From Gemmatimonadota bacterium (GTDB lineage: Bacteria; Gemmatimonadota; Gemmatimonadetes; Gemmatimonadales; GWC2-71-9), in the NCBI GenBank assembly GCA_036679605.1, contig JAZDCZ010000289.1, positions 76,153 to 140,152 of the forward strand: a stretch of DNA of 64,000 nucleotides, written 5' to 3'. The translations under genes were made by a program, and so were the position numbers. Below, in pieces: positions 1 through 64,000 of the stretch; the first letter of the stretch is position 1; every line of letters starts with the position of its first letter. The notes below the pieces were generated by a model. That model was given only the letters and a program-made list of their open reading frames with translations. It made no database searches and was not told the origin of the DNA.

Positions 1-115
1 TGGGTGAACCGCAGGACGAGCAAGTCGCGGCCGCAAGCGTGGCGCCACAGCCGCTGCAGAATCTTCCTGTTGCGGTTTGTCCACAACTAGGGCATTTAGT
101 AGTTGCATGGTTCAT
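1..115 (-). CDS. double zinc-ribbon protein, N-terminal part (runs off the window edge)
   Basis: Manual translation from ATG at 115: MNHATTKCPSCGQTATGRFCSGCGATLAAATCSSCGSP, with three CxxC knuckles. Not in the ORF track. Confidence 0.75.
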   Translation of the reverse strand, partial: MNHATTKCPSCGQTATGRFCSGCGATLAAATCSSCGSP

Positions 116-189
116 GAGTTGATCACGTGTCTAGAAATTGGTGCCTGCGTAACGTCACTAATATAGACGGATGGCCCGGGAGCGCGCCT

Positions 190-2442
190 TTGACAACAAA
201 CAAGTTGTGGATTCTCTGCCTGATTCTCACGGTGCCTGGAGGACTCGCGGCCCAGGGCACTAGGACTGTCCGGGGTCGAGTCCTGTCGTCTGTCGATAGC
301 ACGGGTCTCTCTGGAGTACGCGTCAAGGTTGTAGGATCTGCATCCGCTGCTGTTAGCAATGCTGTGGGCGAGTTTGCATTGACGGCACTGCCACGCCAAG
401 CGCTGCGCGTCGCGTTCGAACGAATTGGCCTCATTGCCGATACCGTTGGCCTGTCGGCCGATCAAACCACATTGACCGTTTATCTCGGGTTATCGGCGAT
501 TGCGCTCAAGGCGGTCCAGGGTGCCCCAACTCCGGTGGCTCGCGAGCGTTTCGAGTCGGTCGCCCAGACCAGTACCGTAACCCTAAGTCCCAAAGAGATT
601 ACCAACACTCCGACTCTCGCCGAGCCCGATATTGCCCGGGTGGTTCAACTCCTGCCCGGGACGGTTGCCAAGAATGACTTCAACGTCGGATTCAACGTTC
701 GGGGAGGAGAAGCGGATCAGAATCTTGTACTGCTCGACGGAGTTCAGATTTTCAATCCGAGCCATCTTGGAGGCATCTTCAGCACGTTTGACAACGCAGC
801 GGTCGATCACGTGGACTTTCTGACCGGTGCATTTCCCTCTCGATTCGGCGGTCGCTTGAGCAGCGTGATGGACGTCGAGCTTCGCGACGGGAACCCGAGT
901 TCTACAGATGTGCATGGCAATTTGTCTGCTCTGTCTGCCAAACTTCTCGTGGAGGGACCTATTGGAGGTTCCGGTGCGTCCTACTTGATCGGCGCCCGGA
1001 GGACTTATGCAGATCTCGTCGTAGCACCGTTTCGCGAGGACGGATTCCCCTACTACTTCGGTGACATCGTTGGCAAAGCCACCTTCCCGCTGGCGGGCGG
1101 CGGTACGGTGGCTGTCACCGGGTATGTTGGGCGCGACGTTCTAGACCTGCCCTTTCTCGATGCGGAGCCGGGTCGCGAAGGAATTGATCTAGAGTTCGAC
1201 TGGGGGAACCGATTGCTTGGTATCAATTTTCGCCAGCCCCTCGGCGACGTCGTGCTCGAGCAACACTTCAGTGCCAGTGGATTCACAACCTCTCTCGGCC
1301 TTGAGCCCGATGTGCGCCGGCTCGAAAACTCGAGCCGCGTCCTGACTGCCAGGACGAGCCTTGAGTTTTCATTAGGTGCAACGAATGAGGTTCGAGTAGG
1401 AGGAGGCGTCGAGGACTACAGCATGAGCCTGACGGTGGACAGCAAGTCACTCGACATAAACGACCTTGCGCTCGACTTTGATCCCACGGTTTTGTCGGCT
1501 TTCATAGATGATCAGTGGCGTCCATTTTCTTGGATGCTGTTGCGTCCTGGGGTCCGAGTCGAGCGGATCGGCGGTGGAGCTAGCTTCACCGGAGTCTCGC
1601 CCAGGGCAAGCATGAAGGTGTTCGTCACTAAGGATTTCGCGCTTACGGGGTCAGCGGGCAGGTTCTATCAGCCGATCCACTCAATACGCGATCAAGAACT
1701 GCCGGTGACTCTGTTCGACTTTTGGATAGGTGCTGACAAGAATACCCCCGTGGCTCGCTCCGACCAGTTCGTACTCGGACTCGAGAAGTGGATAGGCGAG
1801 GAGGTTTCCATGTCAGTGGAAGGCTACACAAAAACCTTCGACAATTTAGTGTTTCAGAATCCAGCCGACGACCCCAAGGTAAGAGGGGACGAATTCAGGC
1901 CGGCTACGGGCGACGCCCGCGGCATCGACGTGTTGATTAGGAAGTATTCGGGCGACGTAACTGGATGGATTTCGTACAGCATCGCGAAAACCACGCGCCG
2001 GTCAGAGGGGCAAGAGTTTCCCCCGGCGCACGATCGCAGGCACACCCTGAATGTAGTGCTACAGACCAAAGGGCCATTGGGAAGCCAAATGGGTGCACGT
2101 TGGGGCTATGGCTCGCCCATACCCTTCACCGGGATAGTGGGCCAGTGGCTCCACCGCCAGTACAGCGCCCGACTCAACACGTTCAACAGGATCGACGACG
2201 AAGCCATCAGCACAACCATTAACGCGCGGCGGTTTCCGTTCTATTCTCGTCTGGACCTAAGCTTCCGGTGGGAAGTAGAAAAGTGGGGTGCGACTTGGCA
2301 CCCGTACCTGCAAGTGGTCAACGCCTTTAATCGCACTAACGTATGGGTTTATACCTTCGACTTTGATCGAGCCCCACCTACCAGATCAGGTTTCTCTCAG
2401 TTACCGATCCTTCCGACCATTGGAGTGGACTTCGAATGGTGA
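190..2442 (+). CDS. TonB-dependent receptor with N-terminal carboxypeptidase-regulatory-like domain
   Basis: Plug motif VRGGEADQNLVLLDG..IFNPSHLGG, beta-barrel C-terminus ending in FEW, signal peptide. ORF is open from 127; TTG at 190 with upstream GGGAG is preferred. Confidence 0.9.
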   Translation: MTTNKLWILCLILTVPGGLAAQGTRTVRGRVLSSVDSTGLSGVRVKVVGSASAAVSNAVGEFALTALPRQALRVAFERIGLIADTVGLSADQTTLTVYLGLSAIALKAVQGAPTPVARERFESVAQTSTVTLSPKEITNTPTLAEPDIARVVQLLPGTVAKNDFNVGFNVRGGEADQNLVLLDGVQIFNPSHLGGIFSTFDNAAVDHVDFLTGAFPSRFGGRLSSVMDVELRDGNPSSTDVHGNLSALSAKLLVEGPIGGSGASYLIGARRTYADLVVAPFREDGFPYYFGDIVGKATFPLAGGGTVAVTGYVGRDVLDLPFLDAEPGREGIDLEFDWGNRLLGINFRQPLGDVVLEQHFSASGFTTSLGLEPDVRRLENSSRVLTARTSLEFSLGATNEVRVGGGVEDYSMSLTVDSKSLDINDLALDFDPTVLSAFIDDQWRPFSWMLLRPGVRVERIGGGASFTGVSPRASMKVFVTKDFALTGSAGRFYQPIHSIRDQELPVTLFDFWIGADKNTPVARSDQFVLGLEKWIGEEVSMSVEGYTKTFDNLVFQNPADDPKVRGDEFRPATGDARGIDVLIRKYSGDVTGWISYSIAKTTRRSEGQEFPPAHDRRHTLNVVLQTKGPLGSQMGARWGYGSPIPFTGIVGQWLHRQYSARLNTFNRIDDEAISTTINARRFPFYSRLDLSFRWEVEKWGATWHPYLQVVNAFNRTNVWVYTFDFDRAPPTRSGFSQLPILPTIGVDFEW

Positions 2443-2642
2443 CCGGAGGAACTGCCAGACATTTTCTGGTGGTTGGGTGCAGCGTGTTGATCTCTGGTTG
2501 TGACCTCAAAGAGGTAGTCGTTCCCGTCGGCGAGCCAACGGTGGTGGTGCAAGCGGTGATGCGTCCGGATCTCGGAGGACGGTACCTCCTTGGAAACGGC
2601 AGTGACACGTCTACCGCGATCCCAAGTCACGAGTTACTCTAG
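2436..2642 (+). pseudogene. truncated lipoprotein (DUF4249-like partner of a TonB receptor)
   Basis: Lipobox ISGC followed by EVVVPVGEPTVVVQAVMRPD, overlapping the receptor stop. Only 68 aa, much shorter than expected for such partners. Confidence 0.5.
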
Positions 2643-2645
2643 CCT

Positions 2646-2951
2646 ATGACTGAGGACAGCGACCGTAGGATCGCACAGAGCCGCTTCGAGCCTTCCCTTG
2701 CCGAAATCAAAGCTCGTCAGATGGGTGAACTGACCCGCGGCCAGAGCCACTGGGACGTGTTGCTCGAGGTCGCAAGGGACAGCGCACTAGGAGCTATCCG
2801 CGGCCGGATCCACTTCATTTCGGGCAATATCCACCGACTGTCGGGTTGGATTTTTCTGGAATGGTCCGACAAGGACGTCCAGGCCCGGTTCTCGGCGTTT
2901 TCTGCGCAGGATCTATGGAATCTTCTCGATTCGCTCGGGGTAGGTACATAA
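2646..2951 (+). CDS. hypothetical protein
   Basis: 101-aa ORF with protein-like composition filling the gap before glnA. Confidence 0.7.
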   Translation: MTEDSDRRIAQSRFEPSLAEIKARQMGELTRGQSHWDVLLEVARDSALGAIRGRIHFISGNIHRLSGWIFLEWSDKDVQARFSAFSAQDLWNLLDSLGVGT

Positions 2952-3122
2952 TCGGGTTTCCACCTCAAATGTTGCATCAGTGACACATTTTCCAAACAAA
3001 TCATACATCAATTATCTATTCTATCGTGGTATGTTCACGAATTGGTGTGAAAATTGCACGAACTACTTGACATAACCAGTCAGGTGTCGATAACCTCAGT
3101 AAACACTAGCTCGGAGCCTAAA

Positions 3123-4529
3123 TTGTCACACCACAAATCTCTCACTGTACCCGGCCCCGACAAAAAGTCGGCTGTTCGCGGCAAGGTCATAGATACCAAG
3201 GGAGCAAGCGGCAGCGATATCGTGAAGCTGGCCCACGAACTCGAGGTGGACTTTCTCCGACTGCAGTTCAGCGACGTCACGGGTATCAACAAGAATGTGG
3301 AGGTGCCGGAAAGTCAGTTCGAGAAGGCGGTTGAAGGTGATGTGATGTTCGATGGGTCCTCTATCGAGGGCTTCGCCCGCATTGAAGAGAGCGACATGGT
3401 CCTGAAGCCCGACCTCGACACGTTCAAGGTCTTCCCCTACGATGACGAGGGTGGGCGGGTTGCGAGGTTGATCTGTGATATCTATGTACCCGACGGTACG
3501 CCGTTCGCTGGTTGTCCCCGCCTGACCCTAAAACGTCAGATAGCTCATGCCAAGAAGATGGGGTTTCAGATGACGGCGGGTTGCGAAGCGGAGTTCTTCA
3601 TCTTCCATCTAGGTGAACACGGAGAAGCATCGCTCGACACGCACGATTCGGGTGGGTATTTCGACTTGGCCCCAGTTGATAAGGCCGAGCCCATTCGTCG
3701 ATTGATCATCCAGGATCTAGAGCATTTGGGTTTCGAAGTGGAAGCAGGTCACCACGAGGTGGCTGGTGGACAACACGAAGTGGACTTCAGGTATGCCGAC
3801 GCTCTAACCACGGCGGACAACCTCGCAACATTTCGCTTCATCGTGCGTACGCTGGCGTATCGTCACGGGTTCATGGCTACCTTCATGCCCAAGCCCATTG
3901 AGGGAAACAATGGCTCGGGCATGCATACCCATCAGTCTCTACTTCTAGAGAATGGAATGAACGCCTTCTACGATCCGAAGGCCAAATGGGAAATCTCCGA
4001 TACGGGGTTGGCTTACATAGCAGGATTGCTGAAACACGCCTGCGGTTTCGTGGCCGTCACCAATCCGTTGGTCAACAGCTACAAACGGCTCGTGCCGGGT
4101 TTCGAGGCTCCTACGAACGTCGCATGGAGTATGCGCAATCGATCCCCACTGATTCGGATTCCCGACCGTCGCGGCCAAGGTACGAGGTGTGAGTTGCGGA
4201 TGCCGGATCCCTCGGCCAATCCCTATCTTGCGCTGGCGGTCCAGTTGGCTGCGGGGCTTGACGGAGTATCGAACAAATGGTCCCCGCCGGATCCAGTCAA
4301 TAAGAACATCTTCACGATGAGCCATCGCGAGAGGCGCAAGTATCGCATAGATGAACTGCCAAGGGATCTGCACGAAGCGTTAGATCAGCTTGAGAAAGAC
4401 CAGGTCATCCGCGATGCTCTAGGCAGTCACATCTTTGAGCGGTTTATGGAGGCCAAGCGCCAGGAGTGGCGTGAATACTCTGCTATGGTGAGCGACTGGG
4501 AGGTGGGAAAGTACCTAGGCAGCTACTGA
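3123..4529 (+). CDS. glnA: glutamine synthetase type I
   Basis: FDGSSIEGF, HHEVAGGQHE, FMPKP..NGSGMH, NSYKRLVPGFEAP and ELRMPDP motifs. ORF is open from 3054; TTG at 3123 has a GGAG SD. Confidence 0.96.
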   Translation: MSHHKSLTVPGPDKKSAVRGKVIDTKGASGSDIVKLAHELEVDFLRLQFSDVTGINKNVEVPESQFEKAVEGDVMFDGSSIEGFARIEESDMVLKPDLDTFKVFPYDDEGGRVARLICDIYVPDGTPFAGCPRLTLKRQIAHAKKMGFQMTAGCEAEFFIFHLGEHGEASLDTHDSGGYFDLAPVDKAEPIRRLIIQDLEHLGFEVEAGHHEVAGGQHEVDFRYADALTTADNLATFRFIVRTLAYRHGFMATFMPKPIEGNNGSGMHTHQSLLLENGMNAFYDPKAKWEISDTGLAYIAGLLKHACGFVAVTNPLVNSYKRLVPGFEAPTNVAWSMRNRSPLIRIPDRRGQGTRCELRMPDPSANPYLALAVQLAAGLDGVSNKWSPPDPVNKNIFTMSHRERRKYRIDELPRDLHEALDQLEKDQVIRDALGSHIFERFMEAKRQEWREYSAMVSDWEVGKYLGSY

Positions 4530-4571
4530 GCCGATAACTAACTAGATTCCCTTTTCAGGATCGTACGATCT

Positions 4572-4610
4572 GTCCCGGTGCCGCCATGCGGTATCGGGAC
4601 GTTCTGTTTA
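4572..4610 (+). terminator. probable intrinsic terminator after glnA
   Basis: GTCCCGGTGCCGC-cat-GCGGTATCGGGAC hairpin followed by gttctgttt. Confidence 0.6.
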
Positions 4611-4629
4611 GGTTTTAGCTCGGTTTTTC

Positions 4630-6198
4630 ATGAAGCTACTGATTTCTCTGTGTGTTCTGCTTACGGTTTCGCGGTTGTTGCCGGCACAGGTCGTCTCGCG
4701 CGATCTGAGTTCTGTTATAGACAGCATCGAGATAGTCAATCAGAATGTTTTTAGCGAAACGGAAGCTAGCTCGAGCTTCTTGTTTCGCGTGGCGAACTCC
4801 ATCCGAGTGAGTACCCGTACAGGCGTGGTGCGTCGCGAGTTGCTCTTCAAGGTGGGTGAGTCGTACGACTCTGCAACCGCAGCAGAGACCGAGAGGAATC
4901 TCCGCAGACTAGGGATATTCCGCGATGTTACCATCGATACCGTTCGGGTTGATGGGCGCCTGACGGCAGTCGTGAGAACCGCGGACGGTTGGACGACAGA
5001 CTTGCAACTGAACGCCCGTTCCACGGGCGGCGAGTTTTCCTGGGCCGCAGGTCTGCTCGAGCGAAATTTTCTGGGAAGTGCCACGAGCCTAGGGGCAAGT
5101 TACCGTAACGAGCCCGACCGGACCGCGGTGGCGGTGATATTCGCCGCTGACAGAACATTCGGGTCCAGAATAGCTGTCCAGGGACTCTACGATGACCTTA
5201 GTGATGGCAGGCGCGGCTTCTGGTCGATGGGTCTTCCTTTCAGAGCATTTACCGACAGGAGATCCTTCAATTTTACCGGTGCGGCAAGCAAGGAGCGGAT
5301 ACTCCAGTTCAGGGACGGCAACTTGTTTGCGACGTTTCGGCGCCGGATGTTCCGACAGCGCGGTCAGGTCGCGATCGCTCCGATTGCAACGAGTGCCGGA
5401 TACGTTCGCGTCGGCGTAGCAGGCCAGATCAAGCGTGAAGAATACCTGCCGGAAGCAGCCATAGGTTCGCTCGTGCCGGATACGGTAACGGGTGCATTGG
5501 GGGTCTTCGCCGACCTGCGGAAAGCTCGATTCAGGGTCGTAACTCATTACAACGGATTCGCACGGGAAGTGGACATAGACTTGAGTACAAGGGTTTCCCT
5601 GACTTCGTGGTTTGCGCCCAGCGCGTTTGGCTATGAGAAAACTGGTGTCGGAGGTGGCATCGCGGTGCGTACGGGTGGATCACTCGGTCGGAGTTTTGGA
5701 TGGGTCCAGGTTAGAGCCAATGGATTGTTTACGTCTTCATCCGGTCTTGATTCAGGTCGCGTTTCGGTGAGTGTAACCGGTGTCTCACAGATTCTCTCGA
5801 AAAGTGCATCGGTCTTTCATCTGGAGGCGGGTTCGCTACGGCGCACGGCTCCGGGAACCGAATTCGATCTGGGCCATGGGTTCGGGCCGAGGGCGTTTGG
5901 TGTCCACGCTTTCACCGGGACCAGGACGGTGTGGGGATCGCTCGAACACCGTGCGTTCCTGGCCGACGAGGTTTTCGGTTTGCTGGGGCTTGGGGTTGCG
6001 GGCTTTGTGGACTATGGAGGAGCCTGGTTTGCAAATCAGGGCGCGCGGGTTGGTGGTGACGTAGGTGGTGGCATTCGCTTCGGTTCGACGAGGGCAACCG
6101 GCCCGAATATCGGTCGGATCGATATTGCGTATCGTTTCGGCGACGGTATAGGGTCGAGTCGCTGGATTGTCCTGTTCGGGCGCGGCTTCTTTTTCTGA
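4630..6198 (+). CDS. Omp85/BamA-TamA family outer-membrane protein with POTRA domain
   Basis: Signal peptide, POTRA-like TRTGVVRRELLFKVGESYD..ETERNLRRLGIF, C-terminal FVDYGGAW and GGGIRF strands, terminal Phe. Confidence 0.85.
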   Translation: MKLLISLCVLLTVSRLLPAQVVSRDLSSVIDSIEIVNQNVFSETEASSSFLFRVANSIRVSTRTGVVRRELLFKVGESYDSATAAETERNLRRLGIFRDVTIDTVRVDGRLTAVVRTADGWTTDLQLNARSTGGEFSWAAGLLERNFLGSATSLGASYRNEPDRTAVAVIFAADRTFGSRIAVQGLYDDLSDGRRGFWSMGLPFRAFTDRRSFNFTGAASKERILQFRDGNLFATFRRRMFRQRGQVAIAPIATSAGYVRVGVAGQIKREEYLPEAAIGSLVPDTVTGALGVFADLRKARFRVVTHYNGFAREVDIDLSTRVSLTSWFAPSAFGYEKTGVGGGIAVRTGGSLGRSFGWVQVRANGLFTSSSGLDSGRVSVSVTGVSQILSKSASVFHLEAGSLRRTAPGTEFDLGHGFGPRAFGVHAFTGTRTVWGSLEHRAFLADEVFGLLGLGVAGFVDYGGAWFANQGARVGGDVGGGIRFGSTRATGPNIGRIDIAYRFGDGIGSSRWIVLFGRGFFF

Positions 6199-6741
6199 GG
6201 CGTCGACCTCGGCACTCTCTGGCTGCCTGCTGCCCACTTCTTGTCTGACGGACGACCAATATGCCCTGGCTAGCTGTTCGACAAGAGGCTTAACCCGCTC
6301 GCGCAGTGTAGTCAATTTGTCTGACGGTATCGCGCCGAGCAGTTTTCTCGACGACCAAGTCGGCGTGTAGACCATCTTGGTGGAATCCCGCATCAACAGT
6401 GTTAGCTGTCGCACTTCCAGCGAGGCTGTGTAGAAGTACTGCCTACTGGAGAGTCGGAGCAGCTGTAGCACGAGATGCACGGCCGGATTGCCGATGGTTT
6501 GCTGCCACTCCGGTTGGGTCAAGATCGTGATATTATTGCGACTCAGGATCGATGCTATGTCTGCCCGCAGTGAGTCGGGGGACAACCCCTCAATAGTGCG
6601 CGGAACGCCGGTTACCTCGATATAGAATCCAGGAATAACCGCAAGGCTCTCGAATTCGAGTCGGCTGCGACCCGACTGAGCCCATCCGGTTGATGACACT
6701 GAAAGAGCTGTAGCAACCAGCAATAAAGTGCGCGACCACAT
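5836..6741 (-). CDS. secreted hypothetical protein (3' end overlaps the convergent Omp85 gene)
   Basis: Signal peptide MWSRTLLLVATALSVSSTGWA. Protein-like to about 6200; the rest reads antisense to the neighbouring gene. Confidence 0.6.
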   Translation of the reverse strand: MWSRTLLLVATALSVSSTGWAQSGRSRLEFESLAVIPGFYIEVTGVPRTIEGLSPDSLRADIASILSRNNITILTQPEWQQTIGNPAVHLVLQLLRLSSRQYFYTASLEVRQLTLLMRDSTKMVYTPTWSSRKLLGAIPSDKLTTLRERVKPLVEQLARAYWSSVRQEVGSRQPESAEVDASEKEAAPEQDNPATRPYTVAETIRNIDPTDIRAGCPRRTEANATTYVTTNPRALICKPGSSIVHKARNPKPQQTENLVGQERTVFERSPHRPGPGESVDTKRPRPEPMAQIEFGSRSRAP

Positions 6742-6853
6742 GGTGCCAACTCCGAAATGATTGAGCAATAAGAATGACGATTCTCAGTGCGTTTTGTCAG
6801 GGGCAACGAGCCCGCTTGAGAAAGTCATGCTCCTGTGCGACTTTGAGTCTCCC

Positions 6854-6925
6854 GGCGCCGTGGCCAAGTGGTAAGGCGGAGGTCTGCAAAACCTCTATTC
6901 GGCAGTTCGAATCTGCCCGGCGCCT
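6854..6925 (+). tRNA. tRNA-Cys (GCA)
   Basis: Acceptor GGCGCCG/CGGCGCC, D-arm GGCCAAGTGGTAAGGC, anticodon stem GAGGT-CTGCAAA-ACCTC, T-loop GTTCGAATC, discriminator U. CCA is not encoded. Confidence 0.97.
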
Positions 6926-7001
6926 CTCCGCTCGCTTTGCGAGCGATCGTGGGCCGCACAGCTTCGGTCAACGCCGCTCGTCTCTGACTCGCGGCTTACG
7001 G

Positions 7002-7023
7002 TCGAATCTGCCCGGCGCCTCTC
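7002..7023 (+). repeat. 22-bp duplicate of the tRNA-Cys 3' end
   Basis: TCGAATCTGCCCGGCGCCTCTC occurs at 6907-6928 and again at 7002-7023. Confidence 0.9.
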
Positions 7024-7079
7024 TGCAGGTCTCGTTATGTGAATGATGCGACCAGGAAGGTCGTCGGGATTTGCCGACC

Positions 7080-7496
7080 CTATGTCCGAGGTCGCTCAAG
7101 GACCGCTACGACTTTTCCATACTCCGTGCCTACCAGTCCCTCGAGTTCGTGGGCAATGTCGACATTTGGGCCAAGCTTGCTGCTCCACATGCCGCTCCGG
7201 AGTTGCCTCGCTGCGTGTTTCAGACTGTCCCCAACCGCATAGATTGCAATCTTCTCCTTGTCGGGTTGGTGGCTGGGAGAATCACACGGGACGTAGCCGA
7301 ACAAACCAAGAACTTCAATGAACGCTTCAATCGTCGCCTTCCTGGTCACCTGTGCGGGCCAGTAGCCCAGACGGTGGGGCCACCAGTTCCGGGATTTGTC
7401 GCCGACTGCCCAAGCAATGCAGTTGTACTTTCTGTCTGGCGGGCTCGTCAATCCGTAGAGGGTAGTCCTGAGCTTTGGGAAGGACTTCTCTAGCAT
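7080..7496 (-). CDS. YNCIAWA-motif protein (DUF7689-like; possible Cys/His catalytic pair)
   Basis: TSP...YNCIAWA, HAARQ, WSSKLG and YG motifs. Last gene of a 3-gene cassette. Confidence 0.7.
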   Translation of the reverse strand: MLEKSFPKLRTTLYGLTSPPDRKYNCIAWAVGDKSRNWWPHRLGYWPAQVTRKATIEAFIEVLGLFGYVPCDSPSHQPDKEKIAIYAVGDSLKHAARQLRSGMWSSKLGPNVDIAHELEGLVGTEYGKVVAVLERPRT

Positions 7497-7499
7497 ATT

Positions 7500-7928
7500 C
7501 TAATCGTAGAAATACCTCACAGTTTTCCCCCATTCGATCCATGCCTCTGTCATTCGGTCAAGGTCTCCCCTATCGGTTGCGTTGACGGGATCGGCGCCGG
7601 TCAATGCGCTAAGGGCCCAGAACCACTGATTCGGTTCGCGCCGTAGTTCGTGGAGGATCAGTGGGATCACCTCGGGTCCCAGACCAATGATCTGCTGATA
7701 GGCGGGGTTCATCACGATCTCGTCAAGCGACGACGTGAAGGCTGTCACAAGTCGCCATGTTTCGGCAAGGTCTCGGAACTGCGACGCCAATGGCCTGCGT
7801 GAGACAGGCTCTCCAAAGTGAATGCTAGCTGCTCGCAGATCCTTCTCCACAAGAGCGTAGTCATTTCCGGCACCCGTCGAAGCTGGCTCGTCAAGAGCGA
7901 ACCGATCGATTCCCGTATAGGCAGTCAT
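7500..7928 (-). CDS. conserved hypothetical helical protein
   Basis: PAYQQIIGLGPEVIPLILHEL..WFWAL..TGADPV motif. ATG at 7928 overlaps the upstream stop (ATGA). Confidence 0.75.
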   Translation of the reverse strand: MTAYTGIDRFALDEPASTGAGNDYALVEKDLRAASIHFGEPVSRRPLASQFRDLAETWRLVTAFTSSLDEIVMNPAYQQIIGLGPEVIPLILHELRREPNQWFWALSALTGADPVNATDRGDLDRMTEAWIEWGKTVRYFYD

Positions 7929-8698
7929 TTGAATAACTCCTTTGCCTTGTCGGTGAAGCTGAGCGTGAAAATCTCGTTCTTTAGCGTTCTGAGTTCTTCC
8001 AAGGCATCCCAAACCTGGTCGCTGTCCGGATCATACTTACCCTCACGGAACACATCGACATCGAAAATCAGGGCAAAAATATTCGGCGACGGTGCCTTGG
8101 GATCTACCGTTTCTGTGATGATGGCTGTGCCTCTCCCTTTCGTATCTGGTACAACCAACCGCATGAAAAAGTTCGGGAGCTGCTGAGAAATGCCCTCCGC
8201 AATCTCTGGTGCTGTCAAGAAATAGTCCTTGAAAGCCAGTCCTGCCGCAGGTACAGGAATCTCGACACGGTTGATGTACCGCAGGGCGATTCTTGTGACC
8301 GCCGTGGGCTTAAAAGTCTGCCAGTAGGTGTCCCACAACCGCCGCGCTTCATCCCGCAGAGCTGCCCACGTCTCGTAAGGTCGTAGTCGGCTGAACCCAA
8401 AAAGATCTACGCGGGGCTGGACCACGCAAAGACCATCAGCAGATTTCAGCAGGAATCCGATCGGGGTCCCAGAACCCTCAGTACTGACCTCCTTCTTTTC
8501 TTTGTCGAAGTGGATGTTGGCCTCGACATTCATTCTGACACTCTTTTCGGGATACTCCGATGCGATGGCTTGGACGAATGAATCCAGATCATCGAAGTGG
8601 ATGTCGGGCGGGTTTGTCACGCGAAGTTCCAGAACGGCTTCCGTTATCGGTGCGTTCGGAAAGTGAAGCTCAGTGTCCAGCTGGGTGGGGTGCGCCAC
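7925..8698 (-). CDS. TIGR04255 family protein
   Basis: FPNAPITEAVLELR, PYETW, TRIALRYINRVEIP, FDVDVF and LRTLKNEIF motifs. Confidence 0.85.
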   Translation of the reverse strand: MAHPTQLDTELHFPNAPITEAVLELRVTNPPDIHFDDLDSFVQAIASEYPEKSVRMNVEANIHFDKEKKEVSTEGSGTPIGFLLKSADGLCVVQPRVDLFGFSRLRPYETWAALRDEARRLWDTYWQTFKPTAVTRIALRYINRVEIPVPAAGLAFKDYFLTAPEIAEGISQQLPNFFMRLVVPDTKGRGTAIITETVDPKAPSPNIFALIFDVDVFREGKYDPDSDQVWDALEELRTLKNEIFTLSFTDKAKELFK

Positions 8699-8771
8699 AG
8701 ACTATAATCTGCTCACTTCTATCACCGAAGACAAGTCGACTTGCTAGTCATTGAACGACAGTCCCACAATC

Positions 8772-9968
8772 TCAACGGTATTTCTTCACCACAGCCGCCA
8801 GAACCTCAATAGCCTCATGTAACTGCTGGTCTGACAGATACGGTGCGGGCCCCAGTCTCAGGGTGTCGCCTCGATTGTCCGCGAGAACACCGGCCTCGTT
8901 CAGGCCTTGCCGAATCGATTCTGCCAGCGGCGACCGCAGAGCTAGAAATCCGCCGATCCCACTGAGATCAATGCTCTTGTCGCGAGATATGATTGCCTCG
9001 TCGAGATCTGCGTCATCGAACGATCGAGCCAATAAGGCCACCTGGTGTTGGCTCACCTGTCGCAGGAAATTAGGCGTCAACTGCTCACGCTCGAAGAAGT
9101 CGAACACTTCGCTCGCACGGTAATGGCTCGTGGGGTCATAGGTTGCTCCGGCAAACCGGTCCGCACCGTCGGCGTATTGAACGAGTTTGCCGGTCTCGGT
9201 CTCGCTCATGCTACCGAACTCGCCGAACCATCCGGTAATGACGGGCCGCATCCTGCATCCTGCGGGAACGCGCAGAAAACAATTACCCTCTCCGAGTTGA
9301 CAGTACTTGTATCCGCCACCAACCACGAACGCCCCTGCGAGTCGCTCCTTCCCCAGAGAGAAGGGCAGCACGTTCAGTGCATGGTATGCGTCCACGAGTA
9401 GCTCGGCTCCCACTTTCTGACAGGCTGATAGGACATCCCCCAAGCCGGGTACGATGTGTGCGTTCTGAAACAGAATTGCCGAGACCATCACTGCGGCTGT
9501 GCGATCGTCCACGGCCTCGCAGAGCCGCGCCGAAAGAGTCTTCGCAGGCAGAGCCGCGATCTTCTCCACTCGGATGTTCTCTTCGGAGAGGCGGTCAAGC
9601 TGACGTCGCAGTGTATGAAATTCACCATCGGTAGTTATGATCTTGGGGCGGTCTCGCAGGGGTATGGCCGAGATGAACCGCAATATGAGATCGTGGGTGT
9701 TTTGTGCCAGTGCGATGTCTCCCCCATCGTCGTCCAACAGCCTAGCGAACCCCCTACGTACCCGCTCTGCCTTTTCAAACGCGCGATCCCACTTCTCGTC
9801 GGCGCACTCGGCGGCATCCAGCCATGCCTGCTTCTGACCTTCAAATCCGCAATCGGGCCATGCCTGATGTGAGTGGCCGGTAAGCCGCAGGCTCTCAGTA
9901 ACACGGAACCTGCTGTAATGCTGAGCCAGCCGGTTCAGGGTTCGGTAGAGATCGGATGGATCCATCAC
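8772..9968 (-). CDS. kynU: kynureninase (PLP, class V aminotransferase fold)
   Basis: LTGHSH, VDAYH, GGGYKY and TGWF motifs; adjacent to tryptophan 2,3-dioxygenase. Confidence 0.88.
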   Translation of the reverse strand: MMDPSDLYRTLNRLAQHYSRFRVTESLRLTGHSHQAWPDCGFEGQKQAWLDAAECADEKWDRAFEKAERVRRGFARLLDDDGGDIALAQNTHDLILRFISAIPLRDRPKIITTDGEFHTLRRQLDRLSEENIRVEKIAALPAKTLSARLCEAVDDRTAAVMVSAILFQNAHIVPGLGDVLSACQKVGAELLVDAYHALNVLPFSLGKERLAGAFVVGGGYKYCQLGEGNCFLRVPAGCRMRPVITGWFGEFGSMSETETGKLVQYADGADRFAGATYDPTSHYRASEVFDFFEREQLTPNFLRQVSQHQVALLARSFDDADLDEAIISRDKSIDLSGIGGFLALRSPLAESIRQGLNEAGVLADNRGDTLRLGPAPYLSDQQLHEAIEVLAAVVKKYR

Positions 9969-9972
9969 GCCG

Positions 9973-10755
9973 TCATAGGTCGGTTCGAATTGCCCACAGG
10001 TCGGGGAAGGCCGGCTTGAAGAGTGTAGTCTTGAGGTAGTCCGCTCCGTCGGAGCCCCCGGTGCCTTCCTTTGTGCCGATGGTTCGCTGCACCATCTTCA
10101 CATGACGGTAACGCCACTCCTGAATCCCCTCGTCAAAATCCACCAAACGCTCGCACAATTGTGTGGTCAACGGGTCGTTGCGGTAAATGTCGACCAACTG
10201 TCGCTGCACGGCAGGGGATGGTTTGGTCGATTCAGTGGGGTCGGCATTCAGTAAATCCGCCGGCAACTCGTAACCGATGTTGGCGAGGTACTTCAAGAAG
10301 GTCAGCCAAAGGGACGGCTTGCGAAAGCGGATATCTAGACGCTGCCGGTCACTCGAGTCCGCGTTGAATCTCTCGAGCGCCTCGCGATTCTTGAGTCCGA
10401 GTGTGAACTCCAGTTCGCGGAACTGACATGACTGAAACCCGCTACCCGATTCGAGTCGCTCTCTGAAGGAGAGGAAGTCAAGTGGCGTCATGGTCTCCAG
10501 TATGTCCAGTTGTGCTACCAATACCTTGAGGATCGTTAGCACGCGCTTCATACCCTTCAGAACAGGTGGTGTAGCGCCGGCGTCCAGGCGCGCCATTATG
10601 TAGTCGAGTTCGTGGAGTATCTCCTTAAACCACAGTTCGTAGACCTGATGGACGACGATGAACAGCATTTCATCGTGCTCCAGGTCTTCAGATCGCGGCT
10701 GTTGCAGAGATAGGAGTTCGTCTAATTGCAGGTAGCTGGAATATGTCACCGGCAT
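9973..10755 (-). CDS. kynA: tryptophan 2,3-dioxygenase
   Basis: YSSYLQLDELL, HDEMLFIVVHQVYELWFK, SGFQS, WRYRHVKMVQRTIGTKEGTGGS, FPDLW. Confidence 0.97.
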   Translation of the reverse strand: MPVTYSSYLQLDELLSLQQPRSEDLEHDEMLFIVVHQVYELWFKEILHELDYIMARLDAGATPPVLKGMKRVLTILKVLVAQLDILETMTPLDFLSFRERLESGSGFQSCQFRELEFTLGLKNREALERFNADSSDRQRLDIRFRKPSLWLTFLKYLANIGYELPADLLNADPTESTKPSPAVQRQLVDIYRNDPLTTQLCERLVDFDEGIQEWRYRHVKMVQRTIGTKEGTGGSDGADYLKTTLFKPAFPDLWAIRTDL

Positions 10756-10794
10756 GGATACACCCGTTGTTGATGGCCTGAATGTTGACTTCGA

Positions 10795-13047
10795 TTACTT
10801 GAAGCGTGGTGTGTATTCGTTCAATGATGAGTACTGATCGGGCCACCGAAGTTCATGGCCCAGTTCGTAAGCGGCATGTCGAGTCCAGTACGGATTCCAC
10901 AGGTGCGCGCGCGCCATCACACACAGATCGGCTCGGCCCGCCGCCAGGATACTGTTCACGTCCTCGTACGAAGATATGTTGCCGACAGCCATTGTTGGAA
11001 TTCCGACCTCGTGCCTGACCCGGTCGCTGAATGGTGTCTGAAACTGACGCCCATAAACCGGCTGTGCGTCGGGAACCGTCTGTCCGGCGGAGACGTCGAT
11101 TATGTCGCAACCGTGTTCCTTTAGCAGCCGGGCTACGTCGACCGCATCATGTGGCTCTACTCCACCCGGGGCCCAGTCGGTTGCCGAGATACGTACGGAG
11201 ATAGGCTTGTGCGCTGGCCAAGACGCACGTACTGCGTCAAACACATCGAGTGGGAATCTCATCCGGCGTTCTAGGTCGCCACCGTATTCATCGGTGCGGA
11301 GGTTCGTGAGTGGCGAGATGAAGCTGCCAAGTAGGTAACCGTGGGCGAAATGTACCTCCAGCATGTCGAAGCCGGCCTCTTCCGCCATGTCGGCGGCACG
11401 GACGAACGATGCTCGCACGTCGTCCATGTCGGACCTTGTCATCTCGATCGGAACTTGGCTGTGATCGAAGTAGGGCACTGCTGACGGTGCCATGATGGGC
11501 CAGTTTCCTTTGGTGAGCGGTTCGTCCATTCCCTCCCACAATATGCGCGTCGAACCCTTCCGTCCGGCATGCCCCAACTGTAGGCCGATTCTTGCATAAC
11601 TATGCTGGTGAACGAAGTCCGTTATGCGTCTCCACTGGATGACGTGATCGGGACTGTAGATGCCGGCGCATCCGGGCGATATGCGCGCGTCGGCGCTGAT
11701 GTCGGTCATCTCCGCGATCACAAGCCCGGCGCCGCCGACGGCCCGTGCGCCCAAGTGAACAAGATGCCAGTCATTGGGAGTGCCGTCCTGTGCGCTGTAT
11801 TGACACATGGGGGAAACAACGACGCGATTGACGAGACGCATGTCCCTTAGCCTGAAAGGCGTAAAGAGCGGAGGCGGAACACGTTCAGGCCGACTCTGAT
11901 AATGTCCCTCGGCGATGGCACGCTCTGTAAACCACGTGTCTACATTGTCGATGAATTTAGGATCACGAAGTCTCAAGCTTTCATGCGTGATCCGCAGACT
12001 TCGCGTGAGCAAGTTGAACGCAAATTGTGTTGGGTCCAGGTCCATATAGCGTTCTGTATCCTCAAACCACTGTAAACTCACCTGCGCTGCCCGCTGCAAG
12101 CTTTCAACTTCTGGCCGGCGCCGCTCTTCGTACTCAGCCAATGCATCGGAGAGCGTGTCATGCGAATCAAGAGCGGCAGCAAGTGCTATGCAGTCCTCCA
12201 TTGCTAGTTTCGTTCCCGATCCAACCGAGAAATGAGCCGTGTGGGCGGCATCGCCCAGCAGAACAACGTTGTCGTATGACCACCGCTCATTCTTAATGGT
12301 TGGGAAATTACGCCAAATCGACTTGTTCTTCAGTAATCGGTGACCTTCTAACTCTTCAGCGAGCAAATTCTCGCAGAACTCGAGGGTTCGATCTTCATCC
12401 TCTTCCTCAATGCCGGTAGCGCGCCATGCACTCTCAGTAGTCTCTACGATGACTGTGGAGTGGCCGGGCTCATACTGGTACGCATGTATGCGCCATAGCC
12501 CATGTTCGTCTTGCTTGAAGTAGAAGGTGAATGCATCGAAAGATCGCGTGCTGCCGAGCCATACGAACTTGTTCGGTCTCCAGTCGATGTTGGGCCGAAA
12601 AGCGTCACTGTACTTGGCTCGTATGGTGCTGTTGAAACCGTCTGCAGCGACGACGAGATCGGCGTCACGATATTTGTCTGGGTCGGTGACCGGTGTCTCA
12701 AATTGCAGCTTTACACCGAGTTCATGACAGCGGTACGCTAGGATCAACAGGAGTTTCTGCCGAGACATGCCACTGAATCCGTGTCCCGACGATGTAATGA
12801 GTTGACCTTTGTAATGAACGTCTACGTTGTCCCAGCGTGCGACATGTCGCATCATTTCATCGTGCGTTGCACGATCGGCGGCCGCCAGGTTGTCCTGAGT
12901 GGCGTCGGAAAAAACCACACCAAACCCAAAGGTATCGTCCAGGCGATTCTGTTCTACGACGGTGATATCGTACGTAGGGTGTGCCTTCTTCATTATGACC
13001 GCGAAATACAGCCCAGCCGCGCCACCTCCAATGCACACGATTTTCAT
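10795..13047 (-). CDS. abmA: bifunctional anthraniloyl-CoA (2-aminobenzoyl-CoA) monooxygenase/reductase, salicylyl-CoA 5-hydroxylase family
   Basis: N-terminal FAD monooxygenase ([38 protein letters not shown]) fused to an OYE domain ([23 protein letters not shown]). Confidence 0.92.
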
Positions 13048-14516
13048 AGATCGTCAGTCGCAGGTGGCGCCGACAGGTTCCTGGTGCGAGGCGCAACGAG
13101 ACGACGCTTCGCTTCGTCCGTCAACGAGATGTTGGGTTCGTCTAGGTCGATACGGTCCCATAGCTTACATGTCACTTTCTTGTGTACCTGATCGAGCCCT
13201 TCACAGTAGTTAGTGAACGAACATCGGCGGATCTCGTCACCTCGGCCAAGTTTGATCTTCAAGAACCAATCGGGGTCGGCCAACGTCTGGCGGGCCGAAG
13301 CTACAATATCTGCCTCGCCGCGCTCTAGGATGCGTTCTGCTTGATCCAGAGTGCTGATGCCGCCTGATACCACGACAGGTGTCTGGTACCCCTCGTTGTG
13401 GAGTGCCATGCGGACTGTCGCTGTCGCGGCAACGTTCCGACCGAAGGGTCCGGCATCATCCGACCTAACGGTCGGCATGCATTCGTAACCGCTGGGCCCA
13501 GTGTATGGATAAGCTGCCCAACCGATCTTCGGTTGCTTTGCGTCCTCGAATTTCCCGCCGCGGGAAAGCGAAAGGTAATCCATTCCTGCATCAGCAAACT
13601 GTACTGCGAAATATGCCGCATCATCGATCGTGCTTCCGCCCGGGATACACTCCTCCGTCAGATAGCGACACCCGACCACGAACTGGCTAGATACCGCGTT
13701 CTTTACCGCATGAAACACCTCAAGTGGTAACCGAACGCGGTTAGCGAGCGACCCTCCATAGTTATCAGCGCGGTCGTTCAAAGCCGATAGAAACGAAGCC
13801 ATGGTGTAGGCGTGGGCGTAGTGTAACTCGACGCCGTGAAAGTCGCACGCCTCGGCCCGCTTGGCCGCTGCGCTGAATGTACTGGGCAATGTCATAGGAA
13901 GGTCGCGAATGTGCGGCCTATCCAGATCCGTGACACGTTCCCGGTAGCCAAATCTCAGGGACTCCAATTCACGATCCGAGAGGACGCCCGACAAATCTTC
14001 GTCGGCTAGCGCTAGTAACTCTAGCCGTATTTCTTCATCTGATCCGGCAACAACGCGACGGTGTGCGTCAGTGATCTCCAGATACTTTCCCAGAAAGAGT
14101 TCCTTAGTAGGACGTCTCCGGATGACCTGAAAGTCTATGATCTGGATGAAGAGCTTGGTGCGGTCGTGACTGGCTTTCCTTACCGTCGCGGCGAGACGCT
14201 TGAGTCCTGGTACGAAACGATCGTGTCCGATCCTCAGTAGCGGGCCGCTCTTGATGTCACGTATCCCAGTTGCCTCCACGACGATGGCACCAGGCTGCCC
14301 CTCTGCCATGCGCTCGTACCAGTCGAGGATGTCCTGAGTTACATACCCCTCATCGGTTGCCCTCCACGGTACCATTGCAGGCACCCATGTGCGTTCGGCC
14401 AGCACCAAGTGACCGAGTCGTATTGGTTGAAACCACTTGGAGCTAGCTGCCTCCCGTTTGGTGGGCCACTGCGGCTCAGGTGTCGAGTGCTTGACTGGAT
14501 TGGGTGGGTGCCACAT
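13044..14516 (-). CDS. NADH:flavin oxidoreductase (old yellow enzyme family)
   Basis: [40 protein letters not shown]-terminal Cys motif CSFTNYC...VTC. Confidence 0.88.
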
Positions 14517-15651
14517 CTGCGAGTAAATGTCGGGCTATGATCAACTGTTGGATTTCCGTGGTCCCCTCATAGATCCGGAGTGCACGAACCGCTCGATACA
14601 GCCGATCCACCGTACTGTCAGCGAGGATGCCACGACCACCAAGAATCTGTATCGAATCATCGACGATACGTTGAGCAGCTTCCGTTGCGAACGCTTTGGC
14701 CATGGAGGCCTCTACGGTTACCCGATCTGCTCCGTGGTCTTTCTCGAACGCAGCCCGGTAGACTAATAGGCGGGCGGCCGTGAGATCCGTGGCCATTCGA
14801 GCAAGCTTCGCCTGCACTAGTTGGAAGTCGCCGAGCCTTGCGCCGAATTGGCGTCGCGTAACTGCGTGGTTCAATGCCTCACTCAGGGCTCGCTCGGCGA
14901 GGCCACACGCAGCGGCTCCTACGGTGGCGCGCAAGCGATCGAGTGTAGCGAGCCCGATTTTGAAGCCACCGCCCTCATCACCCAGCATGCAATCTATCGA
15001 AATGCGACAGTCGCGAAACGCGATCTCACCGAGAGGATGTGGTTCGCTCATAATTTGCGAGCCCACGAACTCGAATCCGGGGGCATCAGCTGCGACGAGA
15101 AAACAGGAGATACCCTTGGCACCCTTTTTTGGGTCAGTAGATGCGAAGACCACATAGAAGTCGGCGATGCCGGCATTGGAAATAAGCGTCTTACTGCCGT
15201 TCAGCAGGTAGTGGTCGCCATCCCGTGTGGCTACAGTGGTGAGTGCTGCTACGTCGGAGCCGGCCTCATGTTCGGTCATTGCAAAGGCGCCCATGGCTTC
15301 TCCTGCCAGCGCCCTTGGAAGCCAACGATCTTTGATTGCAGAATCTTCGATCAGGAGTAGCGGCGTGGTCCCCAGTGCCTGCAGCGCGAATACTGCATCG
15401 GCGAGAGGAGATTCATCGGCTAATGCCTCCCGTATGAGGCAGCAAGCCCTAAGGTCCTGATCGCCGATCGGCGCGAACCAACCGCTGTCTCCGAGGCTAG
15501 TCAGAATTGTGCGCGCATTCTCTCTGGCGGCGACGTCATCGGCAGCGTGGGAAATTTGTGCGATATCGTTGGCGGCGAACTCCGCTATCTGAGTTGCCAG
15601 CTCGAGGTGTCTGTCCTCGAGAAACGCCCGCACTGCATGTGTATCCGGCAC
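14476..15651 (-). CDS. acyl-CoA dehydrogenase
   Basis: AFAMTEHEAGSD, LNGSKTLISN, RRQFG, QILGGRG, RIYEGTTEIQ. Start placed at GTG 15651. Confidence 0.93.
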   Translation of the reverse strand: MPDTHAVRAFLEDRHLELATQIAEFAANDIAQISHAADDVAARENARTILTSLGDSGWFAPIGDQDLRACCLIREALADESPLADAVFALQALGTTPLLLIEDSAIKDRWLPRALAGEAMGAFAMTEHEAGSDVAALTTVATRDGDHYLLNGSKTLISNAGIADFYVVFASTDPKKGAKGISCFLVAADAPGFEFVGSQIMSEPHPLGEIAFRDCRISIDCMLGDEGGGFKIGLATLDRLRATVGAAACGLAERALSEALNHAVTRRQFGARLGDFQLVQAKLARMATDLTAARLLVYRAAFEKDHGADRVTVEASMAKAFATEAAQRIVDDSIQILGGRGILADSTVDRLYRAVRALRIYEGTTEIQQLIIARHLLADVAPTQSSQALDT

Positions 15652-15658
15652 TCGTCGC

Positions 15659-16459
15659 TCAGGTAAACTTTGGGTCGCGCTTCGCCACGAACGCATCGTA
15701 GGACTCGCGAAAGTTAGGGCTGAGCATACAGCCGGCCTGCGCCTGCGCCTCTGCGTCCAGCGCAGTCACGAAATCCATCGCTGCTTCCTGGCTGAGCGAG
15801 GTCTTGGTCACACCGAGCGCGAAGGAGGGGCCTTTGGCCAGTTGCTCGGCAAAAGTTTTCGCTTCAGCGGCTAAATCATTTCTCGAGACGACTCTATTGT
15901 AGAGACCAATGCGGAGGGCCTCTTCGGCGCTGATGAACTCACCCGTCATAAGTAATTCGCTAGCGCGTCCGAATCCTACGATACGAGGCAGGAGCCACGC
16001 GGCTCCCATATCTGCACCGGATAATCCGACGCGCGTAAAAAGAAATGCGATTTTTGCCGAGTCGGCAGCAATTCGGATGTCGCTCGCGATGGATATTACT
16101 GCCCCTGCGCCAGCTACTGTGCCGTTCAATGCAGCTACCACAGGACGTCGACATTGCCGAATTGCCAAGATCAAATCACAGGTCATTCTGGTAAATTCCA
16201 GCAGGCCCTCGTAGTCTCGTTGGAACAAAGCACCGATGATGTCTTCGACGTCGCCGCCAGAGCAGAATGCCCGGCCCGCACCTGTTATGACAATCGCGCG
16301 TACCCCGGGTTCGGTGTCGAGTTGACGGAAGGTGTCGCGAAGTTCTCCGTAGCTATCGAAGGTCAATGCATTGAGGCGATCCGGTCTATTCAGAGTTATG
16401 GTGGCAACAGCGGTATCCGTGTTGTGCTCGTAGAGAAACGTTGCCGGTGTGAGAGCCAT
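15659..16459 (-). CDS. enoyl-CoA hydratase/isomerase family
   Basis: TLNRPDRLNAL, GRAFCSGGD, PVVAALNG, LLPRIVG. Confidence 0.93.
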   Translation of the reverse strand: MALTPATFLYEHNTDTAVATITLNRPDRLNALTFDSYGELRDTFRQLDTEPGVRAIVITGAGRAFCSGGDVEDIIGALFQRDYEGLLEFTRMTCDLILAIRQCRRPVVAALNGTVAGAGAVISIASDIRIAADSAKIAFLFTRVGLSGADMGAAWLLPRIVGFGRASELLMTGEFISAEEALRIGLYNRVVSRNDLAAEAKTFAEQLAKGPSFALGVTKTSLSQEAAMDFVTALDAEAQAQAGCMLSPNFRESYDAFVAKRDPKFT

Positions 16460-16473
16460 TATGAGGGATCTCC

Positions 16474-16881
16474 TTAGTCGAATGGGATCACTGCAGTGGC
16501 CTCGATCTCGACCATCGCATTCTGCTCGAGCAAACCCTTGACCTGAACCAAGGCCATAGCTGGGAAGTGACGTCCCATGAGGGCTCGGTACGCTTGACCC
16601 AATGGTTTCAAACTCGCTGTGTAGGCGTCCAAGTCGGTCACGTAAATAGTGAGTCGACCGATATGACTTGGCTGACCGCCGGCCTCGATGACTACGGACA
16701 CTGCGTTTTCCAGGGCACGCTCGAATTGCTCGACGAATTCTTTTGCCACCACGGTTCCCGTAGAATCGCTGGCCACTTGACCCGCGACGAACAGTATGCG
16801 TCCCCTAGCCGGCGCAAGCATACCGTTGTTCCAACCCTTGGGTGCGCCCAACGATTCCGGATTAATGATTTGGAATGTCAT
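16474..16881 (-). CDS. RidA/YjgF family protein
   Basis: LFVAGQV, FPAMALVQV..L, VEIEATA. Start MTFQIINP at 16881 (ATGA overlap). Confidence 0.9.
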   Translation of the reverse strand: MTFQIINPESLGAPKGWNNGMLAPARGRILFVAGQVASDSTGTVVAKEFVEQFERALENAVSVVIEAGGQPSHIGRLTIYVTDLDAYTASLKPLGQAYRALMGRHFPAMALVQVKGLLEQNAMVEIEATAVIPFD

Positions 16882-17678
16882 CCTAGGTAGCCACCTCCGT
16901 CCATGACTATGGCTTGGCCGTTGACGCTCTTGGCGTTGGGAGTACATAACCACAGTGCGAGACTGGCCACCTCCTCCGGTGCAATCAGTCGCCTTTGCGG
17001 CGACGTGTCCAAGATCGCTGCCAAGGCTTCGTCTGCAGACATACCCGTGCTCGCTGTTATGCGCTCGACCGACTGACGTGTCATGTCGGTGTCGACGTAT
17101 CCTGGACATATGGCGTTGACCGTGACATCACGATGGGCCGCCTCGGCAGCAACAGAACGCGTGAAACCCACAACGGCATGTTTTGAAGCACTGTACGCCG
17201 AGATATACTTAGCGCCCGATACTCCTGCCACCGAAGTAATGTTGACGACGCGTCCCCAATTCTGTTCCATCATCTTGGGCAAGAACGCTTGGGTGCAGAG
17301 AAAGGTGCCGGTAGCGTTTACCGCCATCAGACGATTCCAATCATCGAGCGTTTGCTTCCGAAGCGGCGCTGACGTCGCAATTCCAGCATTGTTTACCAGA
17401 ATGTCGATATGGTCAAGGTGTCCGTATGCGGCGCTTGCCATGTCCGCTACACTGGACGGATCTGAGACATCGCACGGAACGGCCCAGGCATCGTGTCCTG
17501 CAGCTCGCAACTCTTCGACTAGTTGATCGAGTTGGCTCTGTGTCCTGGCTGTGACAATAACGGAGGCACCGGCCGCTGCCAGGGTCCTGGCCACAGCTTC
17601 TCCGATGCCTCGTCCACCACCTGTCACAAGGGCGGTCCGGTGGCCGAGTTGCGGGCGCGGCTCCATTGAATGACTCAT
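16878..17678 (-). CDS. short-chain dehydrogenase/reductase
   Basis: TGGGRGIG, NNAG, YSASK, ICPGYVDT. Confidence 0.95.
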   Translation of the reverse strand: MSHSMEPRPQLGHRTALVTGGGRGIGEAVARTLAAAGASVIVTARTQSQLDQLVEELRAAGHDAWAVPCDVSDPSSVADMASAAYGHLDHIDILVNNAGIATSAPLRKQTLDDWNRLMAVNATGTFLCTQAFLPKMMEQNWGRVVNITSVAGVSGAKYISAYSASKHAVVGFTRSVAAEAAHRDVTVNAICPGYVDTDMTRQSVERITASTGMSADEALAAILDTSPQRRLIAPEEVASLALWLCTPNAKSVNGQAIVMDGGGYLG

Positions 17679-18430
17679 GTGCTTATGTCTGCTATTATGG
17701 CCTCCTCGAGTATTGCTCCGAGAATTTCAATTGTGTTCTTGCCCTCTTCTGAAGAAGCCTCGGCGGGGTTTCCAAAGTAAGCTTGAGGTCCACCAGCCTC
17801 ACTGAATGTAGCCTTTCCTTCTCGAATTGCGGCAGAAAGCGATACGGGGTTGGGTGGTAGTTCGCGCCTTAGCTCGTCGTGCACGAGTTGTGGTCGCTTT
17901 GCCAACACGATGGATGTCTCATATTGACCGGCGTGGCAAGCACCACTCTTGAACTCCTCGGTAAGGCGCGAGGCCCAAGGCTTCTTAGTAATGTCTGGAA
18001 AAATTACTTGCAGGCGAGCTTCCTTGCGGACGCCGTTAACGGCTGTATTCAGCGATTGAAGATGGACGGGGTCCAGATGAGAGTTGGCAAGCGCGAGTAC
18101 CTGAATTCCGTGTGCCGCCAAACTGCGGGCTATGCCGACAATGGTGGCGGAAACCGCTTCTCCGTCGAGTGATACCGTGCCCGCAAACCCAGCACCGAAC
18201 CGGGCGGCAGTGTATGTCATTGTTGGCAACATTAGGACATCGTAGCCGGCTCGAACTAACCGTTCGGCGCCTGACTCAGCCATGGCCTCAGCAATGATTG
18301 CGTCGGTACCCAGTGGTAGGTGAGGACCGTGAGCTTCGATGGCTCCCACTGGGAGCACGGCGATGGTCCTAGAGCGATCCAGGTTCTCAACTTCACTCCA
18401 CGTCAGGTCAAATAGACGTAGGAGCGCCAT
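17675..18430 (-). CDS. creatininase-family amidohydrolase
   Basis: PVGAIEAHGPHLPLGTD, NSH, HAGQYETS and G.P..A motifs. Confidence 0.9.
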   Translation of the reverse strand: MALLRLFDLTWSEVENLDRSRTIAVLPVGAIEAHGPHLPLGTDAIIAEAMAESGAERLVRAGYDVLMLPTMTYTAARFGAGFAGTVSLDGEAVSATIVGIARSLAAHGIQVLALANSHLDPVHLQSLNTAVNGVRKEARLQVIFPDITKKPWASRLTEEFKSGACHAGQYETSIVLAKRPQLVHDELRRELPPNPVSLSAAIREGKATFSEAGGPQAYFGNPAEASSEEGKNTIEILGAILEEAIIADIST

Positions 18431-18478
18431 CAGACGAGATTACCAGTCATAGTTGAAGGTTGACTCACACTCCAGTTA

Positions 18479-20017
18479 ATGGGCATCATTGCACACATGA
18501 GCTTCCAACCACCCGAAAAGTTCAATATCGCCGATTACTTCCTAGACGCCAGGATCAGGGAAGGTCAAGGCCATCGGCCCGCACTCCATTGTAATAGCAC
18601 GACTGTTTCTTACCAGGAAATACAAGAACTCGCCAACAAATTTGGCAATATGCTCCGAGACAATGGCGTGATGCCAGAGCAGCGTGTGATAATAGCACTT
18701 CCTGACGGACCGGAGTTTGTAGCGGCATTGTTTGGCACACTCAAGATCGGGGCCGTTGTGGTCATGATCAACCCGGACATCAAGAAAGACGTGGCTCAAT
18801 ATTTTTACTCCTACACCCGTGCCCGCGTTGCGGTAGTCCATGACGATACGCTGGCGCCGTTCGACGACGCTGCCCAAGATGCTGTTGACCTGGCGGCGCT
18901 CATGGTGGTGGGCAGTTCCGAGTTTGACGATCGCCTAGCCACGGCTTCGAGCGACCTGGATACGTACGCAACGCACCGTGATGATGCTGCGATATGGCTC
19001 TTTTCCGGTGGAACGACCGGTCGCCCGAAGGGTGTAGTTCAGACACATTCTTCCTTCGCGAATACCACCGAATGCTACGCCAAGCAAGTGATAGCGTACA
19101 ACGAGAATGACGTAACGATCTCAGTTCCCAAGTTGTATTTCGGCTACGCCACTGGATCCAATCTCTTGTTCCCCTTTTCGGTCGGTGCGTCATCGGTGCT
19201 GTTTCCCGAGCGTTGTACCGCGGATGTCTTGTTTGCAAATATCGCTCGTTTTCGACCCACCATCTTGATCAACGTACCAACGATGATCAACCACATGGTG
19301 AATCATCCGGAAGCAAGTTCAAGAGATCTGTCATCGTTGCGTCTTGCGACATCTGCCGGAGAGGCGCTTCCAGCAGATCTGTACCACCGTTGGAAAGAGA
19401 CGTTTGGCGTGGAGATGCTCGACGGACTCGGGACGGCTGAGATGTGGCACATCTTTCTCTCTAACCGGCCGGGCGAGGTCAAGCCCGGTACCCTTGGCAA
19501 AGTTGTGCCGGGCTTCGAGGTCAGAGTGTGCGATGACATGGGACAAGAGCTTGCATGCGGCGAAATCGGATGGCTCTGGGTTCGCGGGAACTCCAGGGCG
19601 ATCGGCTACTGGCATCAGATGGAAAAAAGCAAGCAATCGTTTCGTGGAGATTGGTACATTTCGGGAGACATGGTGTGCCGTGACACCGATGGTTACTTCA
19701 CCTATTGCGGCCGCGACGACGATATGATGAAGGTAGCGGGCAAGTGGCTGTCACCTCAGGAACTCGAGAACTGCTTAATCCAACATCCGATGGTTACTGA
19801 AGCAGCTGTCGTTGGAATAGTCGACGCGAACGGGCTGACGAAACCACACGCCTTCGTTGTCCCGACAGACGAGACCGCCACACTTGAGGAGGACCTCAAG
19901 GCATTTTGTAGAGAGCGGCTCGAGCCGTACAAACATCCCCGCAAGGTAGTCTTCACGGATAAGCTCCCGCGGACGCATCTAGGTAAGATCGACCGGGGCA
20001 AACTTAGGACGACGTGA
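18479..20017 (+). CDS. benzoate/aminobenzoate-CoA ligase family
   Basis: FSGGTTGRPKG, SAGEALP, DGLGTAE, GRDDDMMKVAG and LPRTHLGKI adenylation motifs. Confidence 0.92.
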   Translation: MGIIAHMSFQPPEKFNIADYFLDARIREGQGHRPALHCNSTTVSYQEIQELANKFGNMLRDNGVMPEQRVIIALPDGPEFVAALFGTLKIGAVVVMINPDIKKDVAQYFYSYTRARVAVVHDDTLAPFDDAAQDAVDLAALMVVGSSEFDDRLATASSDLDTYATHRDDAAIWLFSGGTTGRPKGVVQTHSSFANTTECYAKQVIAYNENDVTISVPKLYFGYATGSNLLFPFSVGASSVLFPERCTADVLFANIARFRPTILINVPTMINHMVNHPEASSRDLSSLRLATSAGEALPADLYHRWKETFGVEMLDGLGTAEMWHIFLSNRPGEVKPGTLGKVVPGFEVRVCDDMGQELACGEIGWLWVRGNSRAIGYWHQMEKSKQSFRGDWYISGDMVCRDTDGYFTYCGRDDDMMKVAGKWLSPQELENCLIQHPMVTEAAVVGIVDANGLTKPHAFVVPTDETATLEEDLKAFCRERLEPYKHPRKVVFTDKLPRTHLGKIDRGKLRTT

Positions 20018-20041
20018 CTGCAAGGAACGAGGAACCCAACT

Positions 20042-21103
20042 ATGGAGCGTAGCTCTTGGCTTCGATGGACGACTGCCGGCCTGATGACGGCGACTGGTGT
20101 GTTCCTAGTTGCTGCCTGTACTTCGGATCAAGATAATTCTGCGCCAGAAGCAGATACACCAGTTGCAAATGCAGTGCGCCTCTATGTAGTTGACCGGCAC
20201 GAAGGCGTTTTCCGTCTTGATCCGGCGACGTTGGAACCGATCGATACGATCGATACGGGTCCGCGACCGCACGGACTCGTAGCGTCGCCTGACGGCCGTA
20301 CCCTCTATATCACCGTGGAGACGAGTAGCGAACTTCTCAAAGTAGATGTGGCAACCCACGAGATCATTGGTCGGGTAGGTGTCGGTCCGATCCCCAACGA
20401 ACCCACGTTGAGTCGGGATGGAAAGTATGCGTTCGTTCCACAGCGAGCTGCCGACAAGACAGCAGTGGTCGATACCGATGTCATGAAAGTCGTAAAGCTC
20501 CTGCCTGCCGGAGACGCTCAGCACAATGCGTATACCTCCGCCAACGGCGAGCATGTCTATGTCACGTCGATGGGAGATGAACTCATTTCGGTCATCGATC
20601 CTACTGCGCAGGAAATCCTTCGACAGATTCCAGTCGGCGGAATTCCTCGGCCTTTGGCACTCACTGCCGACGACTCTCTCGCATACCTGGCGTTGTCGGG
20701 TCTTACGGGTTTTGTGACGTTGGATCTACGTGCCGGTGCGGTAGTAAATCGCCTCGAGTTGCCCGTCCCGGATGGCACGCCTGTCCCGCACCTCGATACC
20801 TACACGCATGGCATGTTGCTGACCCCCGACGACCGTGAACTCTGGATCGCAACTTATGCCACTGACAAGGTCTACGGGTTCTTGATGCCCGAGGTCAAAC
20901 AGTTTGCAGAGATCTCCACAGAGGGCGGGCCATTTTGGTTTGCATTGCATCCAGATGGAGAGCCACTCTATCTAACTCTGGAAACGGCAGGTTCTGTCGT
21001 CGCGATTAGTAGGGGCACCAGAGAAGTGATCAGAAGAGAGAAAGTCGGCAGGGCTCCCACACGAATCCTCGCTTTTCGTACACCCGTTCAAGATCGTAGA
21101 TGA
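20042..21103 (+). CDS. YncE/YVTN-type beta-propeller lipoprotein
   Basis: Lipobox VAAC; repeated G..P....SPDG..LY blades. Confidence 0.85.
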   Translation: MERSSWLRWTTAGLMTATGVFLVAACTSDQDNSAPEADTPVANAVRLYVVDRHEGVFRLDPATLEPIDTIDTGPRPHGLVASPDGRTLYITVETSSELLKVDVATHEIIGRVGVGPIPNEPTLSRDGKYAFVPQRAADKTAVVDTDVMKVVKLLPAGDAQHNAYTSANGEHVYVTSMGDELISVIDPTAQEILRQIPVGGIPRPLALTADDSLAYLALSGLTGFVTLDLRAGAVVNRLELPVPDGTPVPHLDTYTHGMLLTPDDRELWIATYATDKVYGFLMPEVKQFAEISTEGGPFWFALHPDGEPLYLTLETAGSVVAISRGTREVIRREKVGRAPTRILAFRTPVQDRR

Positions 21104-22668
21104 AGGCAGACGATCTCCCACTGTACTACAATGCCGTCGAGATTCTGGAGCGAAACCTAGAATCCCGATCGGACAAGGTCGCTCTTTACACCGATACGCG
21201 CACGTTGACCTTTCGTGAGGTGTCCGATGAGGTAAACCGCGTAGGCAACGCCCTCAAGAAGCTCGATGTCCGGATGGGAGAATGCGTTGGTCTCGGGGCA
21301 CCTGACAGCGCCGAATGGGTCACCTGCTTCTTTGGTGTAATGAAAATCGGAGCCGTGACCGTCTGTATGAACACGCTGCTGAAGCCAGACGATTTTCGCT
21401 TCATGCTTGCCGACAGCCGGGTTCGGGTTCTGTTGGTACATGCTGACTTGCTTGATTCTATTGGCACCATACTGCCACAGCTCCCTGACCTAAAGGATGT
21501 CGTGGTAATTGGAGGTTCCAACAATTCAGCAAACTACGAGTACGATGAGTGGATCAAAGGCGAATCTACGAATTTAAATTCTGCGCGGACCCACAGAGAG
21601 GATTTCGGCACGCTCAACTACTCCAGTGGTACGACGGGCAAGCCGAAGGGAATATTTCACGCACATAAAGACTACGTGATTACGGCAGAGCTTTGGGCAC
21701 TAGGTGTACTTGGTTTGCGGACGGAGGACCGCACATTCTCGAACGCCAAGTTGTTCTTCGTCTACGGGTTGGGTGGCAATCTCCTTTTCCCATGGCAAGT
21801 GGGTGCGGGCGCCATACTGTTCTCCGGCTCCGCAAGGGACACGGACAGAGTTCTCGGCGTCATCGATCGCTTCAAACCGACGATAGTCTTCAACGTCCCC
21901 ACGGGATACGCTGCGGCGCTAGCCGTACCCGATCTCACTGAGAAATACGACATTTCATCCGTACGCCTCTGCGTTTCCGCGGGGGAGTCTCTACCGGCAG
22001 CAATCTGGCACCAGTGGAAGGAAAAAACGGGAATCACTATTCTCGATGGCATAGGATCGACCGAGAACTTCCACATCTTTATCTCGAACTCCCCTGATGA
22101 CGTATGTCCGGGGAGTAGCGGCAAGCCAGTACCTGGCTACGAGGTGAAGATAGTAGACGACACCGGCGTCGCGGTAACAGGTGGTGAGATAGGAAACCTA
22201 ATGGTCAAGGGCGAGACGGCAGCAGTATGGTATTTACATCAGTACCATCGGACGCGGCTGACTTTCCAGGGCGAGTGGCTGCACACGGGAGACAAGTACT
22301 ACGAAGACGGTGATGGATATTTTTGGCATGCCGGCCGCGCCGATGACATGCTCAAGGTCGGAGGTATCTGGGTATCACCTGTAGAGGTGGAGAATACCCT
22401 CGTTGCCCACCCGGCTGTCGCGGAGTGTGCAGTCGTTGGGGCACGGGATAAATCGAATCTAGTTAAACCCAAAGCATGGGTTGTGTTGGCCGAGGAGTTC
22501 GAGCCATCGGAAGATCTGGCACAGGAACTGATCAGTCACTGCACCGAAGAAATTGCCGCGTTCAAGAGACCTCGATGGGTGGCGTTTACGGAGGATCTAC
22601 CTAAGACGGCGACTGGCAAGATTCAGCGCTTCAAATTGCGTCAGGTTAGCGAAGATATTGGACAATGA
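21100..22668 (+). CDS. benzoate-CoA ligase family
   Basis: YSSGTTGKPKG, SAGESLP, DGIGSTE, GRADDMLKVGG, LPKTATGKIQRFKLR. Confidence 0.93.
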   Translation: MKADDLPLYYNAVEILERNLESRSDKVALYTDTRTLTFREVSDEVNRVGNALKKLDVRMGECVGLGAPDSAEWVTCFFGVMKIGAVTVCMNTLLKPDDFRFMLADSRVRVLLVHADLLDSIGTILPQLPDLKDVVVIGGSNNSANYEYDEWIKGESTNLNSARTHREDFGTLNYSSGTTGKPKGIFHAHKDYVITAELWALGVLGLRTEDRTFSNAKLFFVYGLGGNLLFPWQVGAGAILFSGSARDTDRVLGVIDRFKPTIVFNVPTGYAAALAVPDLTEKYDISSVRLCVSAGESLPAAIWHQWKEKTGITILDGIGSTENFHIFISNSPDDVCPGSSGKPVPGYEVKIVDDTGVAVTGGEIGNLMVKGETAAVWYLHQYHRTRLTFQGEWLHTGDKYYEDGDGYFWHAGRADDMLKVGGIWVSPVEVENTLVAHPAVAECAVVGARDKSNLVKPKAWVVLAEEFEPSEDLAQELISHCTEEIAAFKRPRWVAFTEDLPKTATGKIQRFKLRQVSEDIGQ

Positions 22669-23750
22669 TTGATATTCCGGTGGGGGAGGGGGACACGCGC
22701 ACAATCGCCGAGCGGTGGGAAGAGATTCTTGCCCGAACTCCGGTAGCCTCGGAAGACGGTGAGTCCATAGGTGTTTCCCGAGAAGGACGCGACATACGGG
22801 CATTCCGATTTGGTCGCGGCCGACTGCGCGTGAGCATATTGGCTGGTTGCCACGCCGACGAACCCATCGGTCCTCGAATGCTGGGCCATTTGTGCTCCTA
22901 TCTATCCACGCTGTCGCCCAATGATCCTCTGATCGAGGCATACGATTGGTGGATCATTCCCCATATCAACCCCGATGGTGAGGTGAGAAATCGAGAGTGG
23001 TATGGAGCCACCGACTCAGCGTACGACTTGGTCACATACCTGTCGCACGTGGTGCGCGAACTCCCAGGAGAGGACGTGGAATTCGGTTTCCCCCGGGACC
23101 AGCTTGATCTGGACGCCCGGCCCGAGACTCGTGCTGCCGTTGAGTGGTGGAGACAGTCTGCCGCGCCGTTCAATCTGCATCTTTCTCTCCACAGCACGGG
23201 CTTCGCCGCCGGTCCCTGGTTTCTTGTTGAGGAAGCGTGGTCGGATCGGTGTGATCTCCTAAAGGAACTCTGTACCGTACGGGTGGAGGAATTGGGATAC
23301 ACTCTGCATGACGTGGAACGCCTGGGCGAAAAAGGGTTCTTTCGCTTGGGGAGAGGGTTTTGTACACGTCCGGACTCTCGGTACATGAGACAATACTTTG
23401 TCGACCAGGGAGACGAGAGTACTGCACGGCTCTTCCGACCAAGCTCAATGGAAATCATGCGCTCTTTGGGTGGTGATCCACTTACACTCGTTTCGGAAAT
23501 GCCATTGTTCATCACTCCCGGAGTGGGTGATACGTTAGGACCTCCGGATCCGGTGGCGGTGGATTTCAAGGCTGCGATCAGTCGTTGGAAGGTGATGCTC
23601 CGAGAGGGTGACTCCGGCGAAATCGTCGCGCGTGAGATCGCTGAGCGTGGACTGAGAGCAATGCCCGTGCTGGACCAGATGATTCTTCAGCTCACTCTTA
23701 TCGGCGCGGGAATCGCCCAGGTCGAGTCTCTCCCACTAGACAGTCGTTAG
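22665..23750 (+). CDS. M14 family zinc carboxypeptidase-like protein
   Basis: GCHADEP (HxxE), INPDG, RPE and SLH motifs. Confidence 0.85.
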   Translation: MIDIPVGEGDTRTIAERWEEILARTPVASEDGESIGVSREGRDIRAFRFGRGRLRVSILAGCHADEPIGPRMLGHLCSYLSTLSPNDPLIEAYDWWIIPHINPDGEVRNREWYGATDSAYDLVTYLSHVVRELPGEDVEFGFPRDQLDLDARPETRAAVEWWRQSAAPFNLHLSLHSTGFAAGPWFLVEEAWSDRCDLLKELCTVRVEELGYTLHDVERLGEKGFFRLGRGFCTRPDSRYMRQYFVDQGDESTARLFRPSSMEIMRSLGGDPLTLVSEMPLFITPGVGDTLGPPDPVAVDFKAAISRWKVMLREGDSGEIVAREIAERGLRAMPVLDQMILQLTLIGAGIAQVESLPLDSR

Positions 23751-23752
23751 GT

Positions 23753-24178
23753 CTACTGGATTCCTCTGCGTGTGGAATCGCGGCGGGCAATTTGGAACGT
23801 GACGGACCACTCTCCAGTGAAATCCCAAAGCTCCGCTCCGGGGCGTTGGACTATTGAGAGCGCTGAGATGTTTTCGGTGACGCACTGTGCCAAATCCTCG
23901 CTGCCGGTAGAGTTTTCGGTTATCTCCGGAGTGAGCGTGCCACCGACACCGTGAAGCTTGACTCTTAGAGTGCCCTCGGTGTCTCGGTTTTTCCTCAGAG
24001 CCCGTACATAGCACGCCTCGAATCTCGGGTCCAGCGGGGCAAGCTGGCGCTCCAGGTAATCAGAATCTACTGAACCCTCCACGGTCAATTGACCGAACTG
24101 GACTGTGCCGAACGGTGTCCCGCCACCGCAAGCCACGGATATCAGGGCTGCCGTTGCTGTCCAGAGAATCTTGCGCAT
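23753..24178 (-). CDS. small lipoprotein with TonB-C/AgmX-like domain
   Basis: Lipobox SVAC; FEACY..AL......EG...V and L.QCV pattern. Confidence 0.6.
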   Translation of the reverse strand: MRKILWTATAALISVACGGGTPFGTVQFGQLTVEGSVDSDYLERQLAPLDPRFEACYVRALRKNRDTEGTLRVKLHGVGGTLTPEITENSTGSEDLAQCVTENISALSIVQRPGAELWDFTGEWSVTFQIARRDSTRRGIQ

Positions 24179-24246
24179 GGTCTTGCCACCTCCGGTGCTC
24201 GGAATGGATTCTTCTTGTGATTCAGGACAAACATCGCTATAATACC

Positions 24247-24285
24247 ATATTAGTATTGTCTAATATCGTAGTTAGTATCATCTAA
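24247..24285. promoter_or_regulatory. two TTAG-N6-CTAA palindromes (DtxR/MntR-like operator)
   Basis: ATATTAG-TATTGT-CTAATAT at 24247-24266 and TTAG-TATCAT-CTAA at 24272-24285, in an AT-rich divergent intergenic region. Confidence 0.5.
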
Positions 24286-24302
24286 TCACTGGAGACGCTT
24301 CG

Positions 24303-25145
24303 ATGTCCGCCGCCTACCGGGCACTCTGTGCCGTTGCCGTTCTAGCTGGATTCTCCGTGTCACCCGTTCTTGGTCAGATTAATAGGGACGTCGCCAAGTC
24401 GGCCCTCGTGACCGACCGCCCTGATCAGACCGAATCCAGTGCAGTTGTGGGCCGCGGACTCATCCAGGTGGAGGTGGGTTGGTCGTTTTCCGAACAAGAT
24501 GAGCGTGGAGTGCGGCTGAGAAGTCATGCGGCCCCCCAAGCATTGTTCCGCGTTGGGATTTTGGACGGGCTAGAAGGGAGATTCGGATTCGCCGGATGGA
24601 TCCGAGAAGAATTGCTCGGATCCATTGACCCAGCCGGTCCCAGTTCGAACACTAGTAGTGGTTTCGGTGACATCGACATCGGGTTCAAGTATCGCTTGGG
24701 AGATCATGCGGGAACGGGCCCCGATTGGGCCTTCCTGGGTGGCGCCAAGCTGCCCACTGGTAAAGATGGATTGGGCAGCGAGCGAGTTGATCCGAATTTC
24801 CGACTCAGTTTCGCCTACGATCTGGCCGACCGAGTATCGCTAGGGTCTAACGTGGGTGCCCTGTGGACGAGTAGTGCTACGGTGCTAGGTACGGAGACAC
24901 TGGTCGATTTCTTGTACACACTCGCCTTGGGGTTTTCCGTTTCCGAACGCGTCGGTGCATTTTGGGAATCGTTCGGGTTCGTTGCGTTGGAAGAAGCGGG
25001 ATCATCCCGTCATTCGATGGATGGCGGACTGACATTTCTCGTGAACTTCGACGTGCAGTTCGACGTAAGTGGTGGTGTGGGCCTCAATGATGCAGCCGAT
25101 GACTGGTTCGTCGGTGCTGGGCTCTCCATTAGGATAGGAAGCTAG
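24303..25145 (+). CDS. outer-membrane beta-barrel transporter (MetA-pathway/phenol-degradation porin family)
   Basis: Signal peptide, TDRPDQTES, GFGDIDIGFKY, PTG, C-terminal WFVGAGLSIR. Confidence 0.85.
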   Translation: MSAAYRALCAVAVLAGFSVSPVLGQINRDVAKSALVTDRPDQTESSAVVGRGLIQVEVGWSFSEQDERGVRLRSHAAPQALFRVGILDGLEGRFGFAGWIREELLGSIDPAGPSSNTSSGFGDIDIGFKYRLGDHAGTGPDWAFLGGAKLPTGKDGLGSERVDPNFRLSFAYDLADRVSLGSNVGALWTSSATVLGTETLVDFLYTLALGFSVSERVGAFWESFGFVALEEAGSSRHSMDGGLTFLVNFDVQFDVSGGVGLNDAADDWFVGAGLSIRIGS

Positions 25146-25184
25146 AGGAGTGTGGGGCAACTTGTGCGTCTCCCCACACCCCTC
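25145..25184. terminator. hairpin between convergent genes
   Basis: GAGGAGTGTGGGG ... CCCCACACCCCTC inverted repeat. Confidence 0.5.
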
Positions 25185-25190
25185 GAACAC

Positions 25191-25580
25191 TTATTTCTTG
25201 TGACTTAGAGTCCACACATATGCGGCAACTGCCTTGACCTGGGCATCGGTCAGAGCGCCACTACCCCTAGGAGGCATGACTGCCCCCGTTTCTGACTGCG
25301 TTCCCTCCATGATTGCCTTGACGATGGCTTCATATCCACCATCTCCCTTTACCCAGTCTTTGTCTGTCAGGTTTGCACCCAAGTTGGGCACACCTTTCGC
25401 ATCTGGACCATGACACGCAAAACAGGTACCAGCGCCTGCAAATAGAGTTGCGCCCTCGGAGATCATTTTTTCTGTAACACCTTTAGGTAATGCTTCTGTC
25501 TTGGCTTGGGCTGAAACCAGTGACGGCACTGTCAACACAGCGCCCAAAGTCAACGGCAACCAAAATTTCTTGACGTTCAC
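25191..25580 (-). CDS. monoheme cytochrome c
   Basis: Signal peptide, CFACH heme motif, GANLTDKDW, distal MPP. Start placed at GTG 25580. Confidence 0.9.
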   Translation of the reverse strand: MNVKKFWLPLTLGAVLTVPSLVSAQAKTEALPKGVTEKMISEGATLFAGAGTCFACHGPDAKGVPNLGANLTDKDWVKGDGGYEAIVKAIMEGTQSETGAVMPPRGSGALTDAQVKAVAAYVWTLSHKK

Positions 25581-25703
25581 GTGCTGGACCTCACTTGGAT
25601 AGAAAAATTCTGCAACTAGTAGGGCCGTTTCCAAACGGCGCGTCCGAAAAGATCTGAATTAGTGAGAGCAAGATATCTAGTCGAATACACTTCTCGCCAG
25701 TCT

Positions 25704-27113
25704 CTAGCTCGATGAGCAGGCCGCTCGCTTCTCGGCGGCCAGGGGCAGGCAGATCTTGATTGCCAATCCGCCCAATCTGCTGCGCTCCGCCTCTATGGTG
25801 CCGCCATGGGCCGAAAGGATCGTGGACGCAATTGTAAGTCCTAGGCCGACTCCTCCTGTCCGAGATCTGGCCGCGTCGGCCCGGTAAAGCCTTTCGAACA
25901 GATACGGTAGATCGTCGTCGGGGATTCCCGGTCCATCATCCTCTACCGCGATCAACAGTCTTTCTTGCCCGCCACTCACGGAGACTTCGACTTTCGTTCC
26001 CGGGGATGTGTGAGTAATTGCATTGTCGAGCAGGTGATTCACAACTAGCCGCATCATCTTTGCGTCTGCCCATGCAACGGTGTCTAAGTCGGAATCTTGC
26101 CTAAACTCGATCGAATGTTCCTTCGTCCGTGACTGGGCTCGGCTCACGGCTTCTGCTATGATTTGCGAGACGTCGGTGGGTATGCAACTTGGGCTCAGTT
26201 CTCCTGCCTCGAGGCGGGCAAGCAGGATCAAAGCCTCACTAATGGAATTGAGATGCTCGACCTCCTCAAGGCAGCTCTCCAGTACCATGCGGTACTGCTG
26301 CGGATCCCGCTCGCCTCTCAACGCGACCTCCAATTCACCCCGCATTGCGGTGAGCGGTGTCCGAATATCATGCCCAAGATCAGCGATGATTCGTTGCTGA
26401 GTTTGGAATACTCCGTCCAGTCGCTCGAGCATATTGTTCAACACTGCGACTAGTCCCTCGAACTCTGTCACGTGTGCTTGGGCCGTGATTCGCTGTCCGG
26501 GCGCTCCAGGCGTAATGGCCTGGGCCTGCCGGGTGACGACGGCTATGGGATACACGGCAGATCCTGCCAGCCAGGCGGCACCCACAAGAGTAGCAATCGT
26601 ACCGAAGATCACTGTTCCGAGCATGAGCAAGAAGACGGCTCGGTCCGCTCTCCTCAGAGGATCGAGCGACGCGGCGACCTGAAGAACCGCAAATCCGGGA
26701 CGACTGTTTCTTGGCGTGGGGACGTACAAGGAACGAATACGGCGGTCTTTCCACGTCTGCGTTGCCCAAGAGATTTCGCCATTGATGGCTTCATCGAAGC
26801 TTGCCTGATCAACAGGAATGCTGGCCCCAAAAGGGGTGTTGGTGGCGGAAGCTCTTCCCAGAGTATCCCGCACTATTACAAAGCGATTGACCCGTTCGAC
26901 GAATTCATCGAGATCAGATGCGGAGTCGAAGGCTATCGGTAGTCGCGCCGCAAGCACTGCGGCTTCTAGTTGCTGCGCCGAGGCCAGGCCAGCATCGAGC
27001 TGGTCGCTAATTCTTCGGTGAGTGCCCAGGAAGGCCCACAAGGCGATCAGGAAGAGCGCCAAAAACATTGTGAGCGAAAACCGCACCGCCAAAGTGCGGC
27101 GCAGCGAATGCAT
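25704..27113 (-). CDS. membrane sensor histidine kinase (HAMP)
   Basis: Two TM segments, HDIRTPL, N-box LLDNA, DDGPGI, GVGLGL. Confidence 0.93.
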   Translation of the reverse strand: MHSLRRTLAVRFSLTMFLALFLIALWAFLGTHRRISDQLDAGLASAQQLEAAVLAARLPIAFDSASDLDEFVERVNRFVIVRDTLGRASATNTPFGASIPVDQASFDEAINGEISWATQTWKDRRIRSLYVPTPRNSRPGFAVLQVAASLDPLRRADRAVFLLMLGTVIFGTIATLVGAAWLAGSAVYPIAVVTRQAQAITPGAPGQRITAQAHVTEFEGLVAVLNNMLERLDGVFQTQQRIIADLGHDIRTPLTAMRGELEVALRGERDPQQYRMVLESCLEEVEHLNSISEALILLARLEAGELSPSCIPTDVSQIIAEAVSRAQSRTKEHSIEFRQDSDLDTVAWADAKMMRLVVNHLLDNAITHTSPGTKVEVSVSGGQERLLIAVEDDGPGIPDDDLPYLFERLYRADAARSRTGGVGLGLTIASTILSAHGGTIEAERSRLGGLAIKICLPLAAEKRAACSSS

Positions 27114-27799
27114 TACGTCTGTAGCTCGTCCGGTTTCTTGAGGCAGAACCCTACGCCACGGACGGTCTGAATGATGTTCTGGCAGTTCGCATCCCGGAGC
27201 TTGCGTCGAAGATTTCCTACGTGAACGTCCACGACATTACTTTCGGGATCGAAATGCATGTCCCAGACCTTTTCCAGTAACTCTGTGCGCCGCACGACGG
27301 CCTCAGCGTTCAGTATGAAATGTTCGAGCAGCTGGAATTCGCGCGGCGTCAGGTCAAGCAACTCGCCCGACGCTCGCGCTTGGTGTTTTATCCGATTCAG
27401 CTCCAGCGTGGCGTAGGAAAGTCGCTCGACTCGAGTGGCACCCCCCCGTCGAATCAAGGCTCTAAGACGGGCGAGAAGTTCGTCGAATCTGAACGGCTTT
27501 GCCAAGTAGTCGTCGGCGCCGGCATCGAGCCCTCGGACGACATCTTCCGTAGTATCCCGTGCCGTTAGCATTAGGATTGGTGTCTGCCGACCTTCTTTTC
27601 TTAGGTCTGCCGCGACTTGCAACCCGTTTCTCTTCGGGAGCATGATGTCCAGCAGAATGGCATCGTAATCGTTGATATGTGCCAGTGTCGTCGCCTCGTC
27701 ACCGTCTTTGGCGACGTCGACAGCGTAGCCCTCTTCGCGAAGGCCCATCTGTATGAAGCCTGCGACCTTCCGGTCGTCTTCTACTACCAGTATCCTCAT
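27113..27799 (-). CDS. OmpR-family response regulator
   Basis: VVEDD, LDIMLP, GADDYLAKPF, LTPREF, TVRGVGF. Confidence 0.96.
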   Translation of the reverse strand: MRILVVEDDRKVAGFIQMGLREEGYAVDVAKDGDEATTLAHINDYDAILLDIMLPKRNGLQVAADLRKEGRQTPILMLTARDTTEDVVRGLDAGADDYLAKPFRFDELLARLRALIRRGGATRVERLSYATLELNRIKHQARASGELLDLTPREFQLLEHFILNAEAVVRRTELLEKVWDMHFDPESNVVDVHVGNLRRKLRDANCQNIIQTVRGVGFCLKKPDELQT

Positions 27800-27869
27800 G
27801 GGTCTAACTGTACCGGACCTGTCGTAAGAGGTTATTTAATCGACTGTGAAGAAGTCTTCATTTACGCCC

Positions 27870-29108
27870 TCAACCATCTATGTATCGTGGCAGGTCCAGT
27901 ATGAATCGAGCACCCTTCCCGGGCTGACTTTCCACGCTCAATTCACCACCCAGTAACCGCGCTAGTTGGCGGGAAAGCGCTAGACCTAGGCCTGTGCCGC
28001 GTTCATGCTGGTCTCCCGCTCGTTCGAACGCCTCGAAAATCGAAGCCTGTACATCGCCGGCAATGCCCTCGCCCTGATCTACTACATCGAACCTTATCGA
28101 TGACTTCTTCGCCCGAACCTGGACCGTAATCGGAGCGCCTTCTGGACTGTGCCGCACCGCGTTCGTGAGAAGGTTGATCAATATCTGCCGTATGCGCTGC
28201 GGATCCGTACGACACGGGACCGTGCCGTCCACTCCAATTGTCTCAATGGTGACGCTCTTACGCTCAGCGGATGGTTCGATGATTCGTAGGGCTTTACTCG
28301 CTATGTCGCTGGCATCTGTATCCCGCACTATCGGACGTAACTTGTCGGCGTCAATCCTGCTGAGGTCCAGTAGATCCTCCAACAGGGCCAATGTGTGTTC
28401 AGCGCATTCGTGCACCTCCAGGGCCGCCCGGGGGGCCGAGTCACCTGTCTTCCGGACCCAAAGATCCGCCCAACCATATACGGCAGTTAGGGCGTTTCGC
28501 AGCTCGTGATTTACCGTGGCGAAGAATCGCTCTCTAGAGGCCTGCAGTTCTTTCAGCTCGGACAGGAGGTGTTCCTCGTGCTCGTACAGTCGAGCATTCT
28601 CTACTGCTACGGCAGCATGTCCTGCCAGGATGACCGCCACCGCTTCATCTTCTGCACTGAACTCCCGAGCACCGACTCTATCGGTGAGGTAGAGGTTGCC
28701 CAGTGGCCCCGCACGCCCCATGATCGGAACGCCAAGAAAGGAGCGCATGTTAGGGTGATGCGCCGGGAAGCCAACGGCTGCTTTGTGGGTTGAAATGTCG
28801 GCGATCCTAAGTGGCTTTGGATCAGCGATCAGAAGTCCGAGTACACCCTTTCCCTCGGGTGGACTGCCGATTGCGGCGTGCAACTCGGGTCCCACCCCGC
28901 TAGTGACGAATCTGTCTACCTCTCGCCCTCCCTCGCGGAGCACGCCGAGCGCCGCGTATGTAGCACCGATCACCTCTCGCGCCGCATCGGTGATTTCTTG
29001 CAGAACAGCGTCTACCTCATGTACTGCGGAGATCCGGATAGCCGCAGCACTCAGTTTTTCGATTCGTGACCACAGGCGTTTGGGGCCGTCGGACGGTTGA
29101 GAGATCAT
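27870..29108 (-). CDS. cytoplasmic GAF-domain histidine kinase
   Basis: GAF (GFPAHHPNMRSFLGVPI, GNLYLT), HELRNAL, NLLTNA, GTGLGL. Confidence 0.92.
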   Translation of the reverse strand: MISQPSDGPKRLWSRIEKLSAAAIRISAVHEVDAVLQEITDAAREVIGATYAALGVLREGGREVDRFVTSGVGPELHAAIGSPPEGKGVLGLLIADPKPLRIADISTHKAAVGFPAHHPNMRSFLGVPIMGRAGPLGNLYLTDRVGAREFSAEDEAVAVILAGHAAVAVENARLYEHEEHLLSELKELQASRERFFATVNHELRNALTAVYGWADLWVRKTGDSAPRAALEVHECAEHTLALLEDLLDLSRIDADKLRPIVRDTDASDIASKALRIIEPSAERKSVTIETIGVDGTVPCRTDPQRIRQILINLLTNAVRHSPEGAPITVQVRAKKSSIRFDVVDQGEGIAGDVQASIFEAFERAGDQHERGTGLGLALSRQLARLLGGELSVESQPGKGARFILDLPRYIDG

Positions 29109-29188
29109 GGGCTCAAACTATAGATCCCTGCGGCATTGAGCTAGTCACGGGAGCCATCGCCGTGTCCATGCCTAGGCTGATCAGCTGC

Positions 29189-30718
29189 TCAGTTTGGATT
29201 CTGTAGAATGTGAATCGATCGAATTCTTGATCCGCGCCCCTCTGATGGAGCTTTTGCGCGCCGTTGTTGTGCGAGAGTGACGGCCCCTGTAATAAGGAAA
29301 CCGGCACCCAGCAAAAAGATGGATCCTGGTGGTACGACGAGCTGATGGACAGTCGTGGTCACGCCTAGCCCGAGAATAGCAAGACCAGTGAAGACCTCTA
29401 GAAGCGCGGTGCCCAACCGCGAGATCCGGTATGATGCACCGAGCCAGGTCTTGTCGCCCGCGTCTGAATGGTGGTACTTGGGCGTTCGGAGGAACGGAGT
29501 GGGGCGGCGCGTCAATCCGCGCACTATGGCAGTCGTTTGACTGAGTGCAAGACCCGCTCCCAGCACCATGATGGCGGGGATAATTCCCAGCTTTTTCCAC
29601 CAACTCCGTGGCCACCGGGCCTTGAGCGGCAGTCCATAGAAAAACGCAAGAGATACCGTAGCGAAGGTCAGAAGAAGGCCGTCGACTAGGAACAGCCAAT
29701 CTCTGTACTGAGGAGCGCCCAGCAAGGCAGCCGAAAGACCTGCGAGCGCCAGAACCACAAAAGCAGCGTAGGAGAGGTGGCCGGTCAGATGCCACAACGC
29801 CTCCAGTTTGACCCGGGGGGGTAACGGCGTTGCCAGGAGGCGTGGCAGAATCTTGAAGGCGCATTCCACACTGCCCTGCGCCCATCGTTGTTGCTGCAGA
29901 CGATATGCCGCCAGCTCGACCGGAAGTTCGGCCGGGGCCGTGACGTCATCCCGATAGACAAACCTCCAACCTGCCATCTGGGCGCGGTAGCTGAGATCCA
30001 CATCCTCTGTCAGCGTGTCGGCATGCCAACCGCCGGATGTCTCGATTGCCACTCGACGCCAAATACCTGCCGTGCCGTTGAAGTTGAAGAAACATCCTGT
30101 AGTTGCCCGCACACCGTGCTCAATTCTGAAATGAGCGTCCAGTTGCAAAGCTTGAACTTCAGTCAGGAGGGACATGTCTCGATTGATGTGTTCCCACCGG
30201 GCCTGAACCATGCCAACTGCGGGATCGTCGAATTCTCCAACCAGCTGTAGCAAGAACTGTTGCGGTGGAACGAAGTCGGCGTCGAATACTGCTATTAGGT
30301 CACCACGCGCTTTGGTAAGTCCATGCGCCAACGCGCCTGCCTTGAATCCCTCACGGGTTTTCCGTCGCAGATGGTGCACGCGGATTCCGTCCGCTCGGAG
30401 CTGCCCTATAGCTTGAGCCACCTTCTTAGGAGTTTCGTCTGTTGAGTCGTCCAACACCTGTATTTCCAGCAACGACGGCGGATAATCGAGTGCGCCTGCC
30501 GCCATAACGGCTCTCGTAGCCACGTAGCGCTCATTGTAGAGAGGTATCTGCACGGTCACGGATGGCAAATGTGTCGGACGGCTCGTCTCTCTCTTGGCTG
30601 CTGGCTCGACATGTCGTATGTAGCGGACCGCTAGGCTGAGTCGGTGGCAACCGTATGCAACCAATATCACGGAAGCCATAAGGTGGAGAGTGAGTAGGAC
30701 CAGGGCCGCTAGCGTCAA
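29189..30718 (-). CDS. membrane glycosyltransferase family 2 (cellulose-synthase-like)
   Basis: VLDDSTD, KAGAL, FDADF, LTED, QQQRW, C-terminal TM helices. Start placed at TTG 30718. Confidence 0.92.
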   Translation of the reverse strand: MTLAALVLLTLHLMASVILVAYGCHRLSLAVRYIRHVEPAAKRETSRPTHLPSVTVQIPLYNERYVATRAVMAAGALDYPPSLLEIQVLDDSTDETPKKVAQAIGQLRADGIRVHHLRRKTREGFKAGALAHGLTKARGDLIAVFDADFVPPQQFLLQLVGEFDDPAVGMVQARWEHINRDMSLLTEVQALQLDAHFRIEHGVRATTGCFFNFNGTAGIWRRVAIETSGGWHADTLTEDVDLSYRAQMAGWRFVYRDDVTAPAELPVELAAYRLQQQRWAQGSVECAFKILPRLLATPLPPRVKLEALWHLTGHLSYAAFVVLALAGLSAALLGAPQYRDWLFLVDGLLLTFATVSLAFFYGLPLKARWPRSWWKKLGIIPAIMVLGAGLALSQTTAIVRGLTRRPTPFLRTPKYHHSDAGDKTWLGASYRISRLGTALLEVFTGLAILGLGVTTTVHQLVVPPGSIFLLGAGFLITGAVTLAQQRRAKAPSEGRGSRIRSIHILQNPN

Positions 30719-30719
30719 G

Positions 30720-31187
30720 TTACAATGCGGGAATGGACAGAGGGGCGGTTGGTTCTCCGCGTGCAATGGCAACGATACCGTCACAACGACCGCAGACAAC
30801 ACCCCGTTCGTCCCGGAGTTCGGCGCTGGCAAAGATGAGCGACCGTCCGGCCCGTGTTGTTTGTCCTTTAACCTCTATCCTGTTGCCGTTAACGGGCTGC
30901 ATAAACTGGATGTTGAGCTGAGCGACGCCCACCCGCTGGCCAATCGCGTGCATGTAACCGGTCAAGCCGATCACGAGGTCAAACAACCCGGCCATTACCC
31001 CACCGTTGACCGCATCTGTACCGAGCCCCCCTCGGTGCTGCGGGAGAATAGGATCGATGACAGCGCACACGATTCCCTCGGTGGAAAGGTCGAGGTGAGC
31101 GCCAAGGCTGCGCAAACCGGGGTGATCGTTCCATTCCGCTTGGAATTTCTCAAGTTGGCCAGGGGAAAGCTCAGAATGCAATGACAT
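30720..31187 (-). CDS. PaaI family hot-dog thioesterase
   Basis: VNGGVMAGLFD, LNIQFMQP, GRSLIF. Confidence 0.85.
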   Translation of the reverse strand: MSLHSELSPGQLEKFQAEWNDHPGLRSLGAHLDLSTEGIVCAVIDPILPQHRGGLGTDAVNGGVMAGLFDLVIGLTGYMHAIGQRVGVAQLNIQFMQPVNGNRIEVKGQTTRAGRSLIFASAELRDERGVVCGRCDGIVAIARGEPTAPLSIPAL

Positions 31188-31447
31188 GATTGGTTCGCAC
31201 AAGCACACTCATGATAGGTAGATACAGATTGAGAACAAGAAAAGCTTCCGTAAAGATCCGTACTAATGAGAAAGTCTTCGCGGAAGATCAGACTGAAAAG
31301 TAACCCAATGGTCAGACTCCCATCACACGCACCCACGGACGGGCCCGGGCTTCCAGCGTTGACGTCCGGCTCTGGACGCCACCCTCTTAACGCTGATACA
31401 TTTGGGACGTCATTCTAAGAGGAACGTAATCCAAAGGTGGGGCGGGA

Positions 31448-32095
31448 ATGAACAGATTGACTGCTATCACGTTGACAGGCCTACTCTTAGCTGGCTGCAG
31501 CGATCAATCCGGTACTGTTGCGCCTGAGGCAGCAGACTTAGGGGCAGCATCCGAGCTGGAGCTGGCCGCGAGCCTGACGTCCGAGGTAGCGCAGGCGACC
31601 CGATCTGATGGTGGACCGGAAAACCTCGTGAGGCGGTTGATCCAGGGCGTACGAGAGAATGGTGACGACCTAGCCCACCGAATGCTGCGACAATCTGCCG
31701 TCCTGCGGGATTCCGCCCGAGCCGAGCTTGAGGCTGGGAATGAAGAGGCGGCGAGGAGGCTAGGACAGCAGTCCTATGGGCTACTTCTCGGAGCCATAGT
31801 GCGCACATTCCCCAATTCACCTGCCCGTGTCGGGAACATCGTTGACGACATTCTGACGCATATGAGGGAGAGATTGGGGGATCGTGAGGCGCCTCGGATT
31901 CGGAAGATCCTCCGGCATGTTGCAGAGCTGCGAAGGCACGCTAACCAGGCTTTGGACGCCGGTCGCCTGAATGCTGCTCTGGGAACGAACTTGACGGCGC
32001 TCAGAGTCTTGCAGCGACTGGTGCACCATGTGACGAACGGTACGGATGACGCCGAAGATAGCGCGCGCGATGCCTTCGGCAGTTTGTCGGGATAG
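31448..32095 (+). CDS. helical lipoprotein, unknown function
   Basis: Lipobox LAGC; SD-like GGCGGG upstream. Confidence 0.75.
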   Translation: MNRLTAITLTGLLLAGCSDQSGTVAPEAADLGAASELELAASLTSEVAQATRSDGGPENLVRRLIQGVRENGDDLAHRMLRQSAVLRDSARAELEAGNEEAARRLGQQSYGLLLGAIVRTFPNSPARVGNIVDDILTHMRERLGDREAPRIRKILRHVAELRRHANQALDAGRLNAALGTNLTALRVLQRLVHHVTNGTDDAEDSARDAFGSLSG

Positions 32096-32220
32096 CAAGC
32101 AACTCCACACAAGACCTTTATGATTTCCCCTCCGGCTGTTAGAGAACGAAGTCGGAGGGGTTTGACATATCCTGTACCCCGTGGCCATGTTCCCCCTCCC
32201 CTTTTCAGGAGGTGTGGCGC

Positions 32221-34314
32221 ATGCGTGTCTATACGGCCGACGCAATCCGGAACGTTGCGGTAGTTGGCCACGGTGCCAGTGGTAAAACCACCCTAGTAGA
32301 CGCCCTATCATTTGTGGCCGGCAGCAGCAAGCGGCACGGTTCCGTTCCCGACGGAACTGCTCTCACTGACTACACTTCAGACGAAATCGAACGGCAGTAC
32401 TCCATCAATTTGGCACTGGCATACGCCGAGTGGCGGGATACCAAAATCAATCTCATCGACGCTCCGGGTTACTTGGATTTTACTGGTGATGCGATGGCGT
32501 CGATCTACGCCGCGGACGCAGCCTTGATGGTTGTGGGTGGGGCGTCTGGAGTTGAGGTGGGCACGGAGAAGGTGTGGGAGTATGCAGCTCAGCGGGAGAT
32601 ACCGCGGATGTTTTTCGTCTCGATGCTGGATAAGGAGCACGCTGATTTCGAGACCGTTTACCGTGACATCAAAGAGCACATTACGGCGAACGTGATTCCA
32701 ATTGAAATACCGGTTGGAGAAGGGCCTGATTTTCATGGAATCGTCAATCTGTTCTCGAAGAAGTGCCACATGTACAAGAAGGGCACCAAGACTGGAGAAT
32801 ACGACGAAGTCGATGTACCCGACGAATTCACCGAGCGCTTCGACCAGTACTCGAAGGAACTAATCGAGACCATCGCGACCACCGACGATGCGCTCTTGGA
32901 GCGCTACTTCGACGGTGAGGAGATCACTCGTGAAGAGGCTATCACGGCGTTGAAGATCGGGATGCTGAAGGGCGAATTGTTCCCACTGCTTTGTGGCTCG
33001 GCACACCTCACATACGGTATGCGCGCGCTGCTTTCCAAGCTGGTTGAGTTGGCACCCTCTCCGAAGGACCGACCGGCGGTCGCTGCAAAGATCTGGGGAT
33101 CAGCAGCCGACATCTCAATAGAGACACGCGATGACGGCCCGTTTGTGGCGCAAGTATTTAAGACGGTCTCCGAGCCTCACGTGGGCGACGTATCGCTTTT
33201 CAGAATTTATTCCGGTAGCATCGGAAATGGGGCCGATGTGTACAACGCTCCGAGGGAGACACAAGAGAAGCTCAATCATCTATCAGTGGCGTTGGGTAGG
33301 GAACGGACCGAGATACCTGAGCTACACGCCGGGGATATTGGCGTCGTGGCCAAGTTGAGGGACACACATACCAACGACACCCTGTCCCTTCGCGGAACTC
33401 CGGTTGCCTTGTCGAAGATCCCGTTTCCTGACCCACTCATAGTGCTGGCGGTTGACGTGACCAAGCGCGGTGAGGAGGACAAGCTGTCAACGGGTCTCCA
33501 AAAACTTCACGACGAAGATCCGACCTTCAACTATGAATACGATAGTGAGCTACGCCAAACTCTGATAAGTGGTCGGGGCGAACGGCATCTGGAGGTCGTG
33601 GTCAAGCGCCTCGAGCGGAAATTCGGAGTGCATGCGGAGCTAAAACGACCACAGGTAGCCTATCGAGAAACCTTCAAGAAAAAAGGGGAAGGACAAGGCA
33701 AGCACAGAAAGCAATCCGGCGGCAGAGGCCAGTATGGAGATTGCTGGATTAGAATAACTCCCATGCCTGGTGGGTCGGGTTACGAATTTGTAAACAAGAT
33801 AGTCGGAGGTGCTATTCCGTCGAAGTATATCCCAGCGGTAGACAAGGGAGTCCAAGAGGCGGCGGTGCGGGGGGTGATTGCCGGAAATCGGGTCGTGGAC
33901 TTCAAAGTGGAATGCTTTGATGGGAGCTACCATAATGTGGATAGCAGCGAGCAATCGTTCAAGATGGCTGGGATACAGGCGTTCAGGACGGTAGCGGCTG
34001 CGTGTAAGCCGGTGATTCTTGAACCGATACACGAGGTAGAGGTGTGGACTCCAGAGGAACATTTGGGCGATGTCATGGGAGATCTGTCGTCCCGCAGAGG
34101 ACAGATTCTCGGGACAGAACCAGATAAACGTCTCACTAGGGTGAAAGCACTGGTTCCAGAGGCGGAAATGTATCGTTACTCCACGCATCTACATTCGATG
34201 ACGCATGGACGAGGCACCTTCCATTGGGAGTTCTCGAGCTATCAGGAAATACCTTCTGACGTGGTGCAGAAAATCATTGCCGAACGGAAGAAAGCAGAGG
34301 AAGCCTCCAAGTAG
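32221..34314 (+). CDS. fusA: elongation factor G paralogue (EF-G2 type)
   Basis: GHGASGKTT, DAPG, GERHL, YRET, KQSGGRGQYG, GSYHNVDSS. Degenerate G motifs and location outside the str operon point to EF-G2. Confidence 0.9.
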   Translation: MRVYTADAIRNVAVVGHGASGKTTLVDALSFVAGSSKRHGSVPDGTALTDYTSDEIERQYSINLALAYAEWRDTKINLIDAPGYLDFTGDAMASIYAADAALMVVGGASGVEVGTEKVWEYAAQREIPRMFFVSMLDKEHADFETVYRDIKEHITANVIPIEIPVGEGPDFHGIVNLFSKKCHMYKKGTKTGEYDEVDVPDEFTERFDQYSKELIETIATTDDALLERYFDGEEITREEAITALKIGMLKGELFPLLCGSAHLTYGMRALLSKLVELAPSPKDRPAVAAKIWGSAADISIETRDDGPFVAQVFKTVSEPHVGDVSLFRIYSGSIGNGADVYNAPRETQEKLNHLSVALGRERTEIPELHAGDIGVVAKLRDTHTNDTLSLRGTPVALSKIPFPDPLIVLAVDVTKRGEEDKLSTGLQKLHDEDPTFNYEYDSELRQTLISGRGERHLEVVVKRLERKFGVHAELKRPQVAYRETFKKKGEGQGKHRKQSGGRGQYGDCWIRITPMPGGSGYEFVNKIVGGAIPSKYIPAVDKGVQEAAVRGVIAGNRVVDFKVECFDGSYHNVDSSEQSFKMAGIQAFRTVAAACKPVILEPIHEVEVWTPEEHLGDVMGDLSSRRGQILGTEPDKRLTRVKALVPEAEMYRYSTHLHSMTHGRGTFHWEFSSYQEIPSDVVQKIIAERKKAEEASK

Positions 34315-34330
34315 ACCCACAGATTGACCG

Positions 34331-34822
34331 CTACTCGTCGATTCGCTCGTAGAGCCGGAAGCTATACGGGTACCGATGTTTGTCGTCGGGCTCGTGACGA
34401 TTGTCGTGCGCAAGCGTCCAGCAGGATGGATCGATTTCGGGAAAGAACGTGTCCCCATCGAACTCGGAATGTACCAACGTCAGGTATATGCGGTCGGCGA
34501 GAGGTAACGCTATCCGATAGATATCTCCACCACCAACTACGAAAACCTCTTCTTCTTCTGCAGTTAGTTGAAATGCCTGTTCAAGGCTGGTACTCGTTTC
34601 CACTCCTTTGCATTCATAATGAGCGTTTCGGGTCACGACAATGGTTCTTCGGTCTGGGAGTGCTCGTCCGACAGAATCGAGCGTCTTGCGTCCCATGAGA
34701 ATTGTGTGACCGGTGGTGAGTTGTTTGAAGTACTTGAGGTCCGCAGGAAGGTGCCATGGCAGAGCCCCATCCTTACCGATGACTCTGTTTTCTGACATGG
34801 CTGCAACCAATGAGACGATTAT
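34331..34822 (-). CDS. folA: dihydrofolate reductase
   Basis: [36 protein letters not shown]. Homology extends to ATA at 34822, upstream of the ORF-track TTG at 34810. Confidence 0.95.
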
Positions 34823-35616
34823 ATGGCCACCTTGGCGGGGATGTGGGGATGAGGGTCGTAACCTACCAACTCAAAATCCTCGAACTGGAAATCGAATATC
34901 GATTTTGAATCTCCCCCCTTGAGATTCATGGTTGGTAATCGCCTGGGCTCGCGGTCGAGCTGCAGCCTGGCTTGCTCCAGGTGGTTCAAGTACAGATGAG
35001 TGTCTCCCAGTACGTGAATGAATTCACCCGGCTGCAGATTGGTTACCTGTGCCAACATGAGGGTGAGCAGTGAGTATGATGCGATATTAAAGGGCACTCC
35101 AAGAAACAGGTCGGCGCTGCGCTGATAAAGTTGACACGAAAGTTTGTCGTCCCGTACGTAGAATTGAAACAGGGTATGGCAGGGAGGCAATGCCATATCC
35201 GGAATTTGCGCCACGTTCCAAGCGCTGACGATAAGGCGGCGTGAATCCGGCCGTTCACGAATCTGCTCTACAACTTGTTGAATCTGGTCGACATGTCGGC
35301 CTTCTTGTGTCGGCCAAGATCGCCATTGATAGCCGTATATCGGACCCAAATCTCCGTTTTCATCAGCCCACTCATCCCAGATCTTGACACCGTGATCGTT
35401 GAGGTACTGAACGTTGGTGTCACCGCTGAGAAACCAGAGAAGCTCGTAGATGATGGATCGAATGTGAAGCTTCTTGGTTGTGAGCAAGGGGAAGCCAGCG
35501 GCTAGGTCGAACCGTATCTGGTTGCCGAAGGTACTTATTGTCCCGGTGCCCGTACGGTCCTGCTTGGAACCGCCGTTGTCGAGCACGTGCCGCACCAGTT
35601 CGAGGTACTGCCTCAT
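34819..35616 (-). CDS. thyA: thymidylate synthase
   Basis: [41 protein letters not shown]. Confidence 0.98.
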
Positions 35617-35691
35617 GCAGCGCCGCCGTGCATACACCGACCCCGATAACTCTCTTGTTCTTGCAGTGCCATTGGATCCTCACACTGTACG

Positions 35692-36144
35692 TCAAAAACT
35701 CGATCGCAAAGCATCTAGAACTCGCAGGAGAATCGCCTGGGCTGGATGGTCCGATGGCACAGCCGCCTCTTTCTCCCGCATTGGCAATGACGGATCTACC
35801 GAAACGCGGTTTGTTGCTTCACCGACAACTGAGGTTACTCCATCTCGTACTGCGTCAGCCCAGAATCGGAGGCGGACCAATCCCTCGGTATCCATGCTGT
35901 TGCCATCACCGCCGGCAAGGGTGGTTGCATTGAACCATTCTGTCTCAACGAAACCTTCTCTCGGGCTGGTGACATGCAGTTCAAGTCCCTCGGCAATGAG
36001 CAATTCATTGAGTCGTCCGATCGCGCTATCGGGCGCCGTCTGTAGCGTATCGACCTGCGCCTCTGGAAACGGCGCATAAAATGGCCGGACATCTGCGGCA
36101 CCGCAGGCGGCAGCGACCGCTGCGGCGAGACAGTTAATGCTCGT
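35692..36144 (-). CDS. probable lipoprotein, unknown function (non-canonical start likely)
   Basis: Frame stays open upstream of TTG 36003 and encodes SINCLAAAVAAAC-GAADVRPFY, a lipobox-like signal; contains GFVETEWF. Confidence 0.6.
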   Translation of the reverse strand, partial: TSINCLAAAVAAACGAADVRPFYAPFPEAQVDTLQTAPDSAIGRLNELLIAEGLELHVTSPREGFVETEWFNATTLAGGDGNSMDTEGLVRLRFWADAVRDGVTSVVGEATNRVSVDPSLPMREKEAAVPSDHPAQAILLRVLDALRSSF

Positions 36145-36727
36145 GCGAAGGTGTGCCGGGCGAATGAGAGTGCTCTCCGTTGCCGGTTGAGTCTGCGGTG
36201 ACGGATTCTACCGGTTCGTCTTCATTGTCGTGCTCCTCACCAGGATCGTGAGTGTGACCTGTCGCACGTTCTGCCAACGCAGCGTCCAGAACATCGGTTG
36301 GAACACCGCCACCGTGCCGAAAGACGATAGTCCCGCCCACGTGGGCGGTCCAGAAGAGCAGGAGTGAGCCGAGCACGAGCGCGCCAATGTATGCCGGCCT
36401 TTCGCGCGAACCCATTCCCCTCCTTCGCAAGACTCGCCAGGCGGCAAGCAACCCGAAAACTACGGTGACCGTTATCGCCAGGGTTTCGTGGCGCTCCAAT
36501 ACCAAGTGAACGGTGCCGCCGTGCTCAATAGTGTCTTCTGCGCGCAACCCGGAAATAAGCGCTAGAAGCGCCCCGCCGGCACCGGCAACCAGTGTCCAAA
36601 AGCCGGCTGCTCTGAGGGAATCCCGTTTCGTGAGGTTACCTGCGACCTCAAAGAACAGGGAGAAGATGAGCAGAACGACGGGCAGGTCGTTCAGGGCGGC
36701 GTGCAGTTCTGCCGGTGTCTGCCACAT
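36134..36727 (-). CDS. DUF2231-like membrane protein with His-rich tail
   Basis: LHAAL..LP, four TM helices, HVGG.IVF.HG.GV, tail HTHDPGEEH...HSH...HEH. Confidence 0.75.
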   Translation of the reverse strand: MWQTPAELHAALNDLPVVLLIFSLFFEVAGNLTKRDSLRAAGFWTLVAGAGGALLALISGLRAEDTIEHGGTVHLVLERHETLAITVTVVFGLLAAWRVLRRRGMGSRERPAYIGALVLGSLLLFWTAHVGGTIVFRHGGGVPTDVLDAALAERATGHTHDPGEEHDNEDEPVESVTADSTGNGEHSHSPGTPSHEH

Positions 36728-36729
36728 TA

Positions 36730-37617
36730 TCAGAGTCCCAGCTCCGTCACCGCGGGAGGACTGGTAGAGTAGTCGTAGAAGCCTTTACCGGATTTCTTAC
36801 CATGCATTCCTGCCAATACCATCCGCTTCAACAAGGGAGCTGGAGCGTATCGTGCATCGCGATATTCGTCGAACATGATCTCAGCGATCTTGTATGTAGT
36901 GTCTAGGCCAACGAAATCTAGCAGCGTAAACGGGCCCATCGGGTGGCCGGTTCCCAGCACCATGCCCTTGTCGATATCGGGCACGGAGCCTACTCCGTGT
37001 TCTAGTGCCCGAATTGCGTCGAGCAGGTAGGGAACCAGCAGGAGATTTACGATAAACCCCGAGTTGTCCTTCGCGGCGATCGGCTGCTTCTTGAGCGAAC
37101 CTGCGAACTGCATCGCGCGCTCCATAGTTTCTGAACTCGTCGTCACGGTGCGCACGACTTCTACTAACTTCATTAGCGGTACTGGATTGAAGAAATGCAA
37201 GCCGACGAAGCGATCACCTCTTTGAGTTGCCGCCGCCATGGCCGCAATGGTCAGGCTCGAAGTGTTGGAGGCGAAGATAGTATCCGATCCGCAGAGACCA
37301 TCTAGTTCCTTCCAGAGAGCGTTCTTGATTTCTAGATCTTCAGTGACCGCTTCGATGACGATGTCTGCAATGCTGAGGTCGCCAGTGTTCGTCGTAAACG
37401 AGAGTCGGTCGAGGGTCGCAGCCTTTTCGTCTTCTGTTAGTTTCCCTTTTGCCACGAATTTGTCGAGCGACTTAACGACTGCGGCCTTCCCTTTTGCGTT
37501 CAGTTCGTCGCTGATTTCGCGTACGATGGTTCGGTATCCATTCTGGGCCGCCACTTGAGCGATTCCCCGTCCCATCAGGCCACAGCCCAACACGCCCACA
37601 GTTTTTATCTCAGTCAT
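36730..37617 (-). CDS. 3-hydroxybutyryl/3-hydroxyacyl-CoA dehydrogenase
   Basis: GCGLMGRGIA, ASNTSSL, GLHFFNPVP, HPMGPF. Confidence 0.95.
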   Translation of the reverse strand: MTEIKTVGVLGCGLMGRGIAQVAAQNGYRTIVREISDELNAKGKAAVVKSLDKFVAKGKLTEDEKAATLDRLSFTTNTGDLSIADIVIEAVTEDLEIKNALWKELDGLCGSDTIFASNTSSLTIAAMAAATQRGDRFVGLHFFNPVPLMKLVEVVRTVTTSSETMERAMQFAGSLKKQPIAAKDNSGFIVNLLLVPYLLDAIRALEHGVGSVPDIDKGMVLGTGHPMGPFTLLDFVGLDTTYKIAEIMFDEYRDARYAPAPLLKRMVLAGMHGKKSGKGFYDYSTSPPAVTELGL

Positions 37618-37641
37618 ATTTTCGTATCCAACTGTTTGAGT

Positions 37642-38481
37642 TCATCGGTTTATGCCACCGAGATTCTTCCGGATCTCGTCAGCTATCCGTCCCACTGCAC
37701 TTGCGGTCGACTTGCTTGGCCGCCGCTTTGGCTCTAGTTCACCATGCTCCAGCCGATCAAGGACCTGCTCCAACGCCACACGCAGTTTGTCGACATGGGA
37801 GTGTCTGCTCCGCGCTATTGCCACGGAACCTGCCGGGCCCAGTAACGCCGGCACAATCGCGACCGGCACCATCACGCCCAGCACCAAAGCTATCCCTGCT
37901 GCTGCGACGCAGCCCGCCAGTAACATTCCGCTGCCCAAAAGATACTCGTTGAACGTGTTAGAAATATCTGCGGTCAGTTCAACGTAGCATTCTCGTTCAT
38001 CGACCTCCATGATTCGGTCGCCCACTTCTCGTGTCCGAGCCAGCAGATACTTCTTTCCGCTGAAACCAAGTGAGCGCTGAAGCGATGCAAACGTTCCTTC
38101 CTTCCTCTCCCACGACGTTCGGTCAGGGAGCCTGCGTTTGATCTGGAGCAACTCGCCTTCGGAGAGCCACTTGTGAAGGGCTGCTGTCAAGGCCTCCGGC
38201 CGACCCGCAACTGTCCGCTGCGCAGTGATCCTACGAGGACCTATCAACCACCCGAGCCGAGAAGTACTTCCCTTAACCAACGCTCGGCCTCTCTCCTCCT
38301 GGAGAGCCTTACGAAGATGAGACGCAGAAATACCGACATCATCGCCGAGCTGCATCAACTCGGCCTCGGTCAGATACTCTCCTATCTCCCGGTCCTTTGT
38401 CTGCAACTCCGCGGCGCGTTGTATGATTCGCTCCAACGCATCTCGGTCGATGCGATCGCCCGATCGTACTATGTCGTTCAT
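37642..38481 (-). CDS. membrane-anchored hypothetical protein
   Basis: ERIIQRAAELQ N-terminal motif, two TM segments; in operon context. Confidence 0.8.
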   Translation of the reverse strand: MNDIVRSGDRIDRDALERIIQRAAELQTKDREIGEYLTEAELMQLGDDVGISASHLRKALQEERGRALVKGSTSRLGWLIGPRRITAQRTVAGRPEALTAALHKWLSEGELLQIKRRLPDRTSWERKEGTFASLQRSLGFSGKKYLLARTREVGDRIMEVDERECYVELTADISNTFNEYLLGSGMLLAGCVAAAGIALVLGVMVPVAIVPALLGPAGSVAIARSRHSHVDKLRVALEQVLDRLEHGELEPKRRPSKSTASAVGRIADEIRKNLGGINR

Positions 38482-38493
38482 TGCGTCCGTCAG

Positions 38494-39714
38494 CTAGAAT
38501 GCCTCTACTATGACCGCTGCGCCCTGTCCTCCCCCAATGCAAGCAGAACCGAGACCGAATCGCTTGTTTGCCCGCCGTAGTGCGTGCAGTAAGTGGATGG
38601 TGATTCTCGTCCCGCTTGCGGCGAGCGGGTGCCCAATGGCAATGGCTCCTCCATGGACGTTCGTACGTTCACGATCTAGGCCCAATTCCTTTTCGACCGC
38701 GACGTACTGCGGCGCAAACGCCTCGTTGACCTCTATCAAATCCAAGTCCTCGATCGTCATCCCAGCAGTTTCGAGAGCCTTGCGGGCTGCCGGTGCAGGT
38801 CCGAGTCCCATGTACTTCGGTTCGACCCCCGCGATTGCCCAGGCAACGAGACGTCCCAAAGGAGCGATGTTGTGCTCTGTCGCGAATTCCTCGCTCGCTA
38901 TTATGGTAGCTGCTGCTCCATCGCAGATTCCGGACGCGTTGCCTGCCGTGACTAGGCCATCCTTCTTGAAGTAAGGTTTGAGCGATTGCAGTCCGTCCAG
39001 CGTCGTTTCGGGCCTCATGTGCTCGTCTGCACCCCAATCAACCATCTGTCGCGTCTTGCGGTCCTTAATCTGGACCGGCACGATTTCGTTCTCAAATACG
39101 CCCTCGTCCCATGCCCGTTTGGCGCGACGCTGGCTGGTGACTGCGTACTGATCCACTTCTTCCCTCGTGATTTCATATTTCTCTGCCAGATTCTCCGCCG
39201 TTTCGGCCATCGAAAAGCCGCACTGCGGATCAGTCAGGGCCTCCCACAGACTGTCCTCGAACTGAGCCGCCGGTCCGAGTCGCAGTCCCCAGCGAGCGCC
39301 GCGGACCACGTGGGGCGCTTGGCTCATCGACTCGGTTCCGCCCGCTAGAACTACGCTCGCTTCATCCAATAGGATTTGGCGGGCACCTTGAATTATCGAT
39401 TCGAAGCCCGAGCCGCAAAGACGGTTCACTGTCACTGCTGGAGTTTCGATCGGCAGTCCTGCGTTCAGGCCGACATGACGTGCCAGATAGATAGCGTCGG
39501 CAGACGTCTGCTGAGCGTTCCCAAACACCACATGATTTACTTGTGCGGCCTCCACGCCGGCTCGTTCCACAGCGTGTCGGGCCGCGACGACTCCGAGCTG
39601 AGTCGCCGAAAAGTCCTTGAGTGTGCCACCGAATTTGCCGAAGCCGGTGCGCACACCGGACAGAAATACAATGTCTTTATTCTTACCCTGGGTCTTCATG
39701 GGATGGTTCTCCAC
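38494..39714 (-). CDS. acetyl-CoA C-acyltransferase (thiolase)
   Basis: NRLCGSG, TAGNASG, NEAFA, GHPLAASG, ACIGGGQG. Confidence 0.96.
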   Translation of the reverse strand: MENHPMKTQGKNKDIVFLSGVRTGFGKFGGTLKDFSATQLGVVAARHAVERAGVEAAQVNHVVFGNAQQTSADAIYLARHVGLNAGLPIETPAVTVNRLCGSGFESIIQGARQILLDEASVVLAGGTESMSQAPHVVRGARWGLRLGPAAQFEDSLWEALTDPQCGFSMAETAENLAEKYEITREEVDQYAVTSQRRAKRAWDEGVFENEIVPVQIKDRKTRQMVDWGADEHMRPETTLDGLQSLKPYFKKDGLVTAGNASGICDGAAATIIASEEFATEHNIAPLGRLVAWAIAGVEPKYMGLGPAPAARKALETAGMTIEDLDLIEVNEAFAPQYVAVEKELGLDRERTNVHGGAIAIGHPLAASGTRITIHLLHALRRANKRFGLGSACIGGGQGAAVIVEAF

Positions 39715-39781
39715 AATCAGTTAAAAAATATTGGCATAGCAATATCACTGATTGGAGAATGTAGGGGCAACTCCCCGGTCT

Positions 39782-40864
39782 CTAGTTTTCTCGGGCGTGT
39801 GCCGCGATCCAGTCGGCTACCTCAGATGTCGAGGCGCTCCCACCCAGGTCGGGTGTCGTCATTCCAACCGAGAGAGCCTCTCGCACGGCAGAATCCAGAG
39901 CCCTTGCCGAGCTGTGGTGTCCCAACTCAGCCATCATCAATCCGCCCGTCAAGATTGCCGCCATGGGGTTTGCCATGCCTTTGCCGGATAGGTCCGGTGC
40001 GGATCCATGCACGGGCTCAAAAAGTCCTGCACGTCCGGGGTGAAGATTGGCGCTTGCGGCCAGACCCAACCCGCCGACCAACTCGGCACCGAGATCCGAC
40101 AGGATATCCCCCAGCAGATTGTTGGTCACGATCACTTCGAACCGTTCGGGTTCCCGCACCATTTCCATGGCTAAGGCGTCCACATAACGGTGCTCACCAT
40201 CGATGCCCGGATAGTCATCACCAATTTCATCAAACAAGCGCTGCCATAGCTTATGAGCAGGCACTACATTCGACTTGTCAGCCAAAGTGATGCGGTTCTT
40301 ACCATTGGCCTCGGCCCACTCGAAGGCGGCGCGAATGATGCGCGACACCTTGGGATAGGTGTGGACCTCTTCAGCTATGCGCTCCTCCTCAGGAGTCCCC
40401 TCGTTTCTTACGCTGCCGCGTCCCAAGTACAGTCCCTCCGTGTTCTCGCGGAAGATCGCGAAGTCGATAGTGCGCTGAAGAGTCTGAGAGTTTGATTTGA
40501 GAGGGCATAGATCCGGGTGCAGCAAGACACACGGCCTAAAGTTCACGTACAAGTCGAGCTTGAAGCGGAGGCCCAAAAGGATATCGCGGGCGTGCTCGTT
40601 TCCGGGAACGCGCGGATCCCCCAGAGCGCCGAGAAACACGGCGTCTGCACAATCTCGGATCTCTCTGAACGCCTGGTCCGGCAGCGTTTCGCCAGTAGAC
40701 AGGAAATGGTCGGCACCGTACGGCAACTGCTTCCATTCGACTTGGACACCCGCCGCGTTTGCTGCTGCATCGATAGCGGGAAGGGCAGCGGCCACAACCT
40801 CAGGTCCGATCCCGTCGCCCGCGATCACAGCAATGGACACTTTACTGGGCGGCGGTTTATCCAC
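39782..40864 (-). CDS. isocitrate/isopropylmalate dehydrogenase family
   Basis: GDGIGPEV, RENTEGLY, NLLGDILSD, EPVHGSAPD. Substrate not assignable. Confidence 0.93.
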   Translation of the reverse strand: MDKPPPSKVSIAVIAGDGIGPEVVAAALPAIDAAANAAGVQVEWKQLPYGADHFLSTGETLPDQAFREIRDCADAVFLGALGDPRVPGNEHARDILLGLRFKLDLYVNFRPCVLLHPDLCPLKSNSQTLQRTIDFAIFRENTEGLYLGRGSVRNEGTPEEERIAEEVHTYPKVSRIIRAAFEWAEANGKNRITLADKSNVVPAHKLWQRLFDEIGDDYPGIDGEHRYVDALAMEMVREPERFEVIVTNNLLGDILSDLGAELVGGLGLAASANLHPGRAGLFEPVHGSAPDLSGKGMANPMAAILTGGLMMAELGHHSSARALDSAVREALSVGMTTPDLGGSASTSEVADWIAAHAREN

Positions 40865-41516
40865 TTATGCTTGTATTGCCACAGGTGATGCAAAATTTCC
40901 AGTTGGGTTCGATTTCGCTGCCACACTCGGGGCATTCTACTGGCCTGACCCGCGTGCCGCAGAAGGGGCAGAAGATCAGTTGCGGTTTAGCGGGAAGTTC
41001 CTCTCTACAGTGAGGGCAGACACTTGCCTTATCGATGGAAGGTCGGATCGATGGCCTCGGTGCGGTCTCCACGGCAATGGGTTCGAATACCGGTTCCTTA
41101 GATCGTTCCTCCACTCTAAGCTCTTCATCCTCCTGTTCCTCCGGTGTTGACGGAGGAGCGTAAGCCTCGTCGGATTGAGCGACTGCCTGCACGGCAGATT
41201 GGTTCAGGCGAACGCGAGCCGCCGCGAATTCACGAAATGCTGCCGGGTTGGGATTCACTGACTGCGCTTCCTCAAGGAGAGCCTGCTGCACTTCGATGGG
41301 TTCGACGGAGGCGTATCCTGCCTCACCCGCGAGAAGACGAAGTACAGCCATCTCATAATCTTGACTCGCGTCGAACCGGAGCGCCTTCTTGTACTTACGA
41401 TAGGGTATGATGCTCTGGTAGAGTTCAGACACTTCGAACGTGTGCATCGGTTGCTCAGGCTCCTGTGCCCTCAGTACATCGACCAATCCGCGAAACAATC
41501 TTTCTAGGTCGTCCAT
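40857..41516 (-). CDS. protein with C-terminal double zinc ribbon
   Basis: CPHC...CPFCG...CPECG...CITCG. Confidence 0.85.
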   Translation of the reverse strand: MDDLERLFRGLVDVLRAQEPEQPMHTFEVSELYQSIIPYRKYKKALRFDASQDYEMAVLRLLAGEAGYASVEPIEVQQALLEEAQSVNPNPAAFREFAAARVRLNQSAVQAVAQSDEAYAPPSTPEEQEDEELRVEERSKEPVFEPIAVETAPRPSIRPSIDKASVCPHCREELPAKPQLIFCPFCGTRVRPVECPECGSEIEPNWKFCITCGNTSISG

Positions 41517-41526
41517 GGATCTCCAT

Positions 41527-42027
41527 TCACCGCCATTCAGAAGCCCACCTGTCGTATAGGACAGGTGTCACCTCTGCGGAAGCCAGCAACTCGATGCCGC
41601 TAGGATCACGATAGGCCCGGCGATAGAAGACATGAGTAGTCCCCGAATTGATCATTAGCTTGGCGCACATGATGCAAGGGCTTGCCGTTACGAATACGAC
41701 CTTATTACGCATGTCGCCGGGTGCTTTAACAAGAGCGTTTACTTCTGAGTGAATGCAACCGCACGAGCCGGGGACGATCGAATCACACTTGTTGGGAAGG
41801 CCGCGTGCGTTCCCATTGTATCCGATTGCGACAACATTTTCCAGAGACGCGTCTGTCACGACCGTTCCCACTTGTAATCGGGCACAAGTCGATCGCTTGG
41901 CTAGTTCTTCGGCCATGCGCATGTAGACCTCGTACAACGGGATTCGATCTACCTCATACTGGCTACCATCTGTCAACAGATTCAGATGGTGTGTGTTGTC
42001 GTGTACTCCGTCTTTGAATCCCATCAT
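41527..42027 (-). CDS. dCMP deaminase family
   Basis: RSTC, GYNG, HSEVNA, PCIMC. Confidence 0.92.
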   Translation of the reverse strand: MMGFKDGVHDNTHHLNLLTDGSQYEVDRIPLYEVYMRMAEELAKRSTCARLQVGTVVTDASLENVVAIGYNGNARGLPNKCDSIVPGSCGCIHSEVNALVKAPGDMRNKVVFVTASPCIMCAKLMINSGTTHVFYRRAYRDPSGIELLASAEVTPVLYDRWASEWR

Positions 42028-42629
42028 TTGGTCCTTGGCAGCTCTACTTCCATGTTGACTAGGTCCATCTCGGTGTCGTAGTCTGCGAACTGCCCCTTGC
42101 TACGCTTTACTTGGAGCCATTCGTCAAAACCGGATGGCATCATCGCCTCGGACGTGATCTGACTTTCAGCTGCATGAATGGCGAGATCGTTAACGTATTC
42201 GTTTTTTGGATGGTCAGCATGTCCACGCACCCATCTCCAAGTAACTTGGAAAAGTGCGCGTGTCCGTTCTAGCGTCTGCCAGAGTTCTAGATTCTCTATT
42301 TTTCCACCCTTACGCTTCCAGCCACGAGCTTGCCAGCTGAGAACCCACTCGTTCATTCCCTTGATGAGGTACTGAGAATCAGAGACAAACAATATCGAGC
42401 GCGCACTATCAACCTCCAGTGCCGACAACGTGGCTATCGCCCCAGCCAGAGCCATCCGATTGTTGGTTGTGTCCGGAGACGAAATGTAGAGATCCTCGCG
42501 AACGACCGACTCACCTGACCATCGCTCGATCAAGGAAGCTGCCCCTCCTGGATTCTTGCCTTCCCGGCCATTGCCAAGGCAACTTTCGTCTGCGTAGACG
42601 ACCGCTACACTTGGGTCTAGTTTGGACAT
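42024..42629 (-). CDS. rnhA: ribonuclease HI
   Basis: ADESCLGN, TTNNRM, SDSQY, WVRGHA, NEYVNDLA. Confidence 0.9.
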   Translation of the reverse strand: MSKLDPSVAVVYADESCLGNGREGKNPGGAASLIERWSGESVVREDLYISSPDTTNNRMALAGAIATLSALEVDSARSILFVSDSQYLIKGMNEWVLSWQARGWKRKGGKIENLELWQTLERTRALFQVTWRWVRGHADHPKNEYVNDLAIHAAESQITSEAMMPSGFDEWLQVKRSKGQFADYDTEMDLVNMEVELPRTK

Positions 42630-42764
42630 CGCGATCAATTCCGTCGTTGGTATCCGAGACTATTCTGCCTGTGAGTTATAGGATACTTGGTGGGATTGGG
42701 TCTGGGTACTGTAGTGGGATAAACTGTGATGTGGCTTTGGGTGTGTATCGTGCCACGGGCCGCG

Positions 42765-43724
42765 TCAGTGTGGTTGCGCTGTGGTGGACGATCCGAGCCG
42801 CCACCCGCCTGACCGCCTAGGGTTATCGCTTACAAGCGAGAGTGCTCGTAGTCCAATAAGTGCTCTGGTCTCGCTTTCCTCTTGGTCAAACGCCCCACTG
42901 TCATGCTGTATCTCCGTCAACAGGCGGACAGCGTTGCTCATGGCTTCGCGAACCGTCGGGCTTGGAATAGAGAGCAGCATATCAAACATGTGGAAGATGT
43001 TTGTGTTCCGGATTTCACCGGTCGGCTGCTGTAGCTCCAGGATCCGCGAAACGTATTCGTCTAGCTTGGCGCGGTATTCGAGTGGAGCCACCGCGAGCGC
43101 TCCAAGGATAAAGAGAAACAAGTCGGGTGACAGATCATGAGACCGCGCGTTCCAGGGCTCGGCGATCGCAAGTAGACTTTCCACATGTTGCCGCACCGCC
43201 TTACGGTGCCCCTCGCCTGCTCGGAGCACCACCCTGAGAGTGAAACAGCTCGCAGCAAGTCGTGCAGATTCTTCTCCTTCGATTTCAACTCCGGAAGGAA
43301 ATCTCAAGGGAGCCAGGTTCTCATCTCTCGTCGCAGCCGAGAAGAAGCCACTGGTGGAGTGACAGCACTCACCTTTGTCGTGACGCTGCGGTGTGCATCC
43401 CTCAAAGGCATGGCCTGGTTTGTCCTGTTGAGCCAGCAGATAGCCCAACATGCGAATGACACCGCAGTTGTCTCCCCGGCACCCCAGTTCCAGCAGTTCC
43501 CATGCGGTCCATGCCGTACTCATTAGCGACCCGTCTACGCTGCCGTCCATGCGAGTACGCAAACGCCGCTCCCTGATCAGGTGTCCAGTTAGCTGCCGGT
43601 CCTGAGGGTGGGGCCGATCCATGAGTCGAGCGAGGGCGCCTTCTTTGGTTTTGCGTCCCTCAAAAAATGCATTGACTCTGGTGAGTGCTAGATCGAGGTC
43701 CGGGGCATGTTCTGTTGCGTTCAT
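42765..43724 (-). CDS. hypothetical protein (alpha-helical, prenyltransferase-repeat-like)
   Basis: 319-aa ORF with GAGGGG SD; repeats such as LQQPTG and IQHDSGAF. Confidence 0.7.
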   Translation of the reverse strand: MNATEHAPDLDLALTRVNAFFEGRKTKEGALARLMDRPHPQDRQLTGHLIRERRLRTRMDGSVDGSLMSTAWTAWELLELGCRGDNCGVIRMLGYLLAQQDKPGHAFEGCTPQRHDKGECCHSTSGFFSAATRDENLAPLRFPSGVEIEGEESARLAASCFTLRVVLRAGEGHRKAVRQHVESLLAIAEPWNARSHDLSPDLFLFILGALAVAPLEYRAKLDEYVSRILELQQPTGEIRNTNIFHMFDMLLSIPSPTVREAMSNAVRLLTEIQHDSGAFDQEESETRALIGLRALSLVSDNPRRSGGWRLGSSTTAQPH

Positions 43725-43964
43725 CGCGAAGACCCCTCAGAAGGAGGAGAAGCACACCAGCGGTCTCTCGGGTCCCCCGGTCGCTCCGAGACAAACGGTC
43801 GCTGATAGAAACTCTACCTATTAAAGATGGCGCAATGGTCCCCAGGTTGGCTAGTCCACCGCACTTCCGGCTCCTCAAGCGGTACGGGGCCGTGGAACGC
43901 CGACCCGGATACGCAAGCGATTCCAAACCCTATGTCAGAACGAGTGTTTTGGTGATCCATTACC

Positions 43965-43994
43965 TTGACACCAAAGCCAATCCGGCCTTACGTT
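43965..43994 (+). promoter_or_regulatory. sigma70-like promoter
   Basis: TTGACA at 43965 and TACGTT at 43989, upstream of the gene starting at 44030. Confidence 0.35.
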
Positions 43995-44029
43995 TGCGTT
44001 CTTATGTCTTGTTATTCTAGGTAGTTAGA

Positions 44030-46288
44030 ATGGGGCACTTATTGAAGTTTGTCAGGCTGGACGTAGGCCGGTCACGGTTGTCCGTCGCTATGGGTGTGGC
44101 CTTGCTGCTGTCGGCCGCGCCAGGGTTGGCCTCTGCCCAGAAGGTGGTGGAGATCCAACTGTTTCCTGGCACGCTGACTCTCGGGCTGGGAGTGAGCGGA
44201 CAGCTTCTGGCGTCGGCCTTCGATCAGCGTGGTGACAACCTTTCCGATGCCACGTTCACATGGTCCAGTAGCGATCCCTCGGTGGCAAGAGTCGAAGAAG
44301 ATCGCAGCATGGCCGGAATGGTGAATGTAGTGCCCGTCTCTCTGGGCATTGTTACCATCGAAGTTCGGGCAGGAGATCAGAGGACTTCGGCGACGGTCCA
44401 AGTAGTGGGGGCCGATGAGCTTGCTGGGCCGGGAGCCGGAGTGGGCGTAGCGACGATTCTCCAAGTCTCTCCCAATCTGATTTTCCTCCTTCCATTGGAG
44501 GATGTACGAGTCCAGCCGCGGTTTCTGACAGACGACGGTACAGTCGCCGCGCCTGTGCAGGTCACCTGGCGATCGCTGCGAGAGGACGTGGCGAGCATTA
44601 CGCCTGACGGAGTTGTGGTGGGTGTATCCCCGGGTCAGGGTGGTATCGAGGTGACTGCGAGCGGTTTGCCCACCGCGCGGGCGACAGTGCGGGTCACGCA
44701 AAGCGCATTCGGCTTCGCAACTCCGGTTCTGGCACTCTCTCCCGGCGACGTGGACACAGTAGATGTGATTGTCCCGGAGCAGGATAGCCGGCCGCTGTCG
44801 CCACGAGGCCTCGCATGGCGCTCGACAGACATTTCGGTGGTGACGGTTTCCCCCGTAGGCGTCGCGGCGGCAGTCAAGGCGGGTAGGGCGGAGATCGTCG
44901 CTTCGGGCTTCGGACAGGAAAACCGACTGTCAGTAACCGTTCACCGCCCGGTCGAGTTTTTGGATGTGTTGCCACGGCCCGACAAGGGTCCGGTTGCAGT
45001 CCCTCTGGGCGGAACGCGCACCTTCAAGGCCACGGCACTGGCTGAGGACGAGACTCCTGTGCCGGAGGCGCCTCTCACGTGGGGTCACCCCGATACCGCG
45101 ATTGCTACCTTCGATCCCGCAACCGGTGCTTTGACCGGTAAGGCTATCGGTCACACGAAGCTCACTGTGAAGCCGCCGGGAGAGGGACTCGATGTCGAGT
45201 GGGAGATCGACATAATTGCCGGAGGGCTTGCCTTGGATGCCAACGTGATCGGCATCGTTAAGGGCAACCAACGGCAGCTCGGCGCCTCATTTACAGACGA
45301 GGCGGGTACTCTCGTGAGCGAGGCAACGAGCGTCACCTGGACATCGAGTGATACGTCAGTAATTACAGTTGACCAACAGGGTAATGTGTCCACGGTGGGA
45401 TTTGGGACGGCCACAATTGAAGCGGCGACTCCATGGGGTTCGGCGGACACGGCTGTGTTCTACGTGCAGGGCGATGTCTTGTTTACTTCGACTCGTGGGG
45501 GGAACGCCGACCTCTACACCTTGAACCACGACGATGCGACTCAGATCCATCGTGTTACGGACCTGCCCGGCTTTGAATTGAACGCGGTCTTTTCCCCTGA
45601 TGGTTCCAAGATCGCTTATGTCTCCGATCAAGGTGGCAATCTCGATATCTACGTCATCGACGCTGGTGGATCGAACCCCTTACGGCTGACTCAAACCATG
45701 GCGCTGGAGGGATCGTTCGATTGGACACCGGACGGTCAGCGTATCGTCTACGAATCAGACGCCGCTGGTTCAGTGCAGCTGTGGATCATGAACGCCGACG
45801 GGTCGGAACAAACTCAGCTCACCAGCGGAATAACACCGAATTTGCAGCCCGCTGTTTCTCCAAATGGTGAAACGATCGCTTTTGTAACGAACAGGGACGG
45901 CAACTTCGAGATCTACCTGATGGACATTGATGGTACGAATCAGCGAAACCTTACTTTGTCTCCGAACAGCGAGATCGTGCCGGCGTGGATTGGAGATTCT
46001 GCGTTTGCCTATGTCTCTGAGGAACGCAGGGGCGGGCCGGAAAGCAGAGTAATAATTCGCATGAACATGACGCGACAAACGGCAAACATGACCCCCAAGG
46101 GACTTCAGGTTACCGATTTTGCAGTTTCGGCAGATGGTAAATTGTTGGCGGTCACGGTAGCCGCCCAGGGCCCGGCCGGCACGCAGAACCGTTTGTATCT
46201 GATTCCAACGGTCGCAGGAGCTAACCCTGTGGAGGTACCGCGTGAGGGCAACGGAGATCAGTTGGTTACACCGTCGTTTCGTCGCTGA
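44030..46288 (+). CDS. secreted protein with tandem bacterial Ig-like (Big_2) domains and TolB-like PD40 propeller
   Basis: Repeated TWSSSDPSVA/TWTSSDTSV motifs; FSPDGSKIAYVSDQGGNLDIY repeats. Confidence 0.9.
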   Translation: MGHLLKFVRLDVGRSRLSVAMGVALLLSAAPGLASAQKVVEIQLFPGTLTLGLGVSGQLLASAFDQRGDNLSDATFTWSSSDPSVARVEEDRSMAGMVNVVPVSLGIVTIEVRAGDQRTSATVQVVGADELAGPGAGVGVATILQVSPNLIFLLPLEDVRVQPRFLTDDGTVAAPVQVTWRSLREDVASITPDGVVVGVSPGQGGIEVTASGLPTARATVRVTQSAFGFATPVLALSPGDVDTVDVIVPEQDSRPLSPRGLAWRSTDISVVTVSPVGVAAAVKAGRAEIVASGFGQENRLSVTVHRPVEFLDVLPRPDKGPVAVPLGGTRTFKATALAEDETPVPEAPLTWGHPDTAIATFDPATGALTGKAIGHTKLTVKPPGEGLDVEWEIDIIAGGLALDANVIGIVKGNQRQLGASFTDEAGTLVSEATSVTWTSSDTSVITVDQQGNVSTVGFGTATIEAATPWGSADTAVFYVQGDVLFTSTRGGNADLYTLNHDDATQIHRVTDLPGFELNAVFSPDGSKIAYVSDQGGNLDIYVIDAGGSNPLRLTQTMALEGSFDWTPDGQRIVYESDAAGSVQLWIMNADGSEQTQLTSGITPNLQPAVSPNGETIAFVTNRDGNFEIYLMDIDGTNQRNLTLSPNSEIVPAWIGDSAFAYVSEERRGGPESRVIIRMNMTRQTANMTPKGLQVTDFAVSADGKLLAVTVAAQGPAGTQNRLYLIPTVAGANPVEVPREGNGDQLVTPSFRR

Positions 46289-46342
46289 CGGTTCCACCGC
46301 TGCATTTCTTTTGTCGGCCCTAACACGTATCACAGTTAAGCG

Positions 46343-47392
46343 ATGAAAGCTCTCGTCATGAGGGGGCACGGTGATTTCTCGCAACTCGAGATTGCCGACG
46401 CTCCCAAACCATCCGTGTCACACAACCGCGATGTCAGAATCAACCTCGTCGCGTCTGCGTTGAACCATCTGGATCTCTGGACGCTGCGCGGGCTTCCCGG
46501 ATTAGATCTACCGTTCCCTCACATTTTAGGTGGAGACGGTGCCGGAGTTGTAGACGAGATTGGCTCTGCAGTTAAGTCTGTGCAGCCCGGCGACCGAGTC
46601 ATAATCAATCCCGGAATCTCGTGCTATCAGTGCGAGCAGTGTCTTCAGGGTGAACAGTCGCTGTGCGACACATATAGACTGCTCGGCGAGCACCTCCCTG
46701 GGACCCTCGCCGAGTATATCGTGGTCCCGGAGCACAACGTGGCGTTCATACCGACGCCTCCCGCACCACACCCGGAGATCGGCTGGGCCGAGGCCGCAGC
46801 ATTCTCGCTGGTCACGCTTACTGCATGGCGCATGCTCGTGAGCCGCGCGAAACTGCAGGCCGGAGAGTCGGTGTTCATATGGGGCGCGGGTGGAGGAGTG
46901 TCCAACACTGCCTTGAAGATCGCGAAGCTGCTGGGTGCGTTTGCCATTGTGACGTCGTCGAGTGACGAGAAACTCGAAGCGGCGCGGTCGCTTGGTGCGG
47001 ACGCGACCTTTAATTATCGCAAGACCGACGTCGTGAAAGAGGTCCGCAAACTAACCAACAAGAGTGGCGTTGACGTCGTGGTGGAGAATGTGGGCGAGGA
47101 TACGTGGGAGAATTCTGTACGAATGTTGGCTAAGGCCGGACGATTGATCACATGCGGTGCGACGACGGGGCCAAAGGTAGTGACGGACGTGCGGCGACTG
47201 TTTTGGTATCAGTTTTCGGTTTTGGGTTCCACGATGGGCAATGCCAGGGAGTATCGCGAAATCGTACGACTTTTAGGGCAAGGGCATCTTAGGCCGACCG
47301 TGGATTCGACATTTCAACTAGCCGATGGGGTTGCTGCGTTCGAGCGTTTGCAGGCCGGAACGCAGATGGGAAAGGTCGTAGTAGAGATCTGA
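46343..47392 (+). CDS. zinc-binding (MDR) dehydrogenase/quinone oxidoreductase
   Basis: LNHLD, PHILGGDGAG, CYQCEQC...C, GAGGGV, GKVVV. Confidence 0.93.
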   Translation: MKALVMRGHGDFSQLEIADAPKPSVSHNRDVRINLVASALNHLDLWTLRGLPGLDLPFPHILGGDGAGVVDEIGSAVKSVQPGDRVIINPGISCYQCEQCLQGEQSLCDTYRLLGEHLPGTLAEYIVVPEHNVAFIPTPPAPHPEIGWAEAAAFSLVTLTAWRMLVSRAKLQAGESVFIWGAGGGVSNTALKIAKLLGAFAIVTSSSDEKLEAARSLGADATFNYRKTDVVKEVRKLTNKSGVDVVVENVGEDTWENSVRMLAKAGRLITCGATTGPKVVTDVRRLFWYQFSVLGSTMGNAREYREIVRLLGQGHLRPTVDSTFQLADGVAAFERLQAGTQMGKVVVEI

Positions 47393-47397
47393 AGAAC

Positions 47398-47423
47398 AAA
47401 AAAGCCCCGGCAGTGCCGGGGCT
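47398..47423 (-). terminator. intrinsic terminator (possibly bidirectional)
   Basis: AAAAA-AGCCCCGGC-agt-GCCGGGGCT: perfect hairpin with a U-tract on the minus strand. Confidence 0.85.
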
Positions 47424-47459
47424 ATCTATCTGAAAACAGGAGTACTCCGAAGCGGTTTA

Positions 47460-47636
47460 TCACCGGCCGCGACATAAGTAGAGTGTCTCCTGGCTGTGTC
47501 CGAACCGCGGGGTACGCTCGGGGCGACACACGGTTCCGATAGTATTTCCCGTTTCGTCGACAATCTCGAACATGGTGTTCCGACGCTCCGTAAGGCACCC
47601 GTCCTCACTGGCCACTTTCTTATCTTGACGTGCCAT
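47460..47636 (-). CDS. small hypothetical protein
   Basis: MARQDKK... with AGAGG SD, followed by the strong terminator at 47398-47423. Confidence 0.5.
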   Translation of the reverse strand: MARQDKKVASEDGCLTERRNTMFEIVDETGNTIGTVCRPERTPRFGHSQETLYLCRGR

Positions 47637-47763
47637 TATCAACCTCTTCTCGACTAGTTCATCTCGCGTCAACATCATGATCTACACCCCTCGCATCTTC
47701 GATTCTACACTTGCTCTTCTCTATGTTATTAGATGCGTGGAGTACGAGAATGGTTGCAGCAAC

Positions 47764-48216
47764 TCAACGGCGGTAGCGCTCCAGCCATTGGAGGTCGTCG
47801 GAATCCACATTGACGGCATAGAGCACTCCGTCGCCGAAACCCACCAATCTCCGGTCGAGAACGCCGTCGGGGCCGAGGACGGTCATCCGCATGTTGCCGA
47901 AGTCCACTAGTAGAGTAGAGTCGTCGGGAAGCGGAAGCAGCGCTCCGGGAGTCCTGTATTCGCCGGGTCCCTGACCCACGTGGCCAATCTGCTCGACGAT
48001 GTCGGCTGCAAAATCGACGAACCGGACGGCCTGTTCAAGCCGGTCCGAAACGATGAGTCGTCCGTCCGAGAGTTCTCGGAGGCCGGAGACGGAACTAAAT
48101 GATTCGGAGAGTGAAGCGTCTGGCCTGTCGAGTACGACGCGCTCCACCTTCTGTGCTGACAGCGGACTGGATGCCAGTGATGCTGCAGCAAGACCAATCA
48201 TGATAGTGCGCGGCAT
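47764..48216 (-). pseudogene. internally deleted 6-bladed beta-propeller secreted protein
   Basis: Signal peptide and GHVGQGPGEY blade joined directly to the C-terminal signature LYAVNVDSDDLQWLERYRR. Only 150 aa versus 372-396 aa for the related proteins in this window. Confidence 0.6.
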
Positions 48217-48312
48217 GTCCTGCTCCTTTAGATGGTGCTCGTGCCTGCAAGCACACTAGATGTATCAGCGGATGAAACGGTCGCAGGCTGGGCTAGAAGT
48301 GGTGGCGGACGC

Positions 48313-49209
48313 TCAACCGGCTCTCGCGATGACGTTGCGAGCGATGGTCGACGGCACGCGGCAAGCCTCGGCGAAAGCTAGAAACACGAGGTCGAAGCTC
48401 TGGGCCGCGCGAACAGAACGACGGTTGATATGCAGCAGCCGATTGCGCAGTCGGCGAACCTGATAGCCGGCCGCCCCGAAATCGTTGGCGACGCTCGCGA
48501 TGGGCCGGCCGCTGGAGTCGGCCGCCAATGCCAGGAACATCAGGGTGATCCAGTCCATTATCGCCTTAGGTGATGGCAACCCGGCGCTCTCGAAGTCGCG
48601 TTGGATTGTCCGTTTGGGAACACGGAGTTCCGCGGATACCGATCGAACCGAGGATAACCGCCGTTTCTCGAGATCGATTAGGCAAGCCAGTGTTTCGCGA
48701 ATGTAATCCCTCGGGCGGCTCGGCAGATCGGTAATCAGCAGTTCGACGAGATAACACACCAACTCAGCGTGTCTCGCGGCCAGGAGCCAAGCAATGTTTT
48801 CCCGCACCCCGCGAATCTCGTCGCGACGAGTCGACTGGAGCATGACTTTTAGGCCGTCTCTGTCGCCACAGTGCTCCAGCAGAGTCGAGATGGTTGGGGT
48901 AGGCGGCGCATACAACAGTAGTGGCACGGTCCGATAGGCATGTCTCAGCGCCCGTACCAGCGGTACGACATCGTCGGTCCACGGGGCGAGATCGTAAATG
49001 ATAGTCGTGAAGTCACTACCGGTCAGCGGAACCTTCGCAAGCCGGATGGGTGAGATATGCACGGGATTAGCTCCCATATCCACGGCCGCGTCATGCACGA
49101 TGGCGGCGGCACTCGGATCGCTCACACATACGGCAGTCTGGGGTTCAGTCGATCGTGGTATCACCCGTGTCACTATCCCTTCTCGATCGGTCGGAGAACC
49201 GTCGTTCAA
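48313..49209 (-). CDS. pseudo-receiver plus HTH (AraC-like) transcriptional regulator
   Basis: IIYDLAPW...VPLLLYAP N-domain; SVRSVSAELRVPKRTIQRDF..AGLPSPKAIMDW helix-turn-helix. Confidence 0.7.
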   Translation of the reverse strand: MNDGSPTDREGIVTRVIPRSTEPQTAVCVSDPSAAAIVHDAAVDMGANPVHISPIRLAKVPLTGSDFTTIIYDLAPWTDDVVPLVRALRHAYRTVPLLLYAPPTPTISTLLEHCGDRDGLKVMLQSTRRDEIRGVRENIAWLLAARHAELVCYLVELLITDLPSRPRDYIRETLACLIDLEKRRLSSVRSVSAELRVPKRTIQRDFESAGLPSPKAIMDWITLMFLALAADSSGRPIASVANDFGAAGYQVRRLRNRLLHINRRSVRAAQSFDLVFLAFAEACRVPSTIARNVIARAG

Positions 49210-49404
49210 ACGGTCTGCTAGTGGATGATAACCCTGACATCAAGCAGCGGTTCCAGCAAGTCAACTGCAGTGGGGCAAATAGCCGACGAGATCCGGCAAA
49301 GCTTCGGCACCACTAATCGATGAACTCAAACCGACCCTCGCATCCCAAAGTCTACGGGTGGGATATCGCCTCACCGTCCATGTATGGGATTATGCCTGCA
49401 CCGG

Positions 49405-49764
49405 TTAATCCGTCGACCGCTCCACGAGCCAGACCATCTCCTGTGTTAGCCGTGCCCCACGCGTGCACAAGCGGGTCCACTCGGCCTCGGTATAGATCAG
49501 GATATCTGCCGGCACGGGTAGTTCGGCCAGATCCCACTCGACCGCCCGCCGGATGAACGGCGTCACCGATTCCCGGACGACCGCCACGAAATCGAGATCG
49601 CTCCCGACCCCGGCGTCGCCGCGGGCATAGGAACCAAACAAACCGAGCCGCAGCAGCTCAGGGCGCTCGCGCATCTGACGCCGTGCCCAGCGCCGCGCCG
49701 CTGTCCCTACTGCCGACGCGTCAGGCCATCTGAGTATGAACGAACTCGATGATTTCACTGGCAT
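49405..49764 (-). CDS. minimal nucleotidyltransferase (MNT, antitoxin-type)
   Basis: FGSYARGDAGVGSDLD (GSx10DxD); overlaps the HEPN gene. Confidence 0.9.
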   Translation of the reverse strand: MPVKSSSSFILRWPDASAVGTAARRWARRQMRERPELLRLGLFGSYARGDAGVGSDLDFVAVVRESVTPFIRRAVEWDLAELPVPADILIYTEAEWTRLCTRGARLTQEMVWLVERSTD

Positions 49765-50104
49765 ATGCGATCGCTTCTCGGCTCTGCAGCTCTCCGTAGT
49801 GCTCGAACGGCGCACCCTCTGGATGCCCATTGGGATACCGGGTGGGCACATACCCGGCGTCTAGCACGCGCGCCTTGTCCACGAGGGCGCCGTCCACCTC
49901 GAGCGGCAGCTCTGTAAGTAGCCGGGCCACGACATGTCCCCAGGCCTCTTGTCCGCGCGCGAGATGCAGCGCCTTCACGGCCTTCTCGGCTGCTTGGTGC
50001 GCCGCAAAGCACGCCCACTCGTGCCGACCGTCTCGCTGTGACGCCTGCGCCTGTTCGAGATCGCGCTTCGCTTGCGCGAACCAGTCCTGTGATCGGTTCG
50101 GCAC
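49721..50104 (-). CDS. HEPN domain protein
   Basis: DWFAQAKRDL, WACFAAHQAAEKAVKA, YVPTRYP; AGGAGG SD before GTG 50104. Confidence 0.92.
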   Translation of the reverse strand: MPNRSQDWFAQAKRDLEQAQASQRDGRHEWACFAAHQAAEKAVKALHLARGQEAWGHVVARLLTELPLEVDGALVDKARVLDAGYVPTRYPNGHPEGAPFEHYGELQSREAIAYASEIIEFVHTQMA

Positions 50105-50164
50105 GAGTCCTCCTGGTCCCCTCGCAGCCATAAAGTCGACATTCAAGTTACGACCAAGGCGGTG

Positions 50165-50265
50165 CCGGTGTCCACGACGAACACCATTAAGACTCTTCCA
50201 TCATCCTATAGAGCGCGTCCCGGTCAGCCAGATCCACCCTGGGTTTGCCCATGGAATGCACGGGT
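50165..50265 (-). pseudogene. vapBC-type toxin-antitoxin scar
   Basis: The ATPase tail HSMGKPRVDLADRDALYRMMEE resembles an antitoxin C-terminus; a TAATG overlap then starts MVFVVDT, like a PIN toxin N-terminus, which stops after 14 codons. Confidence 0.55.
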
Positions 50266-51398
50266 GACGAGTGCAGCCGCTTCAAGAATTCCTCTGCGGG
50301 TATGCACCAGATGCCATCGATCCGGAGCCTGTCCTTGCCGCGGTAGAGTAGGACCGGCTCGCATTCAGGGTACTCGTTTGCGAGACTGCGCAGCCCGCGC
50401 AGGTCTCTGTTCCGGACCACGGCAGTGTTCTTGACTTCGACGGCCCAGAAACCGCTGTCCCCGTAGATCACGAAGTCTACCTCCGTGCCGGCGCGGGTTC
50501 GCCAGAAGTACAGCTCGCTGCGGGTGCCGGAGTAGGCGATCCATGCTCTCAGATGTTGCGCTACCAACCCCTCCAATGCGCTGCCGGCGATCTCTTCCGG
50601 ATTGTCCAGCGGACCGCTGGGCCGGAGCGAACGATACACTCCGGCATCGAAGTAATAGAACTTGGGATGGACCGTGGTTTTGCGCGCCGCGCGCTTTGTG
50701 AACACCGGTACTCTGAAGCCCAGCAGCAGGTCCTCCAGGACTTCCAAGTATCCCTGTACGGTGCGGCGCCCAACCTGACACTCACGTGCCACGTTGCTCA
50801 AGTTCAAGACGGCGCCGTGTGAGAAGCTCAAAGCTTCGAGAAACCGTGCGAACGCGCCGAGGCTTCGCGCCAAGCCTTCCCGTTGGACCTCTTCCTCGAG
50901 ATAGAGGGATACATATGCGCTCAGCACATCGGCCGGGTCCTTTGCATCGACCACGAGCGGTAGCAATCCCGTTTCGAGTGCGTTCTCCAGATTGAACCCG
51001 GGTAACTCGGCCGCCATGAACGGATGTAGGGTACGCATGACAGCTCTTCCCGCGAGCAGATCCACTCCTCCGCGACGGAGTTTGCGGGCGCTCGACCCGG
51101 TCAACACGAACCGCCTGCCGCTCTGTTGCTCGATCAGGTCGTGGACGACGTTCAGAAGTTCCGGTATTCGCTGCACCTCATCTATCACCACGGTGTGACT
51201 TCCAGGGGATCCGGCAACCAGCTCCGACAGCCGCTCCGGTCGCGCGCTTAGCCGCCGGAACACGTCGGGTTTGAGTAGATCGACAAACAACGCGCCGGGG
51301 CACTGCGACCTGAGCCAGGTTGACTTCCCGGTGCCGCGCGGGCCGAACAGAAAGAAGCTCTGCTGGGGAAGGACGAAAAATCGAGGCACTAATGCCAT
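50187..51398 (-). CDS. AAA_14 ATPase with DUF4143 (PD-(D/E)XK-like) C-terminus
   Basis: GPRGTGKS, IDEVQ, LTGSSARKL, KFYYFDAG, FWRT...EVDFV...VEVK. Confidence 0.92.
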   Translation of the reverse strand: MALVPRFFVLPQQSFFLFGPRGTGKSTWLRSQCPGALFVDLLKPDVFRRLSARPERLSELVAGSPGSHTVVIDEVQRIPELLNVVHDLIEQQSGRRFVLTGSSARKLRRGGVDLLAGRAVMRTLHPFMAAELPGFNLENALETGLLPLVVDAKDPADVLSAYVSLYLEEEVQREGLARSLGAFARFLEALSFSHGAVLNLSNVARECQVGRRTVQGYLEVLEDLLLGFRVPVFTKRAARKTTVHPKFYYFDAGVYRSLRPSGPLDNPEEIAGSALEGLVAQHLRAWIAYSGTRSELYFWRTRAGTEVDFVIYGDSGFWAVEVKNTAVVRNRDLRGLRSLANEYPECEPVLLYRGKDRLRIDGIWCIPAEEFLKRLHSSPVHSMGKPRVDLADRDALYRMMEES

Positions 51399-51525
51399 AA
51401 TTAGACTCAAAATGGCGTATGCGATGCTGAAAATCAAGTTATCTGTGGTAGGTCCCGGCCGAGTTCGCCATTCGCGGGCGACAGCGAGTTCAAGGTGCTG
51501 TGGCATAACGTCAAACTATGGAAGC

Positions 51526-51559
51526 ATTATACTATAGTATACTACTACTATAGTATAAT
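51526..51559. promoter_or_regulatory. perfect 14-bp inverted repeat, probable operator
   Basis: ATTATACTATAGTA-tactac-TACTATAGTATAAT between two divergent ATPase genes. Confidence 0.7.
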
Positions 51560-51594
51560 ATCTCCATAAATGTGGCAGGCATCGCGCGGAGAAC

Positions 51595-53061
51595 ATGAGA
51601 GAGATCGTCGATCGTGAACAGGAGATCCGAGAACTCAAGGGGCTCGCTGACGCCGGGGCACCCAAGCTCGCTCTCCTGTATGGCCGACGGCGTGTCGGCA
51701 AGACGTTCCTGTTGACCAGGATCTGGTCGCCGGAGCGGGTGTTCTACTTCACCGCTTCTGCGACCACGCCGGAACAGAATCGCCGACATCTCGTCGGGGA
51801 GGCCGCTCGGTGGGCCGGCGTCGAACTGGAACCGCATGACTATCCCACGTGGCGCACCGTCTTCCGGATGCTCGTATCCCTCAAGCCCGACAATCCGATT
51901 GTGGTCGTGCTCGACGAGGTCCAGTACCTGGCTAACGATGAAGTCGGGCTCCGTGAGGTGGCTTCTGAGTTCAACGCGGTTTGGGAACGAATCGACGCCC
52001 GCCGGCAAGTACTCGTCGTGCTATCGGGGTCTGCGGTTAGCACGCTCGGCGCGCTGGCTCACGGCGGGTCACCACTCTACGGACGGTTCGACTGGCAAGC
52101 CAAACTCACACCGTTTGACTACTGGAATGCCGCCCGCATGGTGCCGACCTACGATCACCAGGACCAGTTGCGCGTCTACGGTGCGTTTGGCGGTATGCCA
52201 CGCTACCTGGCGTCGGTAAAGGCTGGATGCTTGGTCGGCAAGAATGTGCAGGACCTGTTGCTTTCACCCAGGGGTGAGATCCGGCTCCAGATCGAGACGG
52301 CGCTCCACCAAGAAGAGGGGCTCATCGATGTCGCCAAGTACCGGGCGATCCTGATAGCAATTGGAAGCGGGCGCACGCGACTGAGCGAGATCGGTCAGAG
52401 AACGGGGTTACAAGTCGACAAGGGATTCAGGCACCGCATCGAGCAGTTGATCGAACTGGGATACGTCCGCAAGGGGCGGAACATCGGGGCCGGCCGGACG
52501 ACACCGTTCTTCTATCGGATCGCCGATCCAGCCGTGGCGTTCTTTTACTCGCTGGTAGCACCTTACGAGACCGCACTCGAGGTGACGGAGCCCGCGGAAC
52601 TCTGGAGGACACCGCTAGAGTCCATGTTTCAGACGCACATGGGGTTCGTATTCGAGCGGGTTGTTGCACAGGCCTCTTACCGGCATCAGACGGAGCTGGG
52701 ACTTCCGATCGTGCGTCAGTGGGGACGATGGGAGGGACAAGACCGAAACAGGAAAGCGCTCGAGATCGACGTCGCCTGCGAACTCACGGATGGACGGATC
52801 CTTTCCGGCGCTATCAAGCACCGGCGGCGACCGATGGGATCACGCGCCTTCATCAAGCACTTGAGGGATCTGGAGCGTGTCGCGGCGAGCGGCAAGCATG
52901 GTGCCTGGGCTCGCCGGGCCCTCGAACCGGAGGCGCCACTGCTGTTCGTGTCGGTGAGCGGGTTTAGCGACAAGTTCCTCCAAATGGCGGAGGCGAGCGA
53001 GCGGGTCGTCATAGCGTGGACAGTCGACGATCTGTTTCGGGGGTTCGGGAATGTAGAATGA
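51595..53061 (+). CDS. archaeal-type ATPase (ATPase_2) with wHTH and DUF234-like nuclease-fold C-terminus
   Basis: VDREQE, YGRRRVGKT, LDEVQYL, LSGS, SPLYGR, GGMPRYL, EIDV. Confidence 0.92.
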   Translation: MREIVDREQEIRELKGLADAGAPKLALLYGRRRVGKTFLLTRIWSPERVFYFTASATTPEQNRRHLVGEAARWAGVELEPHDYPTWRTVFRMLVSLKPDNPIVVVLDEVQYLANDEVGLREVASEFNAVWERIDARRQVLVVLSGSAVSTLGALAHGGSPLYGRFDWQAKLTPFDYWNAARMVPTYDHQDQLRVYGAFGGMPRYLASVKAGCLVGKNVQDLLLSPRGEIRLQIETALHQEEGLIDVAKYRAILIAIGSGRTRLSEIGQRTGLQVDKGFRHRIEQLIELGYVRKGRNIGAGRTTPFFYRIADPAVAFFYSLVAPYETALEVTEPAELWRTPLESMFQTHMGFVFERVVAQASYRHQTELGLPIVRQWGRWEGQDRNRKALEIDVACELTDGRILSGAIKHRRRPMGSRAFIKHLRDLERVAASGKHGAWARRALEPEAPLLFVSVSGFSDKFLQMAEASERVVIAWTVDDLFRGFGNVE

Positions 53062-53080
53062 CGACCGGGTGACCGGATGG

Positions 53081-53149
53081 AGGGGATCTATGATCCGGGT
53101 AACCCACCGATGTGACCTTTTGCTCCTTCGTGGCCACTGTAGTATAGAG
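53081..53149 (+). repeat. 69-bp exact direct repeat, copy 1
   Basis: AGGGGATCTATGATCC...CACTGTAGTATAGAG, identical to 57128-57196. Confidence 0.95.
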
Positions 53150-53296
53150 CCTGTGGTGCCTCCGTGGAGGCGTGGCCGCCGTTGATGGACTGGGAACGCG
53201 GCGCGTTGCCAGAGCAGCCATCCGCCATGTAAGACTGCCGTCACAACTTGTCGAGATGTATGATGGGCCCTTGCTCTAGGGTCAGCGGATGCGCGC

Positions 53297-54154
53297 GTGG
53301 CAGGCAGCATGTCCCAACAGAGTGACCGAGACGTCCAGCGCATGTTGGCGGACTTGTATCTGCTGGTGCCGCCTTATCAAGACGTAAAATCTGTTCGGGC
53401 TGTAGTTGGCACGAATAAGTATAGGCCAGAACTGGGCTCAATCCTGTATGCAAATGGCGACAATGTCCTTCGCTCGCTGGCATCACTTGGATTGGCAAAC
53501 ACATGGTGGCCGTGGGCCGTGCCGTGTGTGGTTGTGCAAAGAAGTGACGGAGAGACAGAATCATTGATTCGTCTCGTGGCTCCAGAACCGACGCGACTAG
53601 CAATCGATCGCGTAGATAAGCCGACCGCAAGAGCTACGCCGAGTGCGATTCTCCGATCAGTAAAGGGCCGACGCAACCCAACGTCCGACGTTGTGACCGC
53701 TTTCTTGAAGCGACGTCTTGGAGTCAATCGATTGCAGGCGTTCGCGAGCGAGCAGTGTCATCTTGCATTAGCTGAGCCTCCCAGTCCGAGCCCGCGAAGC
53801 ATCGCCAGCTATAGTCGGACATTCGCCGACCATGGTCCCTTTACTGCATGTGGATGGCGGGCAGTCGCCAGACTCGCCGTTCACCTTGCGGCGAAGACTC
53901 CGCAAACATGGATGTCAATGCAAACTCTGCAGCGCCACTCGCGGAAATATCTTGCCATGTCCGTGGTCGAAGCACGTCGACTGTTTGCGTGGGAGTGGGT
54001 GCTCGAGCAGGCCCTTCGTGTCGGAGGGTATGTAACAAAAGAGGAACAGCAGCGAGCGGTACGACTATGGAAGTGCCGGCGAAGGGACTGTGCCTGCGTT
54101 TGCCACACGGAAAGCTCTTCTGAGAACCGCTGTCAAAACCTTGCAGAATCGTAA
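53297..54154 (+). CDS. hypothetical protein, probable divergent HTH regulator
   Basis: LVPPY, PWAVPCVVV, C-terminal MQTLQRHSRKYL...WEWVLEQALR. The regulator call is an inference. Confidence 0.55.
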   Translation: MAGSMSQQSDRDVQRMLADLYLLVPPYQDVKSVRAVVGTNKYRPELGSILYANGDNVLRSLASLGLANTWWPWAVPCVVVQRSDGETESLIRLVAPEPTRLAIDRVDKPTARATPSAILRSVKGRRNPTSDVVTAFLKRRLGVNRLQAFASEQCHLALAEPPSPSPRSIASYSRTFADHGPFTACGWRAVARLAVHLAAKTPQTWMSMQTLQRHSRKYLAMSVVEARRLFAWEWVLEQALRVGGYVTKEEQQRAVRLWKCRRRDCACVCHTESSSENRCQNLAES

Positions 54155-54264
54155 CTATCAGAAACTTGCAGATATGCAACGTTCTTGGCTTGTCAAGAAA
54201 AACCCGCGCTCTAAGATTATGTTGAGCACGATCCACGCCAATGCAGGCCAGGAGGGTGGAAATA

Positions 54265-54843
54265 ATGAGGAACAAACTGAGAGTATTCGGTGCCATCTTC
54301 GCAACCACCGTCATGGTGATTTCGGCACTGCAAGCTCGTAGGGTGTGGTTACCGCATGGCTTGCAATTTACGCAATCAGACGAAGTGTCTCGACTGCTAG
54401 GCACAACGCTTCCGCCAGTAACCGTCAATGCTTTGGATGGAACTGAGTTGAACATTCGAAAACACATAGAGGGTCGCAACACACTGATAATCCTTGCTGG
54501 CATGGCCGATTGTTTACCGTGCGCTAGTTTCTCTCTAGAGTTGTCGGTTATCCGAAATCGATTCCCTACTCTACTCAGCGTGATAATAGGCAGCGGTCGT
54601 GAAGAGGAGGTTTTTCTCGAGTATTTCAATCGCACGAGGATACAACGCTATGCATTACTCGATCCAGACCGGGAGTTGCTAAGAGCGCTCGGAGTTCGCC
54701 GTGAGCCGTTGATTCTCCTCGTTGATGATTCCAGCCGCATTCTATTCGTTGATGACAGAACGAGTTCGACGTCTTCCGTCTTTCGCATCTCGCAACTACT
54801 CGCTGCGCTAGCGCATTCCTTGGAATCGTCAGAGGCGTTGTGA
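54265..54843 (+). CDS. membrane-anchored redoxin/TlpA-like thioredoxin-fold protein
   Basis: N-terminal TM, LP...V.ALDG, CLPC, cis-Pro loop REPLILLVD. Confidence 0.8.
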   Translation: MRNKLRVFGAIFATTVMVISALQARRVWLPHGLQFTQSDEVSRLLGTTLPPVTVNALDGTELNIRKHIEGRNTLIILAGMADCLPCASFSLELSVIRNRFPTLLSVIIGSGREEEVFLEYFNRTRIQRYALLDPDRELLRALGVRREPLILLVDDSSRILFVDDRTSSTSSVFRISQLLAALAHSLESSEAL

Positions 54844-54911
54844 ACAAGACATGCTGCCCCTCCCTCGTAGTTCAGTCTCCCTCAACAATTCTCAGTCAAC
54901 AGGAGGACAAG

Positions 54912-55082
54912 ATGAAGACATCAACGAAGAAATCACGGCTAAGTACTGCCATTATGAGTGTCGGTTTCATCCTAGCGGCTCTCTTGCTGTTTACTCCGCA
55001 GACAGCGCACGCTAGCAACTACGCCATCTCCTGGATGCCGGATGGGCCGCCCTGTTCGCAAGATCCAGGGAATGATTGCTGA
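54912..55082 (+). CDS. small Sec-secreted peptide precursor (56 aa, 2 Cys)
   Basis: AGGAGG SD; MKTSTKKSRLSTAIMSVGFILAALLLFTPQTAHA|SNYAISWMPDGPPCSQDPGNDC. Confidence 0.8.
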   Translation: MKTSTKKSRLSTAIMSVGFILAALLLFTPQTAHASNYAISWMPDGPPCSQDPGNDC

Positions 55083-55342
55083 TTGTCGACCTAACATTGA
55101 GTAGGGGCTGGGTCCTGGGAGGGGCATACCCGTTCTGGCCGTCCGCTCCGGTGGATGTGTGACATGCAGGTGGTCGCTTTTCAATATGACCAGAGTGAAG
55201 TACAGTCGCCGTCATGTTGAATGCGAAATCTAAGCTTCAGTAGCTGTCTGTCCCAATTGGGGCTGGATTAGGCAGGCCAGAGAAATAAGTTTTACAGAAA
55301 TTGGATTCGGTGCACAATTCATTCTACGGCATATGGACATAA

Positions 55343-56461
55343 GTGGAGGTTATGAAGATGCTATCACGCTCCTGTCGTAGGCTTCTCTTTTTATGTACGG
55401 TTCAGTACCTGTCTGCGTGCGGTTCGGAGAACTCACCGCAGGGTACGTGGCGAGAGTCTTCGGATTTGTTGCCCCTTGCAAGTCTACTGCGGGCTGAAAG
55501 CCACATACGGCTATACCCCAGCTACGACGACCCAATTGGCACCGCCGGTGATTTGCTTGTCGTCGACTCGCAATTCATAGTGTTCGACGTCATGCAGGCG
55601 AACCTCAAGGTATTCGACTACGCCGGCAAACTGATCCGAACCATTGGTCGCAGTGGTGATGGACCTGGTGAATTTCGTAGACCCATGAGCGGCACTGTTC
55701 TCGCCAACGAGCGGTTCGCGGTGCTGGATGAAACGCGGCGTGTGGTGTCGATTCGCGATTCCACGGGGCGCACGATATCGGAGTGGTATGTAGGAGGTAG
55801 CAAGCTGTACAGTGTAGGCTCGATCGAGGGAAACCAGGGGATTGTGCTGACGGGTCGACTTAATACCGTAGCTTCGTCTCCAGATCTGCTAACAAAAGAT
55901 CGTGGGGTGCACGAGTATGATTTCGCCGGCAGCCTCGTGGCGTCATATCGACCAGTACCCAAACCGAAGCACCACTGGGAGGAAATGTTTAGCGGCACTG
56001 TACTCGCATCTCTTGGAGACATAGTGGTGTCCGGTTCATACAGTTCCAATCGCATTCACCATTATGAGCGGAGCAGCGGGAAAGAGTGGTGGACAGACAT
56101 CGGGGGTTTGTGGTACAAACCCCTGGAGTGGCCGGATGACGACGAATCGTCGAACGTGTCAAAGGCAGTTCAGGTCACCAGTTGGGCAAAACAACAAATC
56201 TTGCTAACGAGGTTGTACTCGATCGACGAGACACATTACCTGGCTCAATTCCAAGCCTACGATTCTGATGACAATCGGGTCTTCCACTATCTGTTGGCGG
56301 ATGTCTCAGGCAAGACGCTAGCGATCACCAAAGCAACCTCTTTGAAGATTTTACATGTAATCGCCGGGGTTCCTTACGGTATAGAACTTGGTGAGGATGG
56401 GGCAGTCACGATCGTAGTGTTGGCACTTAATCGCACCTTTCTCGAAGATATGGGCCCGTAG
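55343..56461 (+). CDS. 6-bladed beta-propeller (NHL-like) lipoprotein
   Basis: Lipobox LSAC; VFDYAGKLIRTIGRSGDGPGEF. Confidence 0.85.
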   Translation: MEVMKMLSRSCRRLLFLCTVQYLSACGSENSPQGTWRESSDLLPLASLLRAESHIRLYPSYDDPIGTAGDLLVVDSQFIVFDVMQANLKVFDYAGKLIRTIGRSGDGPGEFRRPMSGTVLANERFAVLDETRRVVSIRDSTGRTISEWYVGGSKLYSVGSIEGNQGIVLTGRLNTVASSPDLLTKDRGVHEYDFAGSLVASYRPVPKPKHHWEEMFSGTVLASLGDIVVSGSYSSNRIHHYERSSGKEWWTDIGGLWYKPLEWPDDDESSNVSKAVQVTSWAKQQILLTRLYSIDETHYLAQFQAYDSDDNRVFHYLLADVSGKTLAITKATSLKILHVIAGVPYGIELGEDGAVTIVVLALNRTFLEDMGP

Positions 56462-57031
56462 GCCGTTGGACGTACCGCGTAGTGGGTTGTTCCGTCTCTC
56501 ACATCTGAAGAGATAGTGACCCGATCTTTACTGACCGTCCCAATCTGTCAGTTCTCACAAGGATGACCCACCTATTCTCACGGCCTTTACCCACCTATCG
56601 CGAGGCCGTGATGAATGCATACGATACTGTGTGTACGTTATCTTCGCGGTCGTGCCGGATGCGAGGTTTCGCACAGTTTCGTACGCTGGCTTGAAGTTTC
56701 TTACCCAGGACCTCCTTCGGTTAGGGCCTTCAGCCGACGTGGGGTTGCGTTGGCCGGAGCGTTCCCGACTGCGATAGTTCTCCCCCTCGATCACAATCTG
56801 ATAGGCGTTGTGGGTCAGTAGATCCAGTGTGAGATAGCGCTTTCTTCCCAGAGAGGGCCGGAAATTTCAACTTGTCCCAATCTGAGTGGTCCTGAAAACA
56901 GGGGGCAGTCCAGAAAACCCGGCCAAATGTCCCAAAAACTACGTACGATGTCCCAATAAAGCACTAACGGAGCCGGTACGAACCCCCCAAATTACACCTA
57001 CCCGAAGCTGGAAGCACAATTGCCGTCCTCC

Positions 57032-57077
57032 AGTCGGATACGAATTGGCATTGGAGTCGGATACGAATTGGCATTGG
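57032..57077 (+). repeat. 2 x 23-bp perfect tandem repeat
   Basis: AGTCGGATACGAATTGGCATTGG occurs twice in tandem. Confidence 0.9.
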
Positions 57078-57127
57078 TTCCGTCGATTCGCCGGTCGCCG
57101 GTACAGTGCAGCTAAAGGTTTGAAGAC

Positions 57128-57196
57128 AGGGGATCTATGATCCGGGTAACCCACCGATGTGACCTTTTGCTCCTTCGTGGCCACTGTAGTATAGAG
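57128..57196 (+). repeat. 69-bp exact direct repeat, copy 2
   Basis: Identical to 53081-53149. Confidence 0.95.
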
Positions 57197-57231
57197 GCTC
57201 GAGAGGTGCCATAGCGACGTCGCTGGCCGTG

Positions 57232-57502
57232 ATGGGCAGAATTGACCGGTTCGAATCGCCGACTTTCCTGCCCCGTGCGCGGTTGGGCGAGCTGGAGGCG
57301 ATCACGGAATTCTTCGAGCGCTTCGGCGACGTGGTTTTCGGCCTAGCACAGACTGACCAAGTCACGTGAGGAGGCAAAGGATGTCGTTCAAGATGTGTTT
57401 ATGGAATTGGCGGAGGCTTTGCGGGGCTACGAAGGGCGGGGCAGTATCGAGGGGCGGATCAAGACGAGAATCCGAAGATCCTTTAGAAAGAGAGCCTTTT
57501 GA
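57232..57502 (+). pseudogene. frameshifted, truncated ECF sigma factor
   Basis: Manual translation: ARLGELEAITEFFERFGDVVFGLA, frameshift near 57348, then RLTKSREEAKDVVQDVFMELAEALRGYEGRGSIEG. This matches sigma70 region 2; region 4 is absent. Confidence 0.8.
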
Positions 57503-57504
57503 AA

Positions 57505-58380
57505 ATGCAGACGCTAGTGAGCCCCGATAGCCCATTACAGTTCGGATGCTGCATCAGCGAAGGAAATCCACGGGAGCTTGTCACGCGCGCGGTCGGGGAC
57601 ATAGGCGGTGAGGCCGTAAACATCGGCTGGGAGTCTATGCACCACCGGAAGGCCTGCGGTTGGGATGCAGTGGTGTACGATCTTGCTCCTTGGGACAAGC
57701 GTTCGCAGTCAACCATTCGCACGATTATCGAAGCTTGTCCGACGGCACCGATTCTTCTATATGCTCCTGTTCGACCGGGTATCGGGTCGCTACTTTGCGA
57801 CCGCTGGCCCGACAGAGTTGGGATCAAATTGCAGTTTGAGGATCCGGAGGAAGCAACACGACTTTATGACCAGATGCGGGTCTTGCTAGGAAGGATTCCG
57901 CTACAGCACATTGGGAGCATCTTTGGAGCACTATTTCCCGAATTGCCCAATAGGGTATCTACCTATATCCGGCTGGCAATCCGCGAGCTTGGTGATGCAG
58001 GACAAGTGTCTCCAAACGTGAGTTCTTTAGCCTATTCAATGGAGGTGAGCCTCCGCACGCTGGAGCGTTCGTGGGCCGGCCTACGCATTCCAAGCCCAAA
58101 GGAATTACTCGATTGGATAATGTTACTCTACATCACACTGGCTGGAGAATCCACATGTATACCTGTCGGTGCTGCGGGCCGCGTGATAGGTCTTGATGCC
58201 GCTGCCATTTGTCGGTTGCGCAAGAGGCTCGTTTCACCAATGATCGCGAACGCGCTACAGAATGGGATTGAATCGACAAGTGACTTCGACGTTACACTGT
58301 TATCGTTCGCCCGGAGATATGGTATTTCGGCTGATCACGTTCTAGAAGTTTCGGAGCATGCTGTTCTCAAATGCCGGTGA
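57505..58380 (+). CDS. pseudo-receiver plus HTH (AraC-like) regulator, paralogue of 48313-49209
   Basis: VVYDLAPW, APILLYAP, NVSSLAYSMEVSLRTLERSW..IPSPKELLDW, FDV. Confidence 0.75.
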   Translation: MQTLVSPDSPLQFGCCISEGNPRELVTRAVGDIGGEAVNIGWESMHHRKACGWDAVVYDLAPWDKRSQSTIRTIIEACPTAPILLYAPVRPGIGSLLCDRWPDRVGIKLQFEDPEEATRLYDQMRVLLGRIPLQHIGSIFGALFPELPNRVSTYIRLAIRELGDAGQVSPNVSSLAYSMEVSLRTLERSWAGLRIPSPKELLDWIMLLYITLAGESTCIPVGAAGRVIGLDAAAICRLRKRLVSPMIANALQNGIESTSDFDVTLLSFARRYGISADHVLEVSEHAVLKCR

Positions 58381-58528
58381 TTGGTCTAACCGCGTAAATT
58401 GTACGGGCCAAGACCTGATTTGACAGATTCTCCCTGCGAAACGGTTGTGCTACCCCGACCTTCCTTTCCCACCCGGCGGTCAACTGTCCGCAAATGTCCA
58501 CATCGTGTGACCGCGCTCTGACACTGCT

Positions 58529-58588
58529 TCCCTGATGGGTCCGTTTGATGTCGTACCGCACGAAGTACGCGTAGAGGTCGGACTGTAA
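58529..58588 (-). mobile_element. possible IS481-like integrase-core remnant
   Basis: LQSDLYAYFVRYDIKRTHQG resembles the LQ.DL..Y...YN..R.HQG end of integrase-core transposases. Very short. Confidence 0.35.
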
Positions 58589-58931
58589 CACTTGAGCGTC
58601 GCTCAAATCTCTGCGGAAACATCACGTTGCAAAGACTCAGTCTCGGTTCGTTTGCCATACCTGCCTCCTCTGTTCAAATACAGAATATGAATCGCAAACA
58701 CAAAATCTCTGACACCCCCTCGCACAGGAACGCTGACGCAGTCTCAGGTGACCACATCTTGTTTCCCTCGTCCGAGCTGGCGTGACTTTCAGAAAAGGAA
58801 TTGAGGTAGGACAGAGTCAAACTACGGATTGAAAGGTCGTCGTTTGATCATCCCTCGATCTGCAACGTTTGATAATGCCTCTGATTTCGAACCCAACCAC
58901 ACGATGCGGGATGGCACCGTCAGTTAGCAAG

Positions 58932-59642
58932 CTACTTGTTCCCAACTGTAGTGCTCCACAGCAGCACGGCTCCACAGGGGCGACGTCTTCTGGCTATGTC
59001 ACGATACTTGATAGGTATGTCGATGTAGCTCTTATACACCTCAATCCCGTAGGCCCAGTCGAGCGGAAACTCACCCAAGTCTATTCTCAATGGCCTTCCG
59101 TCGAGATAGATGAGGGAACACCGCAGTCTCGCCCTCATTAATGGTACTTGCATAACTACGACATCCCTGGCGGTTCCCTGGTGCAGCTGCTCTATCTCCT
59201 TCTTGTTGAACGAGTAACCCCACTTGAGGTTTCTACGTGAAAGAAATTCCCGTTGCTCCGGGGTTTCCGCTGTTTCACCGAAGATCGTAACTCCCTCGAG
59301 CAATGTAACCTGACGGGCCAGGTTGACACGTAGCTCGATGGCCTGCTGCCCGCCTAATGTGAACGCAACGTACTGCGGACTATATCCGATGCGACGTACG
59401 CGGAGAGTGTATCTGCCAACCCCGAGTGCCTGTATTCTAAACGCTCCGTCCCGGCCGGTTACAACTAGCCGCTGTGCTATGCCGTCTGGTCCGATCAATT
59501 GGGCGGTGGCACCTTCTATCAAGGTGTCGGATTCGGCAAGATAAACCACGCCATGGATCGTCTGGGCAGTGGCGGTACTAGGTAGCAGAAGGCATGTAAG
59601 CACGGCGGCAGCCACGGGTATTCGCTCAGGCAAGTGGATCAT
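58932..59642 (-). CDS. secreted carboxypeptidase-regulatory-like domain plus TonB-plug-like domain protein (no barrel)
   Basis: Signal peptide, TGRDGAF, G.YTLRVRRIGY, IYLDG, GIEVY, CGAVLLW. ATGA overlap with the DsbA gene. Confidence 0.8.
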   Translation of the reverse strand: MIHLPERIPVAAAVLTCLLLPSTATAQTIHGVVYLAESDTLIEGATAQLIGPDGIAQRLVVTGRDGAFRIQALGVGRYTLRVRRIGYSPQYVAFTLGGQQAIELRVNLARQVTLLEGVTIFGETAETPEQREFLSRRNLKWGYSFNKKEIEQLHQGTARDVVVMQVPLMRARLRCSLIYLDGRPLRIDLGEFPLDWAYGIEVYKSYIDIPIKYRDIARRRRPCGAVLLWSTTVGNK

Positions 59643-60469
59643 GCAACAACACTTCCGGCCCTCAAGTGGACGGCCCAACGTTGTTCGCTAGCTTGACCCT
59701 TCTCAGAATAGCTCTCCACAACAAGGTTCCGTGCATCCCGTAGCTGGTCTTGTTGATTCAGCAAGAGGATCGTCGGGCGCCATCGTTTGGACGGGTAAGA
59801 ACCGACAAGACCCTCCAGGTCTTCGCCTGAAAGCATCCCCGCATGAATCCCCTCAAGAGAGACGAAAGTCGGAGTTGCGCTGACTCCAAGATGTCTTCCT
59901 AGACGAACTTCTGCTTCTAGTTGTGCGCGGGTCTCTGGGTTTATCAGACATTGGGTAAATCGATCGAGATCACGAATTGCGATCTCGCGAGCGTCTCTGA
60001 CCCAATTGCCGTCGTCTACCCATTTGTCCGACTCCATCAGATGATCATGCATTGCAAGGAACCGTCCCTGCTGCTCAGCGCACAGCGCTGCAAGAGCTGC
60101 TCCTTCGGCGCGGGGGTGGAGAGAACGTAGGGGAAAATGGATGAATATTACGCTGGGGTTATCGCTTTCAGTTTTCCATTGCTCCATGCGCTCATGCTGT
60201 TCCTGGCAAAAGCGGCACTCATAGTCCGCAAACTCTACAAGCAACACAGAACTTGTGCCCGACAGCACAGGACGTCCCATCTCAAGCAGGCGTGGCCAGC
60301 TTTCTCTGACGATCAACCTTGCTTCCCTTTCTCGATGCCATTGTGCAATTGACCTGCCGAGCAAGCCATTGGGGTGAAATAGCAGGACGGCCCCAACGCA
60401 CACAAGTATCACGTTCAAGGCTGTATCAACGAATCGCCGCGGTCTCGTGCCAGCCCTTCCGCTTGTCAT
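59639..60469 (-). CDS. membrane-anchored DsbA-family oxidoreductase
   Basis: EFADYECRFC, HFPL..LHP.A..AA, EQQGRF, GVSATPTF. Confidence 0.9.
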   Translation of the reverse strand: MTSGRAGTRPRRFVDTALNVILVCVGAVLLFHPNGLLGRSIAQWHREREARLIVRESWPRLLEMGRPVLSGTSSVLLVEFADYECRFCQEQHERMEQWKTESDNPSVIFIHFPLRSLHPRAEGAALAALCAEQQGRFLAMHDHLMESDKWVDDGNWVRDAREIAIRDLDRFTQCLINPETRAQLEAEVRLGRHLGVSATPTFVSLEGIHAGMLSGEDLEGLVGSYPSKRWRPTILLLNQQDQLRDARNLVVESYSEKGQASEQRWAVHLRAGSVVA

Positions 60470-60766
60470 ATCGGTACATCCGCAAGTTCGTACGAGAGAA
60501 ACTGCACCACCGGCTCCCTTTGAATATCCCCTATGTGACCCGCATCGCTCCAAGGAGTTCCACTACAGTACTGTTCGTCCGAGGTACCAGGATGCCTCCT
60601 CGCGAAGCTAGTGAATACGCACATACACCAAACGCTACCTCCACCTCAAAGAAGATGCATTCCCAAAGTCGGAAACCGAGGCATTGAGTCACCCTCATAA
60701 CGTTGTAGTCGCTTAGCTGAGATAATGTACGTGACTACGTTAGCTCTCCACTAAACCATCCACACT

Positions 60767-60795
60767 ACGGAACCGTCTTCGGGCCCGGCTCCGTA
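60767..60795 (-). terminator. hairpin downstream of the peptide gene
   Basis: ACGGAGCCG...CGGTTCCGT on the minus strand, just after the stop at 60819. Confidence 0.45.
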
Positions 60796-60818
60796 AATGT
60801 GGATAGCTCGGTTAACAA

Positions 60819-61028
60819 CTAGTCAACGTCGCATCTCCGTACCTCTGTGCACCCGGCCCCGGCCGACTCGCAAAAATTAAATCCGCTGACGCACGAACCG
60901 AAATCACACCGCAACAAATTACAGTCCACCGCCTCCGCCTTAGGAACCTTGGTGAGGCCAGTTATTGAGCCTAAGGCAGCGAACCCCACAACCAACGCGA
61001 GCCGTTTGAAGTTTCTACGCAAATCCAT
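60819..61028 (-). CDS. small Sec-secreted Cys-rich peptide precursor (69 aa, 6 Cys)
   Basis: GGAGG SD; MDLRRNFKRLALVVGFAALGSITGLTKVPKAEA|VDCNLLRCDFGSCVSGFNFCESAGAGCTEVRRCDVD. Confidence 0.88.
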   Translation of the reverse strand: MDLRRNFKRLALVVGFAALGSITGLTKVPKAEAVDCNLLRCDFGSCVSGFNFCESAGAGCTEVRRCDVD

Positions 61029-61190
61029 TTGTACCTCCGTGAAGTGGATGTTCGGACAAACCGCAACAGTGCGGCACTAGACGACGATGATAGTATGTAC
61101 TGGCAACGAGGTGTGTCAATGCAAATTTTACGTCACTCACACCCCGAATGCGACGCTATGGTCACTTGCATAGTGGTGGGACGAGACGAG

Positions 61191-61220
61191 TATGCGACAA
61201 CTCCTGTTGATATGCGACAA
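61191..61220. promoter_or_regulatory. 10-bp direct repeat with 20-bp period in a divergent promoter
   Basis: TATGCGACAA at 61191 and 61211; partial ATGCGAC at 61148. Confidence 0.5.
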
Positions 61221-61320
61221 TATGGTAGAATATGTGAAACGAAGTCTTTCCACGCGCATATGGGTCCGCTATTATGACTTGCGCAAAGAGTAGTTCCCCA
61301 CACCTTCACTGAGCGAGTGA

Positions 61321-62511
61321 ATGATGAGCGCGAAAGTAGGAGCGTCGGCGCATTCGCAGCAAGCGCATGTTGCGCGCCCGGGAGTAATAGGATGCGCAGC
61401 GGTTGTAGCAATCTACCTGTTAGGCTGCGCGCCGGATGCTACAATTGAGAAGATAATCCACCACCCAAACGACGAATCGATAGTGAGGGAGGTTGATCGC
61501 GGCTTCATTATATCGAAGAGCCTCGAGAAGCCACCAATCGGCGCAATCCGATTTGCCAGCAAGGAGTTGTCTCGGGGCACAACGATTAGTGTAGGAGTAT
61601 TGGAAGGGGCGGACACAGCCATGTTCGGACGGATTGAGGACGCTGCCATCATGCGGACCGGTGAAATCGTAATATTGGATTCTAGAATGACCCAGTTGCG
61701 GGTCTATGGCACGGATGGTGAGCTCCTGGCCACGGGGGGACAGTATGGCCTGGGTCCCGGTGAGTTCAGGGCGCCGAGCGCCCTGGACGTGGATGACGAC
61801 AACCATATATACGTCGCGGATCGGAATGCCATTCACATTTTCGATTGGTTGGGCGATTCGTTGGTGTACCGGCAGACCCTACATCTACAGTTTGGCGTCA
61901 TTGATCTCTGTACACTTGGGAACATCGTGTTTGTCCATGGGCTGGACCTGGGCTCCGGAGGTAAAGTTATCCACCGGCTCGGCTCCGGCGGTGAGTTCAC
62001 GCTCTCATTTGGCGACATTTACAGGATGGACGGCGCCGAATTCGAATTCACAACAATGCGCCGGGGCCGCATCGCATGCGCAACGGACGCTCAAGTGGTT
62101 GCGTTCGCGGCCAGCTACTTCCCAGAAATCCACGCGTGGACGCCTGAAGGCAAACCGTTATGGGTTACGAGCATAGAAGATTGGTTGCTATTTGACATTG
62201 AAGAACGCCCCACTGAAAAGTCCATGGCCATCACCGTGTCGGATGAAGGTTCCCATTTCCCTCGGAATTTTGTCGCAGCTGGAAAGTTCATCGTCTTGGA
62301 CCTTGCGCTTCGGACAAAGGAAGGGGTTCTAGGAAAAGTCGAATTTGTGAACTTGGACCGATACGTGATAGATGCATCCAATGGAAAGGGGGCCTACATG
62401 CGCGCTACGCAAGCCCTTTTCCTTGCAGCAAGAGGAGAGACCCTCATAACCACGGAGCATGACCCGTTTCCGCGCATGCTGATCCATCGCAGTGCTGGAG
62501 GTAGAAGATGA
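61321..62511 (+). CDS. 6-bladed beta-propeller (NHL-like) lipoprotein
   Basis: Lipobox LLGC, MFGRIED, GGQYGLGPGEFRAP, IYVAD, C-terminal DPFPR. Confidence 0.87.
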   Translation: MMSAKVGASAHSQQAHVARPGVIGCAAVVAIYLLGCAPDATIEKIIHHPNDESIVREVDRGFIISKSLEKPPIGAIRFASKELSRGTTISVGVLEGADTAMFGRIEDAAIMRTGEIVILDSRMTQLRVYGTDGELLATGGQYGLGPGEFRAPSALDVDDDNHIYVADRNAIHIFDWLGDSLVYRQTLHLQFGVIDLCTLGNIVFVHGLDLGSGGKVIHRLGSGGEFTLSFGDIYRMDGAEFEFTTMRRGRIACATDAQVVAFAASYFPEIHAWTPEGKPLWVTSIEDWLLFDIEERPTEKSMAITVSDEGSHFPRNFVAAGKFIVLDLALRTKEGVLGKVEFVNLDRYVIDASNGKGAYMRATQALFLAARGETLITTEHDPFPRMLIHRSAGGRR

Positions 62512-63137
62512 CGACGAAGCGATTGATTAACATCGGTGGCGCTGTGATAGCGTTTGGTTTGGCCTACGGCATTAGCAGTGGGCAGGCTGATCGTTCACGC
62601 GGAACTGCCCTTGGTGCAAATGGGGGAGTAACCATACCCAGGCCTGAAGTGGCAAGAATTGTGAGCGGGACGGAAATCGCTATGGTTTACATCGGGAGAA
62701 AGAGTTGCGGTTGGTCTAATCTGCCGTGGATGCCGGATGCCGTCCGCGACATTCGACGTCTGATCGCCGCGACAGCAGACTCGCTGGGAATGTCTTTCGT
62801 GACCATCGGAGTCGGACTTGACAGATCGTCTACTGTCGCTCTCGAGCATCTACGAAAGATGGGCCCCTTCGACGAGATCTCGGCCGGCCACTCCTGGTTC
62901 AATCTTGCCTCCCAGAGATTCATCTGGAATGCGATTCCTGGACCTGAGGGAACTCCACAGATCCTTGTGCTGTTGCGAGAGATCCGGCTTCCCTCATTAA
63001 GCGGTGCGGGAGGGTTTGAGATCGCGCATGAGCGGCTGCTGACGCGCAAGGTTGGTACGTTCGAAATCGCACGCTGGTTAGCTGCGGGTGCGCCAATTCC
63101 CACGAACTTGTTTCGCCAGAAGAAAGAAATAGATTGA
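62508..63137 (+). CDS. membrane-anchored thioredoxin-fold protein (CxxS)
   Basis: TM anchor, VYIGRKSCGWS, GTPQILVL; ATGA overlap with the propeller gene. Confidence 0.72.
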   Translation: MTTKRLINIGGAVIAFGLAYGISSGQADRSRGTALGANGGVTIPRPEVARIVSGTEIAMVYIGRKSCGWSNLPWMPDAVRDIRRLIAATADSLGMSFVTIGVGLDRSSTVALEHLRKMGPFDEISAGHSWFNLASQRFIWNAIPGPEGTPQILVLLREIRLPSLSGAGGFEIAHERLLTRKVGTFEIARWLAAGAPIPTNLFRQKKEID

Positions 63138-63349
63138 CCTTGGGAGGGTGACCCGTCACTCTTGGTTCGTGAGCGAGACCGTAGCGGTGGGTGCAAGGAT
63201 CTGCGCCCTCTGCGGCACGTGCCTTCCCCAGCTTGCGCGTGCCCAGAGCGAGTTGCGAAAGTGCTAGACTGATCATCGATCGGGTTGGATCTCTGTTCTC
63301 TGCCAAATTGGGACATGTCCGTTACATCGTGGCGCTAGTGGCGGCATTA

Positions 63350-63730
63350 CTAATCAGGCCGTAGTCGCTCTACAACGGCGCCCTGCTTGACGACCTCTCT
63401 CGGGTTGCCGCGCGTATCATCACCGCGTTCATCCGGACGAGCGTGGGTGAGCGGAGCCTATGGCCGGCATTGTCGCATCGATCCAGACCCACGGCTCCCT
63501 GGCAAACTGGCACCCGCAACTCCATCTGCTGGTGACCGATGACTGGTTAGGGCATGCTCGCCTGGCCGCATTTGGGGTTTCACATGCATGACGGGGTGTG
63601 GGTCACGGCTGACGATCGCGAGTTCGCCGCCCGGCTGGCCCGTTACAGCACCCAAAACCCCTGGCGCTGAGCCGCATGGAGCATCAGTCAGACAACGCCA
63701 CTGTCAGCTGCCACTTTGACACGCCGACGG
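63350..63730 (+). mobile_element. decayed IS91-family (HUH/Y2) transposase
   Basis: Manual translation across frameshifts: LLDDLSRVAARIITAFIR / GIVASIQTHGSLANWHPQLHLLVTD (damaged HUH) / WPHLGFHMHDGVWVTADDREFAARLARY / ALSRMEHQSDNATV. Confidence 0.8.
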
Positions 63731-63755
63731 ATTCCTCCGCGGGCAGCGAGATACT

Positions 63756-63890
63756 CCCTGCGAATTCCGGGCTCAGGCTGCGCTTCATCACGATGGTGTG
63801 CCTGGCGCTGTCGACTTCGATGATCGGCATGCCGCAGATGGGGCTGCCCTGCGCCACCGCCCGCCCGTAGGCCGGCACAATCACCACCGA
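63756..63890 (-). pseudogene. pntB: NAD(P) transhydrogenase beta-subunit remnant with internal deletion
   Basis: VVIVPAYGRAVAQ is joined directly to GSPICGMPIIEVDSARHTIVMKRSLSPEFAG; these are two non-adjacent motifs of PntB domain III. Confidence 0.75.
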
Positions 63891-64000
63891 GATTGAGATG
63901 AGAAGGCCAACCTCCCGATGGCGGGATACCTTGTAGAGGTTCCCAATATCAAAGGACGGGCTCTTGAGGCCCAAGAACCAGGAGGCTGGCCCATGAAACA

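Follow-up and report, generated by a model that had tools for sequence, protein, structure and literature searches.

Secreted multi-disulfide miniproteins with dedicated folding catalysts are known mostly from work on animals and plants; the bacterial examples studied are mostly a few bacteriocins. Class II bacteriocins usually, but not universally, carry a double-glycine leader and use a C39 ABC exporter, and NVEALA (PF14055) loci of Bacteroidota place a small secreted peptide beside a DUF5128 propeller. Some bacteriocin clusters encode a dedicated thiol-disulfide oxidoreductase, such as PedC of pediocin PA-1, and PMC4919988 cites sublancin 168 and thermophilin as well. NHLRC2 and SOQ1 each combine a TlpA-like thioredoxin domain, with a conserved active-site proline, and a six-bladed NHL propeller (PMC6107167; bioRxiv 10.1101/2024.11.01.621559); for NHLRC2, the former source reports no conserved neighbors in 7 bacterial genomes. 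In yeast, Eug1p and PDI mutated to CGHS have thioredoxin folds with a single active-site Cys and reside in an oxidizing compartment; such CxxS enzymes are expected to isomerize, not oxidize (PMC2132551).

We analyzed a 64,000-nucleotide stretch of Gemmatimonadota DNA (the window) in which a sequence-only reading had proposed a repeated module, in copies A and B, for a Sec-exported, disulfide-matured peptide. Translation recovered the open reading frames placed in both modules (Table 1), and the peptides are indeed of unrelated families. The idea of one repeated module failed, however: apart from the peptides, the thioredoxins differ (CLPC dithiol versus CGWS monothiol) and the two propellers come from separate subfamilies. 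We favor, at somewhat better than even confidence, a reading in which module B is a three-part cassette for oxidative folding of a propeller-bound six-Cys envelope ligand and module A is a distinct cassette that is less common. The conserved core of module B consists of pepB (a six-Cys Sec peptide), trxB (a CxxS thioredoxin-fold protein), and propB (a two-Cys DUF5128 propeller). As one unit this set matches no curated family, and literature searches at the level of listings, which covered a minor share of subscription papers, met no description of it.

Table 1. Features of the window discussed in the text
Feature	Position	Strand	Description
Propeller	47764..48216	-	In-frame internal deletion of ~225 codons
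regC	48313..49209	-	regB paralogue, 29% identity
108-nt direct repeat, first copy	53081..53188	.	Bounds module A
Module A regulator	53297..54154	+	Remote homologue of regB family (hhalign probability 93.5, E 2.4e-7)
redoxA	54265..54843	+	Predicted membrane-anchored TlpA-like dithiol redoxin, DCLPC
pepA	54912..55082	+	56-aa precursor, predicted signal peptide, two-Cys core
propA	55352..56461	+	DUF5128 propeller lipoprotein, other subfamily than propB, without the two Cys
108-nt direct repeat, second copy	57128..57235	.	Bounds module A; inside ~500-nt element
regB	57499..58380	+	Receiver-like plus probable AraC-type HTH regulator; accessory
CarboxypepD_reg-domain protein	58932..59642	-	Secreted; accessory; 24/74 loci
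DsbA-like oxidoreductase	59639..60469	-	CRFC, GVSATP loop; same strand as and downstream of pepB; accessory
pepB	60819..61028	-	69-aa precursor, predicted Sec/SPase I signal, 36-aa acidic six-Cys core
propB	61321..62511	+	DUF5128/NHL six-bladed propeller lipoprotein, two-Cys subfamily
trxB	62508..63137	+	Predicted membrane-anchored TlpA/CcmG-like thioredoxin fold; monothiol C67-G-W-S; conserved Pro150; family without a name

In module B, a GGAGG motif lies 5 nt before the pepB ATG, and mature pepB has a net charge of -3. The propB product carries an LLGC lipobox, and its stop codon overlaps the trxB start (ATGA). Both propA and propB score above the PF17170 (DUF5128) cut-off, and the invariant columns of the propB alignment are G143 and the two Cys, C197 and C253. 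We refined the DsbA start to ATG 60469; the protein exceeds the cut-offs of three Pfam thioredoxin/DSBA models, including DSBA/Thioredoxin_4, and retains both CxxC and proline loop. The CarboxypepD gene, with its start refined to ATG 59642, overlaps the DsbA stop. It had been described as a CarboxypepD_reg-plug protein, of which the CarboxypepD_reg domain was confirmed but Plug was not matched in the 236-aa window copy, which has no barrel. In the window, module B is a divergent-operon instance of the cassette.

Linkage of the three core genes extends across lineages. In the window's own genome, all three trxB-family genes adjoin a six-Cys peptide, a two-Cys propeller, and DsbA, and a strict six-Cys detector called 4 peptides in 6.72 Mb. 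A trxB match occurred in 51 of 301 other genomes. Among 74 trxB genes in the loci that we fetched, 62 had a Cys peptide within 5 kb, 61 had a propeller within 3 kb (58 within 500 nt), and 58 had all three parts; trxB was found with a peptide and no detected propeller at four loci, with a propeller and no detected peptide at three, and with neither for nine genes, three of them near contig ends. The 47 strict triples, in 46 of which all genes lay on one strand, include 32 other genomes and span 18 genera and 6 families. Propeller and thioredoxin share one open frame only in L051, L065, and L123. Reciprocally, 74 of 89 peptide-profile hits were within 6 kb of a trxB hit, as were 22 of the 30 non-training hits (E < 1e-4). 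Accessory genes were fewer (CarboxypepD within 5 kb in 24, DsbA in 10, and regulators in 8 of the 74), so we rejected DsbA and regulators as core parts; no signaling output gene was conserved across trxB loci. The proposed Sec-exported, disulfide-matured peptide system is thus well supported for module B by linkage conserved in six families, with DsbA and regulators only as accessories. Distances between peptide cores track those of trxB (r 0.49) and the propeller (0.45), with 0.07 for signal regions; such correlations are expected from joint inheritance and so do not show specificity.

The best marker of a six-Cys peptide is the CxxS thioredoxin and not the propeller. Enrichment of secreted Cys peptides near propellers, which the sequence-only reading had anticipated, was observed: 11 of 30 small signal-bearing ORFs with at least two Cys lay in the 4.7% of the genome that is no more than 3 kb from a propeller, although this count comes from a heuristic caller with a few doubtful matches. 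Among 40 propB-like propellers picked at a distance from trxB, a peptide of the six-Cys family accompanied none and a different Cys ORF accompanied 2; the propeller alone therefore predicts nothing. The genome contains more than 50 propellers, with a secreted Cys ORF within 1 kb for only 13 of 54; 26 of 77 strong propB hits are not near trxB, and orphan propB-like propellers are scattered through the tree. A decayed propeller-regulator pair noted earlier upstream of module A was corroborated as the internally deleted propeller beside regC, and a related sequence in sequencing run X2 has ~676 extra letters at the deletion site.

trxB has no Pfam match, and its thioredoxin fold comes from prediction. 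The model is TlpA/CcmG-like (Foldseek E 2.4e-4; VIA Z 8.5, rmsd 4.0, 127 aligned) and, like TlpA, ResA, and CcmG, has the active-site proline, but trxB lacks their dithiol CxxC. Across 63 family sequences, the motif is CxxS in 40 and CxxC in 10, and Pro150 is kept in all 63. A single Cys in a thioredoxin fold in an oxidizing compartment likens trxB to Eug1p and the PDI mutants, from which it differs in being bacterial, with one TlpA-like domain and a predicted anchor at the N-terminus. The two conserved Cys of the propeller could themselves be a trxB substrate.

The pepB family is large (at least 668 clusters), has no name, and is mostly acidic, with no Pfam or NCBIfam model above cut-off. In 49 peptides, five Cys are invariant and the sixth is conserved in at least 90%; the 4-residue C1-C2 spacing recurs in 48 of 50 and that of C5-C6 in 45 of 50. 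Leaders are hydrophobic and signal-type, as called by a heuristic of our own. Tandem arrays exist, such as four peptides in L075, and close peptide pairs (7 versus 4 of 11) gave no clear core hypervariability. A four-strand core is predicted for pepB; fold searches with the model were dominated by the signal helix and gave nothing clear as to a knottin, granulin, or defensin fold or connectivity. Against solved structures, the pepB sequence matched only a transmembrane segment (E 0.83), and Atlas matches scored 0.80 or less. PF14055 matched neither pepA, pepB, nor 49 family members at E up to 0.05-0.1. Module B shares with NVEALA loci a small secreted peptide adjoining a DUF5128 propeller but differs in its diagnostic partner, the CxxS thioredoxin.

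Taken together, module B is best read as a cassette that is dedicated to the oxidative folding of an envelope ligand and may work in the manner of pediocin and PedC, not as a bacteriocin member. With its export signal, pepB is likely secreted via Sec and cleaved, and then likely oxidized by a DsbA. Where no local DsbA is encoded, a housekeeping DsbA-VKOR pair would serve; one is present in module B's genome, in which profile searches found VKOR and DsbD-type genes and PF02600 found no DsbB. With its one Cys, trxB likely rearranges pepB to a native three-disulfide form, as isomerase or holdase, and the propB lipoprotein likely binds the product, which would then serve as a ligand in the envelope and not as a membrane-killing peptide. 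Optional additions to this core would be the CarboxypepD protein, the regulator, and DsbA. Module A may follow a parallel logic with a dithiol redoxin, a Cys peptide, and a propeller.

Several other explanations bear on the same genes. We consider it unlikely that trxB and propB are one enzyme, a split NHLRC2/SOQ1-like redox machine whose peptide is a redox substrate, an electron shuttle, or a thiol or metal (e.g., Cu) buffer in the envelope, and not a ligand in finished form. The trxB model does align with the SOQ1 thioredoxin domain (Z 8.3, rmsd 3.5, 127 aligned) and with that of NHLRC2 (Z 7.2), a protein whose two domains form a cleft holding CCINC (PMC6107167); Sco proteins are among its Foldseek matches, the propeller profile weakly matches SOQ1, and fused propeller-thioredoxin frames exist. 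Those Z values, however, are tied with many generic TlpA proteins. CCINC is absent from trxB, which has CxxS in place of CC(I/V)NC, and the cassette differs further in its mostly separate genes, lipoprotein propeller, and dedicated peptide gene. Fixed six-Cys spacing, variable loops, and the number of clusters are more in keeping with a disulfide scaffold than with a redox carrier. In 20 of 54 peptides, no His occurs after the first Cys, and DsbA is a neighbor in 10 of 74 loci. Slightly harder still to credit is that the miniprotein is antimicrobial or antagonistic and the propeller confers cognate immunity, in which case orphan propellers would be orphan immunity genes. As in class II bacteriocin clusters that include their own oxidoreductase (PMC4919988), a small exported disulfide peptide lies beside its own thioredoxin-fold gene with no other modifying enzyme. 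The patchy distribution would also fit, as would multiple copies in a genome, tandem arrays, an island-like setting, and many orphan propellers. The cores are nevertheless mostly acidic (42 of 54 locus peptides and 142 of 150 library hits, one of the latter at +3 or more), which disfavors the antimicrobial role suggested earlier, and some loci have peptide and trxB with no detected propeller. In place of the cationic peptide, double-glycine leader, and C39 exporter of class II bacteriocins, pepB is acidic with a predicted Sec signal, and it differs from pediocin/PedC also in its six Cys, CxxS rather than CxxC, a propeller partner, and no known antimicrobial activity. As the sequence-only reading had it, radical SAM, YcaO, lanthipeptide enzymes, and C39 were absent from 18 window proteins; they were absent as well from representatives of recurrent neighbor clusters of 60 loci, a scan that took in some of the one-off neighbors.

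It is rather improbable that the real partner of the peptide is an outer-membrane CarboxypepD/plug (TonB-dependent-type) protein working in uptake or surface capture, the propeller being a surface lipoprotein in an accessory role. CarboxypepD neighbors include Plug-bearing forms of 750-780 aa encoded immediately after the peptide gene, and L089, L113, and L117 have a peptide and a CarboxypepD protein with no detected propeller; yet the protein is missing from 50 of 74 loci, the window copy is short, and with 42 CarboxypepD profile hits in the genome some adjacency is expected. PAL has a Zn-binding His set. The propeller profile matches the PAL domain of peptidylglycine monooxygenase (3fvz, E 2.5e-7), but over one blade region only, no propeller His is 90% conserved, and peptide C-termini are not conserved; a propeller that modifies the peptide as a PAL-like amidating lyase or similar enzyme is thus very improbable, and conserved residues lend no support to the maturase role once suggested. 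That expanded envelope gene families have come together in variable islands by chance seems the least credible account. The many propeller and CarboxypepD genes may explain the regulators and possibly pepA, but the co-occurrence (3/3 and 58/74), one-strand order, overlapping stop and start codons, and fused frames contradict chance for the module B core.

With the cassette come a nameless peptide family and a nameless monothiol thioredoxin family that marks it. The cassette gives a defined context for testing what DUF5128 propellers bind, and three paralogous cassettes in one genome offer a ready cognate versus noncognate comparison. RiPP mining centered on enzymes would likely miss such loci. 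More tentatively, Gemmatimonadota may hold a large, unrecognized bacterial equivalent of eukaryotic disulfide-rich peptide systems, with hundreds of three-disulfide miniproteins, each with its own monothiol isomerase and matched propeller lipoprotein reader, and with several unrelated scaffolds (two-, five-, six-, and eight-Cys) reusing an oxidoreductase-plus-partner logic within one genome.

Module A is a different, rare cassette and not a repeat of module B. pepA has an AGGAGG site, a signal-like N-terminus, and only 2 Cys; it is a singleton with no homologue found. Selenocysteine read-through of its TGA, weighed because tRNA-Sec calls exist, was unsupported: folds of the downstream RNA were not stable from one length to another, and an in-frame stop lies 3 codons further on. 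redoxA, with its start refined to ATG 54265, matched AhpC-TSA/Redoxin weakly (E 1e-3, below cut-off). It has two close homologues, both beside propellers and Cys peptides; an alignment search found nothing beyond the three seeds but weak matches of a generic TlpA-like kind (E 3.6e-14 or worse), and a protein database search with pepA and redoxA retrieved only themselves. Scanning collections by pattern yielded little (7 loci with a single homologue, none for propA, and one short match for trxB), and a plasmid search gave no match. propA has an LSAC lipobox, and a 93%-identical propA in run X2 is preceded by 1.19 kb of DNA unlike pepA and redoxA. HTH_18 matched 6 of 10 regB-family and 2 of 16 module A-family regulators; the window copies had no direct match, and the two families align. 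Rfam found nothing in 47000-64000, and promoter and terminator counts equaled those of shuffles. At ~63460-63560 lies what we take to be an IS91-like remnant, with no tblastn match to the genome's three Y2 transposases. The ~500-nt element that holds the second repeat copy also occurs beside two other peptide-propeller islands of the genome.

A profile of trxB, the CxxS thioredoxin-fold protein of module B, gave matches in 51 of 301 genomes of the phylum, the host genome (G000) counted, and we compared the neighborhoods of most of these matches. A Cys peptide, called as a profile match or as a signal with at least five Cys, lies within 5 kb of 62 of the 74 trxB genes in other genomes, bearing out the enrichment at thioredoxin homologues for which the sequence-only reading had proposed a check. 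A propeller lies within 3 kb of 61 of these genes, and all three parts occur together at 58. The broader claim of that reading, a Sec-exported, disulfide-matured peptide system, is supported for module B by the conserved peptide-trxB-propeller linkage. Further partners it had listed are accessory: DsbA neighbors 10 of the 74 genes, either regulator family 8, and CarboxypepD proteins 24. The 47 strict triples take in 32 genomes besides G000, 18 genera, and 6 families; the gene set sits on a single strand in 46 of them, and the window is the exception. In the reciprocal search, a peptide profile gave 89 matches in 44 of the 301 genomes, 74 of them within 6 kb of a trxB match; among non-training matches the count was 26 of 41 (22 of 30 at E < 1e-4). 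Related genomes in these counts are not independent of one another, and part of the non-training set closely resembles training peptides. We found no published description of the cassette in literature searched by family names and their combinations. The cassette is real, conserved, and, as far as searched, undescribed, and its function is putative.

Because G000 contains 44 PF17170 matches, and more than 50 propellers by a local profile, adjacency to a propeller had to be judged against a background. A heuristic caller gave 30 small ORFs with a signal and at least two Cys; 11 of them fall no more than 3 kb from a propeller, in a zone making up 4.7% of G000, and 13 of 54 propellers have a secreted Cys ORF within 1 kb. 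A strict six-Cys detector found four ORFs in the whole of G000, three of which adjoin the three trxB genes. Both trxB paralogues, on contigs C422 and C170, adjoin a six-Cys peptide, a DsbA, and a propeller, and only the three propellers beside trxB genes, among 13 G000 propellers in the tree, have the conserved two Cys. trxB is a sharper marker of the peptide than the propeller is.

Strong propB-type matches are near trxB in 51 of 77 cases. The expectation that secreted Cys peptides would accompany propeller homologues in general failed away from trxB: at 40 propB-type loci selected there, we detected no peptide of the six-Cys family and another secreted Cys ORF at two. These orphan propellers keep the two Cys and are spread through the tree (midpoint root, several weak nodes). 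Incomplete loci among the 74 comprised four with trxB and peptide but no detected propeller, three with trxB and propeller but no detected peptide, and nine with trxB and neither. Together, the orphans and these counts indicate that the peptide is linked to trxB no less tightly than to the propeller.

The window covers 76153-140152 of G000 contig C212, and all of the genes listed in the earlier reading were found in it. Homologue names and Atlas taxa indicate Gemmatimonadota. Contigs of sequencing run X1, which may be the source sample, span the modules in long stretches with zero differences, and the modules have a G+C content of 53 to 54% versus 58% for the genome (6.72 Mb in 434 contigs). 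Module B consists of two divergent units, pepB-DsbA-CarboxypepD on the minus strand, where the DsbA stop overlaps the following ATG, and propB-trxB on the plus strand, with an ATGA overlap. Both propellers, propA and propB, passed the Pfam cutoff for DUF5128, and the DsbA and CarboxypepD_reg proteins passed their own; redoxA matched AhpC-TSA/Redoxin below the cutoff only, pepB had one subcutoff match, and trxB, pepA, and the two module regulators had no Pfam match. In NCBIfam, no match passed the cutoff. The DsbA extends about 55 residues past the region aligned with its paralogues, and its end coincides with the initiation codon of the gene that follows.

Positions of features in the window, at comparison loci, and in the host genome
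Feature	Location	Coordinates	Strand	Description
Short propeller	window	47764-48216		opening and closing portions of a complete propeller, joined in frame
Intermodule genes	window	49405-53061
Module A regulator	window	53297-54154	+
redoxA	window	54265-54843	+
pepA	window	54912-55082	+
propA	window	55352-56461	+
Intergenic element	window	56940-57466
Tandem duplication	window	57032-57077		23 nt
regB	window	57499-58380	+
CarboxypepD_reg gene	window	58932-59642	-
DsbA	window	59639-60469	-
DsbA extension	window	59639-59800
pepB	window	60819-61028	-	six-Cys Sec-type precursor
propB	window	61321-62511	+	two-Cys propeller lipoprotein
trxB	window	62508-63137	+
Short ORF	window	63460-63560		close to contig end
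Fused six-Cys protein	L041	6476-7222		inside trxB cassette
Fused six-Cys protein	L046	6580-7287		inside trxB cassette
Fused six-Cys protein	L047	7579-8412		inside trxB cassette
Fused six-Cys protein	L049	3029-3760		inside trxB cassette
Fused six-Cys protein	L052	6442-7179		inside trxB cassette
S41 peptidase locus	L015 (G000:C170)	45727-51662
Propeller array	L019 (G000:C427)	1-20000
Three- to five-Cys peptide	L003	2872-3090
Three- to five-Cys peptide	L001	7836-8054
Three- to five-Cys peptide	L004 (G000:C294)	8394-8600

Of the six Cys in 49 aligned precursors of the peptide family, five are invariant, and conservation of the first reaches at least 90%. The usual spacing is C-x4-C-x(3-15)-C-x(6-12)-C-x(4-10)-C-x4-C. 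By profile, the family comprises 668 clusters at 50% identity among 1.84 billion proteins; among the matches listed, the Cys pattern occurs in 150 of 150 and an acidic core in 142 of 150, and no family member passed a Pfam or NCBIfam cutoff. In the AlphaFold2 model of pepB (mean pLDDT 76, pTM 0.36), a helix at the N terminus is accompanied by four short strands; structure searches with it were uninformative. Five loci encode longer proteins in which some 150 residues without annotation follow the six-Cys domain as a C-terminal domain, which may be a pointer to the role of the peptide.

The predicted structure of trxB (pLDDT 78) matches TlpA/CcmG/DsbE-type folds. Among 63 family sequences the active site is CxxS in 40 and CxxC in 10, and all 63 have the proline loop; a weak Pfam thioredoxin match was found in 1 of 30 members. 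Unnamed clusters in Atlas resemble trxB, one of them commonest in Balneolota, a resemblance we treat as no more than a lead. At three loci (L081, L085, and L090), a trxB subfamily with an ASDCGWS motif is partnered by a variant six-Cys pattern beginning CxC.

Across 47 triples, peptide-core distance correlated with trxB distance (r = 0.49) and propeller distance (0.45), with partial values of 0.29 and 0.19, equalled in 0 and 1 of 500 shuffles, respectively; the same comparison with signal regions, which align poorly, gave 0.07. Since joint inheritance explains much of this covariation and signal regions align poorly, we read it as a sign of a stable unit and not of physical specificity.

In the best-supported reading, which we consider somewhat probable, the peptide would be exported and oxidized, trxB would rearrange its disulfides, and the peptide would then bind propB, serving as an envelope ligand. 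Oxidizing and reducing partners are encoded in G000 (a VKOR adjoining a DsbA; DsbD-type genes). According to PMC2132551, a CGHS-type PDI oxidizes inefficiently and is still expected to isomerize, and by analogy trxB may be an isomerase or holdase. A rival is that the cassette is a split version of an NHLRC2/SOQ1-like redox machine (PMC6107167; bioRxiv 10.1101/2024.11.01.621559). SOQ1 and NHLRC2 domains are among the tied fold matches of the trxB model, and propB and trxB domains share a single open frame at L051, L065, and L123, a gene arrangement hinting that the two act together. The propeller itself has invariant C197 and C253 and lacks a conserved His set, and its solved relatives are NHL propellers.

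Alternatively, the peptide could be antagonistic with the propeller as its immunity protein. Module B would work in the manner of bacteriocin clusters that carry their own oxidoreductase (PMC4919988), but its charge and export route place it outside that class. A maturase role is a further rival, as is uptake via the plug protein. TonB-plug-bearing CarboxypepD proteins recur as neighbors at a minority of loci, and the same holds for each of two-component pairs, signal peptidase I, MacB/FtsX permeases, and efflux parts.

The proposal that module A repeats module B was not borne out: module A is a separate, rarer cassette of parallel logic, and pepA is a singleton with no homologues found. Two close homologues of redoxA occur among 301 genomes, both immediately downstream of a propeller, with an ECF sigma factor and secreted Cys peptides that have different patterns nearby; propA clusters with both propellers of one of these loci (tree support, 0.69). 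The module A regulator family, distantly related to the regB family, has matches in 12 of 151 genomes. Its members adjoin propellers or Cys peptides in three genomes, all from a single genus, whereas in the remaining eight they do not. Copies of a 108-nt direct repeat flank the module, one contig of sequencing run X2 skips 51438-56900, and another has a 93%-identical propA with upstream DNA unlike that of the window. Its rare homologues, direct repeat, and run X2 differences make module A a mobile-looking cassette, with weaker support than module B.

In run X2, sequence related to the short propeller has about 676 additional letters at the joint. The interval between this propeller and module A, which is rearranged in run X2, encodes a HEPN-nucleotidyltransferase pair together with two AAA ATPases (DUF4143, DUF234). 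The intergenic element has 75 to 83% identity to stretches adjoining the C422 and C357 peptide-propeller islands and no Rfam match; its tandem duplication is missing from run X2. The short ORF near the contig end has an HUH-like motif of the kind in IS91 transposases, and no match to Y2 transposases of G000.

Loci without trxB in G000 include L005 (contig C204), with the variant order regulator / six-Cys peptide-DsbA-propeller, and L015, where an S41 peptidase, a Cys-rich secreted protein of 140 to 149 residues, and two propellers adjoin a regB paralogue. At L019, seven or more propellers form an array together with CarboxypepD genes, and the caller gave no secreted Cys peptide at a distance of up to 1 kb. 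A secreted eight-Cys family with the pattern CxxxC...GxC...CCxC, which we take to be defensin-like, adjoins DUF4876 lipoproteins and DsbA or AhpC-TSA redoxins at L008 (C415), L009 (C282), L010 (C270), L011 (C347), and L012 (C18). A third type of cassette in G000 has secreted peptides with three to five Cys immediately ahead of a propeller, with probable ECF sigma/anti-sigma genes lying opposite.
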